Virus record (IMG/VR): IMGVR_UViG_3300046819_000377 | Location: 3,802 to 67,801 of that record | Length of the DNA stretch: 64,000 bases | Reading direction: 5' to 3' (one strand) | Source of the DNA: a virus | Part shown: piece after piece, positions 1 to 64,000 of the stretch | Layout of the letters: the number at the start of each line of letters is the position of its first letter | How positions within the stretch are numbered: the stretch's first letter is position 1 | Made by a program: the position numbers and the translations under genes | The notes under the pieces: model-generated | Database searches by the model: none | Told to the model about the DNA's origin: nothing | Seen by the model: the letters and a program-made list of their open reading frames with translations, nothing else

Positions 1-198
1 GAATTTAAATTAGACAATTATCCAAAGTTTTACACCATATTAAAACAAAAATATAGAGAAACTGGAAAACTGTATGTAGAAACATTTGCTGAGTATGGCT
101 TTAAATCAGCATCCTATCATGAAAACATCAATGGCACTGGATGGAAATGGACATTGGATGATGCTGAATTTACCTGGTTTACAATACAATGGACCTAA
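1..198 (+). CDS. W-family small protein, 3' fragment (5' end outside window)
   Basis: Frame 1 is open from nt 1 and ends ...DDAEFTWFTIQWT* (TAA 196-198). The C-terminal W-F-x-h-x-W motif matches the family. Confidence 0.45.
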   Translation, partial: EFKLDNYPKFYTILKQKYRETGKLYVETFAEYGFKSASYHENINGTGWKWTLDDAEFTWFTIQWT

Positions 199-446
199 TT
201 ATGACAAAACGAATAATATTATCACCTAATAACAGCTTCGATCTAACTCCCACGTGGTGGAAAAATTTAGTCTATAATACTAATGGATCTTATGGTATTT
301 CCGATAGGGACAATATCATGAACGAATATCACGCCAAAATAGTACGAGATTCGAACAATATCATACAGTTCATTGAATTTGAAAAAGAACAATACTATAC
401 TTGGTTCCTTCTTAATATTAATTCTGACCCACACTTTCTATCATGA
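189..446 (+). CDS. hypothetical small protein, W-family-like (..EQYYTWFLLNI..)
   Basis: ORF track. Alternative in-frame ATG at 201 directly after the upstream TAA. Contains a YTWFLL motif. Confidence 0.5.
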   Translation: MDLIMTKRIILSPNNSFDLTPTWWKNLVYNTNGSYGISDRDNIMNEYHAKIVRDSNNIIQFIEFEKEQYYTWFLLNINSDPHFLS

Positions 447-871
447 TTCAAGTAGTTGTATTAGAAGCATCGGATATAGTCCTAGCAACCGATTATTGCC
501 GACCATTATCTTTATCATCCGGGTATGATGATGGGTATTCATTCACCAGTATGTATAGTGGTAGACCCATCAACAATGTTAAATGGACTCGGGTAGAACA
601 AGTATTCGGACCAGTATGGTTTAACAAATCGGTTGAAACACTTAATGAAGCATTGGGGCTACATGAATTCATTCGTGGCAAATTACCAGAAACACATTTA
701 TATGGTAAGACCAAGGAAGAACAAGCAGCAGAGTATGATGAATATCTAAAATCAAATGTGTTCCCTTATGGTAAACATAAAGAATTAACATTTTATGAGG
801 TCAGGTACAGATTTCCTGACTATTTCAATTGGGCAATTTCCAAAGGAATTATTAAAGATGAAATATATTAA
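443..871 (+). CDS. hypothetical protein (142 aa)
   Basis: ORF track. ATGA overlap with the upstream stop. No motif recognised. Confidence 0.55.
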   Translation: MIQVVVLEASDIVLATDYCRPLSLSSGYDDGYSFTSMYSGRPINNVKWTRVEQVFGPVWFNKSVETLNEALGLHEFIRGKLPETHLYGKTKEEQAAEYDEYLKSNVFPYGKHKELTFYEVRYRFPDYFNWAISKGIIKDEIY

Positions 872-1094
872 ACGACATATCAAAACATCAAAATTCCCAT
901 ATGCAATTGAATTCATGTTTGATTCATCTGACCAAATAACCGAATCGGATGTATACCAATGGTGTACAGAAAACTTTGGTGTGCCATCACCAAATGGTGA
1001 TGAGATGGGATATAAATGGATCAAAAGCTTATTTGGATTACGATTCAAAGATGAAGCACATTTAAATTGGTGTATTATGAGATTTTCATCATGA
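858..1094 (+). CDS. W-family small protein (ends ..EAHLNWCIMRFSS*)
   Basis: Internal ATG (MKYIKRH) at 858, overlapping the end of the upstream ORF. C-terminal family motif. Confidence 0.5.
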   Translation: MKYIKRHIKTSKFPYAIEFMFDSSDQITESDVYQWCTENFGVPSPNGDEMGYKWIKSLFGLRFKDEAHLNWCIMRFSS

Positions 1095-1276
1095 CTGTGC
1101 TAGATATTCGAAACTTCCCGAAATTTGCAGACTATTGCCTCAGCAAATACACACCATACGTAACATGGGAGATATGTATCAAATATGAAGGATTTGATGT
1201 AATTAGGGTTCGTGATTATCATTACGAGTTTCAAGATGTCGATGCAACATGGTTCATTCTTAAATGGAGTAGTTGA
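1091..1276 (+). CDS. W-family small protein (ends ..DATWFILKWSS*)
   Basis: ATG 1091 overlaps the upstream TGA (ATGA). C-terminal WFILKWS. Confidence 0.6.
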   Translation: MTVLDIRNFPKFADYCLSKYTPYVTWEICIKYEGFDVIRVRDYHYEFQDVDATWFILKWSS

Positions 1277-1323
1277 CACTACTTCCAACCTATGTTATAC
1301 TCTTTTATTTTATAGGAACAATT

Positions 1324-1848
1324 ATGCCAACCAATCAACAATATATTTTCTTCTGGTCCGGGCCATTCTCCCAATGGCATCATGCTAATTTTGTATTAGA
1401 TGGTATCAAATACAATACTGCCGAACAGTATATGATGTATCATAAAGCACGATTATTTTCTAATCCATTCAATGATGCAATTGCAGAACAAATTTTAGCA
1501 TCAACTAATCCAAAAGAACAAAAAGCATTAGGCCGTAAAGTTCGTGATTTTGATATGGTCTGGTGGAATGAGAATGCAATTCAAATCGCATTTCGTGGTA
1601 ATCATGGCAAGTTCTCACAAAACAAAAATCTGTATAACCGATTAATGAACACCGGTAATTCATTATTAGTAGAGGCATCGCCATTTGACAGTATATGGGG
1701 AGTCGGGTTAAATGAAGAAGATGCAAAAAAAATTCCGCCAGAGCAATGGCCAGGTAAAAATTGGTTAGGTATTGTACTAACTGATTTACGTGAACATTTT
1801 AAGAACGAAGAACGTATAGCAATGGAGAACAAACATGCGAAAATTTAA
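1324..1848 (+). CDS. NADAR / YbiA-like domain protein (DUF1768)
   Basis: Motifs FFWSGPFSQWHHANF..GIKYNTAEQYMMYHKARLF..AIQIAFRGNHGKFSQNKNL..SPFDSIWGVG are typical of the YbiA/NADAR family. Start taken at MPTNQQ. Confidence 0.75.
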   Translation: MPTNQQYIFFWSGPFSQWHHANFVLDGIKYNTAEQYMMYHKARLFSNPFNDAIAEQILASTNPKEQKALGRKVRDFDMVWWNENAIQIAFRGNHGKFSQNKNLYNRLMNTGNSLLVEASPFDSIWGVGLNEEDAKKIPPEQWPGKNWLGIVLTDLREHFKNEERIAMENKHAKI

Positions 1849-1872
1849 AACTTCATCCTCAACCGATCATAG

Positions 1873-1901
1873 TTGACAAATTAAAATCATCTTGCTAGAC
1901 T
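1873..1901 (+). promoter_or_regulatory. sigma70-like promoter (TTGACA-N17-TAGACT) upstream of 1931 gene
   Basis: TTGACA 1873-1878, TAGACT 1896-1901, then an A/C-rich leader caaacacaca. Confidence 0.45.
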
Positions 1902-1930
1902 ATTAACTTTCAAACACACATGAGATTATT

Positions 1931-2752
1931 ATGACAATTACAGCTCAAGATTGCAGAACCGCTATCAAAAATAGCAAATCAATTAGTCCATTACTCACTT
2001 ATGCTTCTGATTGGAAACAAGCACGTAAGTATAAAGCCAACAACGGTGATAATGTGCGAATCTTTAACAGCAGTATTATGAATGAAACTGTTTACGTAAT
2101 CGAACGTGGGTATGGATTGGAAGTTACTCTCACTAAACCAGATATGCAATGGTCATTCGAAATTCAACCCTATGCACAATGGGATGAATATGATACTGTT
2201 AAGTTTCGTGTATATGGCAATGAACAATATGAATCTGGTTTTGTAGCCAATCATGTTAAAGGGTTGCCGCCTGGCTCAACCGAGGTATCAGAAGGTATGT
2301 TCAATAATTCAAACTTTACTGAATACAATTTTATTGAAATGATGGAGTCGGCAAACTTCAATAATATGACACCTGATCTTGGTGAGAAACCTGAAAAACC
2401 TGAACCACCTGAAGAAGGGTGTGGCGCAGATGAATGTTGCGGTGGTTCTTGTAGTTTTGGAATATCACTTTCAAGTGATGACGACTCGGATTTAGTTGAA
2501 GATTTCTGGTATTATGAAATCATAACAGATGAAGCGGATGGAGAGTATATAAACATTACTTCTAAAGCATACTGGGAGAAATATGGTTATCTTGATGATA
2601 AAATTGCCAGTGATGCATTGAATCAAGCATTGCCACTTGGGTTTTCTGAATTAGCTGAGAGTACATTTGACTACAATGGAAATATGGCTGCTGCCAAAAC
2701 AGCATTGGATGCCACTGGAAATTTTCAAGAGTTTTGTTTTGGATTTTATTGA
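1931..2752 (+). CDS. hypothetical acidic protein (273 aa), Cys-rich patch CGADECCGGSCSFG
   Basis: ORF track. Promoter upstream. Confidence 0.6.
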   Translation: MTITAQDCRTAIKNSKSISPLLTYASDWKQARKYKANNGDNVRIFNSSIMNETVYVIERGYGLEVTLTKPDMQWSFEIQPYAQWDEYDTVKFRVYGNEQYESGFVANHVKGLPPGSTEVSEGMFNNSNFTEYNFIEMMESANFNNMTPDLGEKPEKPEPPEEGCGADECCGGSCSFGISLSSDDDSDLVEDFWYYEIITDEADGEYINITSKAYWEKYGYLDDKIASDALNQALPLGFSELAESTFDYNGNMAAAKTALDATGNFQEFCFGFY

Positions 2753-2776
2753 CACACCAGTAAAATCTGCTATAAT
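2749..2776 (+). promoter_or_regulatory. sigma70-like promoter TTGACA-N16-TATAAT
   Basis: TTGACA 2749-2754, TATAAT 2771-2776. SD aagagga before ATG 2805. Confidence 0.6.
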
Positions 2777-2804
2777 ACAACCAACTTAAACAAAGAGGAC
2801 AACA

Positions 2805-3188
2805 ATGAGTATCGCAACTGAACAAGAACAACTGGATTATTTTTATAAACGTGTTGAAACTATCAAACACAGTAAGTTATTGACTAAAACTTTGCCTAGT
2901 CCAGGTCTTGTTATTACACACAGAGAGGTGGTTCAAGCATTAATTGATGGTTCTGCTACACTACGTGATACAGATGCCATGGGGCCTATTATTTACATTA
3001 GTGAGTTAAATTGGCCGGATTTAATAATAAAAGAACAAGAACATAAACAACGAGTTACACAGGCACAAGAAGATTATAATGCATACCATATCGCATTAAA
3101 TGAATCTATCTCAAAAATTATGGATAAGGTGGTATTAGGTAAACTAAAACCATTAGAAGCAATTGAACAGATTGAACAATTAGATTAA
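2805..3188 (+). CDS. hypothetical protein (127 aa)
   Basis: ORF track, promoter and SD. Confidence 0.6.
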   Translation: MSIATEQEQLDYFYKRVETIKHSKLLTKTLPSPGLVITHREVVQALIDGSATLRDTDAMGPIIYISELNWPDLIIKEQEHKQRVTQAQEDYNAYHIALNESISKIMDKVVLGKLKPLEAIEQIEQLD

Positions 3189-3209
3189 TTTAACAACAAA
3201 GAGTAAACA

Positions 3210-3440
3210 ATGAAAATGAAAGGTTTTACACTAATCGAGATAGTTATTACTATTGCTATCATCTGCATTATTGGCGGTATTATACACACCAACAGTAACA
3301 ATGTATCAGTCGGTATCAATGGTATGGTGGAAACACGATGTATCAATAATTTACAATTTGTAATAGGCGAGAAAGGCAGGGTCACACAGGTCCTTGATAC
3401 CAATGGCCATGGCGTTTCTTGCACCAAATCAAACATTTAA
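3210..3440 (+). CDS. prepilin-like small protein (type IV pilin N-terminal motif)
   Basis: N-terminus MKMKGFTLIEIVITIAIICII has a G-F-T-L-I-E class III signal/N-methylation motif plus a hydrophobic helix. SD aaagag. Confidence 0.5.
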   Translation: MKMKGFTLIEIVITIAIICIIGGIIHTNSNNVSVGINGMVETRCINNLQFVIGEKGRVTQVLDTNGHGVSCTKSNI

Positions 3441-3454
3441 TAAAACATAAAAAT

Positions 3455-4123
3455 ATGACAACTTATACAACAACAAAATCAAATGCAATGACACGTGTTT
3501 ATCGCAACATGGCTTTATCGGTATTCACTACCATGGTAGTAGCGTATATCGTTAGCCAAAGTCCAACATTAACTGCATTCTTTTTAACTGGCCCAATGAA
3601 ATGGGTAGTGCTATTAGTACCACTGGCAATGGTTTTTGTTTTCCATGCAGTTTTGCAATCAACCGAATCGCCAATTGTGGCCCACAGTCTATTACAGATC
3701 TTTTCAGCAACATTTGGTATTAGCTTGTCGGTGATCTTTCATCAGTATAGTGCTGGGTTGATTACCAGTGCGTTCTTGGGTGCAACGGTATTGTTTACCA
3801 CTATGGCAATTTACGGGATGACTACTAAACGAGATTTAACATCGATTGGTGCCTTCTTGATGGTTGGATTAATTTCTTTAATTATTGTTAGTGTTATCAA
3901 TCTATTCATTGGTAATTCATTATTAGATTTGACATTATCTGGGATTGGTGTTATCATCTTCTTGGGCTTTACCGCATATGATGCACAAAACATTCAAGAA
4001 ATGGTTAACTATGAAAGTAATACCAATCTTGAAGTAATGGGCGCTTTGTCATTGTATCTTGACTTTGTAAATCTGTTTCTGGATTTACTGAGATTATTTG
4101 GTGCTTTAGCATCCGACGATTAA
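3455..4123 (+). CDS. Bax inhibitor-1 / YccA family inner-membrane protein
   Basis: Seven hydrophobic segments. C-terminal signature ..DAQNIQEM..NLEVMGALSLYLDFVNLFLDLLRLFG is typical of BI-1/YccA (PF01027). Confidence 0.7.
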   Translation: MTTYTTTKSNAMTRVYRNMALSVFTTMVVAYIVSQSPTLTAFFLTGPMKWVVLLVPLAMVFVFHAVLQSTESPIVAHSLLQIFSATFGISLSVIFHQYSAGLITSAFLGATVLFTTMAIYGMTTKRDLTSIGAFLMVGLISLIIVSVINLFIGNSLLDLTLSGIGVIIFLGFTAYDAQNIQEMVNYESNTNLEVMGALSLYLDFVNLFLDLLRLFGALASDD

Positions 4124-4125
4124 TG

Positions 4126-4154
4126 TTGACAAGAGTGTATTGTAGCAATATAAT
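4126..4154 (+). promoter_or_regulatory. sigma70 consensus promoter TTGACA-N17-TATAAT (overlaps terminator hairpin)
   Basis: TTGACA 4126-4131, TATAAT 4149-4154. Confidence 0.6.
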
Positions 4155-4166
4155 ACACTCTTTTTT
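4132..4166 (+). terminator. rho-independent terminator
   Basis: Stem AGAGTGTATT / AATACACTCT followed by TTTTTT (4161-4166). Confidence 0.65.
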
Positions 4167-4196
4167 AGCGTGATTTAAATTAGTAGGTATTAATTC

Positions 4197-4418
4197 ATGT
4201 CTTTTAAAGTAAAAATTATTCGAGTCCAATTCAAAACTTGGCGATCATGGAAAAACTGGGATGCTGGTAGACGGCAATGGGATGGTACTAATAAAAGTTA
4301 TGGGCAGTATTGTGTTAAACATTATCCTATCTGCTTATCTGCTAACAGTGTATTTGGTGGAGTAGAATTTACGTTTGAATCAGAAGCACATTATCACTGG
4401 TTCTTATTACAACAATGA
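4197..4418 (+). CDS. W-family small protein, subfamily A (ends FESEAHYHWFLLQQ*)
   Basis: First of six tandem paralogues. ORF track. Confidence 0.6.
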   Translation: MSFKVKIIRVQFKTWRSWKNWDAGRRQWDGTNKSYGQYCVKHYPICLSANSVFGGVEFTFESEAHYHWFLLQQ

Positions 4419-4651
4419 CTATTGAAATAATTGACAATTTTGGAGCCCCAATATCTAAATTTCCACTGATAAGTAAAGCTTGGTGCATGAATTATACACA
4501 TTCTACCGATTTTGCCCAATGGGTTAAAGACACCTTTCCTGAAATTATAGATGTTAACAGAATGGGTGGATACTATCTGAAAGATCACCCAGCTTACCGA
4601 TATACATTTGAATCTGAAGCACATTACACTTGGTTTTTATTACAACAATGA
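4415..4651 (+). CDS. W-family subfamily A (ends FESEAHYTWFLLQQ*)
   Basis: ATGA overlap with upstream stop. Conserved C-terminus. Confidence 0.6.
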   Translation: MTIEIIDNFGAPISKFPLISKAWCMNYTHSTDFAQWVKDTFPEIIDVNRMGGYYLKDHPAYRYTFESEAHYTWFLLQQ

Positions 4652-4866
4652 TTTACCAACTAACAATACATAGCAGAATAGCTGGTAAATGGGCAACCAC
4701 TAGAATGTACGTCCATGATTTCCAGTTCCAAGGTAAATTACCCAATTGGCTAATGCACCACCATGACGAAATCATTCACGCCGAGTATCACCATGGGGAT
4801 CGAATGTACCTAAACATAACCTTTAATTCAGAAGCACATTATCACTGGTTTTTATTACAACAATGA
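4648..4866 (+). CDS. W-family subfamily A (ends FNSEAHYHWFLLQQ*)
   Basis: ATG 4648 overlaps TGA (CAACAATGA junction). The ORF-track start was a TTG inside the upstream gene. Confidence 0.6.
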   Translation: MIYQLTIHSRIAGKWATTRMYVHDFQFQGKLPNWLMHHHDEIIHAEYHHGDRMYLNITFNSEAHYHWFLLQQ

Positions 4867-5120
4867 CATTTCAAATAGAAGATCCTTGGGCATCACCTTA
4901 TTCTAGATTCACAGGGTGTTATAAAAGATGGTGTGATATAGTAGATATCAGTTCCAGCAATAATCTTGATGCACCTGATTTTTTTACCTGGATTAAAGAA
5001 ACATTTCCTGAAATAATAAAGATTGAAACAGTTGATGAACATGACTATGAATATTTAACTTTTAAATATACATTTGAATCTGAAGCACATTTCACTTGGT
5101 TTTTATTGAGGTGGTCATGA
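4863..5120 (+). CDS. W-family subfamily A (ends FESEAHFTWFLLRWS*)
   Basis: ATGA overlap. Conserved C-terminus. Confidence 0.6.
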   Translation: MTFQIEDPWASPYSRFTGCYKRWCDIVDISSSNNLDAPDFFTWIKETFPEIIKIETVDEHDYEYLTFKYTFESEAHFTWFLLRWS

Positions 5121-5338
5121 ATTACGAAATTATATTACCCAGCAACATATACAGAGCATGGGATTCATTCAAAGAATATACCAATGTAGCTGATATGTTG
5201 TCATTCAAAGATTTTATTATGGAAAACTACCCAGAATGCGTATCAGTAGCATATACGATACCATCACCGAGGTTACTGGATATGACTTTTACATTTAAAT
5301 CTGAAGCGCATTACACTTGGTTTTTATTAAAACAATGA
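5117..5338 (+). CDS. W-family subfamily A (ends FKSEAHYTWFLLKQ*)
   Basis: ATG 5117 lies within the GAGGTGGTCATGA junction. Confidence 0.6.
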   Translation: MNYEIILPSNIYRAWDSFKEYTNVADMLSFKDFIMENYPECVSVAYTIPSPRLLDMTFTFKSEAHYTWFLLKQ

Positions 5339-5535
5339 GTTATACAATCGCAGTCCAAGCTTCCACATTTAATTTTTTTGGTAAATGGCGAGAAGCTGGG
5401 TTCGTTGGTACTTTCTCTGATTTTGTATTTACTAGGTACCCTGATATACTGGATTTCAGGGTATGGGGGCATTCGGAGTATCTACTGACTTTTGAAACAG
5501 AAGCGCATTACACTTGGTTTTTATTACAACAATAA
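5335..5535 (+). CDS. W-family subfamily A (ends FETEAHYTWFLLQQ*)
   Basis: ATGA overlap. Confidence 0.6.
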   Translation: MSYTIAVQASTFNFFGKWREAGFVGTFSDFVFTRYPDILDFRVWGHSEYLLTFETEAHYTWFLLQQ

Positions 5536-5544
5536 GGTTAAATT

Positions 5545-5766
5545 ATGACACAGTATAGAGTATTAGAAGATACAGCAACTGGTAGTTTTTATCCACAGCG
5601 TAAACGTAGTTGGTATTTAGGGTGGGAATATTTTGAAACTAAAAGGCTTGGTCGGATGTTTCATCATGACCTTAACAGTGCATATCGGTGGCTTGATAGA
5701 TTCACAGACAATTCTAAACCAAATTCTATAATTCACGAGTACCCACCAAAGCAGTTTGACAAGTAG
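5545..5766 (+). CDS. hypothetical protein (73 aa)
   Basis: ORF track. SD aaggttaaatt-ATG. Confidence 0.5.
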   Translation: MTQYRVLEDTATGSFYPQRKRSWYLGWEYFETKRLGRMFHHDLNSAYRWLDRFTDNSKPNSIIHEYPPKQFDK

Positions 5767-5783
5767 TTTTATTTTGTTATAAT
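5756..5783 (+). promoter_or_regulatory. sigma70-like promoter TTGACA-N16-TATAAT + conserved ACACAAC..AGAGAGACACAACATG leader
   Basis: TTGACA 5756-5761, TATAAT 5778-5783. The leader is near-identical to those at 21866 and 22357. Confidence 0.6.
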
Positions 5784-5817
5784 GCACACAACTTAACACA
5801 ACACAGAGAGACACAAC

Positions 5818-6324
5818 ATGATTGAATATACAGTACGAGTTCATAAAGATAGAACCGAATGGTTTTTAAATGGCGAATTACATCGAGAAGATGGTCCAGC
5901 TGTTGAAAGGATAAATGGTTCTAAATTATGGTATTTAAATGGTAAACGTCATAGAACAGATGGCCCAGCTATTGAATATGCCAATAGCGAAAAACAATGG
6001 TATTTAAATGGCGAATTACATCGAGAAGATGGCCCCGCTATTGAATGGAAAGATGGATCTAAAGCATGGTATTTAAATGGACAATCACATCGAGAAGATG
6101 GCCCTGCACTTGAATGGGCAAATGGCGAAAAACAATGGTATTTAAATGGTAACCGTCATAGAACCGATGGCCCAGCTATTGAATATGCCAGTGGTAAAAA
6201 AGCATGGTACTTAAATGGTCAAGAATACACAGAACAAGATTTTAACAAACTGATTAATTGCACAGAATTATCAATAGCTGAAATCGAACAATTACTTGGT
6301 TATAAAATTAAGGTGGTAAGATGA
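5818..6324 (+). CDS. MORN-variant repeat protein (W[YW]LNG.xHREDGPAIE repeats)
   Basis: Seven 23-aa repeats. C-terminus ..EQDFNKLINCTELSIAEIEQLLGYKIKVVR. Confidence 0.7.
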   Translation: MIEYTVRVHKDRTEWFLNGELHREDGPAVERINGSKLWYLNGKRHRTDGPAIEYANSEKQWYLNGELHREDGPAIEWKDGSKAWYLNGQSHREDGPALEWANGEKQWYLNGNRHRTDGPAIEYASGKKAWYLNGQEYTEQDFNKLINCTELSIAEIEQLLGYKIKVVR

Positions 6325-6692
6325 TTGAATACACAGTACGAGTTGACAGAGATAGAACCGAATGGTATTTAAATGGCGAATTACATCGAGAAGATGGACC
6401 AGCTGTTGAATTTGAGAATGGTTACAAAGAATGGTGGTTAAATGGCAAGCGTCATAGAACAGACGGACCAGCGGTTGAATGGATAAATGGTTCTAAATTA
6501 TGGTATCAACATGACAAATTACATCGAGAAGATGGCCCAGCTATTGAACGTGCGGATAGATCTAGAGAGTGGTATTTAAATGGACAAGAATATTCAGAAC
6601 AAGATTTTAACAAACTGATTAATTGCACAGAATTATCAATAGCTGAAATTGAACAATTACTTGGATATAAAGTTAAAATCGTTGATAAGTAG
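6321..6692 (+). CDS. MORN-variant repeat protein
   Basis: ATGA overlap with upstream gene. Repeats WYLNGELHREDGPAVE. Confidence 0.7.
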   Translation: MIEYTVRVDRDRTEWYLNGELHREDGPAVEFENGYKEWWLNGKRHRTDGPAVEWINGSKLWYQHDKLHREDGPAIERADRSREWYLNGQEYSEQDFNKLINCTELSIAEIEQLLGYKVKIVDK

Positions 6693-6709
6693 TCTTATTC
6701 TGCTATAAT
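6682..6709 (+). promoter_or_regulatory. sigma70-like promoter TTGATA-N16-TATAAT
   Basis: TTGATA 6682-6687, TATAAT 6704-6709, then leader acacccaatttaaacacaagag. Confidence 0.5.
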
Positions 6710-6737
6710 ACACCCAATTTAAACACAAGAGATTCTT

Positions 6738-7127
6738 ATGAACATTAAACAAGAAATCAAACAAATTTACGAACGCCTTGCAGTTCTAGAAAAACAACTA
6801 GACGAAGAACAGTATGACTGGGATAATGCACCTGTCATTTACACATATAATGCAGTTGAATACAGAATGGGTCCAAAAGCTGCAAAAGAAATGTCTTGGG
6901 AAGATGCAAAAGAATGGTGCAACTCAGTAGGCGGTGAATTGCCAGATATAGAGACAATGTTGGTTTGTCAAGTATTGAATATGCATAAAACTGGCGAATA
7001 TTGGACTAACGTTTCAAGGGGCATTGACAACACGGCATGGATTCATAGATTTGAATGGAACCAATCTTTTCCTATTGCAGTAGGTTGTCTCAGAAGTGTA
7101 ATTGCTGTTAGACAGTACCGGTTGTAA
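6738..7127 (+). CDS. hypothetical protein, possible DUF1566 (Lcl C-terminal)-like fold
   Basis: MSWEDAKEWCNSVGGELPDIETMLV..YWTNVS resembles the W.eA..WC.....G.LP..eEL pattern of DUF1566. Confidence 0.45.
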   Translation: MNIKQEIKQIYERLAVLEKQLDEEQYDWDNAPVIYTYNAVEYRMGPKAAKEMSWEDAKEWCNSVGGELPDIETMLVCQVLNMHKTGEYWTNVSRGIDNTAWIHRFEWNQSFPIAVGCLRSVIAVRQYRL

Positions 7128-7128
7128 T

Positions 7129-7224
7129 ATGTGTGATAACGAATTTGTCCCAGTAATTTTATTCATTGTAATAATATATCTTATCTTTAAAAGATCAGCC
7201 AAAGATTGGAATAGATTAAAATGA
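7129..7224 (+). CDS. small hydrophobic peptide (31 aa, one TM)
   Basis: MCDNEFVPVILFIVIIYLIFKRSAKDWNRLK. TAATATG start and ATGA overlap with the 7221 gene. Below the ORF-track size cutoff. Confidence 0.3.
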   Translation: MCDNEFVPVILFIVIIYLIFKRSAKDWNRLK

Positions 7225-7445
7225 CTGAACTTGTAATTGCCTACAAATCTAAACTTGATGATAAGTTGTATGAATTATATACACAGCGCAGTTACCGTGG
7301 TGATTGCGGTTACCGTGGTGGTTGGTTTGGTTTTATTAGAAGTTTAGATCCAAAAATTATAAGTGTATATAAACGTAATTGGGACACACATATTGCATTT
7401 GAAGGCGAAGAATATAGAAATTGGTTTATTTTGAGGTGGTCATGA
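7221..7445 (+). CDS. W-family small protein (ends EYRNWFILRWS*)
   Basis: ORF track. C-terminal motif. Confidence 0.6.
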   Translation: MTELVIAYKSKLDDKLYELYTQRSYRGDCGYRGGWFGFIRSLDPKIISVYKRNWDTHIAFEGEEYRNWFILRWS

Positions 7446-7627
7446 AAAGAATAAAGTTTGATACATATGATTTCCCAAAATTCATTGATGCAACGGATGA
7501 TATTATTGGGTGGCATGAATCTTTTATTTCACAAGGGTATAAGACTTATAAAAATGATTATAATAGTTATCCCAGACACAGTTTGAGTGAAGAAGAATAT
7601 ACTTGGTTTGTTTTGAGGTGGAGTTAA
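7442..7627 (+). CDS. W-family small protein (ends EEEYTWFVLRWS*)
   Basis: ATG 7442 in junction TGGTTTATTTTGAGGTGGTCATGA. Confidence 0.6.
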   Translation: MKRIKFDTYDFPKFIDATDDIIGWHESFISQGYKTYKNDYNSYPRHSLSEEEYTWFVLRWS

Positions 7628-7914
7628 TGAAAGAATATTCTGTAAAATTTACTGCTTGGGAAGTTTTAAAACCAGATGGTTATGGCGTAGGTGATGAACA
7701 TATTGCATACTTTTCATCTAGTTCCGAAGCTAACAAATTCAAAGCACAATACAAAGACCATTGGCCTAGACGTGTTAGAAAAGTCGAGATTGACAAACGT
7801 TGGGTAGTATGCGATACTGTTGAAGAAATTAACCAAATGGAACTGCTTAATAAAAAAGCAGCAGCATTAGTTAAACTTACTGAAGAAGAACGTAAAATTT
7901 TGGGATTAGAATAA
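7627..7914 (+). CDS. hypothetical protein (95 aa)
   Basis: TAATG overlap. Internal ATG of ORF 7603..7914. Confidence 0.5.
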   Translation: MKEYSVKFTAWEVLKPDGYGVGDEHIAYFSSSSEANKFKAQYKDHWPRRVRKVEIDKRWVVCDTVEEINQMELLNKKAAALVKLTEEERKILGLE

Positions 7915-8105
7915 TGAAAGTATGGGCAGTATTAATAAAAACCGATTCATGCGATGAATATAATTATGTTTATGATTATAAACCAACTCGTGCTGAAGTA
8001 ATTGAGCGAGTTTGGCAAGATGAAGGTGAAATTGAATCACTGGATTGGTACCTAGAAACAACTAATGTGTCTATTAGTGAAACAGAAATTGGAGTTGAAG
8101 TATGA
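7914..8105 (+). CDS. hypothetical protein (63 aa)
   Basis: TAATGA overlap. Confidence 0.5.
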   Translation: MKVWAVLIKTDSCDEYNYVYDYKPTRAEVIERVWQDEGEIESLDWYLETTNVSISETEIGVEV

Positions 8106-8320
8106 ACGAAGAATTAATTAAAAACCTGGTAGATGATTGTTATTCCGCTGATGGAGAATTTGATACTATTAAATTTGCTGATACTATTATCACAAAATGT
8201 ATAGTGTTATGCCACAGTAATACACAAACGCATAAATCACCACTTAACACCCATAATCTCGCTGTTTTTGATTGTGCTATGACTATTAGTCAACACTTTG
8301 GATATGACGAGGCGGCATAA
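8102..8320 (+). CDS. hypothetical protein, H-family-like C-terminus (..HFGYDEAA)
   Basis: ATGA overlap. Starts MNEELIKNL like H-family members. Confidence 0.5.
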   Translation: MNEELIKNLVDDCYSADGEFDTIKFADTIITKCIVLCHSNTQTHKSPLNTHNLAVFDCAMTISQHFGYDEAA

Positions 8321-8484
8321 TGAGAATTTTATTAGAACAAGAAACCAAGCTATGGCGCAATCTCAGGAAGGCGCACCGCAGACGGGAAAATAACGGTATG
8401 TCAACCGAAACATTTGACATGTTGGCATTATATTCTGTGTGGTGGAGAGATACACCAGCAGTACAATTTATTAAAGGGTTGTAA
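8320..8484 (+). CDS. small basic protein (54 aa)
   Basis: TAATGA overlap. MRILLEQETKLWRNLRKAHRRREN... Not in the ORF track (below 60 aa). Confidence 0.35.
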   Translation: MRILLEQETKLWRNLRKAHRRRENNGMSTETFDMLALYSVWWRDTPAVQFIKGL

Positions 8485-8487
8485 ACA

Positions 8488-8973
8488 ATGAAAATTTTAA
8501 TTAAACCGTTTATTTGGTTTGCAGTATGGTTCCTAATCTTTGAAGAATGGTTATGGGATACACTAAAATCATATGGTGCGGCATTAGCTAAAGCCCTACG
8601 CCTACAACGTGTAGAATGGTGGCTTGCCAATACTTCACCAACTGTAGCTTTGATCTCATTAGCTATTCCATCATTAATCATTACACCGTTTAACTTGTAT
8701 GCATTATTCATGATTGCACATGGCATGGTTATTCAAGGCATTATCCTTGAGGTTGTGGCTAAACTAGTTGGTACATTATTGTTATCTAGGATCTTTGCAT
8801 TAACCAAAACACAACTATTGACATTTGGTTGGTTCAATTATTGCTATACTAAAATCATGTTGACGTTAGACTGGGCACATGCTAAAATTAAGGCCACTAA
8901 CACATACAAGGTAGCAGTTGAATTTAAGCAAACTGTTAAGCAACGAGTTAAACAACTATGGGCAACAATATGA
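8488..8973 (+). CDS. membrane protein (161 aa, several TM helices)
   Basis: Hydrophobic segments FIWFAVWFLIF, ALISLAIPSLIITPF. Confidence 0.55.
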   Translation: MKILIKPFIWFAVWFLIFEEWLWDTLKSYGAALAKALRLQRVEWWLANTSPTVALISLAIPSLIITPFNLYALFMIAHGMVIQGIILEVVAKLVGTLLLSRIFALTKTQLLTFGWFNYCYTKIMLTLDWAHAKIKATNTYKVAVEFKQTVKQRVKQLWATI

Positions 8974-9206
8974 ACGAGAGAATAAGAGAACTTGCTGAAC
9001 AGGCTAACATACCAAAGTATAACTTGGAATATGGAACCGAATTATGTATTGCACCTCATCTTGAAAAATTTGCCGAGTCGATTATTAAAGAAACTATCAA
9101 AATCATTCAAGCAACTGCTGCAGAATCTGTAGACTTGGATAGAACTTTAGTAGAAAATGTATCATGGACCGTAAATGATATCAAGAAACATTTTGGTGTA
9201 GAATAA
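8970..9206 (+). CDS. H-family small protein (MNERIRE.. LEKFAESIIKE .. HFGVE*)
   Basis: ATGA overlap. First member of a tandem array of about 13 genes. Confidence 0.6.
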   Translation: MNERIRELAEQANIPKYNLEYGTELCIAPHLEKFAESIIKETIKIIQATAAESVDLDRTLVENVSWTVNDIKKHFGVE

Positions 9207-9496
9207 TGAACGAAAAAATTAAAGAAATCATGTATAAAGTTGATGATATCAACATTTTAAATGAGGTTGGTACTGATGCTGATTTTTTAGCAGATATTGA
9301 CCCACAGCGCCTAGAAAAATTTGCTGAGTTGATTATTAAGGAATGCATCGAACAGATAGAAACATGTTTTGCCGGTGGTTCAGTATCAATGGACGATAAA
9401 CCAATATGGGGACCTTCGGTTGATACTTTTAAAGCTTGGAATTGTGGCTTAAAATGCAGCAGAAAACATATCAGCGAAGTGTTTGGAGTAAAATAA
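9206..9496 (+). CDS. H-family small protein (MNEKIKEI..LEKFAELIIKECI..VFGVK*)
   Basis: TAATG junction. Confidence 0.6.
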   Translation: MNEKIKEIMYKVDDINILNEVGTDADFLADIDPQRLEKFAELIIKECIEQIETCFAGGSVSMDDKPIWGPSVDTFKAWNCGLKCSRKHISEVFGVK

Positions 9497-9705
9497 TGAA
9501 CGAACAACTAAAACCCTTTATGGCTGGATTTTCGTTGTCTGGTGAAAGACAACGAAATGGAAAGATCAGACCGCACGTTTATCATGATAAAAATGTATTA
9601 GAAATCGATGAATGGCCTAAAACTATCGAATTGTTCAACAATACATACGGACTTGAAGAAGTGGTTTCAGGAGTCGATGGTTATGAATGTGCCAATTATT
9701 GTTAG
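9496..9705 (+). CDS. H-family-related small protein (MNEQLKPF..)
   Basis: TAATGA junction. Cys pair at C-terminus. Confidence 0.5.
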   Translation: MNEQLKPFMAGFSLSGERQRNGKIRPHVYHDKNVLEIDEWPKTIELFNNTYGLEEVVSGVDGYECANYC

Positions 9706-9715
9706 GAGTTGAAGA

Positions 9716-9937
9716 ATGATTTTCCATAATAGTAATCCTAATTTATTTGTTGTATTTGAAGCAAAACTATTGCGAAAGATTCCTGGTAGTGGAGTAAAAG
9801 TGGGTGACACTATCTATGCATCATTGATGCCAGATAATTATTACTACTTGAGTAAGAGTGGTACTGTTGGCAGTCGCATTCTAGGTAGAGTGTTTGAAAC
9901 CGAAGCAGTCGAAAATGTTGATTTTGTGAGAGTATGA
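9716..9937 (+). CDS. hypothetical protein (73 aa)
   Basis: SD taggag upstream. Interrupts the H array. Confidence 0.5.
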   Translation: MIFHNSNPNLFVVFEAKLLRKIPGSGVKVGDTIYASLMPDNYYYLSKSGTVGSRILGRVFETEAVENVDFVRV

Positions 9938-10164
9938 TGAACGAGAAAATTAAAGAATTATTTGAACAAGCTTATGGTGGGGAATGGCCAACTGACATTA
10001 CAAACATTGCGCCATCAGAATTAGAACGATTTGCCAAGTTGATTGTTAATGAATGTGTTCAAATTTGTAGAGATATTATTATGTGCGAGGAAACCGATCT
10101 CGATTATAATGATGCCGTAATCGATTGTGCTGTGATGATCGAACGACATTTTGGAGTAAAATAA
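9934..10164 (+). CDS. H-family small protein (MMNEKIKELF..LERFAKLIVNEC..HFGVK*)
   Basis: ATGATGA overlap. Confidence 0.6.
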   Translation: MMNEKIKELFEQAYGGEWPTDITNIAPSELERFAKLIVNECVQICRDIIMCEETDLDYNDAVIDCAVMIERHFGVK

Positions 10165-10358
10165 TGAACGAGAAGATTAAAGAAATTTATAACAGAGCAT
10201 TTACGGAATACTTCGGTGAAGAATATAAAGATTGCGAGTTAGATATTCTCCCCGAGGATCAATATTTTGCAGAATTGCTTATTCGAGAATGTGCCAATTA
10301 TGCGTTTTCAGATGATCAAGAACGTAATACGATGTTAAGTCATTTTGGAGTAGAATAA
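10164..10358 (+). CDS. H-family small protein (MNEKIKEIY..HFGVE*)
   Basis: TAATGAACGAGAAGATTAAAGAA junction. Confidence 0.6.
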   Translation: MNEKIKEIYNRAFTEYFGEEYKDCELDILPEDQYFAELLIRECANYAFSDDQERNTMLSHFGVE

Positions 10359-10603
10359 TGCGTAATACCATAGAAGAACTACGAATACAAGCCGGTATTA
10401 ACAAAACTATTGTACAAGATTTCCAAAATAGCAATACTGAAATGATTACATATTCTGCGGATACACAAGCTCTTACTACCTTAATTAATTTGGTGGTAGA
10501 AAAAACTTTAGGTCATGTAGAATTTTTAGTTGACATTCAACCAGACTTCAGTATAATCCGAAAAGAAGTTGCACATGCTTTTGATTTTAATGGAGAAGAA
10601 TAA
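10358..10603 (+). CDS. H-family-related small protein
   Basis: TAATG junction. Confidence 0.5.
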   Translation: MRNTIEELRIQAGINKTIVQDFQNSNTEMITYSADTQALTTLINLVVEKTLGHVEFLVDIQPDFSIIRKEVAHAFDFNGEE

Positions 10604-10908
10604 TGAATAATAAACTGGATATATTTTTAGGTATTTTAGGTATTGGTATTTTGTTTGGTATGTGGTATATTACTAGTGATGGGTTTTCATATTCTCGATT
10701 ATCTAATAAAAATATCGAAACTGCTCAATTGTTATATCAATCAAATGAATTTGACGAAGCATGTCTATATGCTAGGGTTGCGTTAACAGAAGCAGCAGAA
10801 TCTCATAATGCTGAACTTTTAAATACTATTAAATTGGAAAGAGACCGTATTTGTGGTAAAAAAGATGAACTAGATCAAGCAGCCAAACATAAGATTGGAA
10901 TAGAATAA
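10603..10908 (+). CDS. H-family-related protein with N-terminal TM helix (ends KIGIE*)
   Basis: TAATGA junction. LGILGIGILFGMWYI helix. Confidence 0.5.
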   Translation: MNNKLDIFLGILGIGILFGMWYITSDGFSYSRLSNKNIETAQLLYQSNEFDEACLYARVALTEAAESHNAELLNTIKLERDRICGKKDELDQAAKHKIGIE

Positions 10909-11090
10909 TGAATAATAGAATTGAAGAATTAAAAAAACAAGCTATGTATACCGTGTATTCTCATGGTGCATTTGGTGAGCCAGAAAACTACGAACGATTG
11001 GATGTAAATAAATTTGCTGAGTTAATTATTAAAGAATGTTCTGTTATTACTAACAAAACTGATCTTTTAAAACATTTTGGTATTGAATAA
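10908..11090 (+). CDS. H-family small protein (..FAELIIKECS..HFGIE*)
   Basis: TAATGA junction. Confidence 0.6.
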   Translation: MNNRIEELKKQAMYTVYSHGAFGEPENYERLDVNKFAELIIKECSVITNKTDLLKHFGIE

Positions 11091-11091
11091 T

Positions 11092-11391
11092 ATGAACGAA
11101 AAGATTAAACAACTGTATAACCAAGCGATTAATGAAGCATCGGAAGAGATGCGAGAATGGCATACGCAATGGAATAACAAGCCACCATTGTTTGATTATG
11201 AGAAATGTTTATATGGCAAGTTCGGTGAATTGCTTATTAAAGAAGCAGAATCCAAGTATTTTAGTGAAGGCTATCTTGCCGGTAAAACTGATGGCATTAA
11301 TGAAGGTATAAAAGATTGTATCAGCCATTTTGAAGAACATGGTGATATGGTTAGTGCAGGTAATCTACAATCGCATTTTGGTATTGAATAA
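11092..11391 (+). CDS. H-family small protein (MNEKIKQLY..HFGIE*)
   Basis: Junction GAATAATATGAACGAAAAG. Confidence 0.6.
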   Translation: MNEKIKQLYNQAINEASEEMREWHTQWNNKPPLFDYEKCLYGKFGELLIKEAESKYFSEGYLAGKTDGINEGIKDCISHFEEHGDMVSAGNLQSHFGIE

Positions 11392-11621
11392 TGAACTATA
11401 GTATTGCGAAAGACTTGAATATTATTGCGCGAGCAAATGCTAGTGCTATAATAGCCGAAGCTCATAAAAATGGTCAATCGATTAATGTTGAAGCGGTTAA
11501 AATTCATGAATTTGCCGAAATTATTATTTTGGAATGCATCAATGTAATTTCAAGCCATAGTGATCCGTTTGCTCAAAATTCATACATTAAAGTACTCAAA
11601 GAACATTTTGGTATTGAATAA
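11391..11621 (+). CDS. H-family small protein (..FAEIIILECI..HFGIE*)
   Basis: TAATGA junction. Confidence 0.6.
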   Translation: MNYSIAKDLNIIARANASAIIAEAHKNGQSINVEAVKIHEFAEIIILECINVISSHSDPFAQNSYIKVLKEHFGIE

Positions 11622-11638
11622 TAAATGATCTGGTTGTC

Positions 11639-11998
11639 ATGTTAAATGCAAATTCGCAATATCAAGAATTCTTAAAAAGAAATCCAAAACCAAGCGTTGA
11701 ATCCGCAATACAAGAGTTAGAATCAATACTTAAATGGCGGTTTAAAGAACATTTGATTTTTGGTTATACTGAAACCCCGTATATTAACTATAATGGTTGT
11801 GATTATCATGTCAATAGACATTTGAGATCGGATTTAAATGGGATTGTTAGTTCTATAATTAAAGCTGATAAGAAAATAGTCATTTATAAGTTAACACCAA
11901 TAATTTTTATCGAACCGTCAACCGTTACAGATATAACTTCGATTGCAGATGCACGGGCAATCCATACTTTTCATCTACACTACTTGGAAATAGAATAA
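11639..11998 (+). CDS. hypothetical protein (119 aa, ends ..LHYLEIE*)
   Basis: ORF track. C-terminus loosely like H family. Confidence 0.5.
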   Translation: MLNANSQYQEFLKRNPKPSVESAIQELESILKWRFKEHLIFGYTETPYINYNGCDYHVNRHLRSDLNGIVSSIIKADKKIVIYKLTPIIFIEPSTVTDITSIADARAIHTFHLHYLEIE

Positions 11999-12219
11999 TG
12001 GGGTTGATTACACCACAAGAATACCATATAATGCAAGAGAAGCACAAACAGTTAGTCAATGTGATCGAGTATATTGACCTTGAAGCAAAACACGAACAAA
12101 AGAATTTAACACATGATATTGGTATCAGTGATTACTATAAGAAAGCATTAGTACCACTATTGAACGAACAAGCCGGATTACAAGCTAGAATTAAACGATA
12201 CGAGATAATAGGAAAATGA
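11998..12219 (+). CDS. hypothetical protein (73 aa)
   Basis: TAATG junction. Confidence 0.5.
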   Translation: MGLITPQEYHIMQEKHKQLVNVIEYIDLEAKHEQKNLTHDIGISDYYKKALVPLLNEQAGLQARIKRYEIIGK

Positions 12220-12220
12220 C

Positions 12221-12418
12221 ATGAAATGGTGGGATAAATTTAACTATTGGATAGATCCAATGTTCGGAATTCATATCTTTTGGATTTTTCCTGTGTTCTG
12301 GATAGCAGCATTGATTGAATTTTTGGGCGATAAGCTGTATAATGCATTCAAACGTGTAAAGAACTTGTTTCAAAAACGTGATATCAAAGACCTTAAAAAA
12401 CTTTCAGGAATAAAATAA
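12221..12418 (+). CDS. small membrane protein (65 aa)
   Basis: IHIFWIFPVFWIAALIEFL hydrophobic core. Confidence 0.5.
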   Translation: MKWWDKFNYWIDPMFGIHIFWIFPVFWIAALIEFLGDKLYNAFKRVKNLFQKRDIKDLKKLSGIK

Positions 12419-12645
12419 TGACTTCAATCAATTGGAACCAAGCATCAGATTTAGGTCTGATAGAACGAATAAACTCCGAAATTTTACATCCATTGGGGTT
12501 GGCTATGACCCGTGATCCTGATACTGGAATCAGTGATCGATTATTAGTATCGGATGACGGTGCATGGGAATATGGACCAGATAGAGTTTCTAAAATCCTA
12601 ACCGATGAAGAAGTCAGAAATCGATTAGCGGAGATATTAAAATGA
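12418..12645 (+). CDS. hypothetical protein (75 aa)
   Basis: TAATGA junction. Confidence 0.5.
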   Translation: MTSINWNQASDLGLIERINSEILHPLGLAMTRDPDTGISDRLLVSDDGAWEYGPDRVSKILTDEEVRNRLAEILK

Positions 12646-12836
12646 TGAATGAATTAACACCATATGAAATCACTGTTAAAATCCAAGTATCAATCGATAA
12701 GGGTGAACACCAAGCCCAACTCGATGAAGCTATGTTGATTGCTCAACACTATGCAGATATGGCTATTAAATATAAATCTATCGGAGCAGATAAGATACTT
12801 GAAGTTAAAGCGGAACCAACCTTGATCAATACTTGA
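12642..12836 (+). CDS. hypothetical protein (64 aa)
   Basis: ATGATGA overlap. Confidence 0.5.
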   Translation: MMNELTPYEITVKIQVSIDKGEHQAQLDEAMLIAQHYADMAIKYKSIGADKILEVKAEPTLINT

Positions 12837-12839
12837 AGA

Positions 12840-13157
12840 ATGAACGATTCATCTGATATACACAAAACAATGCTAGAATATTGCGAAGCAAGTCGCAATG
12901 TATTTGCTAAAAGACTTACAGATGCTGAAACACTGGACTTTCAAGGCGGTGTAATGGCTGGACCAACAAAAGAGACAATTATGATGGCTAAAAAAATTGA
13001 CACACATTTAGAAGAAAAACTTTTCAAACATCTCAATAAACTGAGAAAGAAAATCGATTGGATCGGTGATAAAGAACTTCGTCAAAAACTAGACGACCAT
13101 GCTACCGCAATTCATAACATTATTAAGGAAAATACTGAAAATGAAAATTCAAACTAA
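12840..13157 (+). CDS. hypothetical protein (105 aa)
   Basis: ORF track. Confidence 0.5.
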   Translation: MNDSSDIHKTMLEYCEASRNVFAKRLTDAETLDFQGGVMAGPTKETIMMAKKIDTHLEEKLFKHLNKLRKKIDWIGDKELRQKLDDHATAIHNIIKENTENENSN

Positions 13158-13174
13158 ATCTAACAGGGTTTGGC

Positions 13175-13537
13175 ATGGCATTAAGTGATTGCAACCATTG
13201 TTGGGAAACACCTTGTTCTTGTGGTTATGAATACAAATCATGGCCATTAGACAAAAAGTTGAAACTAGCAGCCGCTATTTTAGACGTAACACCAGAAAAA
13301 TTAAAGAATACAATATTACCTGCAGTTAAATCAGCTGATGGGGTTTCTGGATCATTATGTCGTGGAATTGGTGGCACCTATTTCTTTCGAGTATATCATG
13401 ACCATGAAAAGTTTACCGATTATGAATTACTCCATAGTGATTTAAATATCACAATCGAAGACTCGGATGCATTCTTCTATTCAACTAATGATTCTGCAGT
13501 ATTAGATCATTCACCAGAAACACTTGGCAAAAAATAA
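13175..13537 (+). CDS. hypothetical protein with N-terminal Cys cluster (CNHCWETPCSC)
   Basis: ORF track. Possible zinc-binding motif. Confidence 0.5.
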   Translation: MALSDCNHCWETPCSCGYEYKSWPLDKKLKLAAAILDVTPEKLKNTILPAVKSADGVSGSLCRGIGGTYFFRVYHDHEKFTDYELLHSDLNITIEDSDAFFYSTNDSAVLDHSPETLGKK

Positions 13538-13544
13538 CTTGACT

Positions 13545-13736
13545 ATGATTACAACAGCATTTATCCTACTTCTCGTTCTTGTAGGCATATTACTTGTATG
13601 CATACTAGCATTGTTATTTGGACTATCAGTTCAAGGTAACATTATCCGTGGCCTTACCGCAGTTGATGCGTGGCGTGAATTATATACTGATGCAAAAGCA
13701 ATTTTTGGGAAAATAAAACAATGGCGAAAGAAGTAA
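13545..13736 (+). CDS. small membrane protein (one TM)
   Basis: MITTAFILLLVLVGILLVCILALLFGL. Confidence 0.45.
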   Translation: MITTAFILLLVLVGILLVCILALLFGLSVQGNIIRGLTAVDAWRELYTDAKAIFGKIKQWRKK

Positions 13737-13753
13737 TTATTTGGGGTGGATTT

Positions 13754-13894
13754 ATGATCCTGTGGTTTGGGTTTCTAATCGGTGGCACAATGGCAGGTAT
13801 GTTTGCACAACGAAATCTTCAAAAAGGCCAATCTTTTTTAGAAGCATGGGGGAATGCCCTACGTGATTTACTATGGAGTAAATCAAATGATTAA
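13754..13894 (+). CDS. small membrane peptide (46 aa)
   Basis: MILWFGFLIGGTMAGMF... Overlaps the next gene start by 8 nt. Not in the ORF track. Confidence 0.3.
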   Translation: MILWFGFLIGGTMAGMFAQRNLQKGQSFLEAWGNALRDLLWSKSND

Positions 13895-14315
13895 ATTTGA
13901 ATTTATCCTAGATGATAACGAAGCAGAAACGCTGATGTTAATAATGCAACAAAGTATTGCAAATGATAACACGTTGATTTTAGATATGATGGCCCAACTT
14001 CGGGCCGGTGATCACAAAGAAGCTTCTATCAAGTGTATACGAGAGCATATCGAATACACTAAATCAATCATGGAGAAAATGCATAATACAAGAATTAATG
14101 CGCCTCATTGGAATATGTTAGGAAATATCGAAACACATTTTGGCGAATTGGTTAAAGTTGTGGACATGACCTTGCACGGGGAAATGATTTGTTATAAATG
14201 TGAACCCCTAGATTCTACATACTCGAAACCAGCTTACGGTTATCGAAAATTATTACCAGCAGAGTTAAAGGAATTTAAAGAATGGTTAAAGGACAATAAT
14301 GAAGATAAACACTAA
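13887..14315 (+). CDS. hypothetical protein (142 aa)
   Basis: Internal ATG (MIKFEF) of ORF 13854..14315. Confidence 0.55.
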   Translation: MIKFEFILDDNEAETLMLIMQQSIANDNTLILDMMAQLRAGDHKEASIKCIREHIEYTKSIMEKMHNTRINAPHWNMLGNIETHFGELVKVVDMTLHGEMICYKCEPLDSTYSKPAYGYRKLLPAELKEFKEWLKDNNEDKH

Positions 14316-14384
14316 CACCTCCAAGCCAAGACATATCAAGAATGGGTTGATAAGGTTGAGAATAGTTCAGAACCTGAGTTTCAT

Positions 14385-14510
14385 ATGGTTATGGTGTTCA
14401 GAAACAATATTCCAACCGTAGAACGATATGTAGGTAAACTAGTGCTGAATGCTATTAAAGCATATCAATTTAGATATATTAATGGATACATACCGTCTTT
14501 TACTGCTTGA
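14385..14510 (+). CDS. possible small ORF (41 aa), in frame with and 69 nt downstream of the 14315 stop
   Basis: ATG 14385 to TGA 14508-14510. Could instead be a read-through extension of the upstream gene. Confidence 0.2.
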   Translation: MVMVFRNNIPTVERYVGKLVLNAIKAYQFRYINGYIPSFTA

Positions 14511-14534
14511 CAATGTATTTTTAGTTGCTATAAT
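14507..14534 (+). promoter_or_regulatory. sigma70-like promoter TTGACA-N16-TATAAT + ACACACAGCGAGACATGACATG leader
   Basis: TTGACA 14507-14512, TATAAT 14529-14534. Confidence 0.6.
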
Positions 14535-14566
14535 AAGCACATCTTAAACACACAGCGAGACATGAC

Positions 14567-14857
14567 ATGAAAGACTATTCTAATTATTGCGGTACTGTTA
14601 CTACTGAAACTATCGAAGAAGCTGTTGCTTATTGTAATCAAAAATTTCCCATGCAGGAAGTTCGGTTAGCTGATGACGAAGATTTTGGACAGATATTAGT
14701 ACAGTCTGCTGAAAACCTTTCAGGCGTTACAATAACAGTATTTGATACAATGTTACATAAACAGGTAACCATTTGTGTGGATAGAGATTTGTATTACAAA
14801 TTTTTAGCAAGATCAAAAGAAGTATTGAAAAAATCAAGAAAAAAGGAAATGGTGTAA
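14567..14857 (+). CDS. hypothetical protein (96 aa)
   Basis: ORF track. Promoter upstream. Confidence 0.55.
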   Translation: MKDYSNYCGTVTTETIEEAVAYCNQKFPMQEVRLADDEDFGQILVQSAENLSGVTITVFDTMLHKQVTICVDRDLYYKFLARSKEVLKKSRKKEMV

Positions 14858-14859
14858 TT

Positions 14860-14940
14860 ATGTTTTGGCTTTCATTTTTATTTGCAACAATCATCGTTGC
14901 ATCCATTAGTTATCAAATTGAAAAAAGAGTAAAAAAATGA
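14860..14940 (+). CDS. small hydrophobic peptide (26 aa), translationally coupled to AAA ATPase
   Basis: MFWLSFLFATIIVASISYQIEKRVKK. Its TGA overlaps ATG 14937 (ATGA). SD aaggaaatgg. Confidence 0.3.
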   Translation: MFWLSFLFATIIVASISYQIEKRVKK

Positions 14941-16268
14941 CATATATTCAAGAATTAATTGCCTATATCAATTCAATGACATCAGGTAACCAAATGGTTG
15001 CTGCTGCAATAAGTGCATGGATGTTGGCAGTTTTATCGTACATGCTTAAGAATATTCCTCGGACTATTATTAACTTTTTGTATAAGCAGGGTACAACTTC
15101 ATTAGAATTAGATAATGCTGGTGCTAATTTTCATTTATATTTTTCGTTCCTGGCATGGTCAGGTAAACATATGAATGAACATACCTCAAGAACAATGTTT
15201 GTACAGTCTCATAACTGGGATGCCACATCATTAGCAATCGGTCCTAGTTACGGTAATCATTTTTTCTTTTTCAAAAAACGGTTATATTGGATGACCATGA
15301 CTAAAATTGAAAATACAGGCGAAACGATTAGAAAACAAATCAAGATCACCACTTATGGACGTAGCCACAATGTATTTCATGCTTTGATTGATGAATTCAA
15401 ACCAGTAAACAAAACAACCGATACAATTTACATTCATAACTGGGATGGCAAAGGTTGGGAAAATCGTGTTGAACTTCACAAACGCCCATTATCATCAGTT
15501 GTACTGAACAAAACAGTTAAAAATAACGTAACCGCTGCAATAGAAAAATTTTATGCTGATAAACAATGGTATACTGAAAATGGTATCCCATATAAACTGG
15601 GTATCCTGTTACATGGTAACCCAGGCTGTGGTAAAACTAGTCTGGTAAAAGCATTGGCTAGTCATTACAATAGATCTATCTACGTTATTAATATCAATGC
15701 AATGTCTGATAGAACACTTGAATCAGCTATTTCCAAATCAGAAAAAGGCTCATTTATTTTGATCGAAGATTTTGATTCATCGAAAGCAGTTACCAAAAGA
15801 CAACGGGTTCAGGAATCTGTTGATAAAGCAAATGGTGAAGAAAAATCTGATCCAGGTAAACAACTGATCATCGATAACCCAATGGGTGAGTATGAGATGT
15901 TAAGTTTGACTGGTGTATTAAATGCAATTGATGGTGTTTCTTCTTTACACGAAAATATTATCATCATGACTACCAATGATGTTGACAAAATCGATCCAGC
16001 TGTGTTAAGATCTGGTCGATGTGATGTCAGATTGGAATTACCATACTTAACTGATCCTGAAATTCGTGAATACATCAGTATTAAGTTCCCAGATGCAAAT
16101 TTAGATGATTACACATTTAAAAATATCGCGGGTTGTGATTTACAAGCAACATTGATAGAACACAAAGATAGTAGTGATGGATTTTTATCATCACTAGAGG
16201 TAAAAGGAATTGCAAAGAAAAAGTTTCATTTCATGGAAATTGAAACAAAAATGCTTGACGTAGCTTAA
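14937..16268 (+). CDS. BCS1-like AAA+ ATPase with N-terminal membrane anchor
   Basis: TM helix AAISAWMLAVLSYML. Walker A GILLHGNPGCGKTS, Walker B FILIEDFD, arginine fingers VLRSGRCD. Linker domain typical of the Bcs1 family. Confidence 0.75.
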   Translation: MTYIQELIAYINSMTSGNQMVAAAISAWMLAVLSYMLKNIPRTIINFLYKQGTTSLELDNAGANFHLYFSFLAWSGKHMNEHTSRTMFVQSHNWDATSLAIGPSYGNHFFFFKKRLYWMTMTKIENTGETIRKQIKITTYGRSHNVFHALIDEFKPVNKTTDTIYIHNWDGKGWENRVELHKRPLSSVVLNKTVKNNVTAAIEKFYADKQWYTENGIPYKLGILLHGNPGCGKTSLVKALASHYNRSIYVININAMSDRTLESAISKSEKGSFILIEDFDSSKAVTKRQRVQESVDKANGEEKSDPGKQLIIDNPMGEYEMLSLTGVLNAIDGVSSLHENIIIMTTNDVDKIDPAVLRSGRCDVRLELPYLTDPEIREYISIKFPDANLDDYTFKNIAGCDLQATLIEHKDSSDGFLSSLEVKGIAKKKFHFMEIETKMLDVA

Positions 16269-16282
16269 AAAGCTGATACAAT
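16255..16282 (+). promoter_or_regulatory. sigma70-like promoter TTGACG-N16-TACAAT inside 3' end of AAA gene
   Basis: TTGACG 16255-16260, TACAAT 16277-16282. Leader acacaacaacataagagaa. Confidence 0.45.
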
Positions 16283-16314
16283 ACACATTTTACACAACAA
16301 CATAAGAGAACTTT

Positions 16315-17382
16315 ATGACTTATTATTTGAAATCTGGCAACACATACAAACCAAGTGCAGAAGCATCATTGGATCTTCACTACACACTGCCAGTTGGCAA
16401 TTACATTATCAAAAAAGATCCTTTCGAAAATCTATATTTCGAAAAAATTGACAATTTCGAATTTTCTGGAAAACGCTATGGTGATAACCAGAAGAATACC
16501 GATCGGATTATCGATACCTTTATGGATCGTGAAGTTTCAACTGGCGTAATGTTGACTGGTGAAAAAGGTTCTGGTAAATCATTGTTAGCAAAATGCTTAT
16601 CAATGAAAGCAGCAGAATTAAACATCCCAACTTTAATCATTAACGATCCATGGTGTGGTGACAAATTTAACCGTTTGATCCAAGAAATTCAACAACCTTG
16701 TATCGTGTTATTTGACGAGTTTGAAAAGGTATATGACCGTGATAGCCAGGAATCAATCCTGACATTACTCGACGGCGTGTTCCCAACCAAAAAATTGTTT
16801 GTATTAACTTGTAATGACAAATGGCGCGTTGACCAACATATGCGTAATCGTCCAGGTCGTATTTACTACATGTTGGACTTCAAAGGTTTGAGCATCGAGT
16901 TCATTGAAGAATATTGCAATGATAACTTGAAAAACAAATCACATATCGATAACATTTGCAAAATTTCATCATTATTTGCACAGTTCAACTTCGATATGCT
17001 GAAAGCGCTGGTTGAAGAAATGAATCGTTATGATGAATCACCACAAGAAGCATTGGCTATGTTGAATGCAAAACCTGAGTTCGACGAAGGTAACAAATTC
17101 AATGTTCAATTACAAATCAATGGTGTTACTGTTGATCCAGATGATTACTACAACGGTGACAAATGGAACGGCAATCCATTACATGGCAGATTGCAAGTTG
17201 AATATCGTACCTATAAAGATGATCCAGAAGACGGTGTTTGGGTATATGCGAATTTCACACAAACTGATTTGAAAAACGTCGATGCATCTAACGGCAAGTT
17301 TGTGTTCATGAATGAAAAAAATGAAATCATGACCTTGACCAAAGTGAAAGATTCACATTTCAATTTTCACGACGTATTTTGA
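16315..17382 (+). CDS. second AAA+ ATPase (divergent, soluble)
   Basis: Walker A GEKGSGKS, Walker B IVLFDEFEK, sensor/Arg finger MRNRPGRI. About 120-aa C-terminal extension. Confidence 0.7.
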   Translation: MTYYLKSGNTYKPSAEASLDLHYTLPVGNYIIKKDPFENLYFEKIDNFEFSGKRYGDNQKNTDRIIDTFMDREVSTGVMLTGEKGSGKSLLAKCLSMKAAELNIPTLIINDPWCGDKFNRLIQEIQQPCIVLFDEFEKVYDRDSQESILTLLDGVFPTKKLFVLTCNDKWRVDQHMRNRPGRIYYMLDFKGLSIEFIEEYCNDNLKNKSHIDNICKISSLFAQFNFDMLKALVEEMNRYDESPQEALAMLNAKPEFDEGNKFNVQLQINGVTVDPDDYYNGDKWNGNPLHGRLQVEYRTYKDDPEDGVWVYANFTQTDLKNVDASNGKFVFMNEKNEIMTLTKVKDSHFNFHDVF

Positions 17383-17388
17383 TTAACC

Positions 17389-17417
17389 AAGTGGCGGGAT
17401 AAACCCGCCACTTTTCA
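17389..17417 (+). terminator. rho-independent terminator
   Basis: AAGTGGCGGG-ataaa-CCCGCCACTT + TTTT. Confidence 0.75.
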
Positions 17418-17429
17418 TTGGGGAATATT

Positions 17430-18029
17430 ATGAAACAATTATTAACATTAAGCTTGCTTTTAGCATCATTTGCTGCTAATGCCGGATTGAATTCAGATTC
17501 AGCAGCTAATGCTGGTTTTAGTCAATTAACCGAAGCACAGAAAGCCGAGGTAATTAAAACCATTGCACAACAAGCTGAATCAAATAAAAATTCTAGTATA
17601 TCAGGTATTGCTACTGGTATTCCAGATCCAGAAGGTATCGAACGTTGGACCAAGATTGGTACTAGCATTGCATCTGGATTAGGTGCAGCCGCTAAAGAAC
17701 TTAATGTAGGTGTCAATGAGTTTGCCAAATCACCAGTTGGACAATTGACTACATTGTTGATTATCTGGAAAATCATGGGTACTCAATTAATGCATATAAT
17801 TGGCGCAATTTTTGTATGGATTATCGGATTTTTAACCATTAAATTAGCGGCTGATAGACTAGAACCAGAAATTATCGAACATAGCAATACTGATAAGAAC
17901 ATTTTTGGTAATTTTATTATTGTTAACCGCACAAGAAGAAGTTTAGATGATGAGTCAACTTTTGGATTATTAGTGGGAATTGCTGTTGTAATCATAGCTG
18001 GTATTGTTGTATTGTTTAGCGGAAGCTAG
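17430..18029 (+). CDS. secreted/membrane protein (signal peptide + 2 TM)
   Basis: MKQLLTLSLLLASFAANA signal. Hydrophobic segments LTTLLIIWKIMG and LLVGIAVVIIAGIVVLF. Confidence 0.55.
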   Translation: MKQLLTLSLLLASFAANAGLNSDSAANAGFSQLTEAQKAEVIKTIAQQAESNKNSSISGIATGIPDPEGIERWTKIGTSIASGLGAAAKELNVGVNEFAKSPVGQLTTLLIIWKIMGTQLMHIIGAIFVWIIGFLTIKLAADRLEPEIIEHSNTDKNIFGNFIIVNRTRRSLDDESTFGLLVGIAVVIIAGIVVLFSGS

Positions 18030-18031
18030 AA

Positions 18032-18059
18032 CTGACAATCATGCAAACTATGATATGAT
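18032..18059 (+). promoter_or_regulatory. candidate promoter CTGACA-N16-TATGAT
   Basis: Upstream of 18088. SD agagga. Confidence 0.35.
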
Positions 18060-18087
18060 ACATTTTTAACATTTAGAGGATTTATTT

Positions 18088-18558
18088 ATGAAATTAGTTT
18101 TAGTATTAGCGATGGCTATTACATTGATTGCTTGCTCAGATTCTGAACAAGACCGTTTGCGTAAACAGCAACAACAATTAGCACAGCAACAGCAATCATT
18201 GAATATGCAACAGCAACAATTAGCACAACAACAAATGGCTCAACAGCAGTATCAACAACCTGCATATGACCATCAATATCAACAACCACAATACCAACAA
18301 CCTATTGTTGTTCAACAACCTGCACAAGCACCAGTAGTCGTACAACAGCCATCAAATGGTGGTTCTCATGTAACTGATATGTTAGTCGGTGGTTTGGTTG
18401 GACATGCGATTGGTAATGCAATGAGTAATAGCAACAATAATCGTCCATCACCTGGGTATTATGATAATCGTCCACGTAATGTAACCAACGTGACTAAAAA
18501 CATTACTATTAATCGATCAGCCACATCAAGACCAAGTTCAGCAAGGTTACGAAAATGA
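18088..18558 (+). CDS. lipoprotein with Gln-rich low-complexity region and glycine-zipper segment
   Basis: Lipobox LIAC|S. (Q)n repeats. GGLVGHAIGNAMSN glycine zipper. Confidence 0.6.
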   Translation: MKLVLVLAMAITLIACSDSEQDRLRKQQQQLAQQQQSLNMQQQQLAQQQMAQQQYQQPAYDHQYQQPQYQQPIVVQQPAQAPVVVQQPSNGGSHVTDMLVGGLVGHAIGNAMSNSNNNRPSPGYYDNRPRNVTNVTKNITINRSATSRPSSARLRK

Positions 18559-18719
18559 TTTGGTTTGTAATCGGTAGGATTGTTATATTTGCGGCAATTG
18601 GGGTAGTACTGGCACAGTTAGGTGTAAATTTTGGTGGAACACTACTAGTACTCCTACTATTTGCAATTGCATGTGTCATTAGTTATTTAGAAGGAGTGGA
18701 AAGTGCAAAACGAAACTGA
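18555..18719 (+). CDS. small membrane protein (54 aa, 2 TM)
   Basis: ATGA overlap. MIWFVIGRIVIFAAIGVVLAQ... Not in the ORF track. Confidence 0.35.
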   Translation: MIWFVIGRIVIFAAIGVVLAQLGVNFGGTLLVLLLFAIACVISYLEGVESAKRN

Positions 18720-18873
18720 AACAGTTACATTAAACTTACCTGATGAAATGTTATTCAAGTTGATGGTAATGGCACATGAAGAAGATGTTACATTTAATCA
18801 ATTTGTCAATAATATTATTAAAGAAGAATTAGCAAAAGATGAACCATTTGCATTTCTTAATAAATCTTCTTGA
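18703..18873 (+). CDS. small protein (56 aa), possible ribbon-helix-helix-like, GTG start
   Basis: SD AAGGAG 7 nt before GTG 18703. ..TVTLNLPDEMLFKLMVMAHEEDVTFNQFVNNIIKEEL. Confidence 0.3.
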   Translation: MQNETETVTLNLPDEMLFKLMVMAHEEDVTFNQFVNNIIKEELAKDEPFAFLNKSS

Positions 18874-18897
18874 CAACCAATACAACCCTGATATAAT
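18870..18897 (+). promoter_or_regulatory. sigma70-like promoter TTGACA-N16-TATAAT + ACACACAATAGAGAG leader
   Basis: TTGACA 18870-18875, TATAAT 18892-18897. Confidence 0.6.
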
Positions 18898-18930
18898 ACA
18901 ATTTTTAAACACACAATAGAGAGTACTGAA

Positions 18931-19224
18931 ATGAGACCAAGCGTTAAATTTAATAAAAAAGGCCAAGCATTAGTTAAAGTCGCTTACAAACATGGTGAAG
19001 TAACTTGGGCATTAACTGGTATTAGCAATACCGGCAAGTTTGACTGGATCTTGTTTGAAAAACCTGATAACTATAATCCAGATCGCGTAACCAATGATCA
19101 CAAATACATTTTGTCTGGTAAAAAATTACGGGCACAATTGATTTCAACTGCCGCTGCGAGTCATAGCTTCATTGCATTAGATGCATTAAAAAAAGCATTA
19201 AAAACACAACGTGCCGGAGTCTAA
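18931..19224 (+). CDS. hypothetical protein (97 aa)
   Basis: ORF track. Confidence 0.55.
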   Translation: MRPSVKFNKKGQALVKVAYKHGEVTWALTGISNTGKFDWILFEKPDNYNPDRVTNDHKYILSGKKLRAQLISTAAASHSFIALDALKKALKTQRAGV

Positions 19225-19228
19225 TACC

Positions 19229-19690
19229 ATGGAATTAGCATTATTGATTTACGGTGTCAGTTTATTACCGCAGCTTTCTGCTTCACTTGGATGGCTTCTT
19301 TTTGTATTAGTTATACCTATGATTATCTCTGGTATAACATGGCTAGTTAACACTGATGATAGATACCTATCCGAGTCTGAAAAAGAACGTGCAAAAACTA
19401 CTGTGGATTCAGCACGAACATGGTTTAAACGATCTGTTATATGGTTTTTCATTGCGGGGGCTATGAACACTTTACTACCATCAGAAAAGACTGCATATAT
19501 GATGGTTGGCGGATATGTATCGCAAACAATTGTTCAAAGCGATGCAATGGGTAGAGTTGTCAGTGAATCTAGTAAAATTTCTGGTAAAATCTTGGACATT
19601 ATCAACAATAAACTCGATGGCTATGTTGAAGAAACCGTGAAAGGTGCTGAAAAAGCAATTACTAATGACAACACTGCCACCAAGCCATAA
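19229..19690 (+). CDS. membrane protein (about 153 aa)
   Basis: ATG 19229 (ORF-track start was GTG). Three hydrophobic segments. Confidence 0.5.
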   Translation: MELALLIYGVSLLPQLSASLGWLLFVLVIPMIISGITWLVNTDDRYLSESEKERAKTTVDSARTWFKRSVIWFFIAGAMNTLLPSEKTAYMMVGGYVSQTIVQSDAMGRVVSESSKISGKILDIINNKLDGYVEETVKGAEKAITNDNTATKP

Positions 19691-19700
19691 TTATTAATCA

Positions 19701-19736
19701 CATCATCCACTATAATAGTGGATGATGACTTTTTTA
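19701..19736 (+). terminator. rho-independent terminator
   Basis: CATCATCCACTA-taat-TAGTGGATGATG + TTTTTT. Confidence 0.75.
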
Positions 19737-19746
19737 AGGTATCACA

Positions 19747-19998
19747 ATGCTAACATTGTTATTTTTATTTTATGTGGTTCCTCTAACTATTTGTATAACA
19801 TGCATATTAGTAGCAACCAGAAATGAATCATTTGCAAAAGCTATAGACATGAAAGATAATAGCGATTTATCATTTGGATTGGGTACGGCTATTGCACCTT
19901 TTATTAATATTGCTTTTTCCGGAGTTCTTCTGAAAATCTTAATTGAACCGATTCTTAAGAAATCTGGTTTTTACAAACACCGTTATTATAAGGATTAA
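19747..19998 (+). CDS. small membrane protein (83 aa)
   Basis: Two TM helices. Confidence 0.5.
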   Translation: MLTLLFLFYVVPLTICITCILVATRNESFAKAIDMKDNSDLSFGLGTAIAPFINIAFSGVLLKILIEPILKKSGFYKHRYYKD

Positions 19999-20001
19999 CC
20001 A

Positions 20002-20217
20002 ATGGGTTTTTCAGAAATTGTATCACTAGGTTTTTACGCAATTCCTATAATTATTAATTTTACATTTTTTTATTTTATAAGTCGTAATGAACGATTAACA
20101 CGAAGGATGGGTGATAATATGGATTGTTCTATGTTCTTTTCATGTATACCAGTGGCGAACATTTGTGTTAGTATACCGTTAATATTTAATTATTTAAATT
20201 ACAGGTTATCTCGATAG
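20002..20217 (+). CDS. small membrane protein (71 aa)
   Basis: Two TM helices. Confidence 0.5.
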   Translation: MGFSEIVSLGFYAIPIIINFTFFYFISRNERLTRRMGDNMDCSMFFSCIPVANICVSIPLIFNYLNYRLSR

Positions 20218-20429
20218 TGAGTTACTCAGTAAACTTACGATTTAAAACGTATCGGCATTGGAATACTTTCAAAGAATGGTGTGAATCTACCTATCATCAA
20301 CATACGAATTATGCTATTTATCTTCAACATATGCATGAAGATTTGATTGAATCGGTTAATATTAATAATTCACCAGAAATAACATTTAAATCAGAAGCAC
20401 ACTACCATTGGTTTTTATTACAACAATAG
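20217..20429 (+). CDS. W-family subfamily A (ends FKSEAHYHWFLLQQ*)
   Basis: Dispersed seventh copy of the 4197-5535 array type. Confidence 0.6.
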   Translation: MSYSVNLRFKTYRHWNTFKEWCESTYHQHTNYAIYLQHMHEDLIESVNINNSPEITFKSEAHYHWFLLQQ

Positions 20430-20438
20430 CGATATAAT

Positions 20439-20798
20439 ATGAAAAAAGAAATTCTAGCTAAAAGCATTGAAGTATATGATCTAATTGAATCTGGTAATAC
20501 CATAGAACATGTTATTTCAAAATTATCTGATTTACAAAATGACTATTATATGTTCACTCGTCTAGCGTTTGAAAAAGAATATCCTGGATATGATGGTGGT
20601 TATTGTCTCAGTTTAAATTGTTATCGCATGGAAACAGATCAAGAAGAACAAGAACGTGAAGAAAGAGAACGTGCAATTATTGAAAAGTCCGAACGAAAAA
20701 AACTTGCACTATTAGAAAAAAAGTTTGCTAAAAAAGCTGCTGAAGATGCATATGACCGAGCTGAACTTACGCGTTTAAAAGCAAAATACGGCGATTAA
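20439..20798 (+). CDS. hypothetical protein with charged coiled-coil C-terminus
   Basis: QEEQEREERERAIIEKSERKKLALLEKK. Confidence 0.5.
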   Translation: MKKEILAKSIEVYDLIESGNTIEHVISKLSDLQNDYYMFTRLAFEKEYPGYDGGYCLSLNCYRMETDQEEQEREERERAIIEKSERKKLALLEKKFAKKAAEDAYDRAELTRLKAKYGD

Positions 20799-20822
20799 CA
20801 ATAACTAAAAAAGGTGAATAAA

Positions 20823-21095
20823 ATGTTTATGAGAATAGTAAAATTTAATGATGGTACTTTTGGTATTCGTAAATTGACTTTTTGTGGGTTTGCATTTTAT
20901 GATTTTACTATGGGGAATCATGAGTATTGGTGGACTGCTGGATTGCCCGGATCGAAATACTTATATGATGGATCATGTAGAACCACTGAAGAAGATGCTA
21001 AACAAGTTTTTTGCAGATTGTCTAATCCTAAACCTAAACCTTATCCTAATGTGAAAGATAATGGTACAGCAATCAATTATACTTGTCAGGATTAA
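20823..21095 (+). CDS. hypothetical protein (90 aa)
   Basis: SD AAGGTGA before ATG 20823. Confidence 0.5.
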   Translation: MFMRIVKFNDGTFGIRKLTFCGFAFYDFTMGNHEYWWTAGLPGSKYLYDGSCRTTEEDAKQVFCRLSNPKPKPYPNVKDNGTAINYTCQD

Positions 21096-21098
21096 CAA

Positions 21099-21419
21099 AT
21101 GAAACAATTGTATATAAAGCTTTTAATGTTACTACCGATGAAATGGCAGAAAACATTGTATAGAATTGAATACGCTATTAAAGATTACGAACGTGCAAAT
21201 TATGTAATATATCGTAAAGATGATGAATATCTGTACAGTAAAGGTAATGGATTTGTTAAACCTGTAATAACCAACTACACTTCATTTGAAGTATACGATA
21301 GCCTTGAACAAGTCGATGTTGATCAAGCAATGTTAAAACAACAAGGGTATGAAACTGGTGTTTATGCGATAAATTGTTGTAAAACCAATCAAGCTCACTT
21401 TATGATGTTTTTAGGTTGA
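21099..21419 (+). CDS. hypothetical protein (106 aa)
   Basis: ORF track. Confidence 0.5.
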   Translation: MKQLYIKLLMLLPMKWQKTLYRIEYAIKDYERANYVIYRKDDEYLYSKGNGFVKPVITNYTSFEVYDSLEQVDVDQAMLKQQGYETGVYAINCCKTNQAHFMMFLG

Positions 21420-21449
21420 CAAATAACAGTAATCTAAAAAGAAAGAGTT

Positions 21450-21836
21450 ATGCAAGTAATTAATATTTTTGATGGAAGTGTTAAATGGTATAATAAGTAT
21501 GGCAACCTTCATCGGGAAGACGGACCTGCTATTGAATTCCTAAATGGTACACGATCCTGGTGGCGTAATGGGCTTCGTCACAGAGACGATGGACCAGCTG
21601 TTGAATGGGCAAATGGATATAAAGCATGGTATTCAAATGGTAATCTTCATAGAGTAGGTGGTCCTGCATGTGAATATCCAAATGGTGATTATGACTGGTA
21701 CTGTTCTGGTAAATGTCACCGGCTAGATGGTCCGGCGAGAGTATGGGCAGATGGAACACGTTGGTATTATATTGATGGTATAAAACTAACCAAACATCAA
21801 TGGTTACAAAAGAAAGGATTTATAATTGTTAAGTAG
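21450..21836 (+). CDS. MORN-variant repeat protein (divergent)
   Basis: NLHREDGPAIEF, LRHRDDGPAVEW, CHRLDGPARVW repeats. Confidence 0.6.
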   Translation: MQVINIFDGSVKWYNKYGNLHREDGPAIEFLNGTRSWWRNGLRHRDDGPAVEWANGYKAWYSNGNLHRVGGPACEYPNGDYDWYCSGKCHRLDGPARVWADGTRWYYIDGIKLTKHQWLQKKGFIIVK

Positions 21837-21842
21837 ATTATG

Positions 21843-21870
21843 TTGACAAGTAACCATAAACTGTTATAAT
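21843..21870 (+). promoter_or_regulatory. sigma70-like promoter TTGACA-N16-TATAAT + conserved leader
   Basis: TTGACA 21843-21848, TATAAT 21865-21870, leader GCACATAACTTAACACAACATAGCGAGACACAACATG. Confidence 0.6.
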
Positions 21871-21904
21871 GCACATAACTTAACACAACATAGCGAGACA
21901 CAAC

Positions 21905-22345
21905 ATGATTGAATACACAGTACGAGTTTATGAAAATAAAACCGAATGGCGTTTAAATGGACAATTACACCGAGAAGATGGTCCTGCTATTGAACGGGAA
22001 GATGGATCTAAATTATGGTATCAACATGACAAATTACATCGAGAAGATGGTCCAGCTATTGAATGGTCAAATGGTTCTAAATTATGGTATCAACATGACA
22101 AATTACATCGAGAAGATGGTCCAGCTATTGAATGGTCAAATGGTGAAAAACAATGGTATTTAAATGGCAACGTACATCGAGAAGATGGCCCAGCTGTTGA
22201 ATATACCAGTGGCAATAAAGAATGGTGGTTAAATGGTAAAAAATTTACAGAACAAGAATTCAATCAACGAACCCAGGGTAAAGAGCTATCAGTAGCTGAA
22301 ATTGAACAATTACTTGGTTATAAAGTTAAAATTGTTGACAGATAA
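21905..22345 (+). CDS. MORN-variant repeat protein
   Basis: Five WY(L/Q)(N/H)..HREDGPAIEW repeats. C-terminal LSVAEIEQLLGYKVKIVDR. Confidence 0.7.
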   Translation: MIEYTVRVYENKTEWRLNGQLHREDGPAIEREDGSKLWYQHDKLHREDGPAIEWSNGSKLWYQHDKLHREDGPAIEWSNGEKQWYLNGNVHREDGPAVEYTSGNKEWWLNGKKFTEQEFNQRTQGKELSVAEIEQLLGYKVKIVDR

Positions 22346-22362
22346 TAGTAATCTGTTATAAT
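22335..22362 (+). promoter_or_regulatory. sigma70-like promoter TTGACA-N16-TATAAT + conserved leader
   Basis: TTGACA 22335-22340, TATAAT 22357-22362. Confidence 0.6.
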
Positions 22363-22396
22363 GCACATAACTTAACACAACATAGCGAGACATAAC

Positions 22397-22912
22397 ATGA
22401 TTAAATATAGAATACGGGATTATCCTAAATGGTATTTAAATGACAACGTACATCGAGAAGATGGCCCAGCTATTGAATGTGCAGAGGGCTATAAAGAATG
22501 GTGGTTAAATGGCAAGGCATACACAGAACAAGAATTCATCCAAATGACCCAAGGAAAAGAGCTATCAATAGCTGAAATTGAAGAATTACTTGGTTATAAA
22601 ATTAAGGTGGTAAAAATGATCGAATACACAGTACAAGTTTACGAAGATAGAACTGCATGGTTTTTAAATGGCAAATTACATCGAGAAGATGGACCAGCTA
22701 TTGAATGGATGGGTGGCAATAAAGAATGGTGGGTAGATGGCAAATTACATCGAGAAGATGGCCCAGCTATTGAATGGATGGGTGGCAATAAACAATGGGT
22801 TTTAAATGGCAAATTACATCGAGAAGATGGACCAGCTATTGAATATGCAAATGGTTACAAAGAATGGTGGGTGAATGATAAACGTCATAGAACAGATGGC
22901 CCAGAGATCTAG
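22397..22912 (+). CDS. MORN-variant repeat protein: in-frame fusion of two MORN genes, 3' end disrupted by frameshift
   Basis: ..LLGYKIKVVK-MIEYTVQV.. fusion at 22606-22612, where a 1-nt difference from the 6318-6324 ATGA junction removes the stop. A 17-nt deletion near 22905, relative to the 6545 copy, truncates the C-terminus. Confidence 0.5.
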   Translation: MIKYRIRDYPKWYLNDNVHREDGPAIECAEGYKEWWLNGKAYTEQEFIQMTQGKELSIAEIEELLGYKIKVVKMIEYTVQVYEDRTAWFLNGKLHREDGPAIEWMGGNKEWWVDGKLHREDGPAIEWMGGNKQWVLNGKLHREDGPAIEYANGYKEWWVNDKRHRTDGPEI

Positions 22913-23039
22913 AGAGTGGTATTTAAATGGTCAAGAATATTCAGAACAAGATTTTAACAAACTGATTAATTGCACAGAATTATCAATAGCTGAAATCGAA
23001 CAATTACTTGGTTATAAAGTTAAAATTGTTGACAAATAA
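22906..23039 (+). repeat. orphan 3' fragment of MORN gene (near-identical copy of 6559-6692)
   Basis: Out-of-frame continuation encodes RSREWYLNGQEYSEQDFNKLINCTELSIAEIEQLLGYKVKIVDK*. Confidence 0.6.
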
Positions 23040-23056
23040 CAGATTACTGTTATAAT
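23029..23056 (+). promoter_or_regulatory. sigma70-like promoter TTGACA-N16-TATAAT
   Basis: Upstream of natV. SD TAGGAG. Confidence 0.55.
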
Positions 23057-23108
23057 AAATAAACATTAGCGATAGACGCTAATAACAATTAACTATAGGA
23101 GTTATAGT

Positions 23109-24122
23109 ATGAAAAAATATGATAATGCAGTAGTAATCATGAGAGCGCAACCACTTCACAACGCTCATTTAGAATTAATCAATAGAGCAGCAGAATTGGC
23201 AAAAAATGTCATTATCTTGCTCGGCTCATCCAAACAACCAAGAACATTTAAGAATCCATTTACATTCAGTGAACGTTGTGGGATGATCTTACGTTCAATT
23301 AACATCAAACCAGCCGTTCAGGTTTATATCGAACCATTAGTGGATATTCCTTATAATGATCAGGTTTGGGCGATCAATGTCCAACGCATTGTTGCTGAAT
23401 GTACACATGGTCAAAGTGTTTGTTTGCTTGGACATAATAAAGGTCCAGAAACCTACTACCTAAAACTATTTCCACAATGGGCTTTGGAAGAATTCGATAA
23501 TGTACAAAACCAATTGAATGCCACTGATATTCGTGAGTTGTATTTTAAAACTCCATATAACCAAGATTATATCAAAGGTGTGGTACCTGATGATACTTTA
23601 TCATTCTTAAATCAATTTCATGGAACCGATGAATACAATGCCATCCTAGATGAGAAAGAATTCATCGCCAAGTATAAACAACAATTTGCTGGTTTAGCAT
23701 ATCCTCCAGTATTTGTTACTGTGGATTGCTGTGTGATTCAATCTGGTCATGTATTAATGATTGAAAGACGATCAAATCCTGGAAAGGGTACTTTTGCCAT
23801 GCCCGGCGGCTTTCTAGATCAAAATGAACTAATCATCGATGGTGCTGTTCGTGAATTAAAAGAAGAAACTAAAATCAAAGTGCCAGTGCCAGTGTTAAAA
23901 GGCAGCATTAAAGCAAGTCATGTATTTGATCACCCAGGTAGATCATTTAGAGGTAGAACTATTACCCATGCTTTTTACATCGAATTACCAGAAGGGCCAC
24001 TTGAAAAAGTTAAAGGTGCCGATGATGCAAAAACCGCAACATGGATTCCAATATCACAATTACAAAGTGAAAATTGCTTTGAAGATCATTATTCAATTAT
24101 TCAACATTTTTTAGGAAACTAA
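23109..24122 (+). CDS. natV: bifunctional NMN adenylyltransferase / Nudix ADP-ribose pyrophosphatase (NadM-Nudix, NatV-like)
   Basis: N-terminal nucleotidyltransferase (VIMRAQPLHNAH). C-terminal Nudix box GGFLDQNELIIDGAVRELKEETKI. Confidence 0.8.
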   Translation: MKKYDNAVVIMRAQPLHNAHLELINRAAELAKNVIILLGSSKQPRTFKNPFTFSERCGMILRSINIKPAVQVYIEPLVDIPYNDQVWAINVQRIVAECTHGQSVCLLGHNKGPETYYLKLFPQWALEEFDNVQNQLNATDIRELYFKTPYNQDYIKGVVPDDTLSFLNQFHGTDEYNAILDEKEFIAKYKQQFAGLAYPPVFVTVDCCVIQSGHVLMIERRSNPGKGTFAMPGGFLDQNELIIDGAVRELKEETKIKVPVPVLKGSIKASHVFDHPGRSFRGRTITHAFYIELPEGPLEKVKGADDAKTATWIPISQLQSENCFEDHYSIIQHFLGN

Positions 24123-24124
24123 TA

Positions 24125-24316
24125 ATGGTTAGGGTAATATCAACACAACCACATCCTAGTGTGGTTAAAGAAACAATTTGCAAACATTGCGGGGCAGTGT
24201 TAGAATACGTGCCAGCAGACATTCAAACAAGACAAGAACAGGATTATACTGGTGGAACAGATTTTATTCATTTTATCATTTGTCCTCCTTGTGGACATAA
24301 AATTACAGTTAAGTGA
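24125..24316 (+). CDS. small zinc-ribbon protein (CxxC...CxxC)
   Basis: CKHCGAV...CPPCGHK. Confidence 0.5.
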   Translation: MVRVISTQPHPSVVKETICKHCGAVLEYVPADIQTRQEQDYTGGTDFIHFIICPPCGHKITVK

Positions 24317-24317
24317 A

Positions 24318-24506
24318 ATGAATTGGACTAGAATCTTTGCTAGAGCATTTGACCATTTAATGGGTGAGACCGATCACGATGAACCAACGGTTCCAATCTT
24401 ATCACAACGTGAAGCTAGTATTAGTCTAGTATTAAGGACTTTCTGGGTTATGCTACACGTTATAACTTGTCTTATTGTAATAGCATCTAACATACATCAT
24501 TGGTAA
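24318..24506 (+). CDS. small protein with C-terminal TM (62 aa)
   Basis: Internal ATG of ORF 24252..24506, just after the upstream TGA. Confidence 0.3.
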   Translation: MNWTRIFARAFDHLMGETDHDEPTVPILSQREASISLVLRTFWVMLHVITCLIVIASNIHHW

Positions 24507-24510
24507 TAAC

Positions 24511-24690
24511 ATGAATAGAGAAAAAATAAACAAAGAAGTAAATGAATGGGACAACATACGCCCTACTAAACAATCATCAGTGACTGAACATGAAAGTAAT
24601 AAAGATATTACTCATGAAAAAGTACAAAATTTAATTCAAATGGGTAATGAATTATTAGCTAAAACTCTGAAATATTTGAAGGCCGACTAA
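24511..24690 (+). CDS. hypothetical small protein (59 aa)
   Basis: MNREKINKEVNEWDN... TAATG overlap with next gene. Not in the ORF track. Confidence 0.3.
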   Translation: MNREKINKEVNEWDNIRPTKQSSVTEHESNKDITHEKVQNLIQMGNELLAKTLKYLKAD

Positions 24691-24980
24691 TGAAAATTGA
24701 TGAAGTTGTTATTCGGCCAGAACGAAAAACATGGGAGTTAATGCAGAATGATGCACTTGTCTCACCGATATATAATGCATACAATGAATTTTCAAGAAAG
24801 ACTGCTAAATTTACTATTGGTGCAAATACAATATTTGATGAGTATGCACTCACTGACCTTATTGTGAATTATCAAACTTATAAAAATGCACTACTAGAAG
24901 TGTTTAATGAAAAAGATCAAGTAATTAAAATAATTGATAGGATTATTAGTTATTTGGAATATGGTGAACTAGATGAGTGA
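24690..24980 (+). CDS. hypothetical protein (96 aa)
   Basis: ORF track. Confidence 0.5.
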   Translation: MKIDEVVIRPERKTWELMQNDALVSPIYNAYNEFSRKTAKFTIGANTIFDEYALTDLIVNYQTYKNALLEVFNEKDQVIKIIDRIISYLEYGELDE

Positions 24981-25290
24981 ACAACTATCAGTAAATGAAG
25001 CATGGCTTTTTTTAAAAGAAGTCACTAAAAGAGGAACCAATTCTTTATCAAAAGAAGAATTGGTCAAATACCATGAATGTCGTAAAATTACACTTAATGC
25101 AAGAAAACCACCATCGGTTCATACCAGACATCAAGTAGTTGATCATGAAACATTCGGCGGTACAACTTACAGAATTACCAAGGAATTAGATATCACTATT
25201 ACCGATATTTGTGATATGAGTGATGAGGATATCTTAAAACTGATTGACGTAAAATCAACATTGGCTTATATTAGATCTACTTTGATATGA
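24973..25290 (+). CDS. hypothetical protein (105 aa)
   Basis: ORF track. Confidence 0.5.
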   Translation: MSEQLSVNEAWLFLKEVTKRGTNSLSKEELVKYHECRKITLNARKPPSVHTRHQVVDHETFGGTTYRITKELDITITDICDMSDEDILKLIDVKSTLAYIRSTLI

Positions 25291-25499
25291 TCATAGAAAT
25301 TTTCGATGCAGGGATTGCGTTTAAATTTAAATTCGGTGCTGACGTTCTTCGTACTAATGATGAAATACGAAACACAAATCAACAAGAAATGGAGCTATGG
25401 TGTAAAGACCAATTTGGTAGCCAATTTACATCACGGTATAATCATTTTTACTTTGCCAACGAAGAACAACGTAATTGGTTTATTTTGAGGTGGTCATGA
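25287..25499 (+). CDS. W-family small protein (ends EEQRNWFILRWS*)
   Basis: ATGA overlap. C-terminal motif. Confidence 0.6.
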   Translation: MIIEIFDAGIAFKFKFGADVLRTNDEIRNTNQQEMELWCKDQFGSQFTSRYNHFYFANEEQRNWFILRWS

Positions 25500-25696
25500 G
25501 CGTTCTAGATTTAAAAAAAGGTACATTAGCCAGTAACATTACACATCTGTTTTTTAAAGCCGAACCTCAACAATGGTATGATTTTGTTAAAAGTTTAGAT
25601 CCAAATATCATTAAAGTTGAGGGTGTGGATGGCATTACTCGGATTACCTTCAAGAGTGATGAACATAAGACTTGGTTTATTTTGAGGTGGTCATGA
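25496..25696 (+). CDS. W-family small protein (ends DEHKTWFILRWS*)
   Basis: Junction TTGAGGTGGTCATGA. Confidence 0.6.
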   Translation: MSVLDLKKGTLASNITHLFFKAEPQQWYDFVKSLDPNIIKVEGVDGITRITFKSDEHKTWFILRWS

Positions 25697-25896
25697 GTGT
25701 TCTATATTTAAAAGGAGATACAGTAAACAAAAACATTACACGACTGTTTTGTAAAGCCGGTCCTCAACAACTATGGTATGATTTTGTTAAAAGTTTAGAT
25801 CCAAATATCATTAAAGTTGAGTGCGTGAAAGGCTTCACTCGGATTACCTTCAAGAGTGATGAACATAAGACTTGGTTTATTTTGAGGTGGTCATGA
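25693..25896 (+). CDS. W-family small protein, near-duplicate of 25496..25696
   Basis: About 85% aa identity with the previous gene. Same junction. Confidence 0.6.
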   Translation: MSVLYLKGDTVNKNITRLFCKAGPQQLWYDFVKSLDPNIIKVECVKGFTRITFKSDEHKTWFILRWS

Positions 25897-26141
25897 AATT
25901 ATATTTAGAATACGATCAATTTTTAGAAAGTCAACCAAGCTGGTGGCAGAATTTCATCATTGATGTTGATACTCGGTTAAGATTAGATCCAGGCAAATTT
26001 TCAGAAGGTCGTTCTATCATCATAAAAAAAGAACTAAAATTAGCAGGTGCTGTTAAGGTGGATGATAAAGAATGCGAAGAATCATATTTAGAATTTTTTG
26101 ATGATTCAAAAGCAACCTGGTTTATGTTGAAATACTCATGA
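25893..26141 (+). CDS. W-family small protein (ends KATWFMLKYS*)
   Basis: Same junction. Confidence 0.55.
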   Translation: MKLYLEYDQFLESQPSWWQNFIIDVDTRLRLDPGKFSEGRSIIIKKELKLAGAVKVDDKECEESYLEFFDDSKATWFMLKYS

Positions 26142-26377
26142 AATTAAGAACTATCAATACCAGTTCATTCGTTATCTTTTGTGATTGTCCATATGGCTTG
26201 GAATTTATTTTAGCTGACATTATGACAATATCAGTAATGCGGGTCTGGTGTAAGAAAAATTTCCGTACCTATAATTATTATTGGGAATGGTCCCCTGCTG
26301 GAACTGTGAGAACATTTTGCTTTAATTCAGAAGAAAACCGATCCTGGTTTATACTTAAATTTTCGGAGTATCTATGA
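26138..26377 (+). CDS. W-family variant (ends RSWFILKFSEYL*)
   Basis: ATGA overlap. Confidence 0.55.
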   Translation: MKLRTINTSSFVIFCDCPYGLEFILADIMTISVMRVWCKKNFRTYNYYWEWSPAGTVRTFCFNSEENRSWFILKFSEYL

Positions 26378-26601
26378 ATGCGGCTATTGATAATATATTG
26401 GATCATGCACATTGTAAATTCCCTGTAAAAATAAAAGACGATTACGGTATAATTTCAGAAATGACCCAATGGTGCAGAGACCATATTGGTACATATTACT
26501 TTACGTGGGATTGGGTAGTATATCGTGGTGTAAAAATGTTTTATTTTGAAAAAGAACATCACCGAACCTGGTTTATCATTAGATTTTCGGAGTACTTATG
26601 A
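26374..26601 (+). CDS. W-family variant (ends RTWFIIRFSEYL*)
   Basis: ATGA overlap. Confidence 0.55.
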   Translation: MNAAIDNILDHAHCKFPVKIKDDYGIISEMTQWCRDHIGTYYFTWDWVVYRGVKMFYFEKEHHRTWFIIRFSEYL

Positions 26602-26798
26602 GCGATGGTTATAACGATCCATTCCCATGGAAAGTACAGTTTAAGCCAAGCCGATATTTTCCAAAATATTATAATGAAATGGCAGATTTTTGTAATAAAA
26701 TGACAGATCATTGGGGAAGTGTAGAGTATACGTTTATGTTTGCATACGAAGAACATATGAACTGGTTTATACTTAAATTTTCGGAGTACTTGGAATGA
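26598..26798 (+). CDS. W-family variant (ends MNWFILKFSEYLE*)
   Basis: ATGA overlap. Confidence 0.55.
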   Translation: MSDGYNDPFPWKVQFKPSRYFPKYYNEMADFCNKMTDHWGSVEYTFMFAYEEHMNWFILKFSEYLE

Positions 26799-27043
26799 GT
26801 TTTTACATAGCAACCATACCATTTAAAGAATGGATAACTGATCCTATGCAACGCCCAATCGTTTACGTAAGTATGATTGAATGGTGCAAGGAAAATATAG
26901 AACCAAGACATCAACCAGAATCACCACACTACTGGTTCCCTAGAGCATTTCGTGGTAGAACTGGTGTGTATAAATTTCATTTCAGAGATGAACAAGACTA
27001 CAATAACTTTGTTCAACATTTTAAGTTGGAAGATGTCATATGA
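26795..27043 (+). CDS. hypothetical protein (82 aa)
   Basis: ATGA overlap. Confidence 0.5.
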   Translation: MSFYIATIPFKEWITDPMQRPIVYVSMIEWCKENIEPRHQPESPHYWFPRAFRGRTGVYKFHFRDEQDYNNFVQHFKLEDVI

Positions 27044-27270
27044 ATAAAACGATTAAGTGCATTTACGAATACGCGAAAACTGATGTTAACAGTGAAGAAG
27101 AACTAATCCAGAAATTTGCTGAAGGAATGCTTATGCAAATTGATGCAGTATTCAGATCACATTGCTATAACATAGATGATTACATGAAACTCAGTGATAA
27201 CGAACAGTTCTACTTGGTAGGAGCTGGTCTTTTACACACAAAAATAAAACGCCAGTTTAGTGAGGACTAA
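27040..27270 (+). CDS. hypothetical protein (76 aa)
   Basis: ATGA overlap. Confidence 0.5.
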   Translation: MNKTIKCIYEYAKTDVNSEEELIQKFAEGMLMQIDAVFRSHCYNIDDYMKLSDNEQFYLVGAGLLHTKIKRQFSED

Positions 27271-27369
27271 ATGAAAGATAAAATTGTTTCATTTGCAATT
27301 TACCTAGTACTATCATTTTTTGATTGGTTGTACAACGTACAAGCATGGATTAAGGAAAAATTTGATTGA
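27271..27369 (+). CDS. small hydrophobic peptide (32 aa)
   Basis: TAAATG junction. MKDKIVSFAIYLVLSFFDWLYNVQAWIKEKFD. Not in the ORF track. Confidence 0.25.
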   Translation: MKDKIVSFAIYLVLSFFDWLYNVQAWIKEKFD

Positions 27370-27394
27370 CATTTTCTATTAATTGATCTATACT
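27366..27394 (+). promoter_or_regulatory. candidate promoter TTGACA-N17-TATACT
   Basis: TTGACA 27366-27371, TATACT 27389-27394. Confidence 0.4.
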
Positions 27395-27424
27395 ATGGTC
27401 ATCTCAACATTAAAAAGGGTTAAC

Positions 27425-27601
27425 ATGACAACTTATGCATTATTTTTATATCTATCAACTGGTATTCTTCAGAACGCAACTGGTGGTCCGGCAGTAGTTG
27501 ATGGATTTACAACAATGGAAAAATGCGAAGCAGCTATTCAAGCTGCAAAAGCACAATTGAAACAATATGATTGGGGTAAATGTATGAAGGTAGATAAATG
27601 A
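27425..27601 (+). CDS. small secreted protein (signal peptide)
   Basis: MTTYALFLYLSTGILQNATGGPA. Confidence 0.45.
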   Translation: MTTYALFLYLSTGILQNATGGPAVVDGFTTMEKCEAAIQAAKAQLKQYDWGKCMKVDK

Positions 27602-27783
27602 CAAATACACCAACTATTGCAGAACTACTCACCCGCATCGCAAATCTTGAATCACGATTGGAAGAATTACAAATTATGTATGATAACAAATGTGATGCAC
27701 TAGCAGATGTGAAAAAAGAATATGCCGAATATCGATCAGAAGTGGTATGGGGAAATGACAGAAACCAAATGGGGTGTTTTTAA
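27598..27783 (+). CDS. hypothetical protein (61 aa), coiled coil
   Basis: ATGA overlap. Confidence 0.45.
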   Translation: MTNTPTIAELLTRIANLESRLEELQIMYDNKCDALADVKKEYAEYRSEVVWGNDRNQMGCF

Positions 27784-27784
27784 A

Positions 27785-28099
27785 ATGACATTCATTGAAC
27801 AAGTATTTAAAATTTCTGATTCAGTTAAAAACGACCGAACTGTGCTTGGTGTCCTCGGACATACTATGTCTGAACTGGGTGAACTAGCAGAAGAAGTAAC
27901 CATTGATCAAGGACAAAGTTATAAGAATCCAGGTGATGATGGTGTTATAGGCGAAGCGATCGATACGATTATATGTATTCTAGATTTGATACGAATCACA
28001 TATCCAAATATAACCGAACAAGATTTGCAACAAATCGCTGAAATTAAATTACAAAAATGGGTTGATAAAACCAACAATAAAGGTGGACAAAATGGGTAG
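27785..28099 (+). CDS. mazG: MazG-like nucleoside triphosphate pyrophosphohydrolase (putative)
   Basis: LGVLGHTMSELGELAEEV and GEAIDTIICILDL helices resemble the MazG EExxE/D signature. Confidence 0.45.
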   Translation: MTFIEQVFKISDSVKNDRTVLGVLGHTMSELGELAEEVTIDQGQSYKNPGDDGVIGEAIDTIICILDLIRITYPNITEQDLQQIAEIKLQKWVDKTNNKGGQNG

Positions 28100-29045
28100 T
28101 TGGGCAGGTAGTTGTGCTATTAGTAATCTTCATATTAAAGATCAAGACGATGTAGTTGTATTTGCATTACTTAAAAATAAAGATGAACTCAATAATTTTA
28201 TTTACAATAATTCATTGTATTCAGTTTGCCCCCTACCATTTTATGCAACCTACAACGATTACGGAGCATGCATCAATGAGCATGGTGCCGGTTTCGATCC
28301 ATTCATGAAATTACTTACTCAACGGATGGTTGAATTTGAAATTGGTGATAATAAGTACCATGATATCGAAGTAAAAAAAGAAGGATTCAATGCAGAAAAA
28401 ATGTGGGATGCAAATCATGAAGAAAGATTGTATTTCAAACCATATGGAAAAGATCAACTTAAAGTAGAATTGATTATGGTTCATCGTGCGGTATTTGATG
28501 CAATCATTGCCGAACGACATCAATACATGGCCAAAAATCAAGATGGTGAATATGTATATTTTTATTACACATTTCAAGATGTTGCTGACTTGGTTCCAGC
28601 ATTTGTTGATACACTATATGATGCCATCTCTGAGATCAGTGCATTATCTGATACCATCACAAAGTGCGACGCAATATCTACTCAGCAGCTCATGATGAAA
28701 AAATATATGCTCCCAGTAACTGTATTCAACTATGATGAAAATAATAAATTATCAAGATACCTATCTAATGACTCATATAAATGGGCAATTGTCGATCGGC
28801 TTAAAGATTACATAATTCAATATGCTGAAAAATACAGTAAAGAAGAAACAATTGCATTAATTGTTGAATTATTGAAAGGTATCTTTGTCGATGATTTTGT
28901 TACTGATACCCGTAAATTATGGGTTCCACCAAGTGGCCGTGGTAGTCAATCACAAGCACATAGCCCATATAGAACTTTAATCAAAGCAATGTCTGAAATT
29001 CTTGATAAAGAAAAAGAAGAATGGGATTCAGATGACGACGATTAA
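28092..29045 (+). CDS. hypothetical protein (about 317 aa), acidic C-terminus
   Basis: SD AGGTGG before ATG 28092. Confidence 0.6.
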   Translation: MGSWAGSCAISNLHIKDQDDVVVFALLKNKDELNNFIYNNSLYSVCPLPFYATYNDYGACINEHGAGFDPFMKLLTQRMVEFEIGDNKYHDIEVKKEGFNAEKMWDANHEERLYFKPYGKDQLKVELIMVHRAVFDAIIAERHQYMAKNQDGEYVYFYYTFQDVADLVPAFVDTLYDAISEISALSDTITKCDAISTQQLMMKKYMLPVTVFNYDENNKLSRYLSNDSYKWAIVDRLKDYIIQYAEKYSKEETIALIVELLKGIFVDDFVTDTRKLWVPPSGRGSQSQAHSPYRTLIKAMSEILDKEKEEWDSDDDD

Positions 29046-29069
29046 CTCTAATTTCTAGTTGACACATTA

Positions 29070-29100
29070 AAAGAAAGTAGACATTATATCTACTTTCTTT
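29070..29100 (+). terminator. hairpin, perfect 12-bp stem (AAAGAAAGTAGA/TCTACTTTCTTT); terminator-like
   Basis: Follows the 29045 stop. Preceded by TTGACA 29059-29064. Confidence 0.5.
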
Positions 29101-29109
29101 GGAGGATTT

Positions 29110-29250
29110 ATGGTATATGTGATTATTATGATCGCCCAGTTAGCAACAGTTCTATTTACTTCATTATTATTTGGACGAGCTGGGTTTCTTGGTGCACTAA
29201 CCGGTGTTATTGTTTATTGGGTATTTCGTCTACTTGGGGTAGATTGGTAA
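29110..29250 (+). CDS. small membrane peptide (46 aa, 2 TM)
   Basis: SD GGAGG. MVYVIIMIAQLATVLFTSLLFGRAGFLGALTGVIVYWVF.. Not in the ORF track. Confidence 0.35.
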   Translation: MVYVIIMIAQLATVLFTSLLFGRAGFLGALTGVIVYWVFRLLGVDW

Positions 29251-29260
29251 CCAATCCAGC

Positions 29261-29288
29261 TTGACAAATATAAGTAATAGTGTATAAT
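29261..29288 (+). promoter_or_regulatory. sigma70 consensus promoter TTGACA-N16-TATAAT (nadV)
   Basis: TTGACA 29261-29266, TATAAT 29283-29288. 5' UTR hairpin CAATACATTG..CAATGTATT. SD AAGGAG. Confidence 0.65.
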
Positions 29289-29339
29289 ACACAATACATT
29301 GATAGACAATGTATTAATTAATTTTTAAGGAGTTTAAAA

Positions 29340-30803
29340 ATGATAGAACATCTAAAACAACAAAATTTTATCTTACAAGCCGATGCGTACAAAGCTACAC
29401 ATTGGAAGCAATTAAAAAGATCAACTAACAAATCTTACTCGGTTATCGTCCCACGCAAAGTTAGCAAATATTCGGATATCATAGTTGCAATGGGGCAATC
29501 AATGGTTGCTTCATATTTTGCATCTGTCCGTATCACCGATGAAATGATCGATGAAGCTGAATTGGAAATTACCGAACAAGGCTATGATTTCTACCGAGCT
29601 GGATGGGAATATATTGCACACGAATTAGACGGTAAATTACCATTAGCAATTTTTGGTGTTGAAGAAGGTCGTATCGTACAACCACAAACGCCTATTTTAG
29701 GCATTATTAATACCGATGACCGTTCAGCTTGGTTACCTGCATACTCGGAAACTATTGCACAAGATATTATCTGGACAATGAGTTCAGTAGCAAGTTTATC
29801 GTTAGCAATTAGAAAAACATTTGCACATTATATCGAAGAAACTGGTGCTCACATGAATCAGTTGAACACCCGTTGTCATTTCTTTGGTGATCGTGGTGGT
29901 AGTTCTCCTGAATCTGCAGTACTTACTGCCATAGCACATGCCGTAATTTTTGATGGCAGTGATTGTTTACAAGCCAATCGTTATATCAAACGTTTGTATA
30001 ACACTTCAAAAGCATATACTTCAAGTATTGTTGCCACCGAACACAGTACAATGTGTGATAATTCTGACGCAACTACCAAAGATGATTACGGTGCAGCAGT
30101 AATGGCAGTCGAATTACTGGAACAAGCAGTTGAACGCACTAAAACCCGTGGAATTGGTATTCCAATGATTAGTGCAGTTATTGACACATACGATAGTCGT
30201 AGATTTGTCAGAGATTATGTTGGTGGTCCTGAATTAAAAGAACGTGTTATCAATAGTGGTGGTACATTTGTGTTTCGTCCTGATTCTGGTGATATTACAG
30301 TAGAGCCAGGTATGGTCGGTAATGACATTGAATATGCATTTGGTGTAGAAGTCAATGAAAAAGGATACAAAGTTATCCCTTGCTATACCGCAGTATTACA
30401 AGGCGATGGTATTAAATGGAATACTTACGAAAGTGTAATTAAAGGATGGGTTGATGCTGGTTTCAGTATTGATAACTTTGCTATTGGTATGGGCGCTGGA
30501 TTATCAAATGGTACTTCAAGAGACGATTTCAGTTTCAGTATGAAAAGTATTGCAACATTTGATGGGCTGCGTTGGACTCGTAAATTAAAAGAACCAAAAA
30601 CCGATCTTGGTAAAAAATCATTATCAGGATTAGTTAGATGTCGTGAAGATGCCAATGGTAACTTGGAAGTATACGATGCTATACACGAAGGCAACGAGTA
30701 CGGTTTTATGTATCCAGGTTCTGGTTGGAAGTTATGGTTTGAAAACGGCCATAGAAAATATCGTCAATCTTTTGATGAAGTCCGTGAATGGGCTTCAAAG
30801 TAA
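29340..30803 (+). CDS. nadV: nicotinamide phosphoribosyltransferase (NAMPT / NadV)
   Basis: N-terminal ILQADAYKATHW. Full-length (487 aa) with the NAMPT signature. Confidence 0.85.
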   Translation: MIEHLKQQNFILQADAYKATHWKQLKRSTNKSYSVIVPRKVSKYSDIIVAMGQSMVASYFASVRITDEMIDEAELEITEQGYDFYRAGWEYIAHELDGKLPLAIFGVEEGRIVQPQTPILGIINTDDRSAWLPAYSETIAQDIIWTMSSVASLSLAIRKTFAHYIEETGAHMNQLNTRCHFFGDRGGSSPESAVLTAIAHAVIFDGSDCLQANRYIKRLYNTSKAYTSSIVATEHSTMCDNSDATTKDDYGAAVMAVELLEQAVERTKTRGIGIPMISAVIDTYDSRRFVRDYVGGPELKERVINSGGTFVFRPDSGDITVEPGMVGNDIEYAFGVEVNEKGYKVIPCYTAVLQGDGIKWNTYESVIKGWVDAGFSIDNFAIGMGAGLSNGTSRDDFSFSMKSIATFDGLRWTRKLKEPKTDLGKKSLSGLVRCREDANGNLEVYDAIHEGNEYGFMYPGSGWKLWFENGHRKYRQSFDEVREWASK

Positions 30804-30830
30804 CATCTGAAAAACTATAGATGAGGAATT

Positions 30831-31073
30831 ATGTCAACAAAATATAGAATAACATCTGACATGGATGAACGTATGCGTATAAGATTTTCCATAGATCGCT
30901 ATGAAAAACACTTCATATTGTTTGGTGAATGGATTAGGGTGAAATCATGGTTGGACTCATTAGAAGACGCTGAATCATATTTAAAACAGTTACTTGCAAA
31001 AGATACTGAAGCCATGATTATAGAAAAAGAAATTTCTAATTATGGTACGAAAGTACATAAGGTGATAGAATGA
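30831..31073 (+). CDS. hypothetical protein (80 aa), paralogue of next gene
   Basis: KYRITSDMDERMRIRF / EDAESYLKQLL. Confidence 0.5.
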   Translation: MSTKYRITSDMDERMRIRFSIDRYEKHFILFGEWIRVKSWLDSLEDAESYLKQLLAKDTEAMIIEKEISNYGTKVHKVIE

Positions 31074-31318
31074 AACGAAAATATCGAATAATATCACGCA
31101 TGACCTATGGTAAAATCACGTACAGAGTAGAAGTGAAAACTTCTTACTTTTATTGGATACTAACCAGTGGTTGGGTATCAGCAACTAATAAATCTTTCGA
31201 TAGTCAAGAAGATGCTGAAAGATGGGTGGTTGATGAAATAACCGAATGGTCAGATTATTATAAAACCAAACTCATGGATGATGAGTATGGTGTTAAAAAA
31301 CACGGGGAATATGAATGA
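31070..31318 (+). CDS. hypothetical protein (82 aa), paralogue of previous
   Basis: KYRIISRMTYGKITYRV / EDAERWVVDEI. Confidence 0.5.
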   Translation: MKRKYRIISRMTYGKITYRVEVKTSYFYWILTSGWVSATNKSFDSQEDAERWVVDEITEWSDYYKTKLMDDEYGVKKHGEYE

Positions 31319-31575
31319 GACATATTTATTGGATAGAAGTGATTGAGCGAGTGCCCGGTACACTTGATAGCAAGAAAGTGATCCAATCATATCCATTCCC
31401 AGATGTCCAAATCGATCCATTTGGATTTGATTTGTTAAATTTTAAAAGCCAAATTGAACTGATTGAAGATAAATCGTTGCGCGAATCAACCGCTAGACGG
31501 TATTCATTCATCACGGATATTTGGCATCCAACCCACTTTTTTCAAGTGGTATTGAAACCATGGAAATATGAGTAA
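31315..31575 (+). CDS. hypothetical protein (86 aa)
   Basis: ATGA overlap. Confidence 0.5.
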   Translation: MRHIYWIEVIERVPGTLDSKKVIQSYPFPDVQIDPFGFDLLNFKSQIELIEDKSLRESTARRYSFITDIWHPTHFFQVVLKPWKYE

Positions 31576-31948
31576 TAATATGGCAGTAATAACACTTGAC
31601 TCTTATCTGGATTTAATCAAATATAAAATCACAGAAGGTACTGACTACAATTGGCAATGTTATGGCAGTTCAGCATATATATTGACCAGATGGGATGACC
31701 GACAATACGAATTAAACATCATATTTGATACAGTTGATAGAACTGTGTATCAGGTAGATTTTCATGACTATGTGAAGGATAAATCTTACATTTGGATTAA
31801 TCATGAGTTCCGCCAATCATTTATTGATGAATCAAACAGTCGTGGGCTTGATGCATTCAATGCATATGAGGACATGAATTTCATAGATCTATCATCAAAG
31901 ACAGATGAACTGATTAATATCATCAGTAATATTGTAGACAGTGAGTAA
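31568..31948 (+). CDS. hypothetical protein (126 aa)
   Basis: ORF track. Confidence 0.5.
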   Translation: MSNNMAVITLDSYLDLIKYKITEGTDYNWQCYGSSAYILTRWDDRQYELNIIFDTVDRTVYQVDFHDYVKDKSYIWINHEFRQSFIDESNSRGLDAFNAYEDMNFIDLSSKTDELINIISNIVDSE

Positions 31949-31951
31949 ACA

Positions 31952-32128
31952 ATGATTAGACTAATTATAGCTTTTGTAGTATTATATGGTTTTTTTCATG
32001 TGGGGATTGATTTTTTACGTTTGTTAAATGAACAAGAAAAATTAAGCTTGACAAAGACTGTTGTATACAGTATTATATGCTCTCTCTTGACGGTTATCAC
32101 ATTAACCATATTTGTAATTTTATTTTGA
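31952..32128 (+). CDS. small membrane protein (58 aa, 2 TM), NfeD-like position upstream of SPFH gene
   Basis: MIRLIIAFVVLYGFFHVGIDFL... Not in the ORF track. Confidence 0.4.
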   Translation: MIRLIIAFVVLYGFFHVGIDFLRLLNEQEKLSLTKTVVYSIICSLLTVITLTIFVILF

Positions 32129-32135
32129 GGTAAAC

Positions 32136-32927
32136 ATGAAATACACACTAAAATTGACAGCTTTAGCATTAGTCGCAGCCACTTTATCTGGTTGCGTTCG
32201 TGTAGAATCTGGTCACATCGGTATCCGTAGAGATATCAACAAACAAATCGTACCAACTGAACTACAACCCGGTTCATGGAATCAAGTTATTATTGGTGAT
32301 GTTTTAACAGTACCAGTTAAAGATGTTGCTGTGAAAATCGAAGATTTATCACCGGTTGCAAAAGACAATTCAACCATGAAAGATTTTGATTTGGTTGTAA
32401 TTTACAATGTGAATCCTAATTCAGGTGCAGAATTGTACACCACTAAAAACTCAGCATTCCATGCATATGACGGCAGTGATAGTTACTTAATGTATAACTA
32501 CATTGTCAATGTAGCAAGAAATGCGGTATACAAATCTGCTCGGAAATACGAGGCGTTGGAAATGAATGATGCACGACCAGCAATCGAGCAGGAAGTAAAA
32601 GAACTGATTGTTAAATCTCTCGAAGAAGAACATTTAGCAACTGATTTGACCATTAGCCAGGTCATGGTCAAAAGTATCGTTCCAGCTGATTCAATTGTAC
32701 AATCTGCAAATGAGTTGGTTCGTGCTAAAAACTCTTATAAACAAAAAGAGATTGAAGTACAAACTGCTAAACAAGAAGCCGAACGTATCTCAGTATTAAA
32801 TAGCAACAAAGGTGCGGTTGAATATATGCAAGCAATGGCAATGATGAATATTTCAGAAGGTATCAAAGAAGGCAAGGTGCAAACAATTGTTGTCCCTTCC
32901 AATTTCACCGCTCTGATGATGAAATAA
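32136..32927 (+). CDS. SPFH/band-7 domain lipoprotein
   Basis: Lipobox LSGC. SPFH-like core followed by a coiled coil KQKEIEVQTAKQEAERISV. Confidence 0.6.
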   Translation: MKYTLKLTALALVAATLSGCVRVESGHIGIRRDINKQIVPTELQPGSWNQVIIGDVLTVPVKDVAVKIEDLSPVAKDNSTMKDFDLVVIYNVNPNSGAELYTTKNSAFHAYDGSDSYLMYNYIVNVARNAVYKSARKYEALEMNDARPAIEQEVKELIVKSLEEEHLATDLTISQVMVKSIVPADSIVQSANELVRAKNSYKQKEIEVQTAKQEAERISVLNSNKGAVEYMQAMAMMNISEGIKEGKVQTIVVPSNFTALMMK

Positions 32928-32935
32928 CACAACAA

Positions 32936-32956
32936 GGCCACTTCGGTGGCCTTTTT
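32936..32956 (+). terminator. rho-independent terminator
   Basis: GGCCAC-ttcg-GTGGCC + TTTTT. Confidence 0.75.
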
Positions 32957-32969
32957 CTATTGGGGAAAC

Positions 32970-33296
32970 ATGGAAGTAATAATACCAGAATATGTGGTTG
33001 GCACAAGAAATATTCGAGATTCACGTCAAATTCTCATGAGATTTCCAAATAACTATGGTGCATCGATAATACAAGGTCCATATACTTATGGTGGAGATCA
33101 AGGATTATATGAAGTTGCTGTTGTACACTTTCCATCATGTGAGGACGAGTATATAATAGACTATGATAATCCAGTTAGTAATGGCGATGTTCTTGGATAT
33201 CTCAGTATGCCAGAAGTTCATGATACATTACGCAGAATTATTAATTTACCTATAATGGTGGAGAAACCAAATGAAACAAAACAGCTGGGATCATGA
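32970..33296 (+). CDS. hypothetical protein (about 108 aa)
   Basis: ATG 32970. The ORF-track GTG start lies within the terminator. Confidence 0.5.
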   Translation: MEVIIPEYVVGTRNIRDSRQILMRFPNNYGASIIQGPYTYGGDQGLYEVAVVHFPSCEDEYIIDYDNPVSNGDVLGYLSMPEVHDTLRRIINLPIMVEKPNETKQLGS

Positions 33297-33525
33297 TGAA
33301 GATCCATATTGCTTAATACCAGTTAACAGTTATATTGATAATGGTAAAACTAAAATAACCGGCTTCTGCAGCCCAGCAGGAAAAAGGATATCTAGGTTAA
33401 TGGTCCGAATTGAATATTCGGATGGTAGTACTACAACCCGTAGATATCTAGCTGTTCTTCAACAAACCAATCCAGAATTAGCGTCAAAACTTATAAAAAG
33501 GCTTAATAATGCAACTATCAACTAA
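33271..33525 (+). CDS. hypothetical protein (84 aa)
   Basis: ORF track. Confidence 0.5.
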   Translation: MKQNSWDHDEDPYCLIPVNSYIDNGKTKITGFCSPAGKRISRLMVRIEYSDGSTTTRRYLAVLQQTNPELASKLIKRLNNATIN

Positions 33526-33697
33526 TGAATTAAACAAAATACAAAAAACCTTGGAAAACTTCCCTGAAGTTTCTACGTTCGTAATCAACAACATACCAGG
33601 ACCAATCGGTAATATATTGACCATTTCATTTGAATATTACGTTAATGAAACTGTGTGTAATCTCACAGTTGAAATTACTGGGGTACAGGACTGGTAA
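33509..33697 (+). CDS. hypothetical protein (62 aa)
   Basis: ORF track. Confidence 0.45.
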   Translation: MQLSTNELNKIQKTLENFPEVSTFVINNIPGPIGNILTISFEYYVNETVCNLTVEITGVQDW

Positions 33698-33698
33698 T

Positions 33699-33884
33699 AT
33701 GTACATTCTAATCCTGCTGACCTCTTTAAAGGCACAATTTCATCATCAGGTGGAATTACGGCCAATTCCAGGGTTGAAATCGGAAACACAATGTCTGGCA
33801 TTGGGTAGAAGATTGGCATCCGAAATAAAACAAATCAATCCAGATATTGAAGTTAGATCATATTGTGAAGAGGGAAATAAATGA
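33699..33884 (+). CDS. small secreted protein (signal peptide)
   Basis: MYILILLTSLKAQF.. ATG overlaps upstream TAA. Confidence 0.45.
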   Translation: MYILILLTSLKAQFHHQVELRPIPGLKSETQCLALGRRLASEIKQINPDIEVRSYCEEGNK

Positions 33885-34276
33885 AAATAGGCATAACCGG
33901 TACTCGTTCTGGTATGAACATTGAACAAAAAATGGCCGTGGTTGACTTTCTCGCCAATCACCCAACTGCAGAATTACATCATGGTGATTGTGTTGGAGTT
34001 GATGTTGAAGTTGCAGAGATTGCAGCTGATCTCGGGTTGAAAACAGTGTGTCATCCACCCGTGATTGCATCACTACGAGCATTTCATGAGTCAGATGAAG
34101 TACGTGAACCATTCTCATATTTTGAAAGAAATCGCCATATTGTTCACGAAGCTGATATACTGTTGGTCATCCCATGGGAGGATTCACCTCAACCAACCGG
34201 CGGAACATGGTACACCCATGATTTTGCACAGAAAGTTGGTAAAGAATTCAAAGTGATCTATCCAAACCGCCATTAA
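33881..34276 (+). CDS. SLOG / DUF2493-like Rossmann-fold protein (YspA-like)
   Basis: KIGITGTRSG..HHGDCVGVDVEVAEIAADLGLKT.. matches the DUF2493 GxTGxR...hGga.GaD pattern. Confidence 0.5.
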   Translation: MKIGITGTRSGMNIEQKMAVVDFLANHPTAELHHGDCVGVDVEVAEIAADLGLKTVCHPPVIASLRAFHESDEVREPFSYFERNRHIVHEADILLVIPWEDSPQPTGGTWYTHDFAQKVGKEFKVIYPNRH

Positions 34277-34306
34277 GAAAAAAGCCCACATATGTGGGCT
34301 TTTTTG
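34277..34306. terminator. bidirectional terminator at convergence point (+ genes end, - genes begin)
   Basis: Palindrome AGCCCACATATGTGGGCT flanked by A-run and T-run. Confidence 0.75.
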
Positions 34307-34312
34307 TATCTA

Positions 34313-34633
34313 TCATTCCACAAAAAATTTGGTATCAGGGAATCTAACAATAGCCTTCTCCAATGCTTCTTCGATAGTTAACCCTTGCCCAAGGAATTGC
34401 CCAGATTCAGTATTAAATAAATAGGTCAATGTTCCATGATATTCAACCCTGACAATTACATCGGGTTCTTTGGCATTAAATTTGTTTTGATCATTGATCT
34501 TTTTTATTTCTTTGAGTTCTTCAATCATATCTTGCATTTTTTCTGGATGCTCGATCATATGGTACTTAAACATATAATGATTAGCTAACCAACCACATGC
34601 GAATATGATTGAATATATTAAAAACTGTCCCAT
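34313..34633 (-). CDS. membrane-anchored protein (106 aa), paralogue of 35405..35752
   Basis: N-terminal TM. C-terminus ..TIEEALEKAIVRFPDTKFFVE. Confidence 0.55.
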   Translation of the reverse strand: MGQFLIYSIIFACGWLANHYMFKYHMIEHPEKMQDMIEELKEIKKINDQNKFNAKEPDVIVRVEYHGTLTYLFNTESGQFLGQGLTIEEALEKAIVRFPDTKFFVE

Positions 34634-34663
34634 GGATATATCCTCCGTTTATAATATTTAGTC

Positions 34664-34692
34664 AAAGAAAAACCCTCCGAAGAGGGTTTTGT
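34664..34692. terminator. bidirectional hairpin terminator
   Basis: AAACCCTC-cgaa-GAGGGTTT with flanking A/T runs. Confidence 0.6.
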
Positions 34693-34695
34693 AAA

Positions 34696-34971
34696 TTACG
34701 GATTGGTAAGATCTACACTCAGTAAAGCTAGTGTGATAACTGTTTCATTTTTAACAAAGATCCGACATCGGAGCTTTTTGTTTATATACTTGCTGTCACA
34801 AGTCCATGGATGATGTATTTTTTGTAGATGAGTATATGGCTCAGGGCCATATTTGGATGACAAAAATCTTGCTATTTTTCCAACAGCAGATTTATAGTCA
34901 TCGAATTGGATAGCATGTGTGAATCCAAAGTTGGACATTGTATATCGTTTGTCTAATTTAATTACTTTCAT
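34696..34971 (-). CDS. hypothetical protein (91 aa)
   Basis: ORF track. Confidence 0.5.
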   Translation of the reverse strand: MKVIKLDKRYTMSNFGFTHAIQFDDYKSAVGKIARFLSSKYGPEPYTHLQKIHHPWTCDSKYINKKLRCRIFVKNETVITLALLSVDLTNP

Positions 34972-34974
34972 TTT

Positions 34975-35196
34975 TCAACTCCATCTGATGATGGCTAATG
35001 TTATTTTTACTGGATCACCTTGGTAAATTTCAAGATAAGTTTCGTCTGTTTCTGGACTTAATTTTGCATAGGTAACAATCATCCAGTTTGCACCGTCATT
35101 GTGATAACCGAATTTTTTAGTCATCCATTGATAGACTTCAACATAATTACGTTTGGATATTTTAATTTTAGTCATGACCACTTGATTACAAACCAA
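34975..35196 (-). CDS. W-family small protein (ends KITLAIIRWS*)
   Basis: C-terminal motif. Confidence 0.55.
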   Translation of the reverse strand: MVCNQVVMTKIKISKRNYVEVYQWMTKKFGYHNDGANWMIVTYAKLSPETDETYLEIYQGDPVKITLAIIRWS

Positions 35197-35405
35197 TTCC
35201 TGTGCTCTTCTTTTCTGAAGGCGAAAATATCACAATCATCAATCTCTGCATACGAATTGTACCACATTAGTTCACCAAACGTTGTATCACACCATTCAAA
35301 CATATCTTGGAACACCTCGTCTTCACCATATCTATCATAAAGCTTTATTCTATCATCATGAAAGAGTAAAGCCTGATAAACATATTCTTCTGTATGAACT
35401 TGCAT
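35172..35405 (-). CDS. W-family small protein (ends EEHRNWFVIKWS*)
   Basis: C-terminal motif. Confidence 0.6.
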   Translation of the reverse strand: MQVHTEEYVYQALLFHDDRIKLYDRYGEDEVFQDMFEWCDTTFGELMWYNSYAEIDDCDIFAFRKEEHRNWFVIKWS

Positions 35406-35752
35406 TATTTTTTAGATTCAGCTAATCGATATGTAAATTCAGTACCAGGAAATCGTTCGCTTGCATATTTTAAAACTTCTTCAATTGTATTACCCTGAGA
35501 AACAAACATATCCGATTCAGCTGCCCATCCAATAAATTTTGCACCATGCTGCTCAATTAAGATTTCAATTGCATTTGCGGTGGGTTTTGCACTGATTGGG
35601 TTTTCATCATCATCTATACTGATCGATTTATCTAAAGCATCAATAACATCTTGTTTATTCATTGAATAAGCTGTCACAGTTAACCAGAAAAAGATATATC
35701 CACCAATAAGTAACCCAATTACGAATGCAATAATAACTGCAAGTATCATCAT
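35405..35752 (-). CDS. membrane-anchored protein (about 115 aa), paralogue of 34313..34633
   Basis: Start at MMILAVIIAF (ATGA overlap with upstream stop). C-terminus TIEEVLKYASERFPGTEFTY. Confidence 0.5.
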   Translation of the reverse strand: MMILAVIIAFVIGLLIGGYIFFWLTVTAYSMNKQDVIDALDKSISIDDDENPISAKPTANAIEILIEQHGAKFIGWAAESDMFVSQGNTIEEVLKYASERFPGTEFTYRLAESKK

Positions 35753-36219
35753 TTTTGTTTCTCCAATGTAAGTTTTGATAAAAGTTGAAAGTTGTCGTAG
35801 CTGATTTTCACAGCTGGGTTCTCTAACAGTTGAGCAGTTTGTTGTTCTAGATCTTTCATGATGGTCTCTGCTGCTTGGGCTGCACTCGGGTAAGATATCA
35901 TTGAAATATCTTCTTTTTTCATGGTTGCGACAAAAGCATCCCATGCAGCTTGTTGCTCAGTGTTTAATGTTATAGATGGTCTAGCAATAGTGCCTTCTAC
36001 AATAGCGGTGGCTAATTTATCGATAGCATATCTGCCAGCTGCAATCATTGGTGCAAAAGCTGGGTCAACATTGTATTTTGTACTAGTAGAACCAGGCTTG
36101 CAAACAACCAAATGTGCTCCAGCTGGGTATGAACTCAGTAGTTTATCATCATACTCGCTGACTGGCTTGTATCTTCTGCCTTGTTTGGTATAAAAGGTGA
36201 TTGACATTCTTAACTCCAA
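35749..36219 (-). CDS. hypothetical protein (about 152-156 aa)
   Basis: ORF track. Alternative start at 36207. Confidence 0.5.
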   Translation of the reverse strand: MELRMSITFYTKQGRRYKPVSEYDDKLLSSYPAGAHLVVCKPGSTSTKYNVDPAFAPMIAAGRYAIDKLATAIVEGTIARPSITLNTEQQAAWDAFVATMKKEDISMISYPSAAQAAETIMKDLEQQTAQLLENPAVKISYDNFQLLSKLTLEKQK

Positions 36220-36262
36220 AATGATAAAAATTCATTATATCAAATTGAATTAAGAATGTCAA

Positions 36263-36463
36263 TTATGACAATTTGAGTCGGTAGAAAGTTGCATGTTCAG
36301 GGCGTTTAAAATAAAAACATGCTCTTTGTGGATAGGATTTTATTTCAAAATCAAAATCAATGCCTTGAATTAACCCGATATCACGTAATTCCCTGATAAA
36401 GATCATGATTTCTTTTGCGAATGTAAAATGTATGGTTACAATGTTATCGCGTATTTTTTTCAT
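36263..36463 (-). CDS. small protein, W-family-like (ends EHATFYRLKLS*)
   Basis: ORF track. Confidence 0.45.
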   Translation of the reverse strand: MKKIRDNIVTIHFTFAKEIMIFIRELRDIGLIQGIDFDFEIKSYPQRACFYFKRPEHATFYRLKLS

Positions 36464-36695
36464 TTTTCACATACTCCACTAGTTCGTTAAACTTGTTCGC
36501 GTGATCTTGTTCTATAAACCAATAGATATGAAATTGAGGATTATTCTGTATTGCATATTCCCTGAATACTCTACACCCAATATGTCTTAAAATAGTAGCT
36601 AATTTAACCACCCACTTTAAATCATCTTCGGTTCGTTCAACACAAATGCAATGGACATGATCTGGGTATTTGGTTTTGAATTCATCTTCGGTCAT
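36444..36695 (-). CDS. hypothetical protein (83 aa)
   Basis: SD AGGAGG 4 nt before ATG 36695. Confidence 0.55.
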   Translation of the reverse strand: MTEDEFKTKYPDHVHCICVERTEDDLKWVVKLATILRHIGCRVFREYAIQNNPQFHIYWFIEQDHANKFNELVEYVKNEKNTR

Positions 36696-36698
36696 GAT

Positions 36699-36732
36699 AT
36701 TCCTCCTATCATTATTTATTGGTAGGAGGAAT
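36699..36732 (-). promoter_or_regulatory. hairpin sequestering the RBS of 36444..36695
   Basis: Minus-strand 5'-ATTCCTCCTA-(14 nt)-TAGGAGGAAT-atc-ATG. Perfect 10-bp stem. The AGGAGG SD is in the 3' arm. Confidence 0.4.
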
Positions 36733-36739
36733 TCAATCG

Positions 36740-37009
36740 TTATACTCGTTCTTCAATTGGGATTACTTCATAACTTTCGACTTTTCGGATTGGTACTAAT
36801 CCCAGACCTTGATGTAATGGTAATTTTAATGGTCTACCGTTAATATCCCATTCTAAAGGCATATTATAACAGTCAAAGCACACATACCCAACAATCTTGT
36901 CATCGGTGCATTTTTCATAATCGATAAGAACTGGATAACCAGCTGCTGATTTGAAGCCAAAAGCTTGCATTAGAAAACCGTGATGTAAATGTTTTTGAAT
37001 AAATGTCAT
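36740..37009 (-). CDS. hypothetical protein (89 aa)
   Basis: ATGA overlap with upstream stop. Confidence 0.5.
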   Translation of the reverse strand: MTFIQKHLHHGFLMQAFGFKSAAGYPVLIDYEKCTDDKIVGYVCFDCYNMPLEWDINGRPLKLPLHQGLGLVPIRKVESYEVIPIEERV

Positions 37010-37359
37010 GGTGTGTCCTTGATTGGTGTTTTATTACCGTCTTTATCAATTGCTACAAATGTGATTTCTGTTGTGAATACTAATTCATTATTTCTGTTTA
37101 AACAGAATACATCAATGTTGAAAGTCGCTGATGTCGTGCCTTTTTTTATCAACTTTGTGTCAAATTCAAGGATAGAACCCGCTGGCATACTTTTATGAAA
37201 TACAACCTGGTTCAATCCAACTGTGACAAATTCGTGTCCTGGAAATTCAACATTGACTGCAACATATCCAACGGTATCGATCCACTTTAACATCTCGCCG
37301 CCAAAAAGAAACCCGTAATGGTTTAAATGGCTTTGTAAAACTAATTTGTGTTGTTTCAT
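37006..37359 (-). CDS. acyl-CoA thioesterase, hotdog fold (YciA-like)
   Basis: HLNHYGFLFGGEMLKWIDTVGYVA..VTVGLNQVVFHKSMPAGSILEF..KGTTS. Confidence 0.65.
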   Translation of the reverse strand: MKQHKLVLQSHLNHYGFLFGGEMLKWIDTVGYVAVNVEFPGHEFVTVGLNQVVFHKSMPAGSILEFDTKLIKKGTTSATFNIDVFCLNRNNELVFTTEITFVAIDKDGNKTPIKDTP

Positions 37360-37562
37360 TGGTCTCCCCATGTAAGTTGAAGTACGGTATATAATTCTTC
37401 ATTGATAGTATATGAAACCCCGTGATTAGAATGTTCAATATGATACCATAGTCTTTGTGGTTGTTTTACTATCCAGTGTATTAATTTATGATCCTGGACA
37501 TCTATACGATACCAATAATCATTCATTAAGCTGTTATAATGCTTATCTACTACTGTGAACAT
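37356..37562 (-). CDS. W-family-like small protein (ends VLQLTWGDQ*)
   Basis: ATGA overlap with thioesterase start. Confidence 0.45.
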   Translation of the reverse strand: MFTVVDKHYNSLMNDYWYRIDVQDHKLIHWIVKQPQRLWYHIEHSNHGVSYTINEELYTVLQLTWGDQ

Positions 37563-37572
37563 ATAATCCCCA

Positions 37573-37842
37573 TTACTTTCCCCATTTCAATAAAAACCAA
37601 GTTTTGTCAGTTTCCGATAATTCTGCCATTACTTGGTATCTGTTGCAATCAAATGCATAATCGGCGACTCCTAAAACCCTAATTGATTTACTTCGTCGTT
37701 TCACCCATCGCCCAATTTCTGATTCATAGAATTTGTCGAGTATTTCGTTATATGGGTCATAATCTGGACCGTTCATAGTGGCTGGGTACATGTATGAAAG
37801 ATTGGATATTATAAACTCATGTACACACATTATTTCATTCAT
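37573..37842 (-). CDS. W-family small protein (ends DKTWFLLKWGK*)
   Basis: C-terminal motif. Confidence 0.6.
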   Translation of the reverse strand: MNEIMCVHEFIISNLSYMYPATMNGPDYDPYNEILDKFYESEIGRWVKRRSKSIRVLGVADYAFDCNRYQVMAELSETDKTWFLLKWGK

Positions 37843-38033
37843 TTATCCCCCCACATTAATACATACCATGAAAAATCTGCTTCATTTTTGAAATAGATAT
37901 AATTATTTTTAATGAACCATCTAGTACCAAGATTTCCAAAGTTCTTGGCGCACCAATCATACTTTTCACCGGGTGAATTGCGAATTCGTAATCCATGGTA
38001 CTCTATAAGTTGCTGTGTTTCAATTTTCATCAT
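37839..38033 (-). CDS. W-family small protein (ends DFSWYVLMWGDK*)
   Basis: C-terminal motif. Confidence 0.55.
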   Translation of the reverse strand: MMKIETQQLIEYHGLRIRNSPGEKYDWCAKNFGNLGTRWFIKNNYIYFKNEADFSWYVLMWGDK

Positions 38034-38304
38034 ATCCAGACCATTTTATATTAACCCAATTATACATTGCCCGAGCTGATTCTTCCGATTCTACCTTCCA
38101 TGACATTGGACCCAATGAATTAACTAACGAATTACATATAAAAAACTCTTTAATATCTGCTATTTCTTTTTCAGATAACCAAACCTTTGCAGTTGGTGTT
38201 AATGAAACCGCCCAATACTCTTTATTTTTAACACAACAATGCAAAAGTGTAAAATTCTTTGATTTTTGTAAAAGGGTATAATGGGTATGCATTATGCTTC
38301 CCAT
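38020..38304 (-). CDS. W-family-like small protein (ends YNWVNIKWSGYDEN*)
   Basis: C-terminal motif. Confidence 0.5.
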   Translation of the reverse strand: MGSIMHTHYTLLQKSKNFTLLHCCVKNKEYWAVSLTPTAKVWLSEKEIADIKEFFICNSLVNSLGPMSWKVESEESARAMYNWVNIKWSGYDEN

Positions 38305-38531
38305 TTCAACACAAACATTGTGTATAGTTCTTCTTTAATAGCATAATCAACAATAGTCATGCATTCGGTCCTCTTCCATAATGACACATTACAAGTTTTA
38401 ACCCATCTACGTATTTCTGCTGAATATATGCGTAAATAGTACCACTTGTTATTATTCTTATCGGTTTCAATCTCATACATATTGAATTTCTTATTACTAG
38501 CAACAATTGGTCTGATTATTTTATTGGTCAT
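38292..38531 (-). CDS. W-family small protein (ends LYTMFVLKWEA*)
   Basis: C-terminal motif. Confidence 0.55.
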   Translation of the reverse strand: MTNKIIRPIVASNKKFNMYEIETDKNNNKWYYLRIYSAEIRRWVKTCNVSLWKRTECMTIVDYAIKEELYTMFVLKWEA

Positions 38532-38733
38532 GGTATCCCCATTTCAATACAAACCATGTATAATTTTCATCCGTAAATTCGATTTCGTAAAACCCATCAA
38601 TTTCAATGACAGTACATCTGTAAGTAGTTTCAAACTGATCAATGAACTTACCATCGGATAATCCTTTGTGTTCTATGAAATATCGATTCAAAATAGGCCA
38701 TATAGTATGATTATTCAATTTAAGTCTAACCAT
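38521..38733 (-). CDS. W-family small protein (ends NYTWFVLKWGYHDQ*)
   Basis: C-terminal motif. Confidence 0.6.
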   Translation of the reverse strand: MVRLKLNNHTIWPILNRYFIEHKGLSDGKFIDQFETTYRCTVIEIDGFYEIEFTDENYTWFVLKWGYHDQ

Positions 38734-38989
38734 GAGATCCCCATTTTAAAATAAACCAGGTGTAATCCTCATCTTTGAACGTCAATGTCCATTCACCAAA
38801 TGAAATTTCCTCAGTAGTGCATCTAAATGTTTTGTGAAACAATTCCATATATTCGTGAGTGAGGAGATCAGCATTGGCGTAATAAAATTCTTGAATTGAA
38901 TGTCTTGCTTTATCTGGCAGTTCATATATCGCTTTAGTAATCATATTATCACACGTGTAACATAAACCAAGTAAACCGTTCTTTAACAT
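38726..38989 (-). CDS. W-family small protein (ends DYTWFILKWGSHG*)
   Basis: ATG 38989 (the ORF-track start was TTG). Confidence 0.6.
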   Translation of the reverse strand: MLKNGLLGLCYTCDNMITKAIYELPDKARHSIQEFYYANADLLTHEYMELFHKTFRCTTEEISFGEWTLTFKDEDYTWFILKWGSHG

Positions 38990-39092
38990 AGGCAATCATT
39001 GTCAATGACGGCTTTTCATGATCCCGTAATGCTTTTAATCTCTCATATTGCGGAATAGTTAATTTAATTGTTTTTGCCATTTAAAAATCTCA

Positions 39093-39287
39093 TTAGGCCG
39101 ACCATCGTATCGCAAATATTGTAAACAAATCTTCTCTAATATCAAATGATGATATTCCTGCAGTATCAACCCATTTTTCTGTAGACTGATTGCGTATCCA
39201 CCGCCATATATCTGAATCAAGGGTATGAATGGCGTACCAAACATACCCGTCATCACATAGACATGAACATAGAATTGTGTATTTCAT
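39093..39287 (-). CDS. W-family small protein (ends LFTIFAIRWSA*)
   Basis: ATGA overlap at 39287. Confidence 0.55.
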   Translation of the reverse strand: MKYTILCSCLCDDGYVWYAIHTLDSDIWRWIRNQSTEKWVDTAGISSFDIREDLFTIFAIRWSA

Positions 39288-39514
39288 CAAGCTTTTTTAG
39301 GAATTTTGTCACTCCATCTCAAAATAAAAAAATCACGCTGTCCCTCATTTTTAAAACTAAACAATCTATCAGTCATGTATAAACCACACCGAGATTGTTC
39401 AACCCATACCTTCATTTCTGATAATAAATCATCATCAATTTCATCTCGATCAAATGAAATACCAGGTAATTTAAACATACCTGTCTCGACAATACGCATA
39501 GATGTTCTCCGCAA
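39287..39514 (-). CDS. W-family small protein (ends RDFFILRWSDKIPKKA*)
   Basis: C-terminal motif. Confidence 0.55.
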   Translation of the reverse strand: MRRTSMRIVETGMFKLPGISFDRDEIDDDLLSEMKVWVEQSRCGLYMTDRLFSFKNEGQRDFFILRWSDKIPKKA

Positions 39515-39645
39515 TTTAAAATTAAAAAAATATTATATAATATTAAGATATGAATGTCAACATATTTTAATAAATACATGACAATAAAAAAGCCAATCGT
39601 GATATTACAAGTATCCATCGGCAGTAACGTCTGGAGGGACATCAC

Positions 39646-40617
39646 ATGAATATTTATATTCCGTACACTTATATTATCAAATTTTTACCAACTGGTCAAG
39701 TCTATTATGGCGTTAGTTATGCTAATAGCAATAAAGTAGCCAATCCATCACAGTTATGGACTAGTTATTTTACCTCTTCCAAGATTATTCATGGATTAAT
39801 AAAGGAACATGGCATTGATGCATTCAAGTTTGAAGTTAGAAAAACCTTCGATAGCAAAGAAAAGGCTGTGTTATGGGAACATAAGATCCTTATAAAATTT
39901 GATGCCAAGAACAATCCAATATGGCTTAATCAAAACAATGGTAATAAAAAGTTCAAATCAATTCCGCACACCACTGAAACAAAATTAAAAATTTCACTCG
40001 CACATAAAGGTAAAAAACTGTCTCCTATCACAGTTGAAAAAATAAAAAATGCAAACACTGGTAAGAAACGAACACCAGAACAAAATGCTAATACATCTGC
40101 CAGACAATTGGGGACCAAAAGAGGGCCATTATCGGATGACTGTAAGAAAAAATTATCGAGTATTCTGAAAGACAGAAAATTGACATCTGACCATAAACAA
40201 AAAATATCAATCGCACTTACTGGAAAAACTGGCACATTCACTGGTAGGAATCATACACCTGAAACAAAAGCAAAAATTTCAGCAGCACATTTAGGAAAAA
40301 AGAAGAAACGCGATCCTAATAAAAATCCACCGAAAGGCGAATCTCATCCATTATACGGCAGAACAGTACCAGCGGAAATTAGACAAAAAATTGCTATGGC
40401 GCACAAAGGTAAACCAAAGACTGAAAAACAAATTCAATCAGTAATTGATCATTCTGCTAAAACTTATAGTTTAACTACACCAGCTGGTGATACTATTATA
40501 ATAACTAATATGGCCAAATTTTGTAGAGATAATGATCTATTACGAGAAAGTATGATGAAAGTAATTCATGGTCGTATGAAATCATGTAATGGATGGACAG
40601 GGAAACTCGTTGAATAA
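39646..40617 (+). CDS. GIY-YIG homing endonuclease with NUMOD3-like repeats (free-standing, antisense to neighbours)
   Basis: IYIPYTYIIKF..GQVYYGVS (GIY-YIG). Repeated H(T/K)xE(T/Q)KxKIS..GK(K/P) modules. SD GGAGGG. Confidence 0.75.
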   Translation: MNIYIPYTYIIKFLPTGQVYYGVSYANSNKVANPSQLWTSYFTSSKIIHGLIKEHGIDAFKFEVRKTFDSKEKAVLWEHKILIKFDAKNNPIWLNQNNGNKKFKSIPHTTETKLKISLAHKGKKLSPITVEKIKNANTGKKRTPEQNANTSARQLGTKRGPLSDDCKKKLSSILKDRKLTSDHKQKISIALTGKTGTFTGRNHTPETKAKISAAHLGKKKKRDPNKNPPKGESHPLYGRTVPAEIRQKIAMAHKGKPKTEKQIQSVIDHSAKTYSLTTPAGDTIIITNMAKFCRDNDLLRESMMKVIHGRMKSCNGWTGKLVE

Positions 40618-40764
40618 TTATATTCCTAATTCAAAGATTGTGTTGTAAAGGTTGAATAATTCTTCATCTGATAAATTATACACATCAGTAACCCGCATGT
40701 CAAATATTTCTTCCAAGGATTCATCCCAGTGGTTAGCAATCCGTTCTAGTATTAAATCTCTCAT
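40618..40764 (-). CDS. small acidic protein (48 aa)
   Basis: ATGA overlap with upstream stop at 40761-40764. MRDLILERIANHWDESLEEIFDM... Not in the ORF track. Confidence 0.3.
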   Translation of the reverse strand: MRDLILERIANHWDESLEEIFDMRVTDVYNLSDEELFNLYNTIFELGI

Positions 40765-41093
40765 TTTAAAAACTCGCTGTATTTAATCAAGAAAAACGTG
40801 CGTTTAGCTTCATCGTAAAAATCTAATTTGATCATCTTTTTTGCCTCTTTTCTTTGAGGTTCATACAGAAATAATGAACTGAATGAAGACTGTTCAGCTT
40901 CCAGGTAACTCTTATATTCCGCAGCATATTTAGGATTATCTACCCATTCGGTATGTTCACGCGGAGTAAATCCCAGTACACGTTTTGTTTTTTCTCTGAT
41001 TGCTAGCACACTTGGAGGATAATCATTGTGTAATTCTAACAACAACTTTTTCCATTGTTCTTTTGTAATTGATATAGGTTTCATGCCATCCAC
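40761..41093 (-). CDS. W-family variant (ends KRTFFLIKYSEFLK*)
   Basis: C-terminal motif. Confidence 0.5.
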   Translation of the reverse strand: MDGMKPISITKEQWKKLLLELHNDYPPSVLAIREKTKRVLGFTPREHTEWVDNPKYAAEYKSYLEAEQSSFSSLFLYEPQRKEAKKMIKLDFYDEAKRTFFLIKYSEFLK

Positions 41094-41347
41094 CTTAATT
41101 TAAACCATGTCATTTGCGCTCTTTTAACTATTCTAGCATCAAATTGCACATATATATCTTCTTTAATCACATACCCAGTATCATCGTCAAATACAGATTC
41201 TAAATATAATTTCCAATTATATCCTGCACGATACCATGTATTGGACAATTGCAATACTTCTGGACCTACATTTTTAATTAGCCACTCCACAAGTTGATTA
41301 GCCTCGTATGAGTGGACATCATCTAAATTTGTTATTTTTCTACGCAC
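41081..41347 (-). CDS. W-family small protein (ends QMTWFKLRWMA*)
   Basis: C-terminal motif. Confidence 0.55.
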   Translation of the reverse strand: MRRKITNLDDVHSYEANQLVEWLIKNVGPEVLQLSNTWYRAGYNWKLYLESVFDDDTGYVIKEDIYVQFDARIVKRAQMTWFKLRWMA

Positions 41348-41618
41348 TGGTTTTTAAAATGTACATTGTAACATATGGCCCATCAACTATCACTAAATCT
41401 TCAGGGTACTTATTGTGAGAGCCAGTATACCATGTACTAGTTTTCACATTCAACAATTGTACCTTAACCATTTTGGGATTCAATTTGGTGACTCTTGCTA
41501 TCTTCATATTATTGTGTAAACTGACTGCTACAACATCACCAATCTTTAACAAACGTCCCAAAATGTCTCGGTGTTCAATTAGTGGTTTAGGTGTTCTCGT
41601 TTTCTTCTCTGTTGTCAT
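41340..41618 (-). CDS. hypothetical protein (92 aa, ends ..VTMYILKTSA*)
   Basis: ORF track. Confidence 0.5.
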   Translation of the reverse strand: MTTEKKTRTPKPLIEHRDILGRLLKIGDVVAVSLHNNMKIARVTKLNPKMVKVQLLNVKTSTWYTGSHNKYPEDLVIVDGPYVTMYILKTSA

Positions 41619-41907
41619 ATACTTCCCATGTATTATTTAAATAATCCCAATGTCTACTATCATAGACTGATATTGCAAATTGATATCCTAAAATACCAAT
41701 CTCTAACTTTGGACCTGCGTGATCTTCACCTAACCAACTAATGACCAGGTTAAGTTCAAACAAGTTCCAATCATAATGCATCAGTTGTAATTCCCAATGC
41801 TTGTGTGGATTAAATGATCCGCTTTTGAACCATAAATTCTCAAAATTACTATTTTTGAAAAAAGGATTTTTTATTTGTAAATTAAATTTGATCATGAATG
41901 ACTCCAA
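41587..41907 (-). CDS. hypothetical protein (106 aa)
   Basis: ORF track. Confidence 0.5.
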   Translation of the reverse strand: MESFMIKFNLQIKNPFFKNSNFENLWFKSGSFNPHKHWELQLMHYDWNLFELNLVISWLGEDHAGPKLEIGILGYQFAISVYDSRHWDYLNNTWEVYDNREENENT

Positions 41908-42176
41908 CGTAAATTAAACCAATTTGCCATTTCTGGTCTTTCAAACCAGAATTCATGTCGCAAAAATTTAATTTCAAAAGTGCTAGGATCGATCACCGGT
42001 TTGCTTTGATTAGCATAAAAAAATGAATCACTATTTTGCTCACGACACCATGTAATCATGTCATCGTATACTCCAACAGAAACTGATCTATTGATGGTAA
42101 TTTTGGTCCAAGAATCATGTTGTTTGATATCTACTGAACGTCTCATAAAACCATTCCTATATATCCAATATAACAC
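41892..42176 (-). CDS. W-family small protein (ends EMANWFNLRWSHS*)
   Basis: C-terminal motif. Confidence 0.55.
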   Translation of the reverse strand: MLYWIYRNGFMRRSVDIKQHDSWTKITINRSVSVGVYDDMITWCREQNSDSFFYANQSKPVIDPSTFEIKFLRHEFWFERPEMANWFNLRWSHS

Positions 42177-42487
42177 AATTGATGCGCCATCTGATCAAGT
42201 CCAAGATCTCGCCAAAATTTAGGATTCTGGATATCTTGATTACCAAAGTTTCGTTTAGTCCAATCAATATGATAATGAAGAATAAAATCCAACAAACCAA
42301 TAGATGCAGCAAGATATGGGTTGATCAATAGAATAATCAGACCAGTGGCAAAGCCATGTTTTAAACTATGCATTATACCAGGTAACTCACCATAATGTCC
42401 TTTGCTAATAACTTCAATATCCGTTTGATTAACAAAATCAATGTACCAATGTTTAAATTGTAACAGTACTAAAATTATAAATCCCAT
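42143..42487 (-). CDS. membrane protein (114 aa, 3-4 TM)
   Basis: Hydrophobic segments. His-rich loop LHYHIDW. Confidence 0.5.
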   Translation of the reverse strand: MGFIILVLLQFKHWYIDFVNQTDIEVISKGHYGELPGIMHSLKHGFATGLIILLINPYLAASIGLLDFILHYHIDWTKRNFGNQDIQNPKFWRDLGLDQMAHQLCYIGYIGMVL

Positions 42488-42490
42488 TTA

Positions 42491-42823
42491 TCACCCATTA
42501 TTTTTTTCAAGCACTTCTTCAGCTTTGCATAGTTGCTTAATCATATCATATTGACCTTTGGCACTAGCTAATGCTGGATATTTTTCGATTAAAATTTGTT
42601 CTTCTTTTTCTTCAATCATTTTTTTACATGCCCAATCTAACGCCTGTTCAGCGTTTGACGTTAACCCAACTATCCCATTCTCAGATGCTATTGGTGTCCA
42701 ACTATAACCAGTATATGCTTCTAAATGACCATCTTGTATTCGTAATGAACCGGATGTTATTGAAGAACTGCCATTTGAATGACACAATATATGTGAGCTA
42801 TTACTTTGTATTCCATGTATCAT
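42491..42823 (-). CDS. hypothetical protein (110 aa)
   Basis: ORF track. Confidence 0.5.
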   Translation of the reverse strand: MIHGIQSNSSHILCHSNGSSSITSGSLRIQDGHLEAYTGYSWTPIASENGIVGLTSNAEQALDWACKKMIEEKEEQILIEKYPALASAKGQYDMIKQLCKAEEVLEKNNG

Positions 42824-43001
42824 GTTTTTTAAGATTCCATTTTAATAATAAAAAAGTTAAATCTGACTCATTAGTTAAGTCAAGATATGTTAATTCTCGT
42901 AAATCCCATCGATCATTAAATCCAGGTGGACCCCAATGAGTACACATCCAAGTGAAAATTTCCATTGGTCGATCAAACTGATTTAAATCTACTGTTTTCA
43001 T
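42801..43001 (-). CDS. W-family-like small protein (..LTFLLLKWNLKK..)
   Basis: Motif near C-terminus. Confidence 0.45.
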   Translation of the reverse strand: MKTVDLNQFDRPMEIFTWMCTHWGPPGFNDRWDLRELTYLDLTNESDLTFLLLKWNLKKHDTWNTK

Positions 43002-43297
43002 ATTCCATATTTTATTTTGAACAAAAAATATTTGTGTTCGTTTACTATTACTGCCGCATCTACATCAACTTGACCTTCACGCATTGGTATGTCCAACCCA
43101 TAGGTGTCTTTAATATGTGATAGTAACGAAGTGATACTCCAGTTACTGTTACTATTTGCATAATCATCCCGTATTTCTCGTAATACCACAATCATTCGAT
43201 TTCTAAAGGTTCGCTGTTTTTCTAACTCTTTTGCATACTGTTTAGTGTCATCAGCTAATTCTTTAAGTGTTTTTTCTGCTATTTTATTCATGACCAT
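42998..43297 (-). CDS. W-family-like small protein (ends HKYFLFKIKYGI*)
   Basis: ORF track. Confidence 0.45.
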   Translation of the reverse strand: MVMNKIAEKTLKELADDTKQYAKELEKQRTFRNRMIVVLREIRDDYANSNSNWSITSLLSHIKDTYGLDIPMREGQVDVDAAVIVNEHKYFLFKIKYGI

Positions 43298-43560
43298 CTC
43301 AGTAAAAACCAGGTATAATTTGCATCGTCCTCAAATTCTGCATATTTTGGCTCATCGTATGACGGCTTAATCTTACATTTATTTTCTTGTTCAAAATGCT
43401 TATAAACTAGTTCCATTTGTTTAGAGAATACCTGATCAAGATTGCCAGTAAATTCAACCATCGGCGAATGTGCAACCGAATATTTACTGGCTTTACGAAC
43501 AGCGACATCCCTAGTAAGCGATAATTTTTTCATCAAGCACCCCATCTTATAATAAACCAA
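43288..43560 (-). CDS. W-family small protein (ends DANYTWFLLRWS*)
   Basis: C-terminal motif. Confidence 0.6.
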   Translation of the reverse strand: MVYYKMGCLMKKLSLTRDVAVRKASKYSVAHSPMVEFTGNLDQVFSKQMELVYKHFEQENKCKIKPSYDEPKYAEFEDDANYTWFLLRWS

Positions 43561-43889
43561 TTTCTGTCAGCTGCATTTCGGAAAATAAATCGATCATCAG
43601 GTACTAATTTCCACCGATCACCTAGAATTTCTCCGAATACTTCTTCACACCATTTAACGCAGTCTTGAACATGGATCTTACTACTTGGACTAACCCAATA
43701 TACATAATCTTGGTAATCAGTATAATCATCGCCTTGACGCAATGGTCTTGTATCATATCGCGTTCTCAATGAAAATATCTGACCAGCTTGGCTTGTCATT
43801 GGTTGAACCCCCACGATATTTTGTGCAATCAATTCTGGTTGTACTCTGCGTATCATTGACAAAATTGATTGTTTTGATAACTCTTTCAT
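43533..43889 (-). CDS. W-family small protein (ends ADRNWFIIRWGA*)
   Basis: C-terminal motif. Confidence 0.6.
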   Translation of the reverse strand: MKELSKQSILSMIRRVQPELIAQNIVGVQPMTSQAGQIFSLRTRYDTRPLRQGDDYTDYQDYVYWVSPSSKIHVQDCVKWCEEVFGEILGDRWKLVPDDRFIFRNAADRNWFIIRWGA

Positions 43890-43913
43890 AATCCACTCCT
43901 TGGATTTTAATAA

Positions 43914-44120
43914 TTATTCTGATATCCATCTTAATGTGAACAAAGTGCAATCCATCTCTCTATACAATGTGAGAATGCCACCTTGCATATTAAACTTCAT
44001 TTTTCGTTCAGTGAGCCACTCTGCTACTTCATTCCATTCTCTCGTGTCTAATCCTTTATTGCCATTATCTTTGCTCAATATAAAACTATTGTGCTCAAAC
44101 GGCATTTTTTTAATTCTCAT
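43914..44120 (-). CDS. W-family small protein (ends MDCTLFTLRWISE*)
   Basis: C-terminal motif. Confidence 0.5.
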   Translation of the reverse strand: MRIKKMPFEHNSFILSKDNGNKGLDTREWNEVAEWLTERKMKFNMQGGILTLYREMDCTLFTLRWISE

Positions 44121-44121
44121 G

Positions 44122-44367
44122 TTAACTCCATTTTAATAAAAACCAATTCCTATCAATCTCATTTGCGAACCATATATATGAAAATGTATATGACCATCTC
44201 TCATTTTGGGTCTCACACCAACCATCACCACCAAATTGTTGTGATGCCCATTCAATTATTTCAGGATATTCGTCATAAAAACCATCCCCTAAATAAACTG
44301 CATATGGATGCACGTTTGCTGAAAAAAATTCAGTACTTATCTTATATTGTTTTTTCATCAGCCCCAC
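44122..44367 (-). CDS. W-family small protein (ends EIDRNWFLLKWS*)
   Basis: C-terminal motif. Confidence 0.6.
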   Translation of the reverse strand: MGLMKKQYKISTEFFSANVHPYAVYLGDGFYDEYPEIIEWASQQFGGDGWCETQNERWSYTFSYIWFANEIDRNWFLLKWS

Positions 44368-44669
44368 CGTAATGCAAACCAGTTCTTATCTTCTTCACTT
44401 TTTATAAGTATTCTAGCAGGAGTTCCCTCATATGGACTAGTCCAACACCATCTTTCATTGACTATTGGCTTGTTATGAATCATTAACTCCATGAATTCAT
44501 TTAATGAGCAACTAGGACCAAATGTTTCCCAACACCATTGACGCATTTCACAGAATTTTGCTGTTCGATCACCTTGTTGCCAAGAAGGTTGCCATCTGAA
44601 AACCATGCTGTATTTGAAGTATTGATGACCGGTGTATCGCTTGTCTAACTTTGATATCGCTATATTCAT
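44358..44669 (-). CDS. W-family small protein (ends EEDKNWFALRWG*)
   Basis: C-terminal motif. First gene of the minus-strand block. Confidence 0.6.
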   Translation of the reverse strand: MNIAISKLDKRYTGHQYFKYSMVFRWQPSWQQGDRTAKFCEMRQWCWETFGPSCSLNEFMELMIHNKPIVNERWCWTSPYEGTPARILIKSEEDKNWFALRWG

Positions 44670-44727
44670 GTATGAATTATACTCCTTCTTATGGTGGATG
44701 TCAATAAATAATTACAGAGGCATACAA

Positions 44728-45540
44728 ATGAGAATACTAGTCACCGGTGCCAACGGATTTGTTGGACGTAATATGCTCGAATGGCTATCCCAAGAAGAAT
44801 TCTGGGAAATCGAGACATGGGAATGGGATCCTAATAATTTACCTGATGTAAAAAAATATAAATGGGTCATACATCTGGGTGCTGTTACAGATACCAGTGA
44901 TGCTGACGTTGATACGATTATACATAAGAACTATGAGTTCAGTCAATGGCTTTTTACTGAATGCAATAAGAATAAAGTGCATATGCAATATGCCAGTTCC
45001 AGCGCTGTTTATGGAAATAATAAGAATTTTTCGGAATTTGCTCCTTGTCATCCAGAAACACCATATGCGTGGTCGAAATACTTATTTGATAGATGGGTAT
45101 TGCAGCAAGAGCATAACATCTATGTTCAAGGATTTCGATACTTCAACGTGTATGGAAAATATATGCATACCAAAGGAGAACGAGCTGATATCTTATGTAA
45201 GTGGCGAGAAGAGGCCAAAAATGAAGGAAAGATCACTATTTGGGCAAATGCTGATCGCATCAAACGTGATTGGGTTTGGGTCGGAGACGTATGCAAATTA
45301 CATATTGATTTCATTAAAACTATCAATGGTTCAGGCATCTGGAATGTTGGCTCTGGACTATCACACAGTTATTTAGATTTAGCGGAAGAAATTGCAATTC
45401 AAGAAGGGGTACAAATTGAATTTGCCTCACCAAAACCAACTGAACAATATAATACAAAAGCCGACTTAACCTTATTGAAATCAACTATCGGAAAACGCAA
45501 ATGGTTATCAGTTTACGAATGGATTGATCGTGGATTGTGA
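44728..45540 (+). CDS. NAD(P)-dependent epimerase/dehydratase (SDR family)
   Basis: MRILVTGANGFVGRN Rossmann motif. YAWSK active-site YxxxK. Confidence 0.7.
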   Translation: MRILVTGANGFVGRNMLEWLSQEEFWEIETWEWDPNNLPDVKKYKWVIHLGAVTDTSDADVDTIIHKNYEFSQWLFTECNKNKVHMQYASSSAVYGNNKNFSEFAPCHPETPYAWSKYLFDRWVLQQEHNIYVQGFRYFNVYGKYMHTKGERADILCKWREEAKNEGKITIWANADRIKRDWVWVGDVCKLHIDFIKTINGSGIWNVGSGLSHSYLDLAEEIAIQEGVQIEFASPKPTEQYNTKADLTLLKSTIGKRKWLSVYEWIDRGL

Positions 45541-45564
45541 TAAATACTTGACAGAGGAAGTAAC

Positions 45565-45924
45565 ATGAGAGCAAGTGAATTTTTAAATGAAGATAATTTT
45601 GGAGTAGGAAAAAAACGCCCTGCACGACCTGGATCTCGCGAAGACCAAGTTGGTCCACGTGGTCACAAACCAGAAACGCAATATAGTGTGGATGAAGAAT
45701 TCGAAATTGATGAAGCTGGAAAGGCTCCTAAAAAGCTGTGTCTTTCTAAAAAAACTGATGGTGAATTAGGTGCAAGCCAATTATCATCATGTCAAGCACA
45801 GGGCTTACGTAAAAGAAATACAAAACGAAAATTTAGAATTGGTAAGAAAGTTCAATCAATTGATGGTAAATATGTGCGTTCGGCTGACTACGGAGGCCCT
45901 TTGCCCAAATGGAAAGGAAATTAG
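45565..45924 (+). CDS. basic protein with MRASEFLNE N-terminus (candidate packaged internal protein)
   Basis: SD GAGGAAG. K/R-rich. N-terminal motif shared with 46685, 53485 and 61016. Confidence 0.55.
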   Translation: MRASEFLNEDNFGVGKKRPARPGSREDQVGPRGHKPETQYSVDEEFEIDEAGKAPKKLCLSKKTDGELGASQLSSCQAQGLRKRNTKRKFRIGKKVQSIDGKYVRSADYGGPLPKWKGN

Positions 45925-45933
45925 GAATTATTT

Positions 45934-46698
45934 ATGGAATTTTTGAATAATAAGTATACCAAAATGTATTTCTCGATTGTTGAAAATGCAAAATTAAGAA
46001 AATGTATAGATGGGTATTCTGAAAAACATCATATAATCCCTAAAAGTTTAGGTGGTGATAATAGTCATACTAATATAGTAATACTTACTGCACGTGAACA
46101 TTTTGTATGTCATAGATTATTGCCAAAAATGACTACCGGTAGTTTTAGATACAAAATGCTTTCTGCCATATTTAGGATGATGCATAGCAGTCAATCACAA
46201 CGGTATATTGGTACGTCTCATACGTATAATTCTATAAAAATAGAGAAGGCGAAGTTAGCATCAACTATATTCAGTGGTGATAATAATCCATTTTATGGAA
46301 AGACCCATTCTGAAGAAACCAGGCAACGATTAAAAATCGCGAGGGAACTTCAAGTAGCCCGTCAAGGCACTACCATGACTGCCGAAGCTAGGCAAAAGTT
46401 AAGTGTTGCCGCAAAAGGTAGAATCTTAACTGATGAACATAAGCGAAAAATAGGAATTGCAAATTCTAATAAACCGATGTCTGAAGAGCATAAAGCCCGA
46501 CTATTACTCACTAGAAAAGGAATACCATTAACACCCGACCATAGAAAACTTCTCAGTGATGTTAAGAAAAATATACCGCAATTGGTTGTGAAATGCCCAC
46601 ATTGTGACAAATCTGGCGGCGTTTCTCTTATGAAAAGATGGCATTTTGATAATTGTAAATGTATTACTAATGGAAAGGTAACTAATGCGATTTCGTGA
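45934..46698 (+). CDS. HNH homing endonuclease with NUMOD3 repeats and C-terminal Zn finger
   Basis: HHIIPKSLGGDNSHTNIVILTAREHFVCH. NPFYGKTHSEETRQRLK. CPHCDKSGGVSLMKRWHFDNCK. Confidence 0.75.
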   Translation: MEFLNNKYTKMYFSIVENAKLRKCIDGYSEKHHIIPKSLGGDNSHTNIVILTAREHFVCHRLLPKMTTGSFRYKMLSAIFRMMHSSQSQRYIGTSHTYNSIKIEKAKLASTIFSGDNNPFYGKTHSEETRQRLKIARELQVARQGTTMTAEARQKLSVAAKGRILTDEHKRKIGIANSNKPMSEEHKARLLLTRKGIPLTPDHRKLLSDVKKNIPQLVVKCPHCDKSGGVSLMKRWHFDNCKCITNGKVTNAIS

Positions 46699-47308
46699 AT
46701 TTTCAAAATTAACAGAATTTGATGCGGGTAGCGCGATATCATCTGCAGGTAATATTATTAGTATGTTATCTAATCCACTCGGTGCATTAGATAATATTAC
46801 TGGTACTACTTCTACCGATTCGGCTGGTGCTGGATCATCGACTGCTGATATAGCAACTATTCAAGACCCAGATTTTAACAGAAAATTAGAAAAGGTTGCA
46901 AATAAGTTAGGTGTTAGAGCTAATGATTTGCTTGCTATTATGAAGCAAGAATCAGGTGTTGATCCATCAAGAGTTAATTCAACATCTAACGCAACTGGCC
47001 TTATTCAATTCATGCCAGATACTGCTAGAAGACTTGGAACTACTACCGATGCATTAGCTAAAATGTCAGCTGTTGAACAACTAGATTATGTTTACTTATA
47101 TTACAAAAGTGTTAAACTTAAACCTGGGTCCGATGCCGGTGATATGTATGTGGCAACATTTTATCCAGCCGCTGCAGGACAACCTGATAATTATGTAATC
47201 AGTTCACGCGGAAACAAAGTTTATAACCAAAATGCAGGATTAGATAGAAATAAAGATGGAACAATCACTGTGGGAGATGTAAAAAAATCTGTATCAAGGT
47301 TTGTATAG
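46685..47308 (+). CDS. lytic transglycosylase (SLT-like) with MRFREF N-terminus
   Basis: LLAIMKQESGVDPSRVNSTSNATGLIQFMPDTARRLG resembles the SLT catalytic motif (E-S..GLMQ.MP.TA). Confidence 0.55.
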   Translation: MRFREFSKLTEFDAGSAISSAGNIISMLSNPLGALDNITGTTSTDSAGAGSSTADIATIQDPDFNRKLEKVANKLGVRANDLLAIMKQESGVDPSRVNSTSNATGLIQFMPDTARRLGTTTDALAKMSAVEQLDYVYLYYKSVKLKPGSDAGDMYVATFYPAAAGQPDNYVISSRGNKVYNQNAGLDRNKDGTITVGDVKKSVSRFV

Positions 47309-47320
47309 TTAAATAACTTT

Positions 47321-47902
47321 ATGAATTTAATAGGTAATTTAATTATATCCCCGCCATCAGTAAAAGGCAATTTCTGGTATAAAACAGTCGCAATGATTGT
47401 TGAACATCATAATCAAGGAAGTATTGGTATAGTTCTTAATAAACGAAGTAACTATACTATAAATGAATTAGGTGATCAACTTGATTTAGATTTTGATATA
47501 CCAGGATATGTCTATATAGGTGGTCCAGTCAATCCGAATAGTATTAGTTTAATTCATTCTAATGAATGGAGTTGCGATAATACACTTCGGCTTAATGAAA
47601 ACTTCTCATTAAGCTCATCAAAAGAAATCATGCGACGATTTTCTAATAATGACTTACCAAAAAAGTGGAGGTTATTTTTTGGAATTTGTGGATGGCCACC
47701 TGGTAAACTACATAAAGAAATTAATGGCATTGAACCAGAAGATAAGAACACTAGTTGGTGTTTTACCAATAGCGACACAGATTTAGTGTTTAATCATGAC
47801 ACCAAAGTACAATGGAATAAAGCATTAGAAAAAGCCGCAGCTGAATTCGCACATAACATCTTGCCAGTAAAAATAGATAATTGTTTTAAAAACATTAAAT
47901 AG
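47321..47902 (+). CDS. YqgE/AlgH family protein (UPF0301)
   Basis: GNLIISPPSV..NFWYKTVAMIVEHHNQGSIGIVLNKRS..YIGGPV..GICGWPPGKLHKEI matches the AlgH family pattern. Confidence 0.55.
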   Translation: MNLIGNLIISPPSVKGNFWYKTVAMIVEHHNQGSIGIVLNKRSNYTINELGDQLDLDFDIPGYVYIGGPVNPNSISLIHSNEWSCDNTLRLNENFSLSSSKEIMRRFSNNDLPKKWRLFFGICGWPPGKLHKEINGIEPEDKNTSWCFTNSDTDLVFNHDTKVQWNKALEKAAAEFAHNILPVKIDNCFKNIK

Positions 47903-47925
47903 TAGTACTTAATTAAAGGAATACT

Positions 47926-48741
47926 ATGAAATATATTTTATTATTACTCGCTGCAGGTTTTACACTTTCAGCAGAAGCCTGGGACCAAGTTGCCCCATAT
48001 CCAATTGAAAAATGCCAAGTACAATCACCGTATGGCTTTCCACAAACTTCTAAACAAGGTGTAGCAATATGTCGTGCTGGTTATGTTACATTAAACGATA
48101 CTACTGCAAAATTACCAGTTTGGGTTTCTTATACATTATATCCTGAATATGCGTTAGGATGTGTTCCACGTTCTAATGGCTTTGCCCCCGATCAAAGCTT
48201 ACCAAAAGGTAGTAGGGCAGAGCTAATCGATTTTAAAGGCAGCGGCTATGATATTGGTCACGTAGTACCCAATGCAGATCAATCAAGGTTCGATCAAACA
48301 GAAAAAGAAAGTTTCTTATTAACTAATATGGTGGCTCAATTACCAGGAACTAATAGAGGAATAATTAAATTGACCGAAACTAATATTCGTGGATGGGTAA
48401 CACAGAGAAATCATCCATATGTAATTTATTCTGGTCCATTATATGGACCAGGTGATAAAACTATTGGTTTAAACCAAATAGTCGTTCCTCATGCATTTTA
48501 TAAAATAGTAATTGACACAACAACTAATGAAGTTGCTGGATTTCTAATACCACATGTCGGAAATCAAGGAAATGACTTGACAAAAGTTAGAGCACCAATT
48601 GATCAAATCCAACAATTATCAGGAGTCCAATTTGCATACCCAGCGAATGCGGTTGAATTACCATTAAATTATTTATGGCCTGTTGATTATAAAGCATTAA
48701 CCGAAGCGAAAAGAGCTGCATGCAAAGGCAACGCTAACTAA
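47926..48741 (+). CDS. secreted DNA/RNA non-specific endonuclease (Endonuclease I / NucA-like)
   Basis: Signal peptide MKYILLLLAAGFTLSAEA. GYDIGHVVPNADQS (DRGH-type motif). LPGTNRG..RGW. Confidence 0.6.
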   Translation: MKYILLLLAAGFTLSAEAWDQVAPYPIEKCQVQSPYGFPQTSKQGVAICRAGYVTLNDTTAKLPVWVSYTLYPEYALGCVPRSNGFAPDQSLPKGSRAELIDFKGSGYDIGHVVPNADQSRFDQTEKESFLLTNMVAQLPGTNRGIIKLTETNIRGWVTQRNHPYVIYSGPLYGPGDKTIGLNQIVVPHAFYKIVIDTTTNEVAGFLIPHVGNQGNDLTKVRAPIDQIQQLSGVQFAYPANAVELPLNYLWPVDYKALTEAKRAACKGNAN

Positions 48742-49709
48742 CCAGGTTTATATTTACAATTATCAAAATGCCAGCGTTTTGCGTTCGATGCATTGCTGGC
48801 ATTACCACAATACGGACAAATCAATATTTCCTGTGGTGTTAGTTTTTTGCCCTTTCTTGACAAACTCATTTTCAATTTAGATTCTTCGGTATGTGTTCTA
48901 CCGGCCATGGCCCCTACTTTTCCATACATTGGGTTATTTTCACCAGTGTTAGCTTCACTCAGTTTTTCCTTGAGCTCTTTTGCTCGTTCTACCCCGTATA
49001 TTTCATCGAAGGTCTTTCCTTTACGCAATGCAATCGTTTCCGGAGAATGTTTCTTACCCGTAAAAGTACCAGGTTTTCCATATCTATGATTTTTATCACC
49101 TAACATTTTTATACGTTTTTTCTCAGATATTTCTTTAGCCTTTTCTTCACCGAATATTTCATTATAACTTCTCCCTAACCTAGATGTTTTGTGAATAATC
49201 TTCATCGGTTTTAATGATTCTTTATAAATCCATGTCTTTTTTAATTTATTGATTTTTTCTAATGCTTTTTCTTCCCCATATAATTCAATATATGTTTTTC
49301 CCTTATTATTTGATAGTTGACCTTTATTTCGTATACTAATCATTTGTTTTTGCTTATCGGTCCATAATCTTCCTAATGTACCATCCCCACCGAGGGTCAT
49401 ATTGTATCCAGAATGGTAACTATCATATAAATTGATAAAATATGTCTCCATTGCATTTTTTAAATAATCCCCTTCTAACGATTGATATATTATTTCAAAG
49501 GTAAATTTATCGATGCCATACTTTTTAATAGCATAGTATAAATGCGAATTTAGTTTTCTTGAGTTTCTAGTATGTTCTACGATCCTTCTTTCAAAGTTAT
49601 TTGTAAAACCTATATAAATTTTCTCATTAATTGTATTTGTAATTTTATAAATGGAATAAATATCCATGTTGATACTCCTTTTCAGTATTAAAGTAGATGG
49701 GAACGCCAA
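48738..49709 (-). CDS. GIY-YIG homing endonuclease with NUMOD3 repeats and C-terminal Zn finger
   Basis: YSIYKITNTINEKIYIGFTNNFERRIVEH. NPMYGK. CPYCGNASNASNAKRWHFDNCK. Confidence 0.75.
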   Translation of the reverse strand: MAFPSTLILKRSINMDIYSIYKITNTINEKIYIGFTNNFERRIVEHTRNSRKLNSHLYYAIKKYGIDKFTFEIIYQSLEGDYLKNAMETYFINLYDSYHSGYNMTLGGDGTLGRLWTDKQKQMISIRNKGQLSNNKGKTYIELYGEEKALEKINKLKKTWIYKESLKPMKIIHKTSRLGRSYNEIFGEEKAKEISEKKRIKMLGDKNHRYGKPGTFTGKKHSPETIALRKGKTFDEIYGVERAKELKEKLSEANTGENNPMYGKVGAMAGRTHTEESKLKMSLSRKGKKLTPQEILICPYCGNASNASNAKRWHFDNCKYKPG

Positions 49710-49811
49710 TTCCGCGATCTACACCATTATTTATAAATATTACTATGAAAATATTATACTACATTTATTACGTATTGTCAAAATTTGGATGTGGATTGGA
49801 AGGAATCCTGT

Positions 49812-50033
49812 ATGAAGATTAGTGAATTAATAGAGACATCAAACTATCTAGCACAGTTAAAAAGTGATGCGAAAAAACACTATCCAGAAACAGATACTGA
49901 GGATGAATCATTATTACAGTTTTTAGCTAGAAGTGTACTTCATGCAAAAGATGATGATGCTAAACAAAATAATGATATAGCAATTCTAAAATCTAAAATA
50001 AATAATATTGAAAGAATAATTAACAACAAATAG
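49812..50033 (+). CDS. hypothetical protein (73 aa)
   Basis: ATG 49812 with SD GGAAGGAA. Confidence 0.45.
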   Translation: MKISELIETSNYLAQLKSDAKKHYPETDTEDESLLQFLARSVLHAKDDDAKQNNDIAILKSKINNIERIINNK

Positions 50034-50042
50034 GAAAATACA

Positions 50043-50327
50043 ATGGCATTACAAATTAATATTAATACTGAATTCGGTACTGAAGAATCACCAGTATATG
50101 CTCAATATTGGAATATTGGCGCAGTACAAGAGGATTTCAAAGGAAAGGGCACTGAAATCACTATCTATGGATATGCATCCAAAGAAGCAAGAGATAATGA
50201 AAAACAACCACTATCTGCCGGAAAATTTCAAATAACTGGTGAAGAATATGTTGCTGGTGCAGATCGTGCAACATTATATGAAATCATCAAGCAACGCCCA
50301 GAATTCACTGGTGCAGAAGACTGCTAA
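50043..50327 (+). CDS. hypothetical protein (94 aa)
   Basis: ORF track. Confidence 0.5.
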   Translation: MALQININTEFGTEESPVYAQYWNIGAVQEDFKGKGTEITIYGYASKEARDNEKQPLSAGKFQITGEEYVAGADRATLYEIIKQRPEFTGAEDC

Positions 50328-50339
50328 CCAGTCATACTC

Positions 50340-50364
50340 GATATCCCTAATTGTTAGGGATATC
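50340..50364. promoter_or_regulatory. perfect palindrome GATATCCCTAA-ttg-TTAGGGATATC between convergent genes
   Basis: 11-bp arms with a 3-nt loop. Weak T-run, so it may be a terminator or a protein-binding site. Confidence 0.4.
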
Positions 50365-50429
50365 ACCTCAATGGTTTTATTAACTGTTCAAAAGAAACAT
50401 ATTATAGTGTTTAAGAAGTACGTAAACAT

Positions 50430-51617
50430 TTACAAAATTGATTTTAATGCATCGATTAAATCTTCAATCATTCCATCATCATGAAACGGAGTTGGTGCAA
50501 ATCGCAATCGTTCAGTGCCAACATCTACTGTTGGAGAATTAATTGCTTGTACGTAAATACTATAATCATTTAATAATCTATCACTAATTTCTCTAGCTCT
50601 TTTAGCATCACCAATCAAAACAGGTACGATATGTGTAACTGAATCCATCACTGGTATTCCCGCTTCCTTCATCATTTTTTTTAATTTACTAGCTCGTTCT
50701 TGGTGTTTTTCTCTTAATTCATTATGAGCTTTTGAATATTTAACTGCAGCTAATGCGCCAGCGACAATAACTGGGCTCAATGACGTACTAAAGATGAATC
50801 CATCCGCGATGCTTCGAATAGCATCAATTACTATAGAATCCCCTGCGATATAACCACCTTGTACACCAAATGCTTTGCCAAGCGTACCATTAACAATATC
50901 AACTCGATCTTGCAAATCCATTTCTTCTAACTCACCAGCACCAGTAAATCCTCTAACTCCTACTGCATGAACTTCATCACAGTATGTAATAGCATTATAT
51001 TTGTCAGCTAAATCACAAATTTCTTTAATAGGACTAATATCACCTTCCATACTGTATATGCTTTCAAATACAATACAGGGAATATTTTCATTTTGAACCG
51101 ATTTCTTCAAACAATTTTCCAACTCTACTAAATCATTATGATTGAATATTTGTTTAGATGCACGACTATGAACAATACCCATTATTAGACTATTATGGTT
51201 TTTGCTATCACTTATAAATTCAATATTTGGGATAATTTTAGCCAATGCTATTAAACTTGACGTATTCGCTACATAAGCCGAAGTAAATAATAATGCACTC
51301 TCTTTTTTATGCAATGATGCCAATTCATGTTCTAATGCAACATGATAATGGGTAGTACCTGATATATTTCTCGTACCACCGGATCCAGCACCTGTCATAT
51401 CTAATGCTGTTCGCATTGCATCTAGTACTACTTTATGCTGTCCAAGTGATAGATAATCATTACTACACCAATTGACAATATTTTTAATGGCATATGGCCC
51501 ATACCAGATTGCATTTGGAAATTTACCTTGTTCTCGTAGTATGTCATTGAAAACTCTATACTTTCCAGTTTCTTTTAAATTATCGATAAGTTTATTAAAT
51601 GGTTCTTTGTTAATCAT
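50430..51617 (-). CDS. hemA: 5-aminolevulinate synthase (ALAS, PLP-dependent alpha-oxoamine synthase)
   Basis: [18 protein letters not shown] (ALAS hallmark). [14 protein letters not shown] (PLP lysine). [10 protein letters not shown]. Confidence 0.75.
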
Positions 51618-51654
51618 ACCGATATTTAACTAAATATACAAAAGGAAAAAAATT

Positions 51655-51867
51655 ATGGCAGAAAATGGTATTTCAACACACATCCCAAAATCCGAACGTA
51701 GAGATTTAAAATTAGAATTGGCTGAATTAAAACGTCAAGGTAAACTTATTAATACTGATGCAGTTGATATTACTAAAATTGGTTATAGACCATATAATGT
51801 TTATAATAGCCCAGGAACAGTTAGTCCAGCTACAGGACATCCATGGGAATTAGGTCCAGAGGTTTAA
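51655..51867 (+). CDS. hypothetical protein (70 aa)
   Basis: SD AAGGAAA. Confidence 0.5.
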   Translation: MAENGISTHIPKSERRDLKLELAELKRQGKLINTDAVDITKIGYRPYNVYNSPGTVSPATGHPWELGPEV

Positions 51868-51868
51868 G

Positions 51869-53470
51869 ATGACATATATACATCCAAATGATAATAATTT
51901 AAAAAATCTGCATAAAGCTATGCAATATAATGAGTCTGGTGAACCAGTTGTTCGCACACATGTTGATGGAATATCATTACAAGGCGATGTTATAGTTGAT
52001 AAGGTTAGAATTCAAATCGATACATTAGGGAATGTATGGGGTGAAAATCATTCTGCACCAGTATCAATCGGTACTAATGGTCAAGTAACATTAAAAACGA
52101 GTTCAGCAGTTATAGGAAAAGTTCAGCAAGATGGTGATTGGACTGTTAAACAAGGTACTACCCCTTGGGCAATTAGTGATAATGGTGGTTCTATTACAGT
52201 AGATGGCAGTGTTTCAATTAGTAGTTTACCAGAAGTAGAAATAAAAAATGATAGTGGAAATCCTATCCCTATTTCATTTTCAACTGGTGCCCTAGATGCA
52301 TTCGGTAGACAAAGAATTTCAGAACCTTTTACTTTAGGTGATTATAAGCACTTATATGGTATCGACCCCGCTTTTATTGATTATGCTGAAAATGGTGGTG
52401 CCATTGAATTTGTAAAAAATAAAGCATGTTGTACATTAACCACTACTTCTAATCCATCTAGTTTTATCATCCATCAAACAAAATTTTATCATCATTATAT
52501 GCCTGGTAAATCTCAAGTAATTTTTAGTAGTATAAATTTTGGAGCAGCTACACCGAACGTAGTTAAACGAACTGGATACTTTGATGACAACGATGGAATT
52601 TATTTCGAACAAGCAGGCGATGGGACTTTATCATGGGTAATAAGAAGTTTTGTTTCTGGCGCTCCCATTGAAGTCAGGAAAACTCAATCACAATGGAATT
52701 TAGATACTGTATCATGGTTGAACATACTTAATACACAATTAGTAGCGATTGATTTCCAGTGGCTGGGCGTTGGTAGAATTAGAGTTGGATTCGCACATAA
52801 TGGTATTGTAGTTTATGTTCATGAATTTTTACATAGCAATAATTTACCAACTGTTTACATGAGTAATCCAAATCTTCCAATTAGATGTGAAATAAGAAAT
52901 ATTGGCACAACTACGGGTGGATCTATGGATCAAATATGTTCAACTGTTTTCAGCGAAGGTGGTTATGTTGAAGCGGGACAGGATTGGGCTGCTACTACAC
53001 CTACATTAAAAGTGATAGATGCTGGAATTACTGCGCCAGTTATGGCAATTAGATTAAAAAATACATTTCATACATATTCAAATAGAATGATTGTTCGTAT
53101 GGGTAATTTGAATATATTCAGTGATGGTGATAATATTAAATGGAGACTGATAAAATTACCAGCACAAGCATTTCTAACAGGTAATTCATGGGTAGATGTG
53201 CACAATGATTCAGGTATTCAATACAACGTAACTGCTACCGCATGGACAGATGGGCAAGAAATGGATAGTGGTTTTGTGGGTGCATCAACGCAAGGTAGTC
53301 AAAAAGCCGGTGGAGCGCCAGCAAGTAATATCCCTTCATCCGCAAAGAAAAATTATATAGTACAAAATTTTGATAGCACGGATTCTGAGATATTTCTAGT
53401 AGTTGCAACTAATTTAGGTGCACAATCAACTAATGTTGGTGTTAGTATGCAATGGCGTGAAATCTATTAA
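51869..53470 (+). CDS. putative virion structural protein (533 aa)
   Basis: Large beta-rich protein at the head of the structural/fibre module. No motif recognised. Confidence 0.6.
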   Translation: MTYIHPNDNNLKNLHKAMQYNESGEPVVRTHVDGISLQGDVIVDKVRIQIDTLGNVWGENHSAPVSIGTNGQVTLKTSSAVIGKVQQDGDWTVKQGTTPWAISDNGGSITVDGSVSISSLPEVEIKNDSGNPIPISFSTGALDAFGRQRISEPFTLGDYKHLYGIDPAFIDYAENGGAIEFVKNKACCTLTTTSNPSSFIIHQTKFYHHYMPGKSQVIFSSINFGAATPNVVKRTGYFDDNDGIYFEQAGDGTLSWVIRSFVSGAPIEVRKTQSQWNLDTVSWLNILNTQLVAIDFQWLGVGRIRVGFAHNGIVVYVHEFLHSNNLPTVYMSNPNLPIRCEIRNIGTTTGGSMDQICSTVFSEGGYVEAGQDWAATTPTLKVIDAGITAPVMAIRLKNTFHTYSNRMIVRMGNLNIFSDGDNIKWRLIKLPAQAFLTGNSWVDVHNDSGIQYNVTATAWTDGQEMDSGFVGASTQGSQKAGGAPASNIPSSAKKNYIVQNFDSTDSEIFLVVATNLGAQSTNVGVSMQWREIY

Positions 53471-53484
53471 GGATAAATACTATT

Positions 53485-53691
53485 ATGAGAGCTGCAGAAT
53501 TTATGAGAGCGTTGGCTGATGTAATTGATACATTAGATGGCGACAAAGAAAATAAAAAAGACCCATCTGAATTAGAAGATAATCCAGTGTTTGTTCCACC
53601 ATTACAACAAAAGATCGAATTGATGAAAAAATCATCAGGTATTCAATCTGTCTTTGATCAGGCAGATGATGATGGTCCTTTTGAGGATTAA
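53485..53691 (+). CDS. small acidic protein with MRAAEFM N-terminus
   Basis: SD AAGGA. Shared N-terminal motif. Confidence 0.5.
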   Translation: MRAAEFMRALADVIDTLDGDKENKKDPSELEDNPVFVPPLQQKIELMKKSSGIQSVFDQADDDGPFED

Positions 53692-53693
53692 TC

Positions 53694-54044
53694 GTGGCCT
53701 TTACCCAAGATTTTTTTACTAGTTATCGCGGATATGATGACGGGGAAACTCGGATTGGTGATCGCAATCGTCTTTGGTACGATAGTAATACCAATACTAT
53801 ACGAATATCGGATGGAGAAACTCCAGGTGGAATTATCATTGGTGGTTCAGGCGGCGGTACTTATATACTACCAACTGCCTCTACTACTATTAAAGGTGGT
53901 GTCAAAATTGATGGAAATACTATTACTATTAATAATGGAGTTATTAGTTCACTTGCACCAACTGATATTAGTCAATTAACAGATAACACAAATGTGTTAT
54001 TATCGCTTGGCAGCAATCAAAATTTAGATGGCGGTCATTATTAA
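53694..54044 (+). CDS. tail-fibre-like protein (GTG start), contains TIKGGVKIDGNTITINNGVISS module
   Basis: Module shared with 55396 and 59162. Confidence 0.5.
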   Translation: MAFTQDFFTSYRGYDDGETRIGDRNRLWYDSNTNTIRISDGETPGGIIIGGSGGGTYILPTASTTIKGGVKIDGNTITINNGVISSLAPTDISQLTDNTNVLLSLGSNQNLDGGHY

Positions 54045-54053
54045 GGAATTTAA

Positions 54054-55325
54054 ATGAGTAACATTATTAGAATAAAACGTTCAGAAACATCAGGCAATCC
54101 ATCAACATTAGGTAATGGTGAATTAGCATATTCTGGATTAACAGATAATGGTAGTAATGGTGGTGATCGATTATACATTGGTATGGGTTCAGAAACTAGT
54201 GGAAATGCCGCAACCCATGTTGTTATCGGTGGTAAATTTTTTACCGATAGATTAGATCATACTGCTGGCACATTAACTGCATCGTCTGCTATTGTGGTAG
54301 ATTCTAATAAAAAAATCGATGATTTATTAGTTGATAACATTGAATTAAATGGCAACACTATTAGCACTACTGATACTAATGGAAATTTATTATTATCACC
54401 TAATGGTACTGGAAAAGTTTCTATTGCTGGTGCTTATACATTACCTAGAGTAGATGGTACTGCCAATTATGTTTTAACCACTAATGGAGCTGGTGTTGTA
54501 TCTTGGGCTGCAATACCAGTTAGTGGCTCAATAACCATTGGCTCAACATCTATATCATTAGGCGCAACCTCCACTTCATTAGCTGGATTAACCGAACTAA
54601 CAATTGATAATTTAAACTTCAATGGCAATATTATTTCATCCACAAATACAAATGGCGATATTTCATTAGACCCAAATGGGTTAGGGAATGTTGATGTCAA
54701 TGGTGCGAAAATAACTAATGTTGGTACACCAGAAGTTGGTAGTGATGCTGCTAATAAAGATTATGTTGATAATGCAGTTACTGGGTTAACATGGAAAGAT
54801 GCTGCTAATTTATTAGCAGATTCTAATGTAGCATTAACTGGAACAACTGGGACGTTGGTTATTGATGGTCATGGTGCATTAACTCAAGCACACGGCGATG
54901 GTTATAGAATTTTATTAAAAAATCAATCAACTGCATCAGAAAATGGTGTATATCTATACAGCGATGATGGTTCTAATTATACATTATCTAGATCAGCTGA
55001 CGCAGATACTTACGCTGAATTAAAAGGTGCTTCAATATTCATATTAGAAGGTACCAATTATGGTAAATCTGGTTGGGTACAAGGTAATCATTATTTGACC
55101 AATTTTTCAGATCAGCAATGGGTACAATTCAATGGCGGTGGTGCGTATTCAGGCGGTGATGGGTTGACATTATCCGGTTCAACATTTAGTGTTAATGTTG
55201 CAACTGATGGTGGTATTGAAATTGCAGCTGATAACCTACAATTAAAATCAACTGTTGCCGGTAGTGGATTATCATATTCAGCTGGAGTATTATCAGTTAG
55301 TGATATAGACGGCGGTACATATTAA
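54054..55325 (+). CDS. tail fibre protein (423 aa)
   Basis: N-terminus IRIKRSETSGNPSTLGNGELAYSG, typical of the phage fibre N-terminal motif. Gly/Thr-rich beta repeats. Confidence 0.65.
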   Translation: MSNIIRIKRSETSGNPSTLGNGELAYSGLTDNGSNGGDRLYIGMGSETSGNAATHVVIGGKFFTDRLDHTAGTLTASSAIVVDSNKKIDDLLVDNIELNGNTISTTDTNGNLLLSPNGTGKVSIAGAYTLPRVDGTANYVLTTNGAGVVSWAAIPVSGSITIGSTSISLGATSTSLAGLTELTIDNLNFNGNIISSTNTNGDISLDPNGLGNVDVNGAKITNVGTPEVGSDAANKDYVDNAVTGLTWKDAANLLADSNVALTGTTGTLVIDGHGALTQAHGDGYRILLKNQSTASENGVYLYSDDGSNYTLSRSADADTYAELKGASIFILEGTNYGKSGWVQGNHYLTNFSDQQWVQFNGGGAYSGGDGLTLSGSTFSVNVATDGGIEIAADNLQLKSTVAGSGLSYSAGVLSVSDIDGGTY

Positions 55326-55395
55326 ATAAAATAGTGGGTAGAATTTCTATTCTACCCTTGCAATTATTGCAGAACTTTCCTCTATAGGATTTAAA

Positions 55396-56004
55396 ATGGC
55401 AAATAAAGTATTACTGAAAAAATCATCAGTAATCGGCAAAATCCCACTCGCTACTGATTTAGATTATGGCGAGATCGCGTTGAATTACGCCGATGAAAAA
55501 TTATATTTTAAAAACACATCTGATCAAGTAACCTTCATTTCGAATTATACATTACCAACTGCTAGTACAACAGTATTAGGTGGTGTAAAAGTTGATGGAA
55601 CATCAATTACTATTGATAATGGTGTCATTAGTTCAGCAGGTGGAGGAGGTTCATCTGCGTATAATAGAACTTCATATACAGCACTTCCTGGACAAACAGT
55701 ATTTAATGTAATATATACAGTTAATTTTATAAACGTATATATCAACGGAACATTATTAGATCCCGCATCCTATACCGCAACTAATGGGGCTTCAATAACA
55801 CTAAATACTGGTTGTAATGAAGAAGATTTAGTAGATATTTTTGCTTTTTCAAATGTTTCATTACAGTCTATGCCAACCGCTACTACATCAACCTTGGGCG
55901 GGGTTAAAGTAGATGGCACAACTGTTACAATTGATAACGGTGTGATAAGTAGTAATTCTCATATAGGAAAGAGTCTTATTATGACAATTATATTTGGTGG
56001 ATGA
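55396..56004 (+). CDS. tail-fibre-like protein (202 aa)
   Basis: IPLATDLDYGEIALNYADEKLYFK. Two GGVKVDGT.ITIDNGVISS modules. Confidence 0.6.
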   Translation: MANKVLLKKSSVIGKIPLATDLDYGEIALNYADEKLYFKNTSDQVTFISNYTLPTASTTVLGGVKVDGTSITIDNGVISSAGGGGSSAYNRTSYTALPGQTVFNVIYTVNFINVYINGTLLDPASYTATNGASITLNTGCNEEDLVDIFAFSNVSLQSMPTATTSTLGGVKVDGTTVTIDNGVISSNSHIGKSLIMTIIFGG

Positions 56005-56005
56005 T

Positions 56006-56422
56006 ATGGCTGTTCAAAATTTACTTAAAATGACCGCAATGAGATTAAAAACATCATATCTAACTCCTTCTACCACTGGTAACATTGTATTACTTTCAAA
56101 TGGTTCGGATTGTGCAATTAAAATTGAATCAATACTTGCATCTAATATAAGTGAAGGCACCGCAATCTGTAGTGTCTATTTGGGTATTGGAGTTGGAATT
56201 ATAAAAAACCCATTCCCAGGAACTATGGTTGAAATGATGAAAGATATACCAATATATAGCTCATCATCGATGGTCTTTAGCGATAGAGCTACTAGCTTTT
56301 ACCTACCAGAAAATAATTGTATAGTGGTATCATCATCAATTGCAAATTCAATAAAGTATACCATAACGTATGAAATAGCCGCTACGAGTATTAAATATAT
56401 TAATATGGCAGAAAGCATCTGA
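56006..56422 (+). CDS. structural protein, paralogue of 56450..56845
   Basis: ..VVSSSIANSIKYTITYE vs ..VTSSIASTLVYVVSYE. Confidence 0.5.
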   Translation: MAVQNLLKMTAMRLKTSYLTPSTTGNIVLLSNGSDCAIKIESILASNISEGTAICSVYLGIGVGIIKNPFPGTMVEMMKDIPIYSSSSMVFSDRATSFYLPENNCIVVSSSIANSIKYTITYEIAATSIKYINMAESI

Positions 56423-56449
56423 GTATTAAAAATAAATTATGGAATAATA

Positions 56450-56845
56450 ATGGCAAATCCAAATATAGCAAATTTATCAACAATTAATGGGGTAACAACA
56501 TATTATAACCCATCAGTAACATCAGCGGTTGTATTAGTTGCAAATCCTGCAAATTCAGGACATGTTTATAAAATCAATGTTATAAACATATCTAATATAG
56601 ATACATCATCAAATATACCAACTTCAATAGCACTTTATACAAATGGTGATGTGTCACAAGGTTCTTCACCATCAGGTGGTGTTGCATATTCATTACTTTC
56701 TACAGTAGTGGTGCCATATAATGCTTCATTGGTTGCAATAGATAAGGCATCTTCATTCTACTTACAAGAAGGCATGTCCATCATTGTTACATCATCAATT
56801 GCGAGTACATTGGTATATGTTGTTAGTTACGAGGATATGTTTTAA
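56450..56845 (+). CDS. structural protein, paralogue of 56006..56422
   Basis: ORF track. Confidence 0.5.
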   Translation: MANPNIANLSTINGVTTYYNPSVTSAVVLVANPANSGHVYKINVINISNIDTSSNIPTSIALYTNGDVSQGSSPSGGVAYSLLSTVVVPYNASLVAIDKASSFYLQEGMSIIVTSSIASTLVYVVSYEDMF

Positions 56846-57753
56846 TGGCTAGATTTGGTGGTAGTTTAATAGGGAAAACTATCACTGTAACTACTGATGT
56901 AGCAAACGGAATTTGGTCGGTAAAAAATGCATATCAAAACACAAGCTGGCCGTGGTTTGAATTATATAAATTAGTTTTTCCTGTTACATTCGGTACATCA
57001 AAAAATACTCAATTTGGATATATTCAAACTTCTAATTCATCCTATATACCACCAAATTCGGTCCCGCCAACAAAAGCCGAATTACAAACATATTATGATA
57101 GTATTGGAACTGGGACAGGTACACTCTCATCAATACTAGCAGATAGTACGAATACATATTTTGAAGTACCATATAATGGGGTTCAAGTATGGACTGTACC
57201 AAAATCAGGGTTATACACATTTGAAGTAGCCGGTGCCCCCAGCGGTAATGCTTCTGGGGGTAGCACCTTATATGGATATCCAGCAAAAATAACAGCAACT
57301 TTTAGTTTATTAAAAAATGAGATAATATGGATGTTAATAGGCCATCGTGGAACACAGTCTGGTTATGGGACATCTAACAACGGGGGGTGTGGTGGATTTA
57401 CATTAGTCGCCAAAGGTTCTGATATAACTAATATAGCAAATTTAACCGCATGTTTAGTGTGTGCAGGTGCAGGATTATCGTATAGTGATGGCACTGTTGT
57501 AAATGCTAGTTATACTGGACAATCATTGACTGCATATAATGCCGTTAAATCTTCATCCGGCTCATTAAATGGCTCTAGACATTCATATTATTATTCATTT
57601 TTTTATTATATCAGTGCTGGTGGATTTCCTCTCGGGGGTACCATTAATGGCCCGAAGTATTCTGATTGTTATGTAGATACTACTGCAACAAATGTAACCA
57701 GAGAATTGATGTCAACCTTGCAGGCTGGATACGTTAAAGTAAGTTATAGTTAA
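56845..57753 (+). CDS. glycine-rich-domain structural protein, paralogue of 59794..60669
   Basis: VQVWTVPKSGLYTFEVAGAPSGNASGG..GCGGFTLVAKG. Confidence 0.55.
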   Translation: MARFGGSLIGKTITVTTDVANGIWSVKNAYQNTSWPWFELYKLVFPVTFGTSKNTQFGYIQTSNSSYIPPNSVPPTKAELQTYYDSIGTGTGTLSSILADSTNTYFEVPYNGVQVWTVPKSGLYTFEVAGAPSGNASGGSTLYGYPAKITATFSLLKNEIIWMLIGHRGTQSGYGTSNNGGCGGFTLVAKGSDITNIANLTACLVCAGAGLSYSDGTVVNASYTGQSLTAYNAVKSSSGSLNGSRHSYYYSFFYYISAGGFPLGGTINGPKYSDCYVDTTATNVTRELMSTLQAGYVKVSYS

Positions 57754-57764
57754 AGGGAAATATC

Positions 57765-59141
57765 ATGGCATCTGTCAATAAGTATTTTGGTAATATTATT
57801 CGTTCATCTAAAATATCAATAAGTAAATTCAAAACATCAGGGATATTTAATATCAAAGATAACTATATCCAACGATTATCAGATCTATGGCCTAATGAAG
57901 GTGTATGGTGTGCATTTAAATCATCAATAACCACTAGCAGTAATACCTACATGTCAGGTGCAAATACATTGCACGTTTGTTCTGATGGTAGTATTTATGC
58001 TACCTATACAACTGTTGTAACTGAAAGGGAATCATATATGGTTAAACACTCACCAAGTGGGACCGTATTATGGCAGGAAAAATTCCCTAGCCGTGAAAAA
58101 ACAATTGATTCATGCATTGACTCATCCGATAATTGCTATGTTATGTCTGATTTTAATCAATCAGGGTATTATAACTATGTATTTATTTCTAAATATTCAT
58201 CAAATGGTACAATGCTATGGCGGAGATATATTTCTAGTTCATCATCAGATGTTAATTCTGTTAATTGTTTTATTGGAACTGATGGTTACCTATATGCATC
58301 TGTTAAAAAATATAGTAATACTACCGGGGTGTGTTACATTATCAATACTGATGGTGGTTTGATTTCTAAAAATAATATACCGTATGGCGGGGTAGTATTT
58401 CAAAACAACTCTGGGACTTTTTATGTTTCATCATATTGGAACTCAACGCAATCTGTTTATAAATTTGGAAATTCATTATCCGGTCAATACACTTCAGCAA
58501 TAGCTATATCAGGCCCATCTGGTGGTTATATTGGGTTGAATAATAAACCAACAGTTGATTCATCTGGGATAATATATCTACATGGTTCATATTGTACAAC
58601 TACCAGTACTACGAAACCATTAGGGGTTACTGTTAGACTCAATTCATCAGTTTCTTGGCTTTCTACAACAACATTTTCTGATCCAGGATCTACTTACATT
58701 GGAAACGGATGTAGTACAAATAATTCTGTTATTTCTGGAAATTACATTTATACAATCAGCAGTGAATATACTCCATATAGTTATGTGCATTGCTATAATA
58801 TTTCTAATTTTTCAGTGGTATGGGTTATGCGCTTGAGTGGTAATAGTACAAATTTTCCACCGGATCTGTTGGAAAAAGACAATAAAGGCAACATATATCT
58901 GTATCATGGATATTATGCAATGAAACTTCTTCCTGATCTCTATTTCGTTGGTTCTTATACACTTTACGATAAAACTATATCAATTATTAAAAAAACCGAT
59001 CTATCATATGCAGGACCAAGTATTACTCTGGCGGCTGCTTCATACACAATAACTACCAATACTGATGCGGATCTTTATTTTTATAACGCATCTGCATCTA
59101 GCACTAATAGTAATTTAACATTTTATAATATAATTATATAA
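57765..59141 (+). CDS. Ser/Thr/Tyr-rich repeat structural protein (beta-propeller-like)
   Basis: Repeated xxDGxxY / SSxxN blocks. 458 aa. Confidence 0.55.
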   Translation: MASVNKYFGNIIRSSKISISKFKTSGIFNIKDNYIQRLSDLWPNEGVWCAFKSSITTSSNTYMSGANTLHVCSDGSIYATYTTVVTERESYMVKHSPSGTVLWQEKFPSREKTIDSCIDSSDNCYVMSDFNQSGYYNYVFISKYSSNGTMLWRRYISSSSSDVNSVNCFIGTDGYLYASVKKYSNTTGVCYIINTDGGLISKNNIPYGGVVFQNNSGTFYVSSYWNSTQSVYKFGNSLSGQYTSAIAISGPSGGYIGLNNKPTVDSSGIIYLHGSYCTTTSTTKPLGVTVRLNSSVSWLSTTTFSDPGSTYIGNGCSTNNSVISGNYIYTISSEYTPYSYVHCYNISNFSVVWVMRLSGNSTNFPPDLLEKDNKGNIYLYHGYYAMKLLPDLYFVGSYTLYDKTISIIKKTDLSYAGPSITLAAASYTITTNTDADLYFYNASASSTNSNLTFYNIII

Positions 59142-59161
59142 AATATTAGGATAAATACATT

Positions 59162-59785
59162 ATGTCAAATAATAGAAATCTTGCTTTTTTTTCATCATAT
59201 CTAACAAATTCAGGATATATTAATCCTTCTAGTGAGGTGATTCCAGTAGCCACTGCATCAACAATCGGCGGAGTAAAAATAGATGAAACTACTATTTCTA
59301 TTAATGCTGGGGTTATTAGTTTAAATACTGCAAATTCTAATACATTCACTAATACACAAATATTTGCTGGTTCTGCAACTGCACTTGCTACAAAATTAGT
59401 TAACGCTAAAGAACTTGTTACTATATCAGCTACAGCAGCAACAGGAACTATAAATTTTGATGTCTCAACGCAATCTATTTTATATTATACATCGAATGCA
59501 TCGGCAAACTTTACAATTAATATTAGATCAAATGCAAGTAATACACTTGATTCTGTCATGAATGTTGGTGAATCTGTAACAGTTGTGTTTATGAATACAA
59601 ATGGCGGTACAGCATATTATCCATCGGGAGTTCAAATAGATGCCGCTGCAGTAACTCCTAAATGGCAGGGTGGTTCAGCACCAACATCAGGTAATGCTAG
59701 CGCAATTGATGCTTACACTTATACTATTATTAAAACTGCTTCATTAACATATACCGTTCTTGCATCACAGTCTAAATTTGCATAG
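59162..59785 (+). CDS. tail-fibre-like protein with TASTIGGVKIDETTISINAGVISL module
   Basis: Shared module. Confidence 0.55.
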   Translation: MSNNRNLAFFSSYLTNSGYINPSSEVIPVATASTIGGVKIDETTISINAGVISLNTANSNTFTNTQIFAGSATALATKLVNAKELVTISATAATGTINFDVSTQSILYYTSNASANFTINIRSNASNTLDSVMNVGESVTVVFMNTNGGTAYYPSGVQIDAAAVTPKWQGGSAPTSGNASAIDAYTYTIIKTASLTYTVLASQSKFA

Positions 59786-59793
59786 GAAATATA

Positions 59794-60669
59794 ATGCCAT
59801 TATTATCAACATTTTCAAGTGCAAGTGTGCGGGATTTCGGCAGAGGAAGAGGTGGCGGTGCTGGTCTATTTGATTTTACATCGGGAACTTTTACCAGTCC
59901 TTTATTAGCTGGCACATATGGATCTAATACCGTTAAAACATGGATGTATGGTCCAACAAATGCTCAATTACTGAGTATGTATACTGGAAATTTGTATACT
60001 CTTTTAAATAACAACGTTTATTTTAAAGTTCCAGTTCAAGGTGTTCAAGCATTTTGTATACCAGCAACCGGAAATTATAAGATCGTTGCAAGAGGAGCAC
60101 CAGGTGGGAATAGTTCATATGCTGGTGGTCTTGGTGCATACATAGAGGCAACATTTGCATTTGAACAATCAGATATTTTATGGATGTCAATTGGCCAAGC
60201 AGGTGCAGCTGGACATACAACCGCCAGCGATTATTGTAGTGCAGGAGGTGGTGGTGCAACGTTTGTAGCAAAGGGTACAAAAAATCAATGGCTATTTAAT
60301 CCTACCAATGTTGGAACAAATTTAATATGTGCAGCAGGAGGGCTTGGTGCTAAAGAAAATAGATTTGCAACTACAACCCCATCTAATAGTAGTACCTATA
60401 CAACGACAGCTGGGTCAGGTTGGACATCTTGGATAACACAAAGTATAAATGGTGCTCTTGGAGGGTATAATGGGCTGTATTCAGCAGGTGGATATGGATT
60501 AGGTAAGGGAACTGATGATCAATTTGGTGGTGCAGGTGGCAATGGTGGCACATATCAGACAACGCCGGAAAATTATATACATTCTAGTGCAACTAATATA
60601 ACTGTATCTGGGACTACTAGCATTAGTTCTAGAAGTAATCCTGGATATGTTACCTTGATTAAACTGTAA
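59794..60669 (+). CDS. glycine-rich-domain structural protein, paralogue of 56845..57753
   Basis: VQAFCIPATGNYKIVARGAPGGNSSYAGGLGAY..SAGGGGATFVAKG. Confidence 0.55.
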   Translation: MPLLSTFSSASVRDFGRGRGGGAGLFDFTSGTFTSPLLAGTYGSNTVKTWMYGPTNAQLLSMYTGNLYTLLNNNVYFKVPVQGVQAFCIPATGNYKIVARGAPGGNSSYAGGLGAYIEATFAFEQSDILWMSIGQAGAAGHTTASDYCSAGGGGATFVAKGTKNQWLFNPTNVGTNLICAAGGLGAKENRFATTTPSNSSTYTTTAGSGWTSWITQSINGALGGYNGLYSAGGYGLGKGTDDQFGGAGGNGGTYQTTPENYIHSSATNITVSGTTSISSRSNPGYVTLIKL

Positions 60670-60678
60670 GGTAAAAAT

Positions 60679-60996
60679 ATGAATTATATCAAAGTATCAA
60701 AATCAAATGAAATAATAAAATATCCATATACATGGAATGATTTGTATAATGAAAATCCATTTTCTTTATATGATGATAGATATACATTATCAAAATGGTA
60801 TGAAAAAACTGAAGAAGGAATATCGTCTGAAAACAAAATACTAGAAGTAACTATACAGGATTGTTCATCAATCGATCAAAGTAAATTCATAGTAGCATAT
60901 GATAATATACCAATTTTTGAAAATGACCATTGGATTTTGAAATTTACAATAGAAGAAATGGATGTAGTTGTTTCAGTTAAACCGGCTGCAATTTAG
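60679..60996 (+). CDS. hypothetical protein (105 aa)
   Basis: ORF track. Confidence 0.5.
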   Translation: MNYIKVSKSNEIIKYPYTWNDLYNENPFSLYDDRYTLSKWYEKTEEGISSENKILEVTIQDCSSIDQSKFIVAYDNIPIFENDHWILKFTIEEMDVVVSVKPAAI

Positions 60997-61015
60997 AAAA
61001 ATAATAAATACATCC

Positions 61016-61441
61016 ATGAGAGCTAAAGAATTTTTAATAGAGAACGCCAGCGGCAGCCCGGTGACCATAAACATACCAATTTCTATAACAATCCCATCGG
61101 ATGGAGGTGGAATTGTTACGTCAACTAATGATCCTGTTGAAAAAGGTGAATTACCAGAAGTTCCAATTCATGTATTTCCACTACAACAAGAATTTGAATT
61201 GAAGAAACATCAGGCAGGTGCTTCTAACCCTGTTATCAATCAAATATTGCATGACAAAGGTGCGTTATCTGACAAAACACAGTCAGAAACCGTGCAACTT
61301 CCACCTACCAGAGATACATTATCTGAAAAAGATGTTTTTACTGATAAAAAAGTAATGGTTGAAAAAGAAAATCAATCATACGATTTTCTCGAAAATTTTG
61401 ACTGGCTAGAACAAGAATTCAGAAATTCTAAAAAGCATTAA
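61016..61441 (+). CDS. protein with MRAKEFLIE N-terminus (candidate packaged internal protein)
   Basis: ATG 61016. Shared N-terminal motif. L-I-E at residues 7-9. Confidence 0.5.
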   Translation: MRAKEFLIENASGSPVTINIPISITIPSDGGGIVTSTNDPVEKGELPEVPIHVFPLQQEFELKKHQAGASNPVINQILHDKGALSDKTQSETVQLPPTRDTLSEKDVFTDKKVMVEKENQSYDFLENFDWLEQEFRNSKKH

Positions 61442-61461
61442 TTTACATTTTTGGAAGTTAA

Positions 61462-64000
61462 ATGACAATTCATAAAATCAAATCGGGTCGTGTGACTTCG
61501 CTATCAGCCGACCAATATGTAGGCGAAAAAGGTACAATATTTTATAATGAATCAGTTGGTGATTTACGTATAAGTGATGGAAGAACCCCAGGCGGTATCC
61601 CATTGAATACTGGTGCTGGTGGCAATGTTGGAGCAACTGGACCTGCTGGTATTGATGGTGCTACTGGACCTGCTGGTGTTGACGGAATTATTGGTGTTGA
61701 TGGTGCTACTGGTCCTGCTGGTATTGACGGAATTATTGGTGTTGATGGTGCTACTGGACCTGCTGGTGTTGACGGAATTATTGGTGTAGATGGTGCTACT
61801 GGACCTGCTGGTATTGATGGTGCTACTGGACCTGCTGGTATTGACGGAATTATTGGCGTAGATGGTGCTACTGGACCTGCTGGTGTTGATGGTGCTACTG
61901 GACCTGCTGGTATTGACGGAATTATTGGCGTAGATGGTGCTACTGGTCCTGCTGGTATTGATGGAATTATTGGCGTAGATGGTGCTACTGGTCCTGCTGG
62001 CGTTGACGGAATTATTGGTGTTGATGGTGCTACTGGACCTGCTGGTGTTGATGGTGCTACTGGTCCTGCTGGTATTGACGGAATTATTGGTGTAGATGGT
62101 GCTACTGGACCTGCTGGTATTGACGGAATTATTGGCGTAGATGGTGCTACTGGACCTGCTGGTATTGATGGTGCTACTGGACCTGCTGGTATTGATGGAA
62201 TTATTGGCGTAGATGGTGCTACTGGTCCTGCTGGCGTTGACGGAATTATTGGTGTTGATGGTGCTACTGGACCTGCTGGTACATTTGGTGGTGAAGCATT
62301 TGATTATTTTTATAATATATTAACTGATGATTCAAATCCTGGATCTGGTGTTTTTCGATTCAATAATACTTTATTTAATAATGCTAGTTTATTACATATC
62401 AGTACACTTGACCATTATGGAGTGTCCACCTACAATTATTTGGTGACAATTGATGATTCTACTTCCGCGATAAAAGGTCATTTTTCAGTTTCAAACAAAA
62501 CAAATCAAGCTGTATATGCCATGTTTGCAATAACAGGCAATATCATAATTCATGATGATTACATCACCGTTCCTATCACTCATCTATCAGGAGCAACATC
62601 ATATGATGACAACTTGGACGTTATTATTACCTTTGCTAGAACTGGCGATAAAGGTGAGATGGGTGCATCTGGGGTACAAGGTATACAAGGCGCTAGTGGA
62701 TCCACCGGAGTAGCCGGTGCCAGTGGGATAATTGGCCTAATTGGGGCAACTGGTGTCCAAGGCACAGCTGGTTTACAAGGAGCGAGTGGTGTAAGTTTAC
62801 CTGGCGCATCAGGCAGTCGTGGCGCATCTGGTTCAATCGGGTATATTGGGGCAACTGGACCAGCTGGTTCACAAGGCATTGATGGTGAGATCGGACCAAT
62901 TGGTCCAACTGGAGCTGCGGGACCAATTGGTCCGAATGGAGCTAGTGGTGCTACCGGGGTGATTGGTGCAAGCGGCGTTGGTGCAAGCGGGTCTACTGGT
63001 ATTCAGGGTGTTCAAGGTGCTAGTGGTATTCGCGGCGCATCTGGCACACAGGGAGCAAGTGGGATACAAGGAGCTAGTGGCATCCAAGGTGCAAGTGGTA
63101 TTCAAGGTGCAAGTGGTGCTACCGGAGTAATCGGTGCTAGTGGTATTCAAGGTGCTAGTGGTATTCAAGGTGCTAGTGGTGCAACTGGTACCCAAGGCGC
63201 AAGTGGTGCACAAGGTGCATCTGGAATTCAAGGCACAGTTGGGGTGCAAGGCGCAAGCGGTGCTACCGGAGTAATCGGTGCTACTGGCATCAGTGGAGCG
63301 AGTGGGGCAGCGGGACAATCAGGAAATGCTGGCAGTATTGGTGCAACTGGTGTTCAGGGAACTCAAGGTGCATCTGGTGTTCAGGGAACCCAAGGTGCGT
63401 CCGGAATTCAAGGCGCTAGTGGATCAACTGGTATCACAGGTGCAACTGGAACTCAAGGTAATCAAGGAGCTAGTGGTGTTCAAGGCGCAAGTGGCGTTCA
63501 AGGTATTCAAGGTATTCAAGGAGCCAGCGGATCATCTGGTTTAACTGGGGCAACTGGTACCCAAGGCGCTAGTGGATCAACAGGGATTACAGGTGCTACT
63601 GGAACTCAAGGCAATCAAGGCGCAAGTGGTATTCAAGGCGCATCTGGTACTCAAGGAATTCAAGGCGCAAGTGGTATTCAAGGGGCATCTGGTATTCAGG
63701 GTGCATCTGGTATTCAAGGGGCATCTGGTATTCAAGGGGCATCTGGTATTCAAGGGGCATCTGGTATTCAAGGTGCATCTGGTATTCAAGGCGCTAGTGG
63801 TATTCAAGGTGCCAGTGGAATTCAAGGCGCATCTGGTATTCAAGGCGCTAGTGGTATTCAAGGCGCTAGTGGAATTCAAGGCGCTAGTGGTTCTACTGGT
63901 ATTACCGGTGCTACTGGTCCGCAAGGTTCCTTCGGTGGTGCTGCTCTTGATTATTTCTATTCAACTAATACCGCCGATACCGACCCAGGTACTGGTTATT
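61462..64000 (+). CDS. collagen-like repeat giant structural protein (3' end beyond window)
   Basis: ATG 61462, SD GGAAG. Frame open to 64000. Two Gly-X-Y collagen-like tracts separated by a globular domain (..FGGEAFDYFYN..) that is repeated at 63928 (..FGGAALDYFYS..). Confidence 0.7.
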   Translation, partial: MTIHKIKSGRVTSLSADQYVGEKGTIFYNESVGDLRISDGRTPGGIPLNTGAGGNVGATGPAGIDGATGPAGVDGIIGVDGATGPAGIDGIIGVDGATGPAGVDGIIGVDGATGPAGIDGATGPAGIDGIIGVDGATGPAGVDGATGPAGIDGIIGVDGATGPAGIDGIIGVDGATGPAGVDGIIGVDGATGPAGVDGATGPAGIDGIIGVDGATGPAGIDGIIGVDGATGPAGIDGATGPAGIDGIIGVDGATGPAGVDGIIGVDGATGPAGTFGGEAFDYFYNILTDDSNPGSGVFRFNNTLFNNASLLHISTLDHYGVSTYNYLVTIDDSTSAIKGHFSVSNKTNQAVYAMFAITGNIIIHDDYITVPITHLSGATSYDDNLDVIITFARTGDKGEMGASGVQGIQGASGSTGVAGASGIIGLIGATGVQGTAGLQGASGVSLPGASGSRGASGSIGYIGATGPAGSQGIDGEIGPIGPTGAAGPIGPNGASGATGVIGASGVGASGSTGIQGVQGASGIRGASGTQGASGIQGASGIQGASGIQGASGATGVIGASGIQGASGIQGASGATGTQGASGAQGASGIQGTVGVQGASGATGVIGATGISGASGAAGQSGNAGSIGATGVQGTQGASGVQGTQGASGIQGASGSTGITGATGTQGNQGASGVQGASGVQGIQGIQGASGSSGLTGATGTQGASGSTGITGATGTQGNQGASGIQGASGTQGIQGASGIQGASGIQGASGIQGASGIQGASGIQGASGIQGASGIQGASGIQGASGIQGASGIQGASGIQGASGIQGASGSTGITGATGPQGSFGGAALDYFYSTNTADTDPGTGY
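61597..62280 (+). repeat. collagen-like tandem repeat (GATGPAGIDGIIGVD units, 27/45-nt period)
   Basis: Near-perfect nucleotide repeats ggtgctactggacctgctggtattgatgga... Confidence 0.85.
62640..63930 (+). repeat. collagen-like tandem repeat (GASGIQ units, 18-nt period)
   Basis: Nine consecutive identical 18-mers around 63700-63860. Confidence 0.85.

Follow-up and report, generated by a model that had tools for sequence, protein, structure and literature searches.

The DNA analyzed here is a 64,000-nt stretch of IMG/VR virus record IMGVR_UViG_3300046819_000377 (positions 3,802 to 67,801 of that record), referred to below as the window. It has a G+C content of 35% and belongs to an uncultured large phage whose genes include a nicotinamide phosphoribosyltransferase and homing endonucleases, and whose virion proteins show ~51% amino acid identity to cyanophage S-RIM32 protein. 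A megablast search of GenBank phages with both array regions described below returned no close match among deposited genomes. Spread over both strands of the window are ~30 paralogous open reading frames (ORFs) that share the C-terminal pattern F.F..E.....WF[ILV][LI][RKQ][WFQ][SG], and a repeated 24-mer, TGGTTTATTTTGAGGTGGTCATGA, forms the 3′ end of members of this family. The family genes, together with a promoter-like site ahead of one group, are as follows.

858-1276, plus strand: two family genes, 858-1094 (WCIMRFSS) and 1091-1276 (WFILKWSS).
4126-4154, plus strand: sigma-70 consensus match at 12 of 12 positions (TTGACA-17-TATAAT), just upstream of the 4197-5535 array.
4197-5535, plus strand: six tandem family genes (4197-4418, 4415-4651, 4648-4866, 4863-5120, 5117-5338, 5335-5535).
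7221-7627, plus strand: two family genes (7221-7445, 7442-7627).
20217-20429, plus strand: a family gene of the WFLLQQ type that stands alone and starts with GTG, with a product matching P0002.
25287-27043, plus strand: eight family genes in tandem, with stop and start overlapping throughout (RWS-TCATGA, KYS-TCATGA and KFSEYL(E) junctions).
35172-35405, minus strand: family gene ending WFVIKWS, written TCATGA.
37573-39499, minus strand: five family genes with KWG-type tails (39499-39287, 38944/38989-38726, 38733-38521, 38033-37839, 37842-37573).
41892-44669, minus strand: five family genes (44669-44358, 44358-44122, 43889-43533, 43533-43288, 42146-41892).

The array at 4197-5535 is mostly of the WFLLQQ type, with a 21-mer junction, TGGTTTTTATTACAACAATGA, that provides an ATGA overlap without a Shine-Dalgarno (SD) site. 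The complete sigma-70 match ahead of it suggests that this array would be transcribed as one operon; a further 12/12 match, at 5756-5783, also lies ahead of an array. In a scan of the window, no promoter-like site of at least 10/12 coincided with a junction, and the internal junctions were likewise free of terminator matches. Gene 7442-7627 ends with TTGAGGTGGAGTTAATG, which contains an SD site with GGAG and a TAATG stop/start overlap, while the KFSEYL(E) junctions of the 25287-27043 array are written ...TCGGAGTAYYTATGA and take their SD from GGAG.

Several neighboring genes were recorded alongside the arrays. A gene for a Bax inhibitor-1/YccA-family membrane protein (3419-4123, plus strand) lies directly 5′ of the first array and occupies the same place in three related loci (L001, L004, and L005). 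Two NAD salvage genes (23109-24122 and 29340-30803, plus strand) flank the array at 25.3-27.0 kb, namely a likely NMN adenylyltransferase-Nudix fusion, judged from its translation alone, and the nicotinamide phosphoribosyltransferase (phrog_448). Homing-endonuclease-like genes of the HNH or NUMOD3 and the GIY-YIG plus NUMOD3 types are found among the minus-strand cassette groups (39646-40617 and 45934-46698, plus strand; 48738-49709, minus strand). Within those groups, the gene at 43533-43889 (minus strand) encodes a fusion of the WF..LRW domain to an N-terminal segment, ..IIPMIRKV.P.LIA..IVGVQPM..; this segment matches the N-terminal part of gp23, the major capsid protein of T4-type phages (PF07068; major head protein PHROGs), and is also present in P0001, P0013, P0017, P0026, P0030, P0053, P0090, and P0122.

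The window also holds repeats of other kinds. A second tandem family of ~8 paralogues of 60-104 amino acids (8958-11621, plus strand) has an N-terminus MNEKIKE.., an internal ..KFAELIIKEC.., and a C-terminus ..HFG[VI]E*; its own junction, ...TTTGGTGTAGAATAATGAACGA..., with a TAATG stop-start overlap, is a second conserved coding junction in the same phage. Paralogues with MORN-like repeats (WYLNGELHREDGPA units with a 69-nt period) are located at 5818-6692 and ~21500-23060 (plus strand), in two clusters 15.6 kb apart that are linked by stretches of 75-91% nucleotide identity. Long collagen-like Gly-X-Y repeats with periods of 9, 18, and 27 nt run from 61500 to 64000 (plus strand), up to the end of the window. 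Finally, a short direct duplication, TACCGTGGTG..TACCGTGGTGG, at 7289-7324 (plus strand) within gene 7221-7445 encodes YRGDCGYRGG. It is common to L001 and missing from the L002 and L004 orthologues, and it is coding, although the terminator scan calls it a stem.

The WF..LRW family extends well beyond this phage. A profile built from the window members retrieved 624 cluster representatives from metagenomes (E ≤ 0.001), nearly all of 55-160 amino acids and with the domain at the extreme C-terminus; their consensus is ..M..WC...FG....RW....F.FKNEEDRNWFLLRWS. Pfam, PHROG, NCBIfam, and PDB-sequence searches with the family domain gave no match, and tblastn of typical members against GenBank phages found none, except for one marginal match in a Sinorhizobium jumbo phage. 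Fifty further IMG/VR loci, on contigs of up to 400 kb with 31-44% G+C, contain arrays of up to 24 family genes per 6 kb. In one related locus, L008 (IMGVR_UViG_3300044613_002694, 1972-11558), 40 members are packed into 11.6 kb, almost all joined by junctions of the ...TTGAGGTGGTCATGA type. The predicted fold is a small beta-alpha-alpha-beta-beta-alpha domain (pLDDT 86), and the N-terminal half of the proteins is hypervariable. Our guess is that they are diversified early proteins that may bind components of the host or of its defences. The family is large, with 624 clusters and up to dozens of copies in a genome, and unnamed; its expansion suggests an arms-race function worth testing.

An earlier note on this DNA had drawn attention to the 24-mer as a repeated gene junction. 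Searching the window located four exact copies and one variant with two mismatches, TGGTTTTTATTGAGGTGGTCATGA, all on the plus strand, while the chance expectation from 100 dinucleotide-preserving shuffles was 0 matches. The repeat is as that note described it, except that its start coordinates were one base too low, giving 25-nt spans for a 24-mer; the ends were correct. The junctions are:

5097-5120, plus strand: variant junction TGGTTTTTATTGAGGTGGTCATGA, WFLLRWS*, between genes 4863-5120 and 5117-5338.
7422-7445, plus strand: exact 24-mer; WFILRWS and TGA of gene 7221-7445, SD GAGGTGG at 7433-7439, and ATG at 7442-7444 of gene 7442-7627.
25476-25499, plus strand: exact 24-mer, between genes 25287-25499 and 25496-25696.
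25673-25696, plus strand: exact 24-mer, between tandem duplicates 25496-25696 and 25693-25896.
25873-25896, plus strand: exact 24-mer, between genes 25693-25896 and 25893-26141.

At all five positions, the first 21 bases are the last seven codons of an ORF of 66-85 amino acids, followed by TGA. The encoded C-terminus is WFILRWS* at the four exact copies and WFLLRWS* at 5097, and in every case the stop overlaps the ATG of the next ORF by 4 nt (ATGA), as in coupled cistrons. The four exact copies do not represent four independent events, because those at 25673 and 25873 lie in a tandem duplicate (95% identity over 129 nt), and the one at 7422 is a recombination joint, as discussed below.

The leucine, arginine, tryptophan, serine, and stop codons of the motif are spelled TTG-AGG-TGG-TCA-TGA, a string that contains GAGGTGG 5 bases ahead of the stop-overlapping ATG. 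Counted from GAGG, the start follows after 5 nt, which falls within the spacing typical of coupled cistrons (~5-9 nt). The predicted duplex of GAGGTGG with the anti-SD sequence is -10.1 kcal/mol, calculated with a generic 16S 3′ tail that may not be that of the host; the corresponding means are -4.2 for 128 other gene starts of the window and -2.2 for random sites. The claim that protein motif and coupling signal are one and the same sequence therefore holds for these codons. Among independent loci, a -4 stop/start overlap occurs at 155 of 278 family junctions.

Other subfamilies arrive at similar signals from different amino acids: the KWS tail is written AAA TGG AGT TAA and the KFSEYL tail TCGGAGTAYYTATGA, both of which contain GGAG, and the KWG tail includes TGGGGA. 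Tails of the WFLLQQ subfamily have no SD and only the ATGA overlap, so that an SD is not obligatory for junctions of the family. An RNA structure that sequesters the SD was also considered and rejected, as 84-nt junction RNAs fold no better than shuffled sequences (z from -0.14 to +2.0), with four of the five copies less structured (+0.2 to +2.0).

Codon choice at the junction departs strongly from that in the rest of the phage. In long genes of the window, AGG makes up 6.0% of Arg codons and TTG 18.8% of Leu codons, from which ~1% of Leu-Arg pairs would be expected to read TTG AGG. The motif uses this pair in 73 of 82 distinct cassettes, a count drawn from 125 distinct cassettes of the window and 26 related loci. 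Tails with Leu-Lys instead use mostly the background codon TTA. Synonymous positions in the half of the motif that runs from SD to ATG (Leu first and third, Arg first and third, Ser third, and stop second) are 92-99% invariant, compared with 44-87% for third positions of neighboring codons. This invariance persists when cassettes with the exact 24-mer are left out, and it is also seen in loci that were retrieved with protein sequences instead of the 24-mer. Codons in the 5′ half of the motif differ between cassettes (ATT, GTA, ATA, or TTA; TTT or TTC), whereas the SD-ATG half is constant.

The arginine codon also depends on where the next gene begins. Among deduplicated cassettes from 50 independent loci retrieved with the peptide pattern NWF[LIV]LRW, AGG is used in 80 of the 92 with a start codon 3-9 nt downstream, vs. 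7 of the 38 others (odds ratio 29.5; Fisher p = 9e-14, a value that overstates independence, as the cassettes are related). Cassettes were classed by the distance from the Arg codon to the start; a rule that considered only ATG (-7 to +15) was too crude, and many cassettes that it called uncoupled have GTG starts or starts inside C-terminal extensions. Members with no nearby downstream start keep the amino acid motif and use CGA, CGT, or AGA for arginine. The motif's retention in these members and in 624 divergent clusters indicates that the protein constraint came first and that the SD was fitted into it. As an explanation of motif conservation, the junction signal proposed earlier thus accounts for the codons (TTG AGG and the invariance of the SD-ATG half) and fails for the amino acids. 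These data show that synonymous codons are under measurable selection to form a ribosome-binding site for the gene downstream. The arrangement of the sequence and its codon bias can be read off directly, and together they would imply translational coupling at the junction.

Related loci were compared for gene order. Syntenic contigs were found via proteins 61-89% identical to the product of gene 7221-7445 and via the 24-mer; for loci L007-L026, the exact 24-mer served as the query. The comparisons share phylogeny, and many of the loci come from a few related lineages of freshwater phages. Their cassette maps differ by whole cassettes that are present, absent, or replaced, listed below with cassettes designated by c and a number.

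First array, window, L001, and L010: c8-c0-c9-c1-c3-c16.
First array, L002: c24-c0-c1-c3-c59-c16.
First array, L004 and L005: c24-c0-c1-c16.
Second slot, window and L010: c23-c29 (L014 has the same c23 junction at its contig end).
Second slot, L001: c23-c65-c29.
Second slot, L002: c30-c58-c29.
Second slot, L004 and L005: c45-c65-c29.
L008 region, L008: c47-c85-c55-c34-c2-c92.
L008 region, L016 and L021: c47-c117-c67-c91-c55-c46-c61-c34-c109-...-c2-c92.

Just 3′ of the cassette region, L002 also carries a TnpB/IS605 OrfB-type gene (4344-5522; HTH_OrfB_IS605, OrfB_IS605, Cas12f1-like_TNB), which is absent at the corresponding place in the window.

Visual inspection placed three crossovers. Up to TGGTTTAT, the window matches the left flank of L004 without a difference, and from TGGTTTAT on it matches the right flank of L004 in the same way; it lacks the cassette c65 (82 amino acids) that lies between these flanks. 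L002 has a different cassette in this slot. As the two L004 flanks meet at TGGTTTAT, the 24-mer copy at 7422 would itself be the joint of a deletion. We regard it as a probable recombinant joint left by loss of a cassette of ~250 bp, with the direction of the change (deletion rather than insertion) deduced from the comparison. The other two crossovers concern c9, which in the window is bordered by identical 21-mers at 4631 and 4846. In L004, c9 is missing through a crossover inside the 21-mer; in L002, where it is also missing, the crossover lies in the GAAGCACATTA block upstream, which suggests that the two loci were resolved separately.

Breakpoints in other cassettes fall in the same narrow interval. 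In 28 of 28 comparisons of orthologous cassettes with different downstream neighbors, representing 14 cassette clusters, divergence sets in at +5 to +30 nt, counted from where the motif begins, a position partly constrained by the choice of pairs with the same body and different sequence after the stop. Breakpoints could also have been registered within the final ~135 nt of the body; the sole one seen in that stretch is that of L002 at -5. Endpoints of BLAST HSPs between loci likewise cluster around the junction. In the 25.5-kb array, one gene (winB) is 98% identical to L007X yet occupies the other position, and another (winA) is chimeric, its 3′ half being 100% identical to L007Y. The earlier proposal that recombination at the junctions shuffles cassettes is well matched by these maps, breakpoints, and crossovers, and the recombinant cassette orders that it suggested looking for in relatives do occur, as differences of whole cassettes.

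Exchange does not depend on a match across the whole 24-mer: at the crossovers, the identical stretch measures 8-21 nt and lies either in the 5′ half of the motif or in the conserved block that directly precedes it. The junction sequence is identical in 114 of 140 orthologous pairs with the same downstream neighbor, vs. 17 of 59 with a different one. Because junction identity tracks the downstream neighbor, the SD-start half travels with the downstream gene, as follows from crossovers in the 5′ half of the motif. An example is the gene that ends at the 5097 junction, whose orthologue in L004 and L005 has a WFLLQQ tail, the next cassette being missing there. The breakpoints are seen directly in the alignments; the mechanism and direction of each event we infer from the sequences.

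A simple expectation, raised in the earlier note, was that synonymous sites at the junction would be more conserved than those in gene bodies. Among orthologous cassettes the opposite was found: synonymous differences rise from 2.2% in bodies through 7.3% for the conserved block to 10.3% at the junction. This excess marks the junction as a mosaic boundary, as predicted for a recombination hotspot. Across all ancient paralogues of the window, codon identity is 0.59 at the junction vs. 0.52 in the body; this slight rise indicates that the nucleotide-level constraint is specific to the RWS class. One model fits both results, with selection fixing the SD-start string and recombination moving whole tails between cassettes.

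Taken together, these results make it probable that the 24-mer acts as a boundary element between small paralogues in a polycistronic array, combining a protein C-terminus, an SD and start, and homology for recombination. The 24-mer encodes the last part of the C-terminal helix conserved in the upstream protein (W-F-I-L-R-W-S), in synonymous codons (Leu TTG, Arg AGG, Ser TCA, and stop TGA) that spell a strong SD before an overlapping ATG; according to this model, a ribosome ending one cistron could initiate the next. Along with the conserved upstream block, the 24-mer is nearly the only nucleotide homology common to cassettes that have otherwise diverged. Homologous recombination, unequal or ectopic, inside one genome or among relatives infecting the same cell, would then resolve at the junction, and such crossovers may delete, duplicate, or replace whole in-frame cassettes. 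A boundary that both secures expression and serves as the crossover point would leave any recombinant automatically in frame and translated.

The identity of the 24-mers might instead be a leftover of recent tandem duplication combined with protein constraint on WFILRWS, the SD-like string being incidental. The 25673 and 25873 copies do lie in a duplicate (95% identity over 129 nt), the amino acid motif is kept across 624 clusters, and family-wide codon identity at the junction is only 0.59 vs. 0.52 in bodies. On the other hand, the genes ending at 25476 and 7422 have no comparable nucleotide similarity to the others upstream of the motif, yet their 24-mers are identical; nor would incidental spelling give TTG AGG in 73 of 82 cassettes where ~1% is expected, AGG use that depends on the distance to the next start (80/92 vs. 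7/38), or SD-ATG synonymous sites far more invariant than adjacent codons. We consider this explanation very unlikely. Concerted evolution alone, through gene conversion and unequal crossing-over, could also have spread the TTGAGGTGGTCATGA form by drift or hitch-hiking, with no selection on ribosome binding. Such a process would fit tails that track the downstream neighbor, orthologues that differ more at the junction than in the body, and chimeric paralogues such as winA, whose 3′ half is 100% identical to L007Y. Conversion by itself, however, gives no dependence of AGG on start distance in independent contigs, and it leaves unexplained why Leu-Lys tails have TTA where Leu-Arg tails have TTG, why KFS tails are extended to SEYL (which supplies GGAG at the right spacing), and why the 5′ half of the motif varies while the SD-ATG half is constant. 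It is therefore improbable as the sole cause.

Cassette-precise gain, loss, and replacement might also be the work of a site-specific recombinase or nuclease acting on the junction as a dedicated site, in the manner of integron attC, rather than of passive homology, and homing endonuclease genes are present in the window (39646-40617, 45934-46698, and 48738-49709). Against such a site, crossovers are spread over ~35 nt, from the upstream block to the 3′ end of the motif, with no fixed position; the junction RNA has no stable or shared fold, unlike the imperfect inverted repeats of attC; no integrase was found adjoining the arrays; and RWS, QQ, and KFSEYL junctions, which differ in sequence, behave alike. 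This makes a dedicated site extremely unlikely. Returning to the boundary element model, it can be extended to a proposal that we offer only tentatively and regard as rather doubtful: the WF..LRWS arrays could be a phage cassette system whose boundary is selected both to keep new cassettes translated and to supply homology for exchange. Such a system would be a homologous-recombination counterpart of the integron, diversifying small ferredoxin-like early proteins that are possibly counter-defence or host-takeover binders.

A literature search for coding junctions of this kind found nothing. A paper on the S-PM2 "ORFanage" (PMC4503421) describes the loss of a block of freshwater-like ORFans and gives no motif or junction mechanism. 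By analogy, the closest described mechanism is the modular shuffling mediated by PeSLs in T4-type phages, in which recombination between copies of the element leads to ORF indels and replacements (PMC2839356; Comeau et al., 2014, PMC4122927). PeSLs are intergenic, consist of a sigma-70-like promoter and a terminator stem-loop, and act on transcription (PMC2839356; Comeau et al., 2014). Shared features are short conserved repeats that separate small, non-essential genes where the genomes of large phages are plastic, whole-ORF indels and replacements between close relatives via recombination at the repeats (a functional analogy only), and an expression signal that doubles as a recombination site. 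In contrast to PeSLs, the junction repeat is coding, as the C-terminal helix of the upstream protein, and would act on translation via its SD and overlapping start; moreover, the genes that flank it are paralogues of one family, whereas PeSLs flank unrelated ORFans. Membership of the junctions among PeSLs was rejected, since they have neither a sigma-70-like promoter nor a terminator stem-loop. With the junctions, the concept of a regulatory repeat that also serves for shuffling is widened from signals for transcription to one that is coding and translational.

Overlapping stop and start codons (ATGA, TAATG) with an SD in the upstream coding sequence are common in phage and bacterial operons. 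The junction resembles them in its 4-nt ATGA, in an SD placed 5 nt from the start within the final codons of the upstream gene, and in the single consensus promoter match; it differs in that a conserved protein motif contains the SD-start, which recurs dozens of times per genome, and in that codon tuning can be demonstrated. It is, in other words, an ordinary stop-start overlap with an internal SD, made unusual by this embedding and by its dozens of repeats. Botstein's modular theory of 1980 reportedly held that linker or boundary sequences in lambdoid phages are preferred sites for homologous exchange of modules. Short conserved gene-boundary sequences as preferred exchange sites are common to both cases, but those linkers separate functionally different modules, while the junctions described here separate paralogous cassettes, with homology imposed by the shared protein motif.

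Integrons recombine site-specifically at structured attC sites by means of an integrase (IntI). The arrays share with them small promoterless cassettes behind one promoter and a content that varies between relatives; they differ in having no integrase or attC-like fold with the junction and in their dispersed crossover positions. No integrase match was found among the scanned proteins of the arrays and larger ORFs, and an attC-like site was rejected on account of the dispersed breakpoints and the lack of a stable junction fold. An integron-like, site-specific mechanism is thus unlikely. Compared with all of these systems, the dual coding of the junction is unsurprising in itself; what makes it a good model, and a sequence-level example, of gene turnover in the plastic accessory regions of large phages is the evidence from codons, together with the joints that were mapped and the scale of the arrays. 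Its description as a boundary repeat that mediates modular shuffling, attached to a large and undescribed family of small proteins, is well supported.

Follow-up and report, generated by a model that had tools for sequence, protein, structure and literature searches.

Two genes encoding AAA+ ATPases are located next to each other in the genome of a large, uncultured phage with a GC content of 34%, which raises the question of whether they represent a single membrane-associated machine or two separate functions. The sequence-only reading, i.e., a first inspection of the 64,000-nucleotide stretch of DNA analyzed here (the window), had described an operon-like block composed of a small hydrophobic peptide, a membrane-anchored Bcs1-type ATPase (gene A), and a second ATPase (gene B, in the following ATPase 2), and had proposed a paired membrane AAA+ machine. 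The phage was regarded as uncultured, since the DNA at positions 14500-17500 yielded no match among 50,697 phage records in a near-identity DNA search. For the comparison of gene contexts, flanks of 10 kb or less were considered at 23 loci with a Bcs1-like gene of full length and at 62 with an ATPase-2 homolog; individual loci are denoted by L numbers.

The first ATPase, encoded by a gene for 443 amino acids (14937..16268, plus strand), is a membrane-anchored phage ortholog of the mitochondrial Bcs1 AAA+ translocase. An N-terminal transmembrane (TM) helix, a Bcs1-specific domain, and an AAA module were identified in the protein, and the Bcs1-type assignment with an N-terminal TM anchor was borne out by Pfam matches (BCS1_N with 49.4 bits over residues 66-188, cut-off 28.1; AAA with 67.6 bits), by similarity to the PDB Bcs1 sequence 6sh3 (8.6e-37, phmmer), by the fold, and by the hydrophobic helix at residues 19-37. 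Furthermore, a full-length HMM match to the family of BCS1 orthologs, phrog_7485, was obtained (2.9e-119). The AlphaFold2 monomer model (pLDDT 87.2) was aligned by Foldseek with the full-length Bcs1 chain 8tp1_A over 448 columns (E = 2e-30, TM-scores of 0.70 and 0.74). Characteristic motifs are the Walker A sequence GNPGCGKT (227), the acidic motif IEDFD (276), TTND (345), and the arginine pair in LRSGRCD (357). Among 46 homologs, the positions G227, G230, K233, N347, R358, and R361 were invariant, including the Walker A lysine, the sensor-1 Asn, and both arginines, while E277, D278, and D280 were nearly invariant. The helix at residues 19-37 reached a mean Kyte-Doolittle value of 1.67 over 19 residues, lies within a long helix of the model (residues 19-52), and has a TM counterpart at the same position in 42 of the 46 phage Bcs1 homologs. 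No Lys or Arg was found in residues 1-18, and K38, R42, and K50 follow the TM helix; according to the positive-inside rule, the short N-terminus is predicted to be periplasmic and the ATPase to be cytoplasmic.

As in mitochondrial Bcs1/BCS1L, the heptameric AAA translocase of yeast and mouse (6sh3, 6uko, and 8tp1), a single N-terminal TM helix is followed in gene A by a Bcs1-specific domain and then by one AAA module, whose catalytic residues are conserved. In contrast to its mitochondrial counterpart, gene A is phage-encoded and would act in the bacterial inner membrane, the identity is only ~22-25%, and the protein carries an acidic, low-confidence insertion at residues ~290-325. The complex III Rieske Fe-S protein, on which Bcs1 naturally acts, is no obvious target for gene A. 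The next-best structural family was represented by Bacillus subtilis YjoB (7w42, E ~5e-16), a soluble Bcs1-related AAA chaperone with the same layout of N-domain and AAA module but without a membrane anchor; gene A is much closer to true Bcs1 than to YjoB. That jumbo phages carry BCS1 orthologs had been noted before (Iyer et al. 2021, PMC7824862). Gene A is 32-39% identical to the phage orthologs assigned to phrog_7485, namely phiKZ gp286, Munch gp468, and phiTE gp021, with which it shares the TM helix motif, the occurrence as a stand-alone gene, and variable neighbors. Unlike the other phrog_7485 members seen here, only the lineage of the window features an adjoining ATPase of the family phrog_2376. 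No candidate substrate gene was found to recur beside phage Bcs1-like genes: the recurrent neighbor families at 21 Bcs1-like loci reflected only synteny within lineages, plus a phosphoesterase-like ORF in three loci. By analogy with Bcs1, the protein may form a membrane-bound ring that, in the early stages of infection and at the expense of ATP, would carry a folded protein domain across the inner membrane or insert it there.

Both ATPase genes are located in a phage early region read by the host RNA polymerase. This placement, which had been suggested before, was corroborated by nine perfect sigma-70 promoters in the window, all of them on the plus strand, compared to a chance expectation of 0.11. 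The transcription unit containing the Bcs1-like gene begins upstream of the block as originally delimited and probably starts at one of these promoters (14507..14534, plus strand; TTGACA-16-TATAAT with TG upstream), taking in a 96-aa ORF (14567..14857, plus strand), a 26-aa ORF, and the Bcs1-like gene. The 96-aa ORF, for which no family match was obtained, was 100% conserved in L004 and missing from L005. The 26-aa micro-ORF (MFWLSFLFATIIVASISYQIEKRVKK; 14860..14940, plus strand) is present as previously described, with a hydrophobic stretch at residues 2-20 and a stop codon overlapping the Bcs1 start (ATGA, 14937-14940). The micro-ORF is open in L004 and also occurs, as a 24-aa version, in L005, where the gene coupled to it by ATGA encodes an AAA_33 kinase and not Bcs1; it was not found upstream of the 59%-identical Bcs1 homolog in L061 or of more distant homologs. 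A search for small TM peptides recurring upstream of phage Bcs1-like genes was likewise negative, and the 26-aa peptide is no conserved partner of Bcs1. Small TM ORFs were sometimes observed downstream of the Bcs1-like gene (L005, L061, and L073), albeit inconsistently.

The gene for ATPase 2 (355 aa; 16315..17382, plus strand) starts exactly 46 nt downstream of the Bcs1-like gene and encodes a divergent AAA+ ATPase of the classical clade, in agreement with the sequence-only reading: the Walker A sequence GEKGSGKS (82), the Walker B sequence DEFEK (134), and the NRPGRI motif (178) are all present, and the Pfam AAA model was matched with 41.6 bits (cut-off 21.2). Since no hydrophobic or TM segment was found in the protein, it is considered to be soluble. 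In the structural model, an N-terminal four-stranded beta domain (residues 1-45) is followed by the AAA module (58-250) and a C-terminal beta domain (261-343). ATPase 2, whose catalytic site is intact, belongs to a phage family that is both very widespread and tightly conserved. The match to phrog_2376 (annotated as "ATPase") covered residues 4-337 (2.1e-89), and 4554 relatives were detected at E ≤ 1e-10, many of them being 60-65% identical. An alignment of 40 sequences contained 92 invariant columns, including GEKGSGK, DEFEKVY, and NRPGR. The sequence-only reading had left room for ATPase 2 being a routine replication or packaging ATPase; this is not the case, the protein belonging to the uncharacterized, widespread family phrog_2376.

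Among the members of phrog_2376 are GAP32 gp367, Pumpernickel gp160, and ATPases of phAPEC8-like and phi92-like phages, Lahexavirus, and Herelleviridae. Being 57% identical to Pumpernickel gp160 and featuring a full-length HMM match and the three-domain fold, ATPase 2 represents an ordinary member of this family. Its fold was recovered in BFVD with a best TM-score of 0.84, other matches reaching 0.60-0.75 and originating from unrelated phages; the three-domain architecture is common to many such phages. The nearest solved folds were classical AAA modules, with Bcs1 AAA domains (E ~1e-9) preceding FtsH, Rpt, and NSF (~1e-7) by a small margin. Within the 40 aligned sequences, W113 of the motif PWCGD (112) was nearly invariant and G115 invariant; on account of its position between the strand 106-109 and the helix 116-124 of the model, this Trp-x-Gly element is a candidate for pore loop 1. 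ATPase 2 could thus be pictured as a hexamer that would remodel or unfold a protein substrate through the Trp-x-Gly pore loop, its N- and C-terminal beta domains possibly serving substrate recognition.

Regarding the surroundings of ATPase-2 genes, the most recurrent neighbors at 63 loci were NMNAT-Nudix (15), NAMPT (14), and a 5'-3' exonuclease-like ORF (13). These were rejected as functional partners, their recurrence looking like lineage synteny instead. As a side observation, tRNA or tmRNA genes were present in the flanks of 29 out of 54 ATPase-2 loci, compared to 6 out of 20 control Bcs1 loci; it is regarded as such because the enrichment is modest and the loci are phylogenetically non-independent.

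The promoter of ATPase 2 (16255..16282, plus strand; TTGACG-16-TACAAT with TG upstream) spans the Bcs1 stop codon, with the -35 hexamer lying within the 3' end of the Bcs1-like gene and the -10 hexamer in the spacer. A generic promoter scan of this AT-rich stretch revealed no excess of sites (14 vs. 18.4 in shuffled sequences). An own promoter at the end of the first gene, as claimed previously, was supported by its conservation in four relatives (L004, L065, L066, and L062), where its spacing to the ATG is identical. In L065, L066, and L062 it reads TTGACA...TGCTATAAT; in L065 and L066 it follows a homing endonuclease gene, and L062 is devoid of Bcs1. The strong terminator noted at the end of the block was likewise recovered (17390..17419, plus strand), consisting of a 9-bp GC-rich stem with a 5-nt loop (hairpin 17390-17412) and a T-tract. 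Its folding energy amounted to -19.1 kcal/mol (z = -3.5), and none of 200 shuffled sequences folded as well. The terminator is kept in L004 and L065, and a different hairpin with a T-run occupies the same place in L062. ATPase 2 is a self-contained cassette of promoter, gene, and terminator, which is retained in relatives without Bcs1. No terminator was detected between the Bcs1-like gene and ATPase 2, and both ATPases may possibly be co-transcribed by read-through in the window phage.

Beyond the terminator, the secreted, lipoprotein, and membrane proteins reported for 17430-19690 were confirmed, all encoded on the plus strand. A signal-peptide protein with two TM segments (17430..18029, phrog_19575), belonging to this downstream membrane-protein block and to neither ATPase unit, has a homolog downstream of the Bcs1 gene in L061, where ATPase 2 is absent. 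It is followed by a Gln-rich lipoprotein with the lipobox LIAC (18088..18558, phrog_13808; homologs in L061 and L062), by a 54-aa protein with two TM segments (18555..18719; homolog in L062), and by orf97 together with a 159-aa membrane protein (18931..19690, the membrane protein at 19211-19690; phrog_3878). A perfect promoter (18870-18897) precedes the latter two genes, and a terminator-like hairpin (19701-19727) lies downstream of the gene for the 159-aa protein.

Concerning the distribution of the pair, both genes were found together only in the near-identical lineage of the window, namely in L065 and in the single contig of L004/L006, which is 98-99% identical to the window; no fewer than three variants sampled from this lineage (the window, L004, and L065) have kept the two as neighbors. 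Co-occurrence in other phages, proposed earlier as a check on the paired machine, was not found beyond this lineage: a Bcs1-like gene was present in the flanks of none of the 54 other ATPase-2 loci, and an ATPase-2 gene in the flanks of none of the 19 other full-length Bcs1-like loci. Even in L005, whose Bcs1 is 96% identical, the upstream gene differs and ATPase 2 is missing within 10 kb of Bcs1. In L061 (Bcs1 59% identical), Bcs1 is followed by the membrane-protein block without ATPase 2; in L062-L064 (ATPase 2 73% identical), the same downstream block is preceded by NADAR and TnpB genes without Bcs1. In L065, a GIY-YIG/NUMOD3 homing endonuclease gene on the opposite strand is inserted between both ATPase genes, and the identities are 98.9% for Bcs1 and 89.3% for ATPase 2. 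In cultured phages, each ATPase gene occurs alone with varied neighbors, and the phage groups listed for phrog_7485 and phrog_2376 do not overlap. Moreover, a 58-kb section of the phage Munch genome (250-308 kb) contained no ATPase-2 homolog, not even at the place that is syntenic with GAP32 gp367.

Obligate paired AAA+ systems such as Pex1/Pex6 and the m-AAA proteins Yta10/Yta12 are formed by paralogs that co-occur and co-evolve. Like these systems, the window features two AAA+ genes side by side; unlike them, its ATPases share the AAA core only, as just this part could be aligned by hhalign, differ in their domain sets, and do not co-occur elsewhere. Nor do the genes appear to share a transcription unit and a history, since the ATPase-2 promoter and terminator are kept in every context and the genes of L065 are split and differ in identity. 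The operon-like membrane machine of the sequence-only reading was accordingly not supported, ATPase 2 being soluble, equipped with its own promoter and terminator also where Bcs1 is lacking, and not accompanied by Bcs1 in other lineages. Because the two genes are neighbors in one lineage only, they are interpreted as separate early genes: the block probably consists of two independent genes, functioning as outlined above for each of them, that became chance neighbors, and not of a two-ATPase system. Both are part of a hyperplastic accessory region transcribed by the host RNA polymerase, where gain, loss, and interruption by homing endonucleases affect each gene independently of its neighbors.

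Three other explanations were weighed against that of two independent genes. Cooperation of the ATPases within this lineage, e.g., with ATPase 2 readying or delivering substrates to the Bcs1-like translocase and the 26-aa TM peptide as an accessory subunit, is consistent with the tight adjoining of the genes on one strand with no terminator detected in between, with an arrangement that L004 shares with the window and that L065 retains loosely, and with Bcs1 AAA domains being, by a small margin, the nearest solved folds to ATPase 2. Nevertheless, it is considered highly improbable: neither gene accompanies the other in any other lineage, the close relative L005 lacks ATPase 2 near its Bcs1 gene and has the peptide coupled to a different gene, the endonuclease in L065 separates two genes that diverged to different degrees, and the ATPase-2 promoter and terminator are conserved even without Bcs1. 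A role of the Bcs1-like protein as a morphogenesis chaperone was derived from the proposal that jumbo-phage BCS1 orthologs translocate folded head proteins in membrane-proximal virion assembly (Iyer et al. 2021, PMC7824862), and the concentration of the family in jumbo phages with complex virions is in line with it. However, the gene of the window lies behind a perfect host sigma-70 promoter among early promoters and ~35 kb away from the virion genes (51.8-60 kb), and genes for virion structure or assembly are not among the recurrent neighbors of Bcs1-like genes at 21 loci, making this role unlikely here. An early, sigma-70-driven example argues against a purely morphogenetic role for phage Bcs1.

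A function of one or both ATPases as defence or anti-defence effectors, e.g., by remodelling or disabling a host immune protein or by superinfection exclusion at the membrane, would suit the variable early accessory region and the adjoining membrane and lipoprotein genes, which are typical of exclusion functions. Weak partial matches to the IetA and TRIP13 models and to the NCBIfam model IteA_antiphage (the NCBIfam name for IetA) also point in this direction, but they cover only ~70 residues around the P-loop, and the IteA_antiphage score was 37.7 bits compared to a cut-off of 510. No meaningful PADLOC match was obtained for ATPase 2, and the protein is ~60% identical among phages whose hosts differ greatly, a pattern more in keeping with a universal target than with a strain-specific immune protein. 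We therefore regard effector functions of this kind as quite unlikely; a defence assignment was rejected, as PADLOC and NCBIfam yielded nothing but P-loop matches below threshold (IetA, TRIP13, and proteasomal ATPases).

Both ATPases of the window are new members of known phage families, namely phrog_7485 and phrog_2376. As the two-ATPase machine is not real, the practical value of the locus comes down to two genes that are candidates for functional study. A tentative joint reading of the two separate genes, which we consider unlikely, would see in the Bcs1-like protein an early, Tat-independent translocase of folded proteins in the bacterial inner membrane; an effector folded beforehand, and possibly bearing a cofactor, might thereby be exported by the phage or inserted into the envelope. 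Separately, the phrog_2376 ATPase would act on a translation-linked, universal host machine, as hinted at by the ~60% identity across distant hosts and the frequent neighborhood of tRNA, tmRNA, and suppressor-tRNA genes.

Literature searches for experimental studies of phage Bcs1 (phiKZ gp286, jumbo-phage BCS1) retrieved none, the overview by Iyer et al. (2021) being the only account found. To this account, the window adds an early, sigma-70-driven example and shows the Bcs1-like gene to be a stand-alone unit. The phage version in bacteria would represent a tractable model, since mitochondrial Bcs1 is one of the few known machines that carry folded proteins through membranes independently of Tat. 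It may also offer phage effectors a new way into the envelope; if the reading is true, no other Bcs1-type translocation system would have been shown before to work outside mitochondria.

The locus begins with a 26-aa ORF (14860-14940; MFWLSFLFATIIVASISYQIEKRVKK) containing a TM-like stretch at residues 2-20, which overlaps by ATGA with the 443-aa ORF of the first, Bcs1-like ATPase (14937-16268; TM-like stretch at residues 19-37), followed after a 46-nt spacer by the 355-aa ORF of the second ATPase (ATPase 2; 16315-17382). The gene layout proposed in the sequence-only reading was reproduced exactly by the ORF map, both TM-like stretches were recovered by hydropathy analysis, and the motifs GEKGSGKS, DEFEK and NRPGRI were located at residues 82, 134 and 178 of ATPase 2. 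The strong terminator said to close the block corresponds to a hairpin directly after ATPase 2 (17390-17419; 9-bp GC-rich stem and T-tract; -19.1 kcal/mol, z = -3.5), for which equally good folds were obtained in 0 of 200 shuffles. Likewise, hydropathy analysis found the expected signals in all four downstream products described as secreted, lipoprotein and membrane proteins: the 17430-18029 product has a signal peptide and two TM segments, the lipoprotein at 18088-18558 carries an LIAC lipobox, two TM segments are also present in a 54-aa protein, and the 19211-19690 product is a membrane protein. The end of the 54-aa ORF is overlapped by a 56-aa ORF (18703-18873, + strand) featuring a weak CopG/ribbon-helix-helix match (26.6 bits, slightly below the cut-off of 28) and being conserved in the related loci L061, L062 and L065.

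The first gene was confirmed to encode a Bcs1-type ATPase with an N-terminal TM anchor. Both Pfam domains, BCS1_N (49.4 bits, cut-off 28.1) and AAA (67.6 bits), scored above cut-off, the phage BCS1 ortholog family phrog_7485 (annotated as "unknown function") matched over the full length (2.9e-119), and the solved yeast and mouse Bcs1 proteins were matched by sequence with E about 1e-36. The AlphaFold2 model, calculated with 46 homologs as input (pLDDT 87.2), found full-length Bcs1 (8tp1_A) as its best structural match (E = 2e-30, TM-scores 0.70 and 0.74, 448 aligned columns), followed by YjoB, a Bcs1 relative that is soluble, unlike the protein studied here, and then by generic AAA proteins. 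The family shows no variation at the Walker A lysine, the sensor-1 Asn or either of the two arginines, and the N-terminal hydrophobic helix occupies the same position in 42 of the 46 homologs. No K/R residue precedes this helix and K38, R42 and K50 follow it, a charge distribution which predicts an N-out, ATPase-in topology. The phage protein thus matches mitochondrial Bcs1 in domain architecture, catalytic residues and membrane anchor, and, by prediction, in topology. In the phiKZ record NC_004629.1 (259784-261199), tblastn with the Bcs1-like protein gave a match in two pieces over a span exceeding what the gene needs, suggesting that PHIKZ286 in phiKZ-like phages contains an insertion or represents a split gene.

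The second gene was correctly recognized as a divergent AAA+ ATPase (Pfam AAA, 41.6 bits, above cut-off) and belongs to the phage family phrog_2376 ("ATPase"; 2.1e-89). It is soluble, with no hydrophobic segment detected by hydropathy analysis. In its model (pLDDT 78.6), a classical AAA module is flanked by two beta domains, the N-terminal one built of four strands; the closest solved folds were the AAA domains of Bcs1 (E about 1e-9), with FtsH, proteasomal Rpt subunits and NSF narrowly behind (about 1e-7). The same three-domain fold was found in the phages Atu_ph07, pEa_SNUABM_47, SE131, Lpa804, Proteus P59 and a crAss-like phage, where the counterparts are annotated only as AAA ATPases. The family includes 4554 proteins at E <= 1e-10, many of them encoded on large phage contigs and 60-65% identical, and a Microbacterium phage ATPase shares 57% identity. 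It is unusually constrained, with 92 invariant columns among 40 sequences. Trp113 (nearly invariant) and Gly115 (invariant) are located at the position of pore loop 1 in classical AAA unfoldases, suggesting that ATPase 2 may be a protein-threading remodeller. Each of the two proteins showed every testable feature of its family. Defence-system models matched around the P-loop only, far below threshold, and such an assignment was rejected.

The proposal of a paired membrane AAA+ machine was evaluated by searching IMG/VR with ATPase 2 and screening the 55 loci obtained by tblastn with the Bcs1-like protein; the only match was on a contig 98-99% identical to the window. The reciprocal, profile-driven search yielded 80 loci with AAA relatives, 16 of them encoding full-length Bcs1-like proteins, and an ATPase-2 homolog was found in the flanks of none of these 16. 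Among all fetched loci, 23 contained a full-length Bcs1-like gene and 62 a gene of the ATPase-2 family, the only loci with both being L004/L006 (a single contig) and L065, all of the window's own lineage. Even there, the arrangement is already breaking up. In L005, the Bcs1 gene (96% identical) is preceded by an AAA_33 kinase gene and followed by small membrane ORFs, and lacks an ATPase-2 gene within 10 kb, and in L061 (Bcs1 59% identical) small ORFs and homologs of the downstream membrane proteins follow without ATPase 2. Conversely, L062-L064 share ATPase 2 (73% identical) and the downstream block with the window, and carry NADAR and TnpB genes upstream, but no Bcs1. L065 is a mosaic (Bcs1 98.9%, ATPase 2 just 89.3% identical) in which an opposite-strand GIY-YIG/NUMOD3 homing endonuclease separates the two genes. 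This endonuclease gene (1393-2274, - strand) lies exactly in the spacer, with a steep loss of identity on one of its sides, the pattern expected of gene conversion; homing endonuclease genes are common in the phage group, and the window carries such genes at 39646-40617 (+) and 48738-49709 (-).

Cultured phages gave the same picture, the Bcs1-like gene occurring alone in Munch and phiTE, and ATPase 2 alone in Pumpernickel, Bestia, 3-521, LAh_9, FKP3 and GAP32. Carriers of Bcs1-like genes were phiKZ-like and other jumbo phages, phiTE and Brevundimonas jumbo phages, and those of ATPase 2 were GAP32/CBB-like, phAPEC8-like, phi92-like, Lahexavirus and Herelleviridae phages, with no overlap among the matches listed. 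Profile-profile comparison of the two families aligned the AAA core only (probability 97%, 20% identity). Given a soluble ATPase 2 and no co-occurrence in the flanks of the fetched loci outside the window's lineage, the paired machine was not upheld: the genes are independent of one another, both being early-type. With co-occurrence and shared history, the tests defining a paired AAA+ module, both negative, the ATPases are therefore new additions to two phage families that are known but uncharacterised, and lie adjacent by local synteny.

Regarding transcription, nine perfect TTGACA-N16-TATAAT sites, most with a TG extended -10, were detected in the window, all on the + strand between 2749 and 29288, compared with 0.11 expected by chance, in agreement with the presumed phage early region. 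These sites form a very strong array of early promoters and mark the stretch at 2.7-29.3 kb as a host-RNA-polymerase early region. The Bcs1-like unit is separate and consists of a perfect consensus promoter (14507-14534), a 96-aa ORF, the 26-aa ORF and the Bcs1-like gene. The promoter-like site at the Bcs1 3' end (16255-16282) is, taken alone, unremarkable in AT-rich DNA; its conservation in four relatives, at unchanged distance to the ATPase-2 start, supports the claim that ATPase 2 has its own promoter at the 3' end of the first gene. In relatives with a homing endonuclease or unrelated genes upstream, this promoter is nearer to consensus (TTGACA...TGCTATAAT), and each relative compared has a terminator after ATPase 2. 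With promoter and terminator conserved in every context, ATPase 2 therefore represents a portable promoter-gene-terminator cassette. No terminator was found between the two genes in the window, so read-through is possible in this phage.

The 26-aa ORF is open in both close relatives covering the region, with conservative substitutions. In L005, it has its own perfect promoter directly upstream and its ATGA coupling is with the kinase gene instead of Bcs1; no counterpart precedes the 59%-identical homolog or any of the more distant Bcs1-like genes. On these grounds, a role as Bcs1 subunit was rejected, and the ORF is most simply interpreted as a lineage-specific leader micro-gene.

A tRNA or tmRNA gene was present in the flanks of 29 of 54 IMG/VR ATPase-2 loci (L007-L060), within about 3 kb in 21, compared with 6 of 20 control Bcs1-like loci, an enrichment which is modest and derived from loci that are not phylogenetically independent. 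Less than 60 nt upstream of ATPase 2, a permuted tmRNA was found in L035, L037 and L042, and a CUA-anticodon suppressor tRNA in L012 and L027. ATPase 2 is placed inside the tRNA array of Pumpernickel, between two tRNAs of GAP32 and near an RNA ligase in phage 3-521; L003, L151 and L148 belong to the same observation. The window itself has no tRNA genes. A seryl-tRNA-synthetase-like 424-aa ORF was called in L005, solely by inspection of its translation. For NAD+ salvage, the window encodes an NMNAT-Nudix fusion and NAMPT (23109-24122 and 29340-30803, + strand; also noted at L005 13625-14998 and L062 11566-12588), which recur within 5 kb of ATPase 2 in about 15 of 63 loci, and a NADAR-domain gene is located just upstream of ATPase 2 in L062. 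A 234-aa Bax-inhibitor-1/YccA family protein (3419-4123, + strand; Pfam Bax1-I, E = 1.1e-52) is an unusual find among phage early genes; in bacteria, YccA acts as a modulator of FtsH, a membrane AAA protease. At about 61400-64000 (+ strand), GC content jumps to 48%, the source being an ORF of at least 846 aa with collagen-like Gly-X-Y repeats, which extends beyond the window end and probably encodes a fibre protein.

Our literature search found no experimental study of phage Bcs1. Iyer et al. 2021 (PMC7824862) described BCS1 orthologs in each of the three groups of jumbo phages and suggested a function in membrane-proximal virion assembly. Based on the Bcs1 family structures 6sh3, 6uko and 8tp1 (Tang et al. 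2020, as cited in PMC7824862), the Bcs1-like protein would form a membrane-bound ring with its ATPase in the cytoplasm, and this ring would transport a folded domain of a protein across the inner membrane or insert it there. Because the gene has an early promoter upstream, lies ~35 kb from the virion genes and has no recurring structural gene as neighbour, an early, envelope-directed role appears somewhat more likely than morphogenesis. That phage Bcs1 might act in bacteria as a Tat-independent folded-protein translocase is, by analogy, conceivable, though rather improbable. The classical-clade fold of ATPase 2, together with its W-x-G loop, points to a hexameric protein remodeller, whose target is probably universal.

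Follow-up and report, generated by a model that had tools for sequence, protein, structure and literature searches.

In a 64 kb stretch of viral DNA (hereafter the window, which is the visible portion of the genome of an AT-rich relative of T4-like cyanomyoviruses), the NAD+ salvage genes natV and nadV share a conserved two-hairpin RNA leader, apparently undescribed, which is most likely a translational control element. It is fairly probable that this NARP2 salvage pair, each gene behind its own copy of the leader, would be governed by a cis-acting translational control element that is read in trans. The two-enzyme NAD+ rebuilding pathway is itself already known and is not new here; the shared leader, overlooked by an earlier note on this DNA, is the new result and may control that costly pathway.

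The two-hairpin leader in the window

Both genes have perfect 12/12 TTGACA-16-TATAAT promoters of their own (Table 1), as the earlier note had claimed, and each would be transcribed from its consensus sigma-70 early promoter into a leader of approximately 50 nt, made up almost wholly of two hairpins, H1 and H2. Fifteen such perfect sites occur in the window as against 0.25 expected by chance, all of them co-oriented with their genes; natV and nadV alone in the 64 kb have the two-hairpin leader. H1 joins stems of unrelated sequence to an A-N-N-G-A loop (G-AUAGA-C in the window), the linker between the hairpins is G-poor, single-stranded and variable in length, and H2, which abuts or overlaps the AUG, displays a GGAG ribosome-binding site in its loop. 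The natV H1 begins 2-3 nt past the predicted transcript start, and the first two bases of the nadV start codon, A and U, are paired within the H2 stem.

Table 1. Positions of promoters, leader hairpins and genes in the window
Feature	Position	Strand	Description
NADAR promoter	1273-1301	+	TTGACA-17-TATACT
NADAR/YbiA-type protein	1324..1848	+	Glu type; Pfam NADAR (E 6e-47)
natV promoter	23029..23056	+	TTGACA-16-TATAAT, 12/12, TG before -10
natV leader	23061-23111		covariance model match, 56.5 bits
natV H1	23065..23083	+	AUUAGCG-AUAGA-CGCUAAU; 7 bp stem, G-C-closed AUAGA loop
natV H2	23092..23108	+	ACUAUA-GGAGU-UAUAGU; ribosome-binding site in loop, AUG directly after
natV	23109..24122	+	NadM-type NMN adenylyltransferase (residues 1-170), Nudix ADP-ribose pyrophosphatase (residues 196-337)
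Promoter-like site	27366-27394		start of small-ORF operon containing the MazG-like gene
MazG-like protein	27785..28099	+	small all-alpha NTP pyrophosphatase candidate; phrog_1247 match
nadV promoter	29261..29288	+	TTGACA-16-TATAAT, 12/12
nadV leader	29291-29342		covariance model match, 38.7 bits
nadV H1	29293..29315	+	AAUACAUUG-AUAGA-CAAUGUAUU; 9 bp stem, G-C-closed AUAGA loop
nadV H2	29321..29341	+	AUUUUUAA-GGAGU-UUAAAAAU; ribosome-binding site in loop
nadV	29340..30803	+	nicotinamide phosphoribosyltransferase (Nampt)

Among the 15 consensus-promoter leaders, only those of natV (-10.2 kcal/mol, z = -3.4) and nadV (-9.7 kcal/mol, z = -3.6) fold, the others having next to no structure (0 to -5.8 kcal/mol over 47 nt); two shorter control leaders gave 0 kcal/mol. 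Apart from the two H1s, no ATAGA-loop hairpin in the window reaches a stem length of 7 bp, and with filters off the covariance model matched nothing else in the window, the next best score being 15.5 bits. Neither a local complement to the H1 loop nor a pseudoknot or loop complementarity was seen, no Rfam family matched the leader even at E 10, and no description of it was found in the literature searched, although other literature or motif lists may hold one.

Conservation in phages and bacteria

The leader structure is shown to be under strong selection and to mark natV/nadM, nadV and pnuC in phages and bacteria. In divergent phages it recurs before natV, nadV and pnuC: a structural scan of 35 IMG/VR loci together with the window gave 74 matches as against about 5 in shuffles, the ORFs that follow encode NatV, NadV, PnuC and a few small unknown proteins, and four NadV homologues absent from the seed were recovered out of sample. 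One relative with a 98% identical NatV has a wholly different H1 stem and an unchanged loop. Covariation is very strong, with double compensatory changes in 11 of 13 pairs of a structure-blind MAFFT alignment, pairing in 96.8% of cells as against 56% in shuffles and 28-52% with partners slid, and a covariation score of 0.999 as against about 0.1, the covariance-model alignment being one fitted to the structure. G.U pairs make up 11-13% of H1 pairs. Positions A1, G4 and A5 of the H1 loop and its closing pair are conserved across phyla, and the linker (0-25 nt) has no conserved nucleotide position.

Bacterial matches number 102 on the gene strand as against 11 on the other, and the ORF downstream of the leader is NadM-Nudix or NadV in 83 of 89 cases. 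One or more copies precede nadM or nadV in at least 64 of the 80 bacterial loci, and adjacent nadM-nadV pairs have a copy before each cistron. The cultured phages with the leader before both genes include Synechococcus phage B23 and Rhodobacter phage RcXuper (model matches) as well as Ralstonia phage RSP15 (by eye), while CBB, pEa_SNUABM_44, Muenster and phiKp_21 carry a hexaloop variant, G-W-W-G-U-A, such that the H1 loop class shifts with protein lineage from ANNGA to GWWGUA. NARP1 phages do not carry the leader. Nor is the H1 consensus present at KVP40-like loci, in T4-like Maroon and Aes508 or in phiCbK; NARP2 can therefore do without the leader. Since every locus was gathered via NatV or NadV homology, the leader-gene association is partly built into the sampling; the lack of matches elsewhere in the sampled loci is not a product of it.

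The salvage enzymes and accompanying proteins

All four ORFs singled out by the earlier note were recovered (Table 1), and domain and structure matches together with retained motifs bear out its proposal that NatV and NadV form the two-enzyme NAD+ rebuilding route, NARP2. NadV, with NAMPT_N and NAPRTase domains, matches phrog_448 (E 4e-108) and NAMPT structures (E 2.5e-56) and retains the NAMPT motifs; NatV, with the Pfam domains CTP_transf_like (E 3e-9) and NUDIX (E 4e-17), matches phrog_395 (E 3e-74) and aligns over its full length with Synechocystis NadM-Nudix 2QJO (E 1e-89). Nampt with NadM-Nudix is the published NARP2 combination (bioRxiv 10.1101/2024.02.11.579819), and neither an Adps/Prs-like NARP1 marker nor PnuC was found in the 64 kb window. 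By homology and conserved motifs, NadV would convert nicotinamide and PRPP to NMN, the NMNAT domain of NatV would adenylate NMN to NAD+, and its Nudix domain would convert ADP-ribose to AMP and ribose-5-phosphate.

Loss of catalytic residues had been named earlier as grounds for doubting these enzymes, and in NatV the picture is divided: the two histidines of HxxH are retained along with NATDIR and the Nudix box, but the NMNAT signature reads MRAQPLHNAH, as against GR[F/L]xPxHxxH in 115 of 119 homologues. Within the GxFxPxHxGH signature, the changes G11M and F13A are confined to the window's clade (4 of 119 homologues), outside which positions 11 and 13 are otherwise invariant, and D113G in the GHxKD motif is found only in the window and one further locus, L004 (2 of 77). 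Owing to these three deviations, adenylyltransferase activity is likely, not assured. Their narrow distribution would suit an NMNAT half whose activity was lost or changed in this phage clade, leaving NatV mainly an ADP-ribose pyrophosphatase and the two genes alone an incomplete NARP2 pair. That reading is quite improbable given the retention of the HxxH His pair, NATDIR and most invariant residues, the presence of HxAH in five other homologues beyond the clade, and the greater conservation within the clade of the NMNAT half (86% identical as against 63% for the Nudix half), which, together with the synonymous differences present, shows it to be under purifying selection.

The grouping of natV, nadV, NADAR and MazG-like genes into a single module did not survive. 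The latter two use other promoters, have no NAD leader before them (covariance model, filters off, whole window) and are independent early genes; as separate transcription units, they make the proposed toolkit thematic and not one module. The NADAR gene lies 21 kb from the natV-nadV span, and that span (23109-30803) is itself ruled out as one compact module by the approximately 20 small unrelated ORFs in the 5.2 kb between natV and nadV.

The NADAR/YbiA domain reported earlier is present, its start at ATG 1324 being correct because the TTG upstream at 1273 is part of this gene's -35 hexamer. Equivalents of all five catalytic residues (E43, K50, E125, D130 and W133) are kept, so the loss of a catalytic residue that had been named earlier as grounds for doubting this protein is not seen. 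Its probable activity is that of an AdfN/YbiA-like ADP-ribose N-glycosidase; NADARs of phages are already known to act against DarTG1 (PMC11825919). In three phage loci, and in 8 of the 80 bacterial ones, Glu-type homologues are found within or next to nadM/natV-nadV cassettes, a hint that their role may be linked to NAD/ADP-ribose metabolism. The MazG-like assignment stands at the PHROG level (phrog_1247 'MazG-like pyrophosphatase', E 1e-21) but not at the Pfam level, with no match even at E 10; the protein is 43-47% identical to MazG-like-annotated proteins of KVP40, nt-1 and pT24, weakly matches YpjD/2GTA and has readable ExxE...ExxD motifs, and the tie to immunity once proposed for it is unsupported.

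In experiments, KVP40 NARP2 defeats NAD+-depleting systems that include Thoeris and DSR (bioRxiv 10.1101/2024.02.11.579819), and an anti-defence role for the natV-nadV cassette may be inferred only from such NARP2 work, since cassette and leader together are an ordinary bacterial nicotinamide salvage operon. The same identity, and the finding that NARP2 raises NAD+ even when no defence system is present (bioRxiv 10.1101/2024.02.11.579819), make it possible that the cassette is a general metabolic booster, supplying the NAD+ used by phage DNA ligase and in nucleotide metabolism, and not a dedicated anti-defence device. Set against this are the KVP40 experiments, and the two roles are not mutually exclusive.

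Readings of the leader and its relation to known systems

As a translational control element, the leader would operate through a trans-acting factor that recognises the free loop of H1 and thereby governs ribosome access at H2, an arrangement that could co-ordinate two unlinked genes and restrain a PRPP-draining pathway; NARP2 carries cost and toxicity (bioRxiv 10.1101/2024.02.11.579819). The top-ranked candidate for the reader, a tentative one, is a protein encoded by the cassette, NatV or NadV, with an NAD-related ligand modulating it. A protein reader is favoured because the loop class shifts with protein lineage, a drift that co-evolution with a protein partner would produce, and because the linker has no conserved nucleotides; the lack of a recognised RNA-binding domain in NatV and NadV counts against a cassette protein. 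Ranked after it, and unlikely, is a riboswitch whose hairpins would themselves recognise NAD+, NMN, nicotinamide, ADP-ribose or PRPP and control access of the ribosome without any protein. The association with nadM, nadV and pnuC is a classic riboswitch signature, the ribosome-binding site lies within the leader, very small tandem-hairpin riboswitches such as guanidine-II exist, and persistence through horizontal transfer, in phages of cyanobacteria and alpha- and beta-proteobacteria as well as many bacterial phyla, means that no host-specific factor is needed. Known NAD+ riboswitches are rare, and further classes are expected (PMC7749635). Yet conservation limited to three loop nucleotides and the closing pair, the freely variable linker and the lack of a pseudoknot or loop complementarity all weigh against direct binding, as does the shift of loop class, which is unusual for a fixed-ligand aptamer.

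A constitutive leader, in which the 5' hairpin H1 would block 5'-end-dependent decay and H2 would present the ribosome-binding site with no regulation, is rather unlikely. It would explain why phage H1s, both window copies included, start at or a few nt from the predicted transcript start, why promoter-like sites of at least 10/12 lie directly upstream of phage H1 in 18% of cases as against 0.8% at control positions, and why the ribosome-binding site of the phage version is exposed, not sequestered; however, a stabiliser hairpin needs no invariant loop, and neither the restriction to NAD salvage genes, with the window's other 13 consensus-promoter leaders lacking the element, nor the copy before each cistron of adjacent bacterial pairs fits such a role. 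Barely credible is the proposal that the H1 inverted repeats are DNA operators of a dimeric NAD regulator such as NrtR, although window H1 lies directly downstream of the promoter and NrtR, which is DNA-acting, regulates nadM-nadV and prs-nadV operons and binds nearby palindromes (PMC2330246). In NrtR sites the arms are conserved and the core is GT-N7-AC (PMC2330246), a motif different from that of the leader, whereas H1 arms are unrelated even between one genome's two copies and the conserved centre is asymmetric. The G.U pairs, possible on one strand only, the strand bias and an H1 position that is constant in relation to the start codon and to H2, rather than to a promoter, also tell against an operator, and none of the phage loci was seen to encode an NrtR homologue.

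Among known RNAs, the guanidine-II (mini-ykkC) riboswitch comprises two small tandem hairpins whose loops, both ACGR, kiss. It resembles the leader in its covarying stems, few invariant loop nucleotides, variable linker and second hairpin adjoining the ribosome-binding site, but the leader loops are unlike each other (ANNGA, GGAGU) and lack complementarity. Translational-repressor hairpin operators and lambda boxB-type pentaloops likewise combine a short stem, free in sequence, with a handful of invariant bases in the loop and a location beside the initiation region, whereas the leader loop is unlike both the GNRNA of lambda boxB and MS2-type loops. The NAD+-II (pnuC motif) and NAD+-I (nadA motif) riboswitches are also cis-acting RNAs in the 5' leaders of NAD genes, including pnuC, and also involve the ribosome-binding site; NAD+-II, with P1, P1a and a pseudoknot, is confined to Streptococcus and NAD+-I to Acidobacteria (PMC7749635), whereas the leader has two independent hairpins, no pseudoknot and a range of many phyla and phages.

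At the protein level, the window's NADAR shares with AdfN/NADAR ADP-ribosylglycohydrolases (PMC11825919, PMC11543638) the fold, the five active-site equivalents and the state of an orphan phage copy with no DarT partner, but is of the Glu (YbiA-like) type, whereas T4 AdfN is of the His type. NARP2 of KVP40 (Osterman et al., bioRxiv 10.1101/2024.02.11.579819) likewise combines Nampt with a bifunctional NadM-type Nmnat-Nudix and no Adps partner, and the chemistry of the window pair is predicted to be identical; however, identity between the window proteins and KVP40-like ones (H63, H148) is only about 31-37%, the window genes are widely separated under individual consensus promoters, NatV has a deviant NMNAT signature, and KVP40-like phages are without the ANNGA form of the leader. 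The bacterial nadM-nadV salvage II operon (Synechocystis slr0787/slr0788; NrtR regulon) shares the full-length alignment of NatV with 2QJO, homologues 43-53% identical and equal in closeness to the phage ones, and the same leader before nadM and nadV, from which the window version differs in being phage-borne and in its early sigma-70 consensus promoters.

The two-hairpin leader of natV and nadV

Perfect TTGACA-N15-18-TATAAT promoters occur 15 times in the window against 0.25 expected, all co-oriented with genes, and, as the earlier note had proposed, natV (NadM-type NMNAT plus Nudix) and nadV (Nampt) each possess one of their own (Table). The leaders 3' of 13 of these 15 promoters are essentially unstructured; those of natV and nadV each form two hairpins. 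The natV leader consists of a first hairpin (H1), AUUAGCG-AUAGA-CGCUAAU, and a second (H2), ACUAUA-GGAGU-UAUAGU, with AUG next; in the nadV leader, AAUACAUUG-AUAGA-CAAUGUAUU is followed by AUUUUUAA-GGAGU-UUAAAAAU, and H2 overlaps the AUG. Both fold at about -10 kcal/mol (z = -3.4 and -3.6); their H1 stems are of unrelated sequence, yet both have the same loop and the same closing G-C pair. No other ATAGA-loop hairpin in the window has a stem as long as 7 bp, and a covariance model of the leader finds exactly two matches there, the third-best score with filters off being 15.5 bits against 56.5 and 38.7. Several of the perfect promoters are followed by a common unstructured leader, ACTTAACACAACA.AG.GAGACA.AACATG.

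Loci of NatV and NadV relatives drawn from IMG/VR show the same architecture 5' of both genes, in phages with proteins only 38-57% identical to those of the window. In these relatives the H1 stems are unrelated and the loops read AUAGA, AGAGA, AGUGA or AAAGA; even locus L004, whose NatV is 98% identical, combines a completely different H1 stem with the same loop. Over 696 kb, a structural scan returned 74 matches where shuffled replicates gave about 5 each; almost all lie on the gene strand, and the ORFs that follow encode NatV, NadV, PnuC (Pfam NMN_transporter, E 1e-33 to 1e-46) and a few small unknown proteins. In a structure-blind MAFFT alignment of 43 unique phage leaders, 11 of the 13 consensus pairs carry double compensatory changes. 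The covariance model built from this alignment returned 74 matches on the phage loci, all on the gene strand and including NadV leaders outside the seed; on the model alignment, 96.8% of pairing cells are paired, compared with 56% in shuffles and 28-52% with partners slid, and the covariation score is 0.999 against about 0.1. Across 156 unique hits of a relaxed scan, some of them false positives, the H1 loop never varies at positions A1, G4 and A5. A G-C pair closes this loop in 78 of 88 bacterial copies and a C-G pair in the AGAGA phage clade, G.U accounts for 11-13% of H1 pairs, and the linker (0-25 nt, 7-9% G) has no conserved position. Promoter-like sites (at least 10/12) stand directly 5' of H1 in 18% of phage cases, against 0.8% at control positions.

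Among the unknown proteins that carry the leader are a small family of 120-136 aa with the motif GEDPNCDxGG..HQPDLG (L018 2408-2767, L022 9592-9999), a 213-aa protein (L010/L012/L032 9280-9918) and a 108-aa protein (L006 9421-9744), all in other phages and all without a hit in Pfam; we regard them as candidate additions to a phage NAD regulon.

Among cultured phages, covariance model matches lie before natV and nadV alike in Synechococcus phage B23 and Rhodobacter phage RcXuper. Ralstonia phage RSP15 also has both leaders, recognised by eye (loops AGGGA and ACGGA), the model giving only a marginal match, at nadV (E 0.53). In the jumbo enterobacterial phages CBB, pEa_SNUABM_44, Muenster and phiKp_21 the same two hairpins stand ahead of both genes, neighbouring genes lack them, and the H1 loop is a hexaloop, G-W-W-G-U-A. 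The H1 consensus is absent from KVP40-like, Maroon, Aes508 and phiCbK loci, and the leader is wholly missing from NARP1 phages (RODI, Bubs), Felix-O1-like phages and Pakpunavirus, so it is not a general companion of Nampt-family phage genes. Pseudomonas phage JG004, which lacks NatV, has a strong hairpin, GGCCCAGAU-UGAUGUA-GUCUGGGCC, about 30-55 nt 5' of its Nampt-like gene; its loop contains GAUGUA, the hexaloop of the jumbo-phage natV/nadV leaders, and there is no H2, a single observation.

The element is not purely phage-specific either, as it recurs in bacterial nadM/nadV loci. Of 80 bacterial loci whose NadM-Nudix proteins share 43-53% identity with that of the window, 64 contain at least one copy; the structural scan gave 102 matches on the gene strand and 11 on the opposite strand, covariance model matches end exactly at the nadM start codon or are located ahead of the next gene, and 83 of the 89 ORFs downstream encode NadM-Nudix or NadV. 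Pseudoalteromonas, Marinobacter and Synechocystis are among the bacteria with the motif in their genomes. Taken together, these comparisons show that an RNA structure where translation of natV/nadM, nadV and pnuC begins is under selection.

Salvage enzymes and their genomic setting

All four ORFs named in the earlier note are real and correctly placed. Over its entire length NatV aligns with 2QJO, a structure of Synechocystis NadM-Nudix (E 1e-89). The grouping of the four genes into one module did not survive: natV and nadV are separated by 5.2 kb with about 20 small ORFs, NADAR lies 21 kb away behind its own TTGACA-17-TATACT promoter, and the MazG-like gene belongs to a separate operon of small ORFs with a promoter-like site upstream.

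Positions of features in the window, with strand and identifying matches
Feature	Position	Strand	Description
natV	23109-24122	+	337 aa; cytidylyltransferase-like N-terminal and Nudix C-terminal domains; phrog_395 match
nadV	29340-30803	+	487 aa; NAMPT_N and NAPRTase domains; phrog_448 (E 4e-108); solved NAMPT structures (E 2.5e-56)
NADAR gene	1324-1848		Pfam NADAR (E 6e-47)
MazG-like ORF	27785-28099		phrog_1247 'MazG-like pyrophosphatase' (E 1e-21)
natV leader	23061-23111		covariance model match
nadV leader	29291-29342		covariance model match
natV promoter	23029-23056	+	TTGACA-16-TATAAT, 12/12
nadV promoter	29261-29288	+	TTGACA-16-TATAAT, 12/12
Promoter-like site before MazG-like gene	27366-27394		
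Perfect promoters	2749, 4126, 5756, 10530, 14507, 18870, 21843, 22335, 23029, 29261	+	
Perfect promoters	36262, 39560, 40703, 44704, 49781	-	
Small-ORF paralogues	189-446, 795-1094, 1067-1276; tandem run 25287-27043		66-99 aa
MORN-like repeat proteins	5818-6324, 21905-22345, 22397-22912, 22875-23039		weak Pfam DUF6745
AAA-type ATPase genes	14937-16268; 16315-17382		phrog_7485; phrog_2376
Homing endonuclease-like ORFs	39646-40617 (+), 45934-46698 (+), 48738-49709 (-)		phrog_314, 655, 7168; GIY-YIG or HNH types
Long perfect inverted repeats	17389-17413, 19701-19727, 29070-29100, 50339-50365		intergenic; 10-13 bp stems
Collagen-like repeat ORF	61462 to beyond 64000	+	GATGPAG(I/V)DG repeats

On alignment, NadV keeps all of the motifs DAYKxTHW, FGxRG, GSD, EHST, RPDSGD, QGDGI and RD...K, the residue roles of which we take to be those of human NAMPT; its catalytic motifs are intact. 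In NatV, H17, H20, the NATDIR motif and the Nudix box are kept, but G11M, F13A and D113G fall at otherwise near-invariant positions. The first nucleotidyltransferase signature reads MRAQPLHNAH, against GR[F/L]xPxHxxH in 115 of 119 homologues with a readable motif; the MR[A/G] variant is confined among these to the window and its close relatives (L004, L001/L005), and the KD-to-KG change to the window and L004. Since the NMNAT half is more conserved than the Nudix half between the window and L005 (86% against 63% identity) and contains synonymous differences, the NMNAT domain is under purifying selection and not decaying, and we take adenylyltransferase activity to be likely despite the aberrant motif. 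The C-terminal domain carries the Nudix box GX5EX7REUXEEXGU (GGFLDQNELIIDGAVRELKEETKI), the last G of which is K in NatV, as in Synechocystis NadM and all relatives. The IMG/VR contig 3300044613_002694 (L001/L005) shows a mosaic relatedness to the region 23109-30803, with NadV 99% but NatV only 76% identical, and within NatV synonymous change is greater in the Nudix half; this, together with the unequal identity of the two halves, suggests recombination inside natV.

No Adps (Prs-like) partner was detected by tblastn with three phage Adps/Prs queries in the 64 kb of genome covered, nor was a PnuC homologue present in the window, and because of these absences the gene set fits NARP2 rather than NARP1 or NARP3. 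At the level of genes, the content is NARP2 plus an orphan NADAR, both of known kinds, with the NMNAT motif as the caveat.

The equivalents of E43, K50, E125, D130 and W133 (P. nicotianae numbering) are all kept in an alignment of NADAR with 8BAU, so the catalytic residues that the earlier note had presumed are in place, and the Glu at the E125 position marks the protein as YbiA-like by alignment, unlike the His type of T4 AdfN (PMC11825919). Other phage NADARs act against DarTG1 by removing ADP-ribose from guanine in DNA (PMC11825919). NADAR homologues lie between natV and nadV in phage B23 (gp47), adjoin nadV in the IMG/VR locus L003, stand near natV in XacN1, and, among the 80 bacterial loci, flank or interrupt nadM-nadV in 8; such repeated association speaks for a thematic tie to NAD/ADP-ribose metabolism. 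Ubiquitin matches to the NADAR C-terminus are spurious summed repeats.

The MazG-like ORF is 43-47% identical to proteins annotated MazG-like in KVP40, nt-1 and pT24, has ExxE...ExxD motifs readable as ELGELAEE and GEAID, matches YpjD/2GTA weakly (E 0.27), and has no Pfam match even at E 10. Nothing ties it to immunity. A MazG-like/natV synteny in KVP40-like phages was discarded, as coordinates from different records do not bear out adjacency. With filters off, the covariance model finds no leader in the window before either NADAR or the MazG-like gene.

Megablast with the window found no near-identical phage in GenBank, the closest proteins being 39-45% identical. Given these distant relatives and a virion protein 51% identical to its counterpart in cyanophage S-RIM32, the window (34% GC) is best placed as an AT-rich relative of T4-like cyanomyoviruses. 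A jump to 48% GC is due to the collagen-like repeat ORF that runs past the window end, probably a fibre or decoration protein. About 10-11 paralogous small ORFs share a conserved C-terminal motif, W-[FC]-[IFM]-[LI]-[KRN]-[WFY]-S, often with overlapping stop and start codons; 7-8 of them take up much of the natV-nadV gap, and the one member searched (25475-25696) had no Pfam or PHROG match. Directly 5' of natV lie MORN-like proteins with HREDGPAxEW.NG.K.WY..GK repeats, each with its own consensus promoter, and in L004 leader copies stand at a 238-aa member of this family (3479-4192) and at a 99-aa ORF. The adjacent AAA-type ATPase genes lie upstream of the NAD region, the inverted repeats (e.g., aagtggcggg-ATAAA-cccgccactt, 3' of these genes) are probably terminators, and the three homing endonuclease-like ORFs occur within 10 kb of one another.

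Readings of the leader and known systems

The evidence supports the leader well as a candidate RNA regulator of NAD+ salvage, in phages as in bacteria. We infer that it controls translation from the position of H2, which contains the ribosome-binding site and borders on the AUG, and from bacterial operons in which neighbouring cistrons are each preceded by a separate copy. An H1 loop that is free and conserved at few positions, a linker under no constraint and loop classes that differ by lineage point to a hairpin operator with a co-evolving protein reader more than to a fixed pocket for a small molecule, and for the same reasons a riboswitch ranks lower and is unlikely. Only NatV/NadM and NadV are common to all leader contexts, which makes feedback of one of these enzymes on its own mRNA the favoured reading, although its chances are somewhat short of even. 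That the leader serves as a constitutive stabiliser or enhancer ranks below such feedback and is slightly less likely again than a riboswitch.

Two further RNA-based arrangements were rejected: a CsrA/RsmA site pair would need GGA in both loops, which H2 has but the H1 loop shows in no more than about 5 of 68 phage and 2 of 88 bacterial cases, and a pseudoknot of the H1 loop with downstream sequence is countered by a complement to the leader's own loop in only 5 of 134 leaders, the loop having no local complement.

Enzyme-mRNA feedback and a riboswitch could both make the leader a new class of NAD-pathway sensor, common to bacterial nadM-nadV operons and phage NARP2, by which a phage would start to rebuild NAD+ once an immune NADase has brought the NAD+ pool down or flooded the cell with ADP-ribose and nicotinamide; this wider proposal is tentative and rather doubtful. 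If true, the phage would in effect sense triggered host immunity. NARP2 is a recently recognised phage counter to NAD+-depleting immunity, and a costly one, as PRPP is drained, NAD+ is over-produced and the KVP40 operon is toxic in E. coli (bioRxiv 10.1101/2024.02.11.579819), so that its control makes sense. Confined to natV, nadV and pnuC, the leader offers a concrete 50-nt handle on that control; given its presence ahead of nadM/nadV in many bacteria, it may also represent a so far missing tier in the control of NAD+ homeostasis, and its covariance model provides a practical marker for NAD salvage genes in unannotated phage and bacterial sequence.

The element is apparently undescribed so far: the openly accessible literature yielded no account of any RNA element, whether at nadV/nadM or from NARP2 phages, and Rfam 15 holds no family for the window, phage or bacterial leaders, at gathering score or E 10, only tRNAs being found. 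An NrtR-type DNA operator was rejected because the arms vary from copy to copy around an asymmetric centre, with frequent G.U pairs and a strong strand bias; NrtR operators show the opposite pattern, being 21-bp palindromes with conserved arms and a GT-N7-AC core (PMC2330246). The covariance models of the NAD+-I and NAD+-II riboswitches match none of the three leader sets (window, phage, bacterial). Only a few NAD+ riboswitches are known, of narrow taxonomic range (PMC7749635), and the NAD+-II riboswitch, restricted to Streptococcus, comprises P1, P1a and a pseudoknot (PMC7749635), whereas the leader is built differently.
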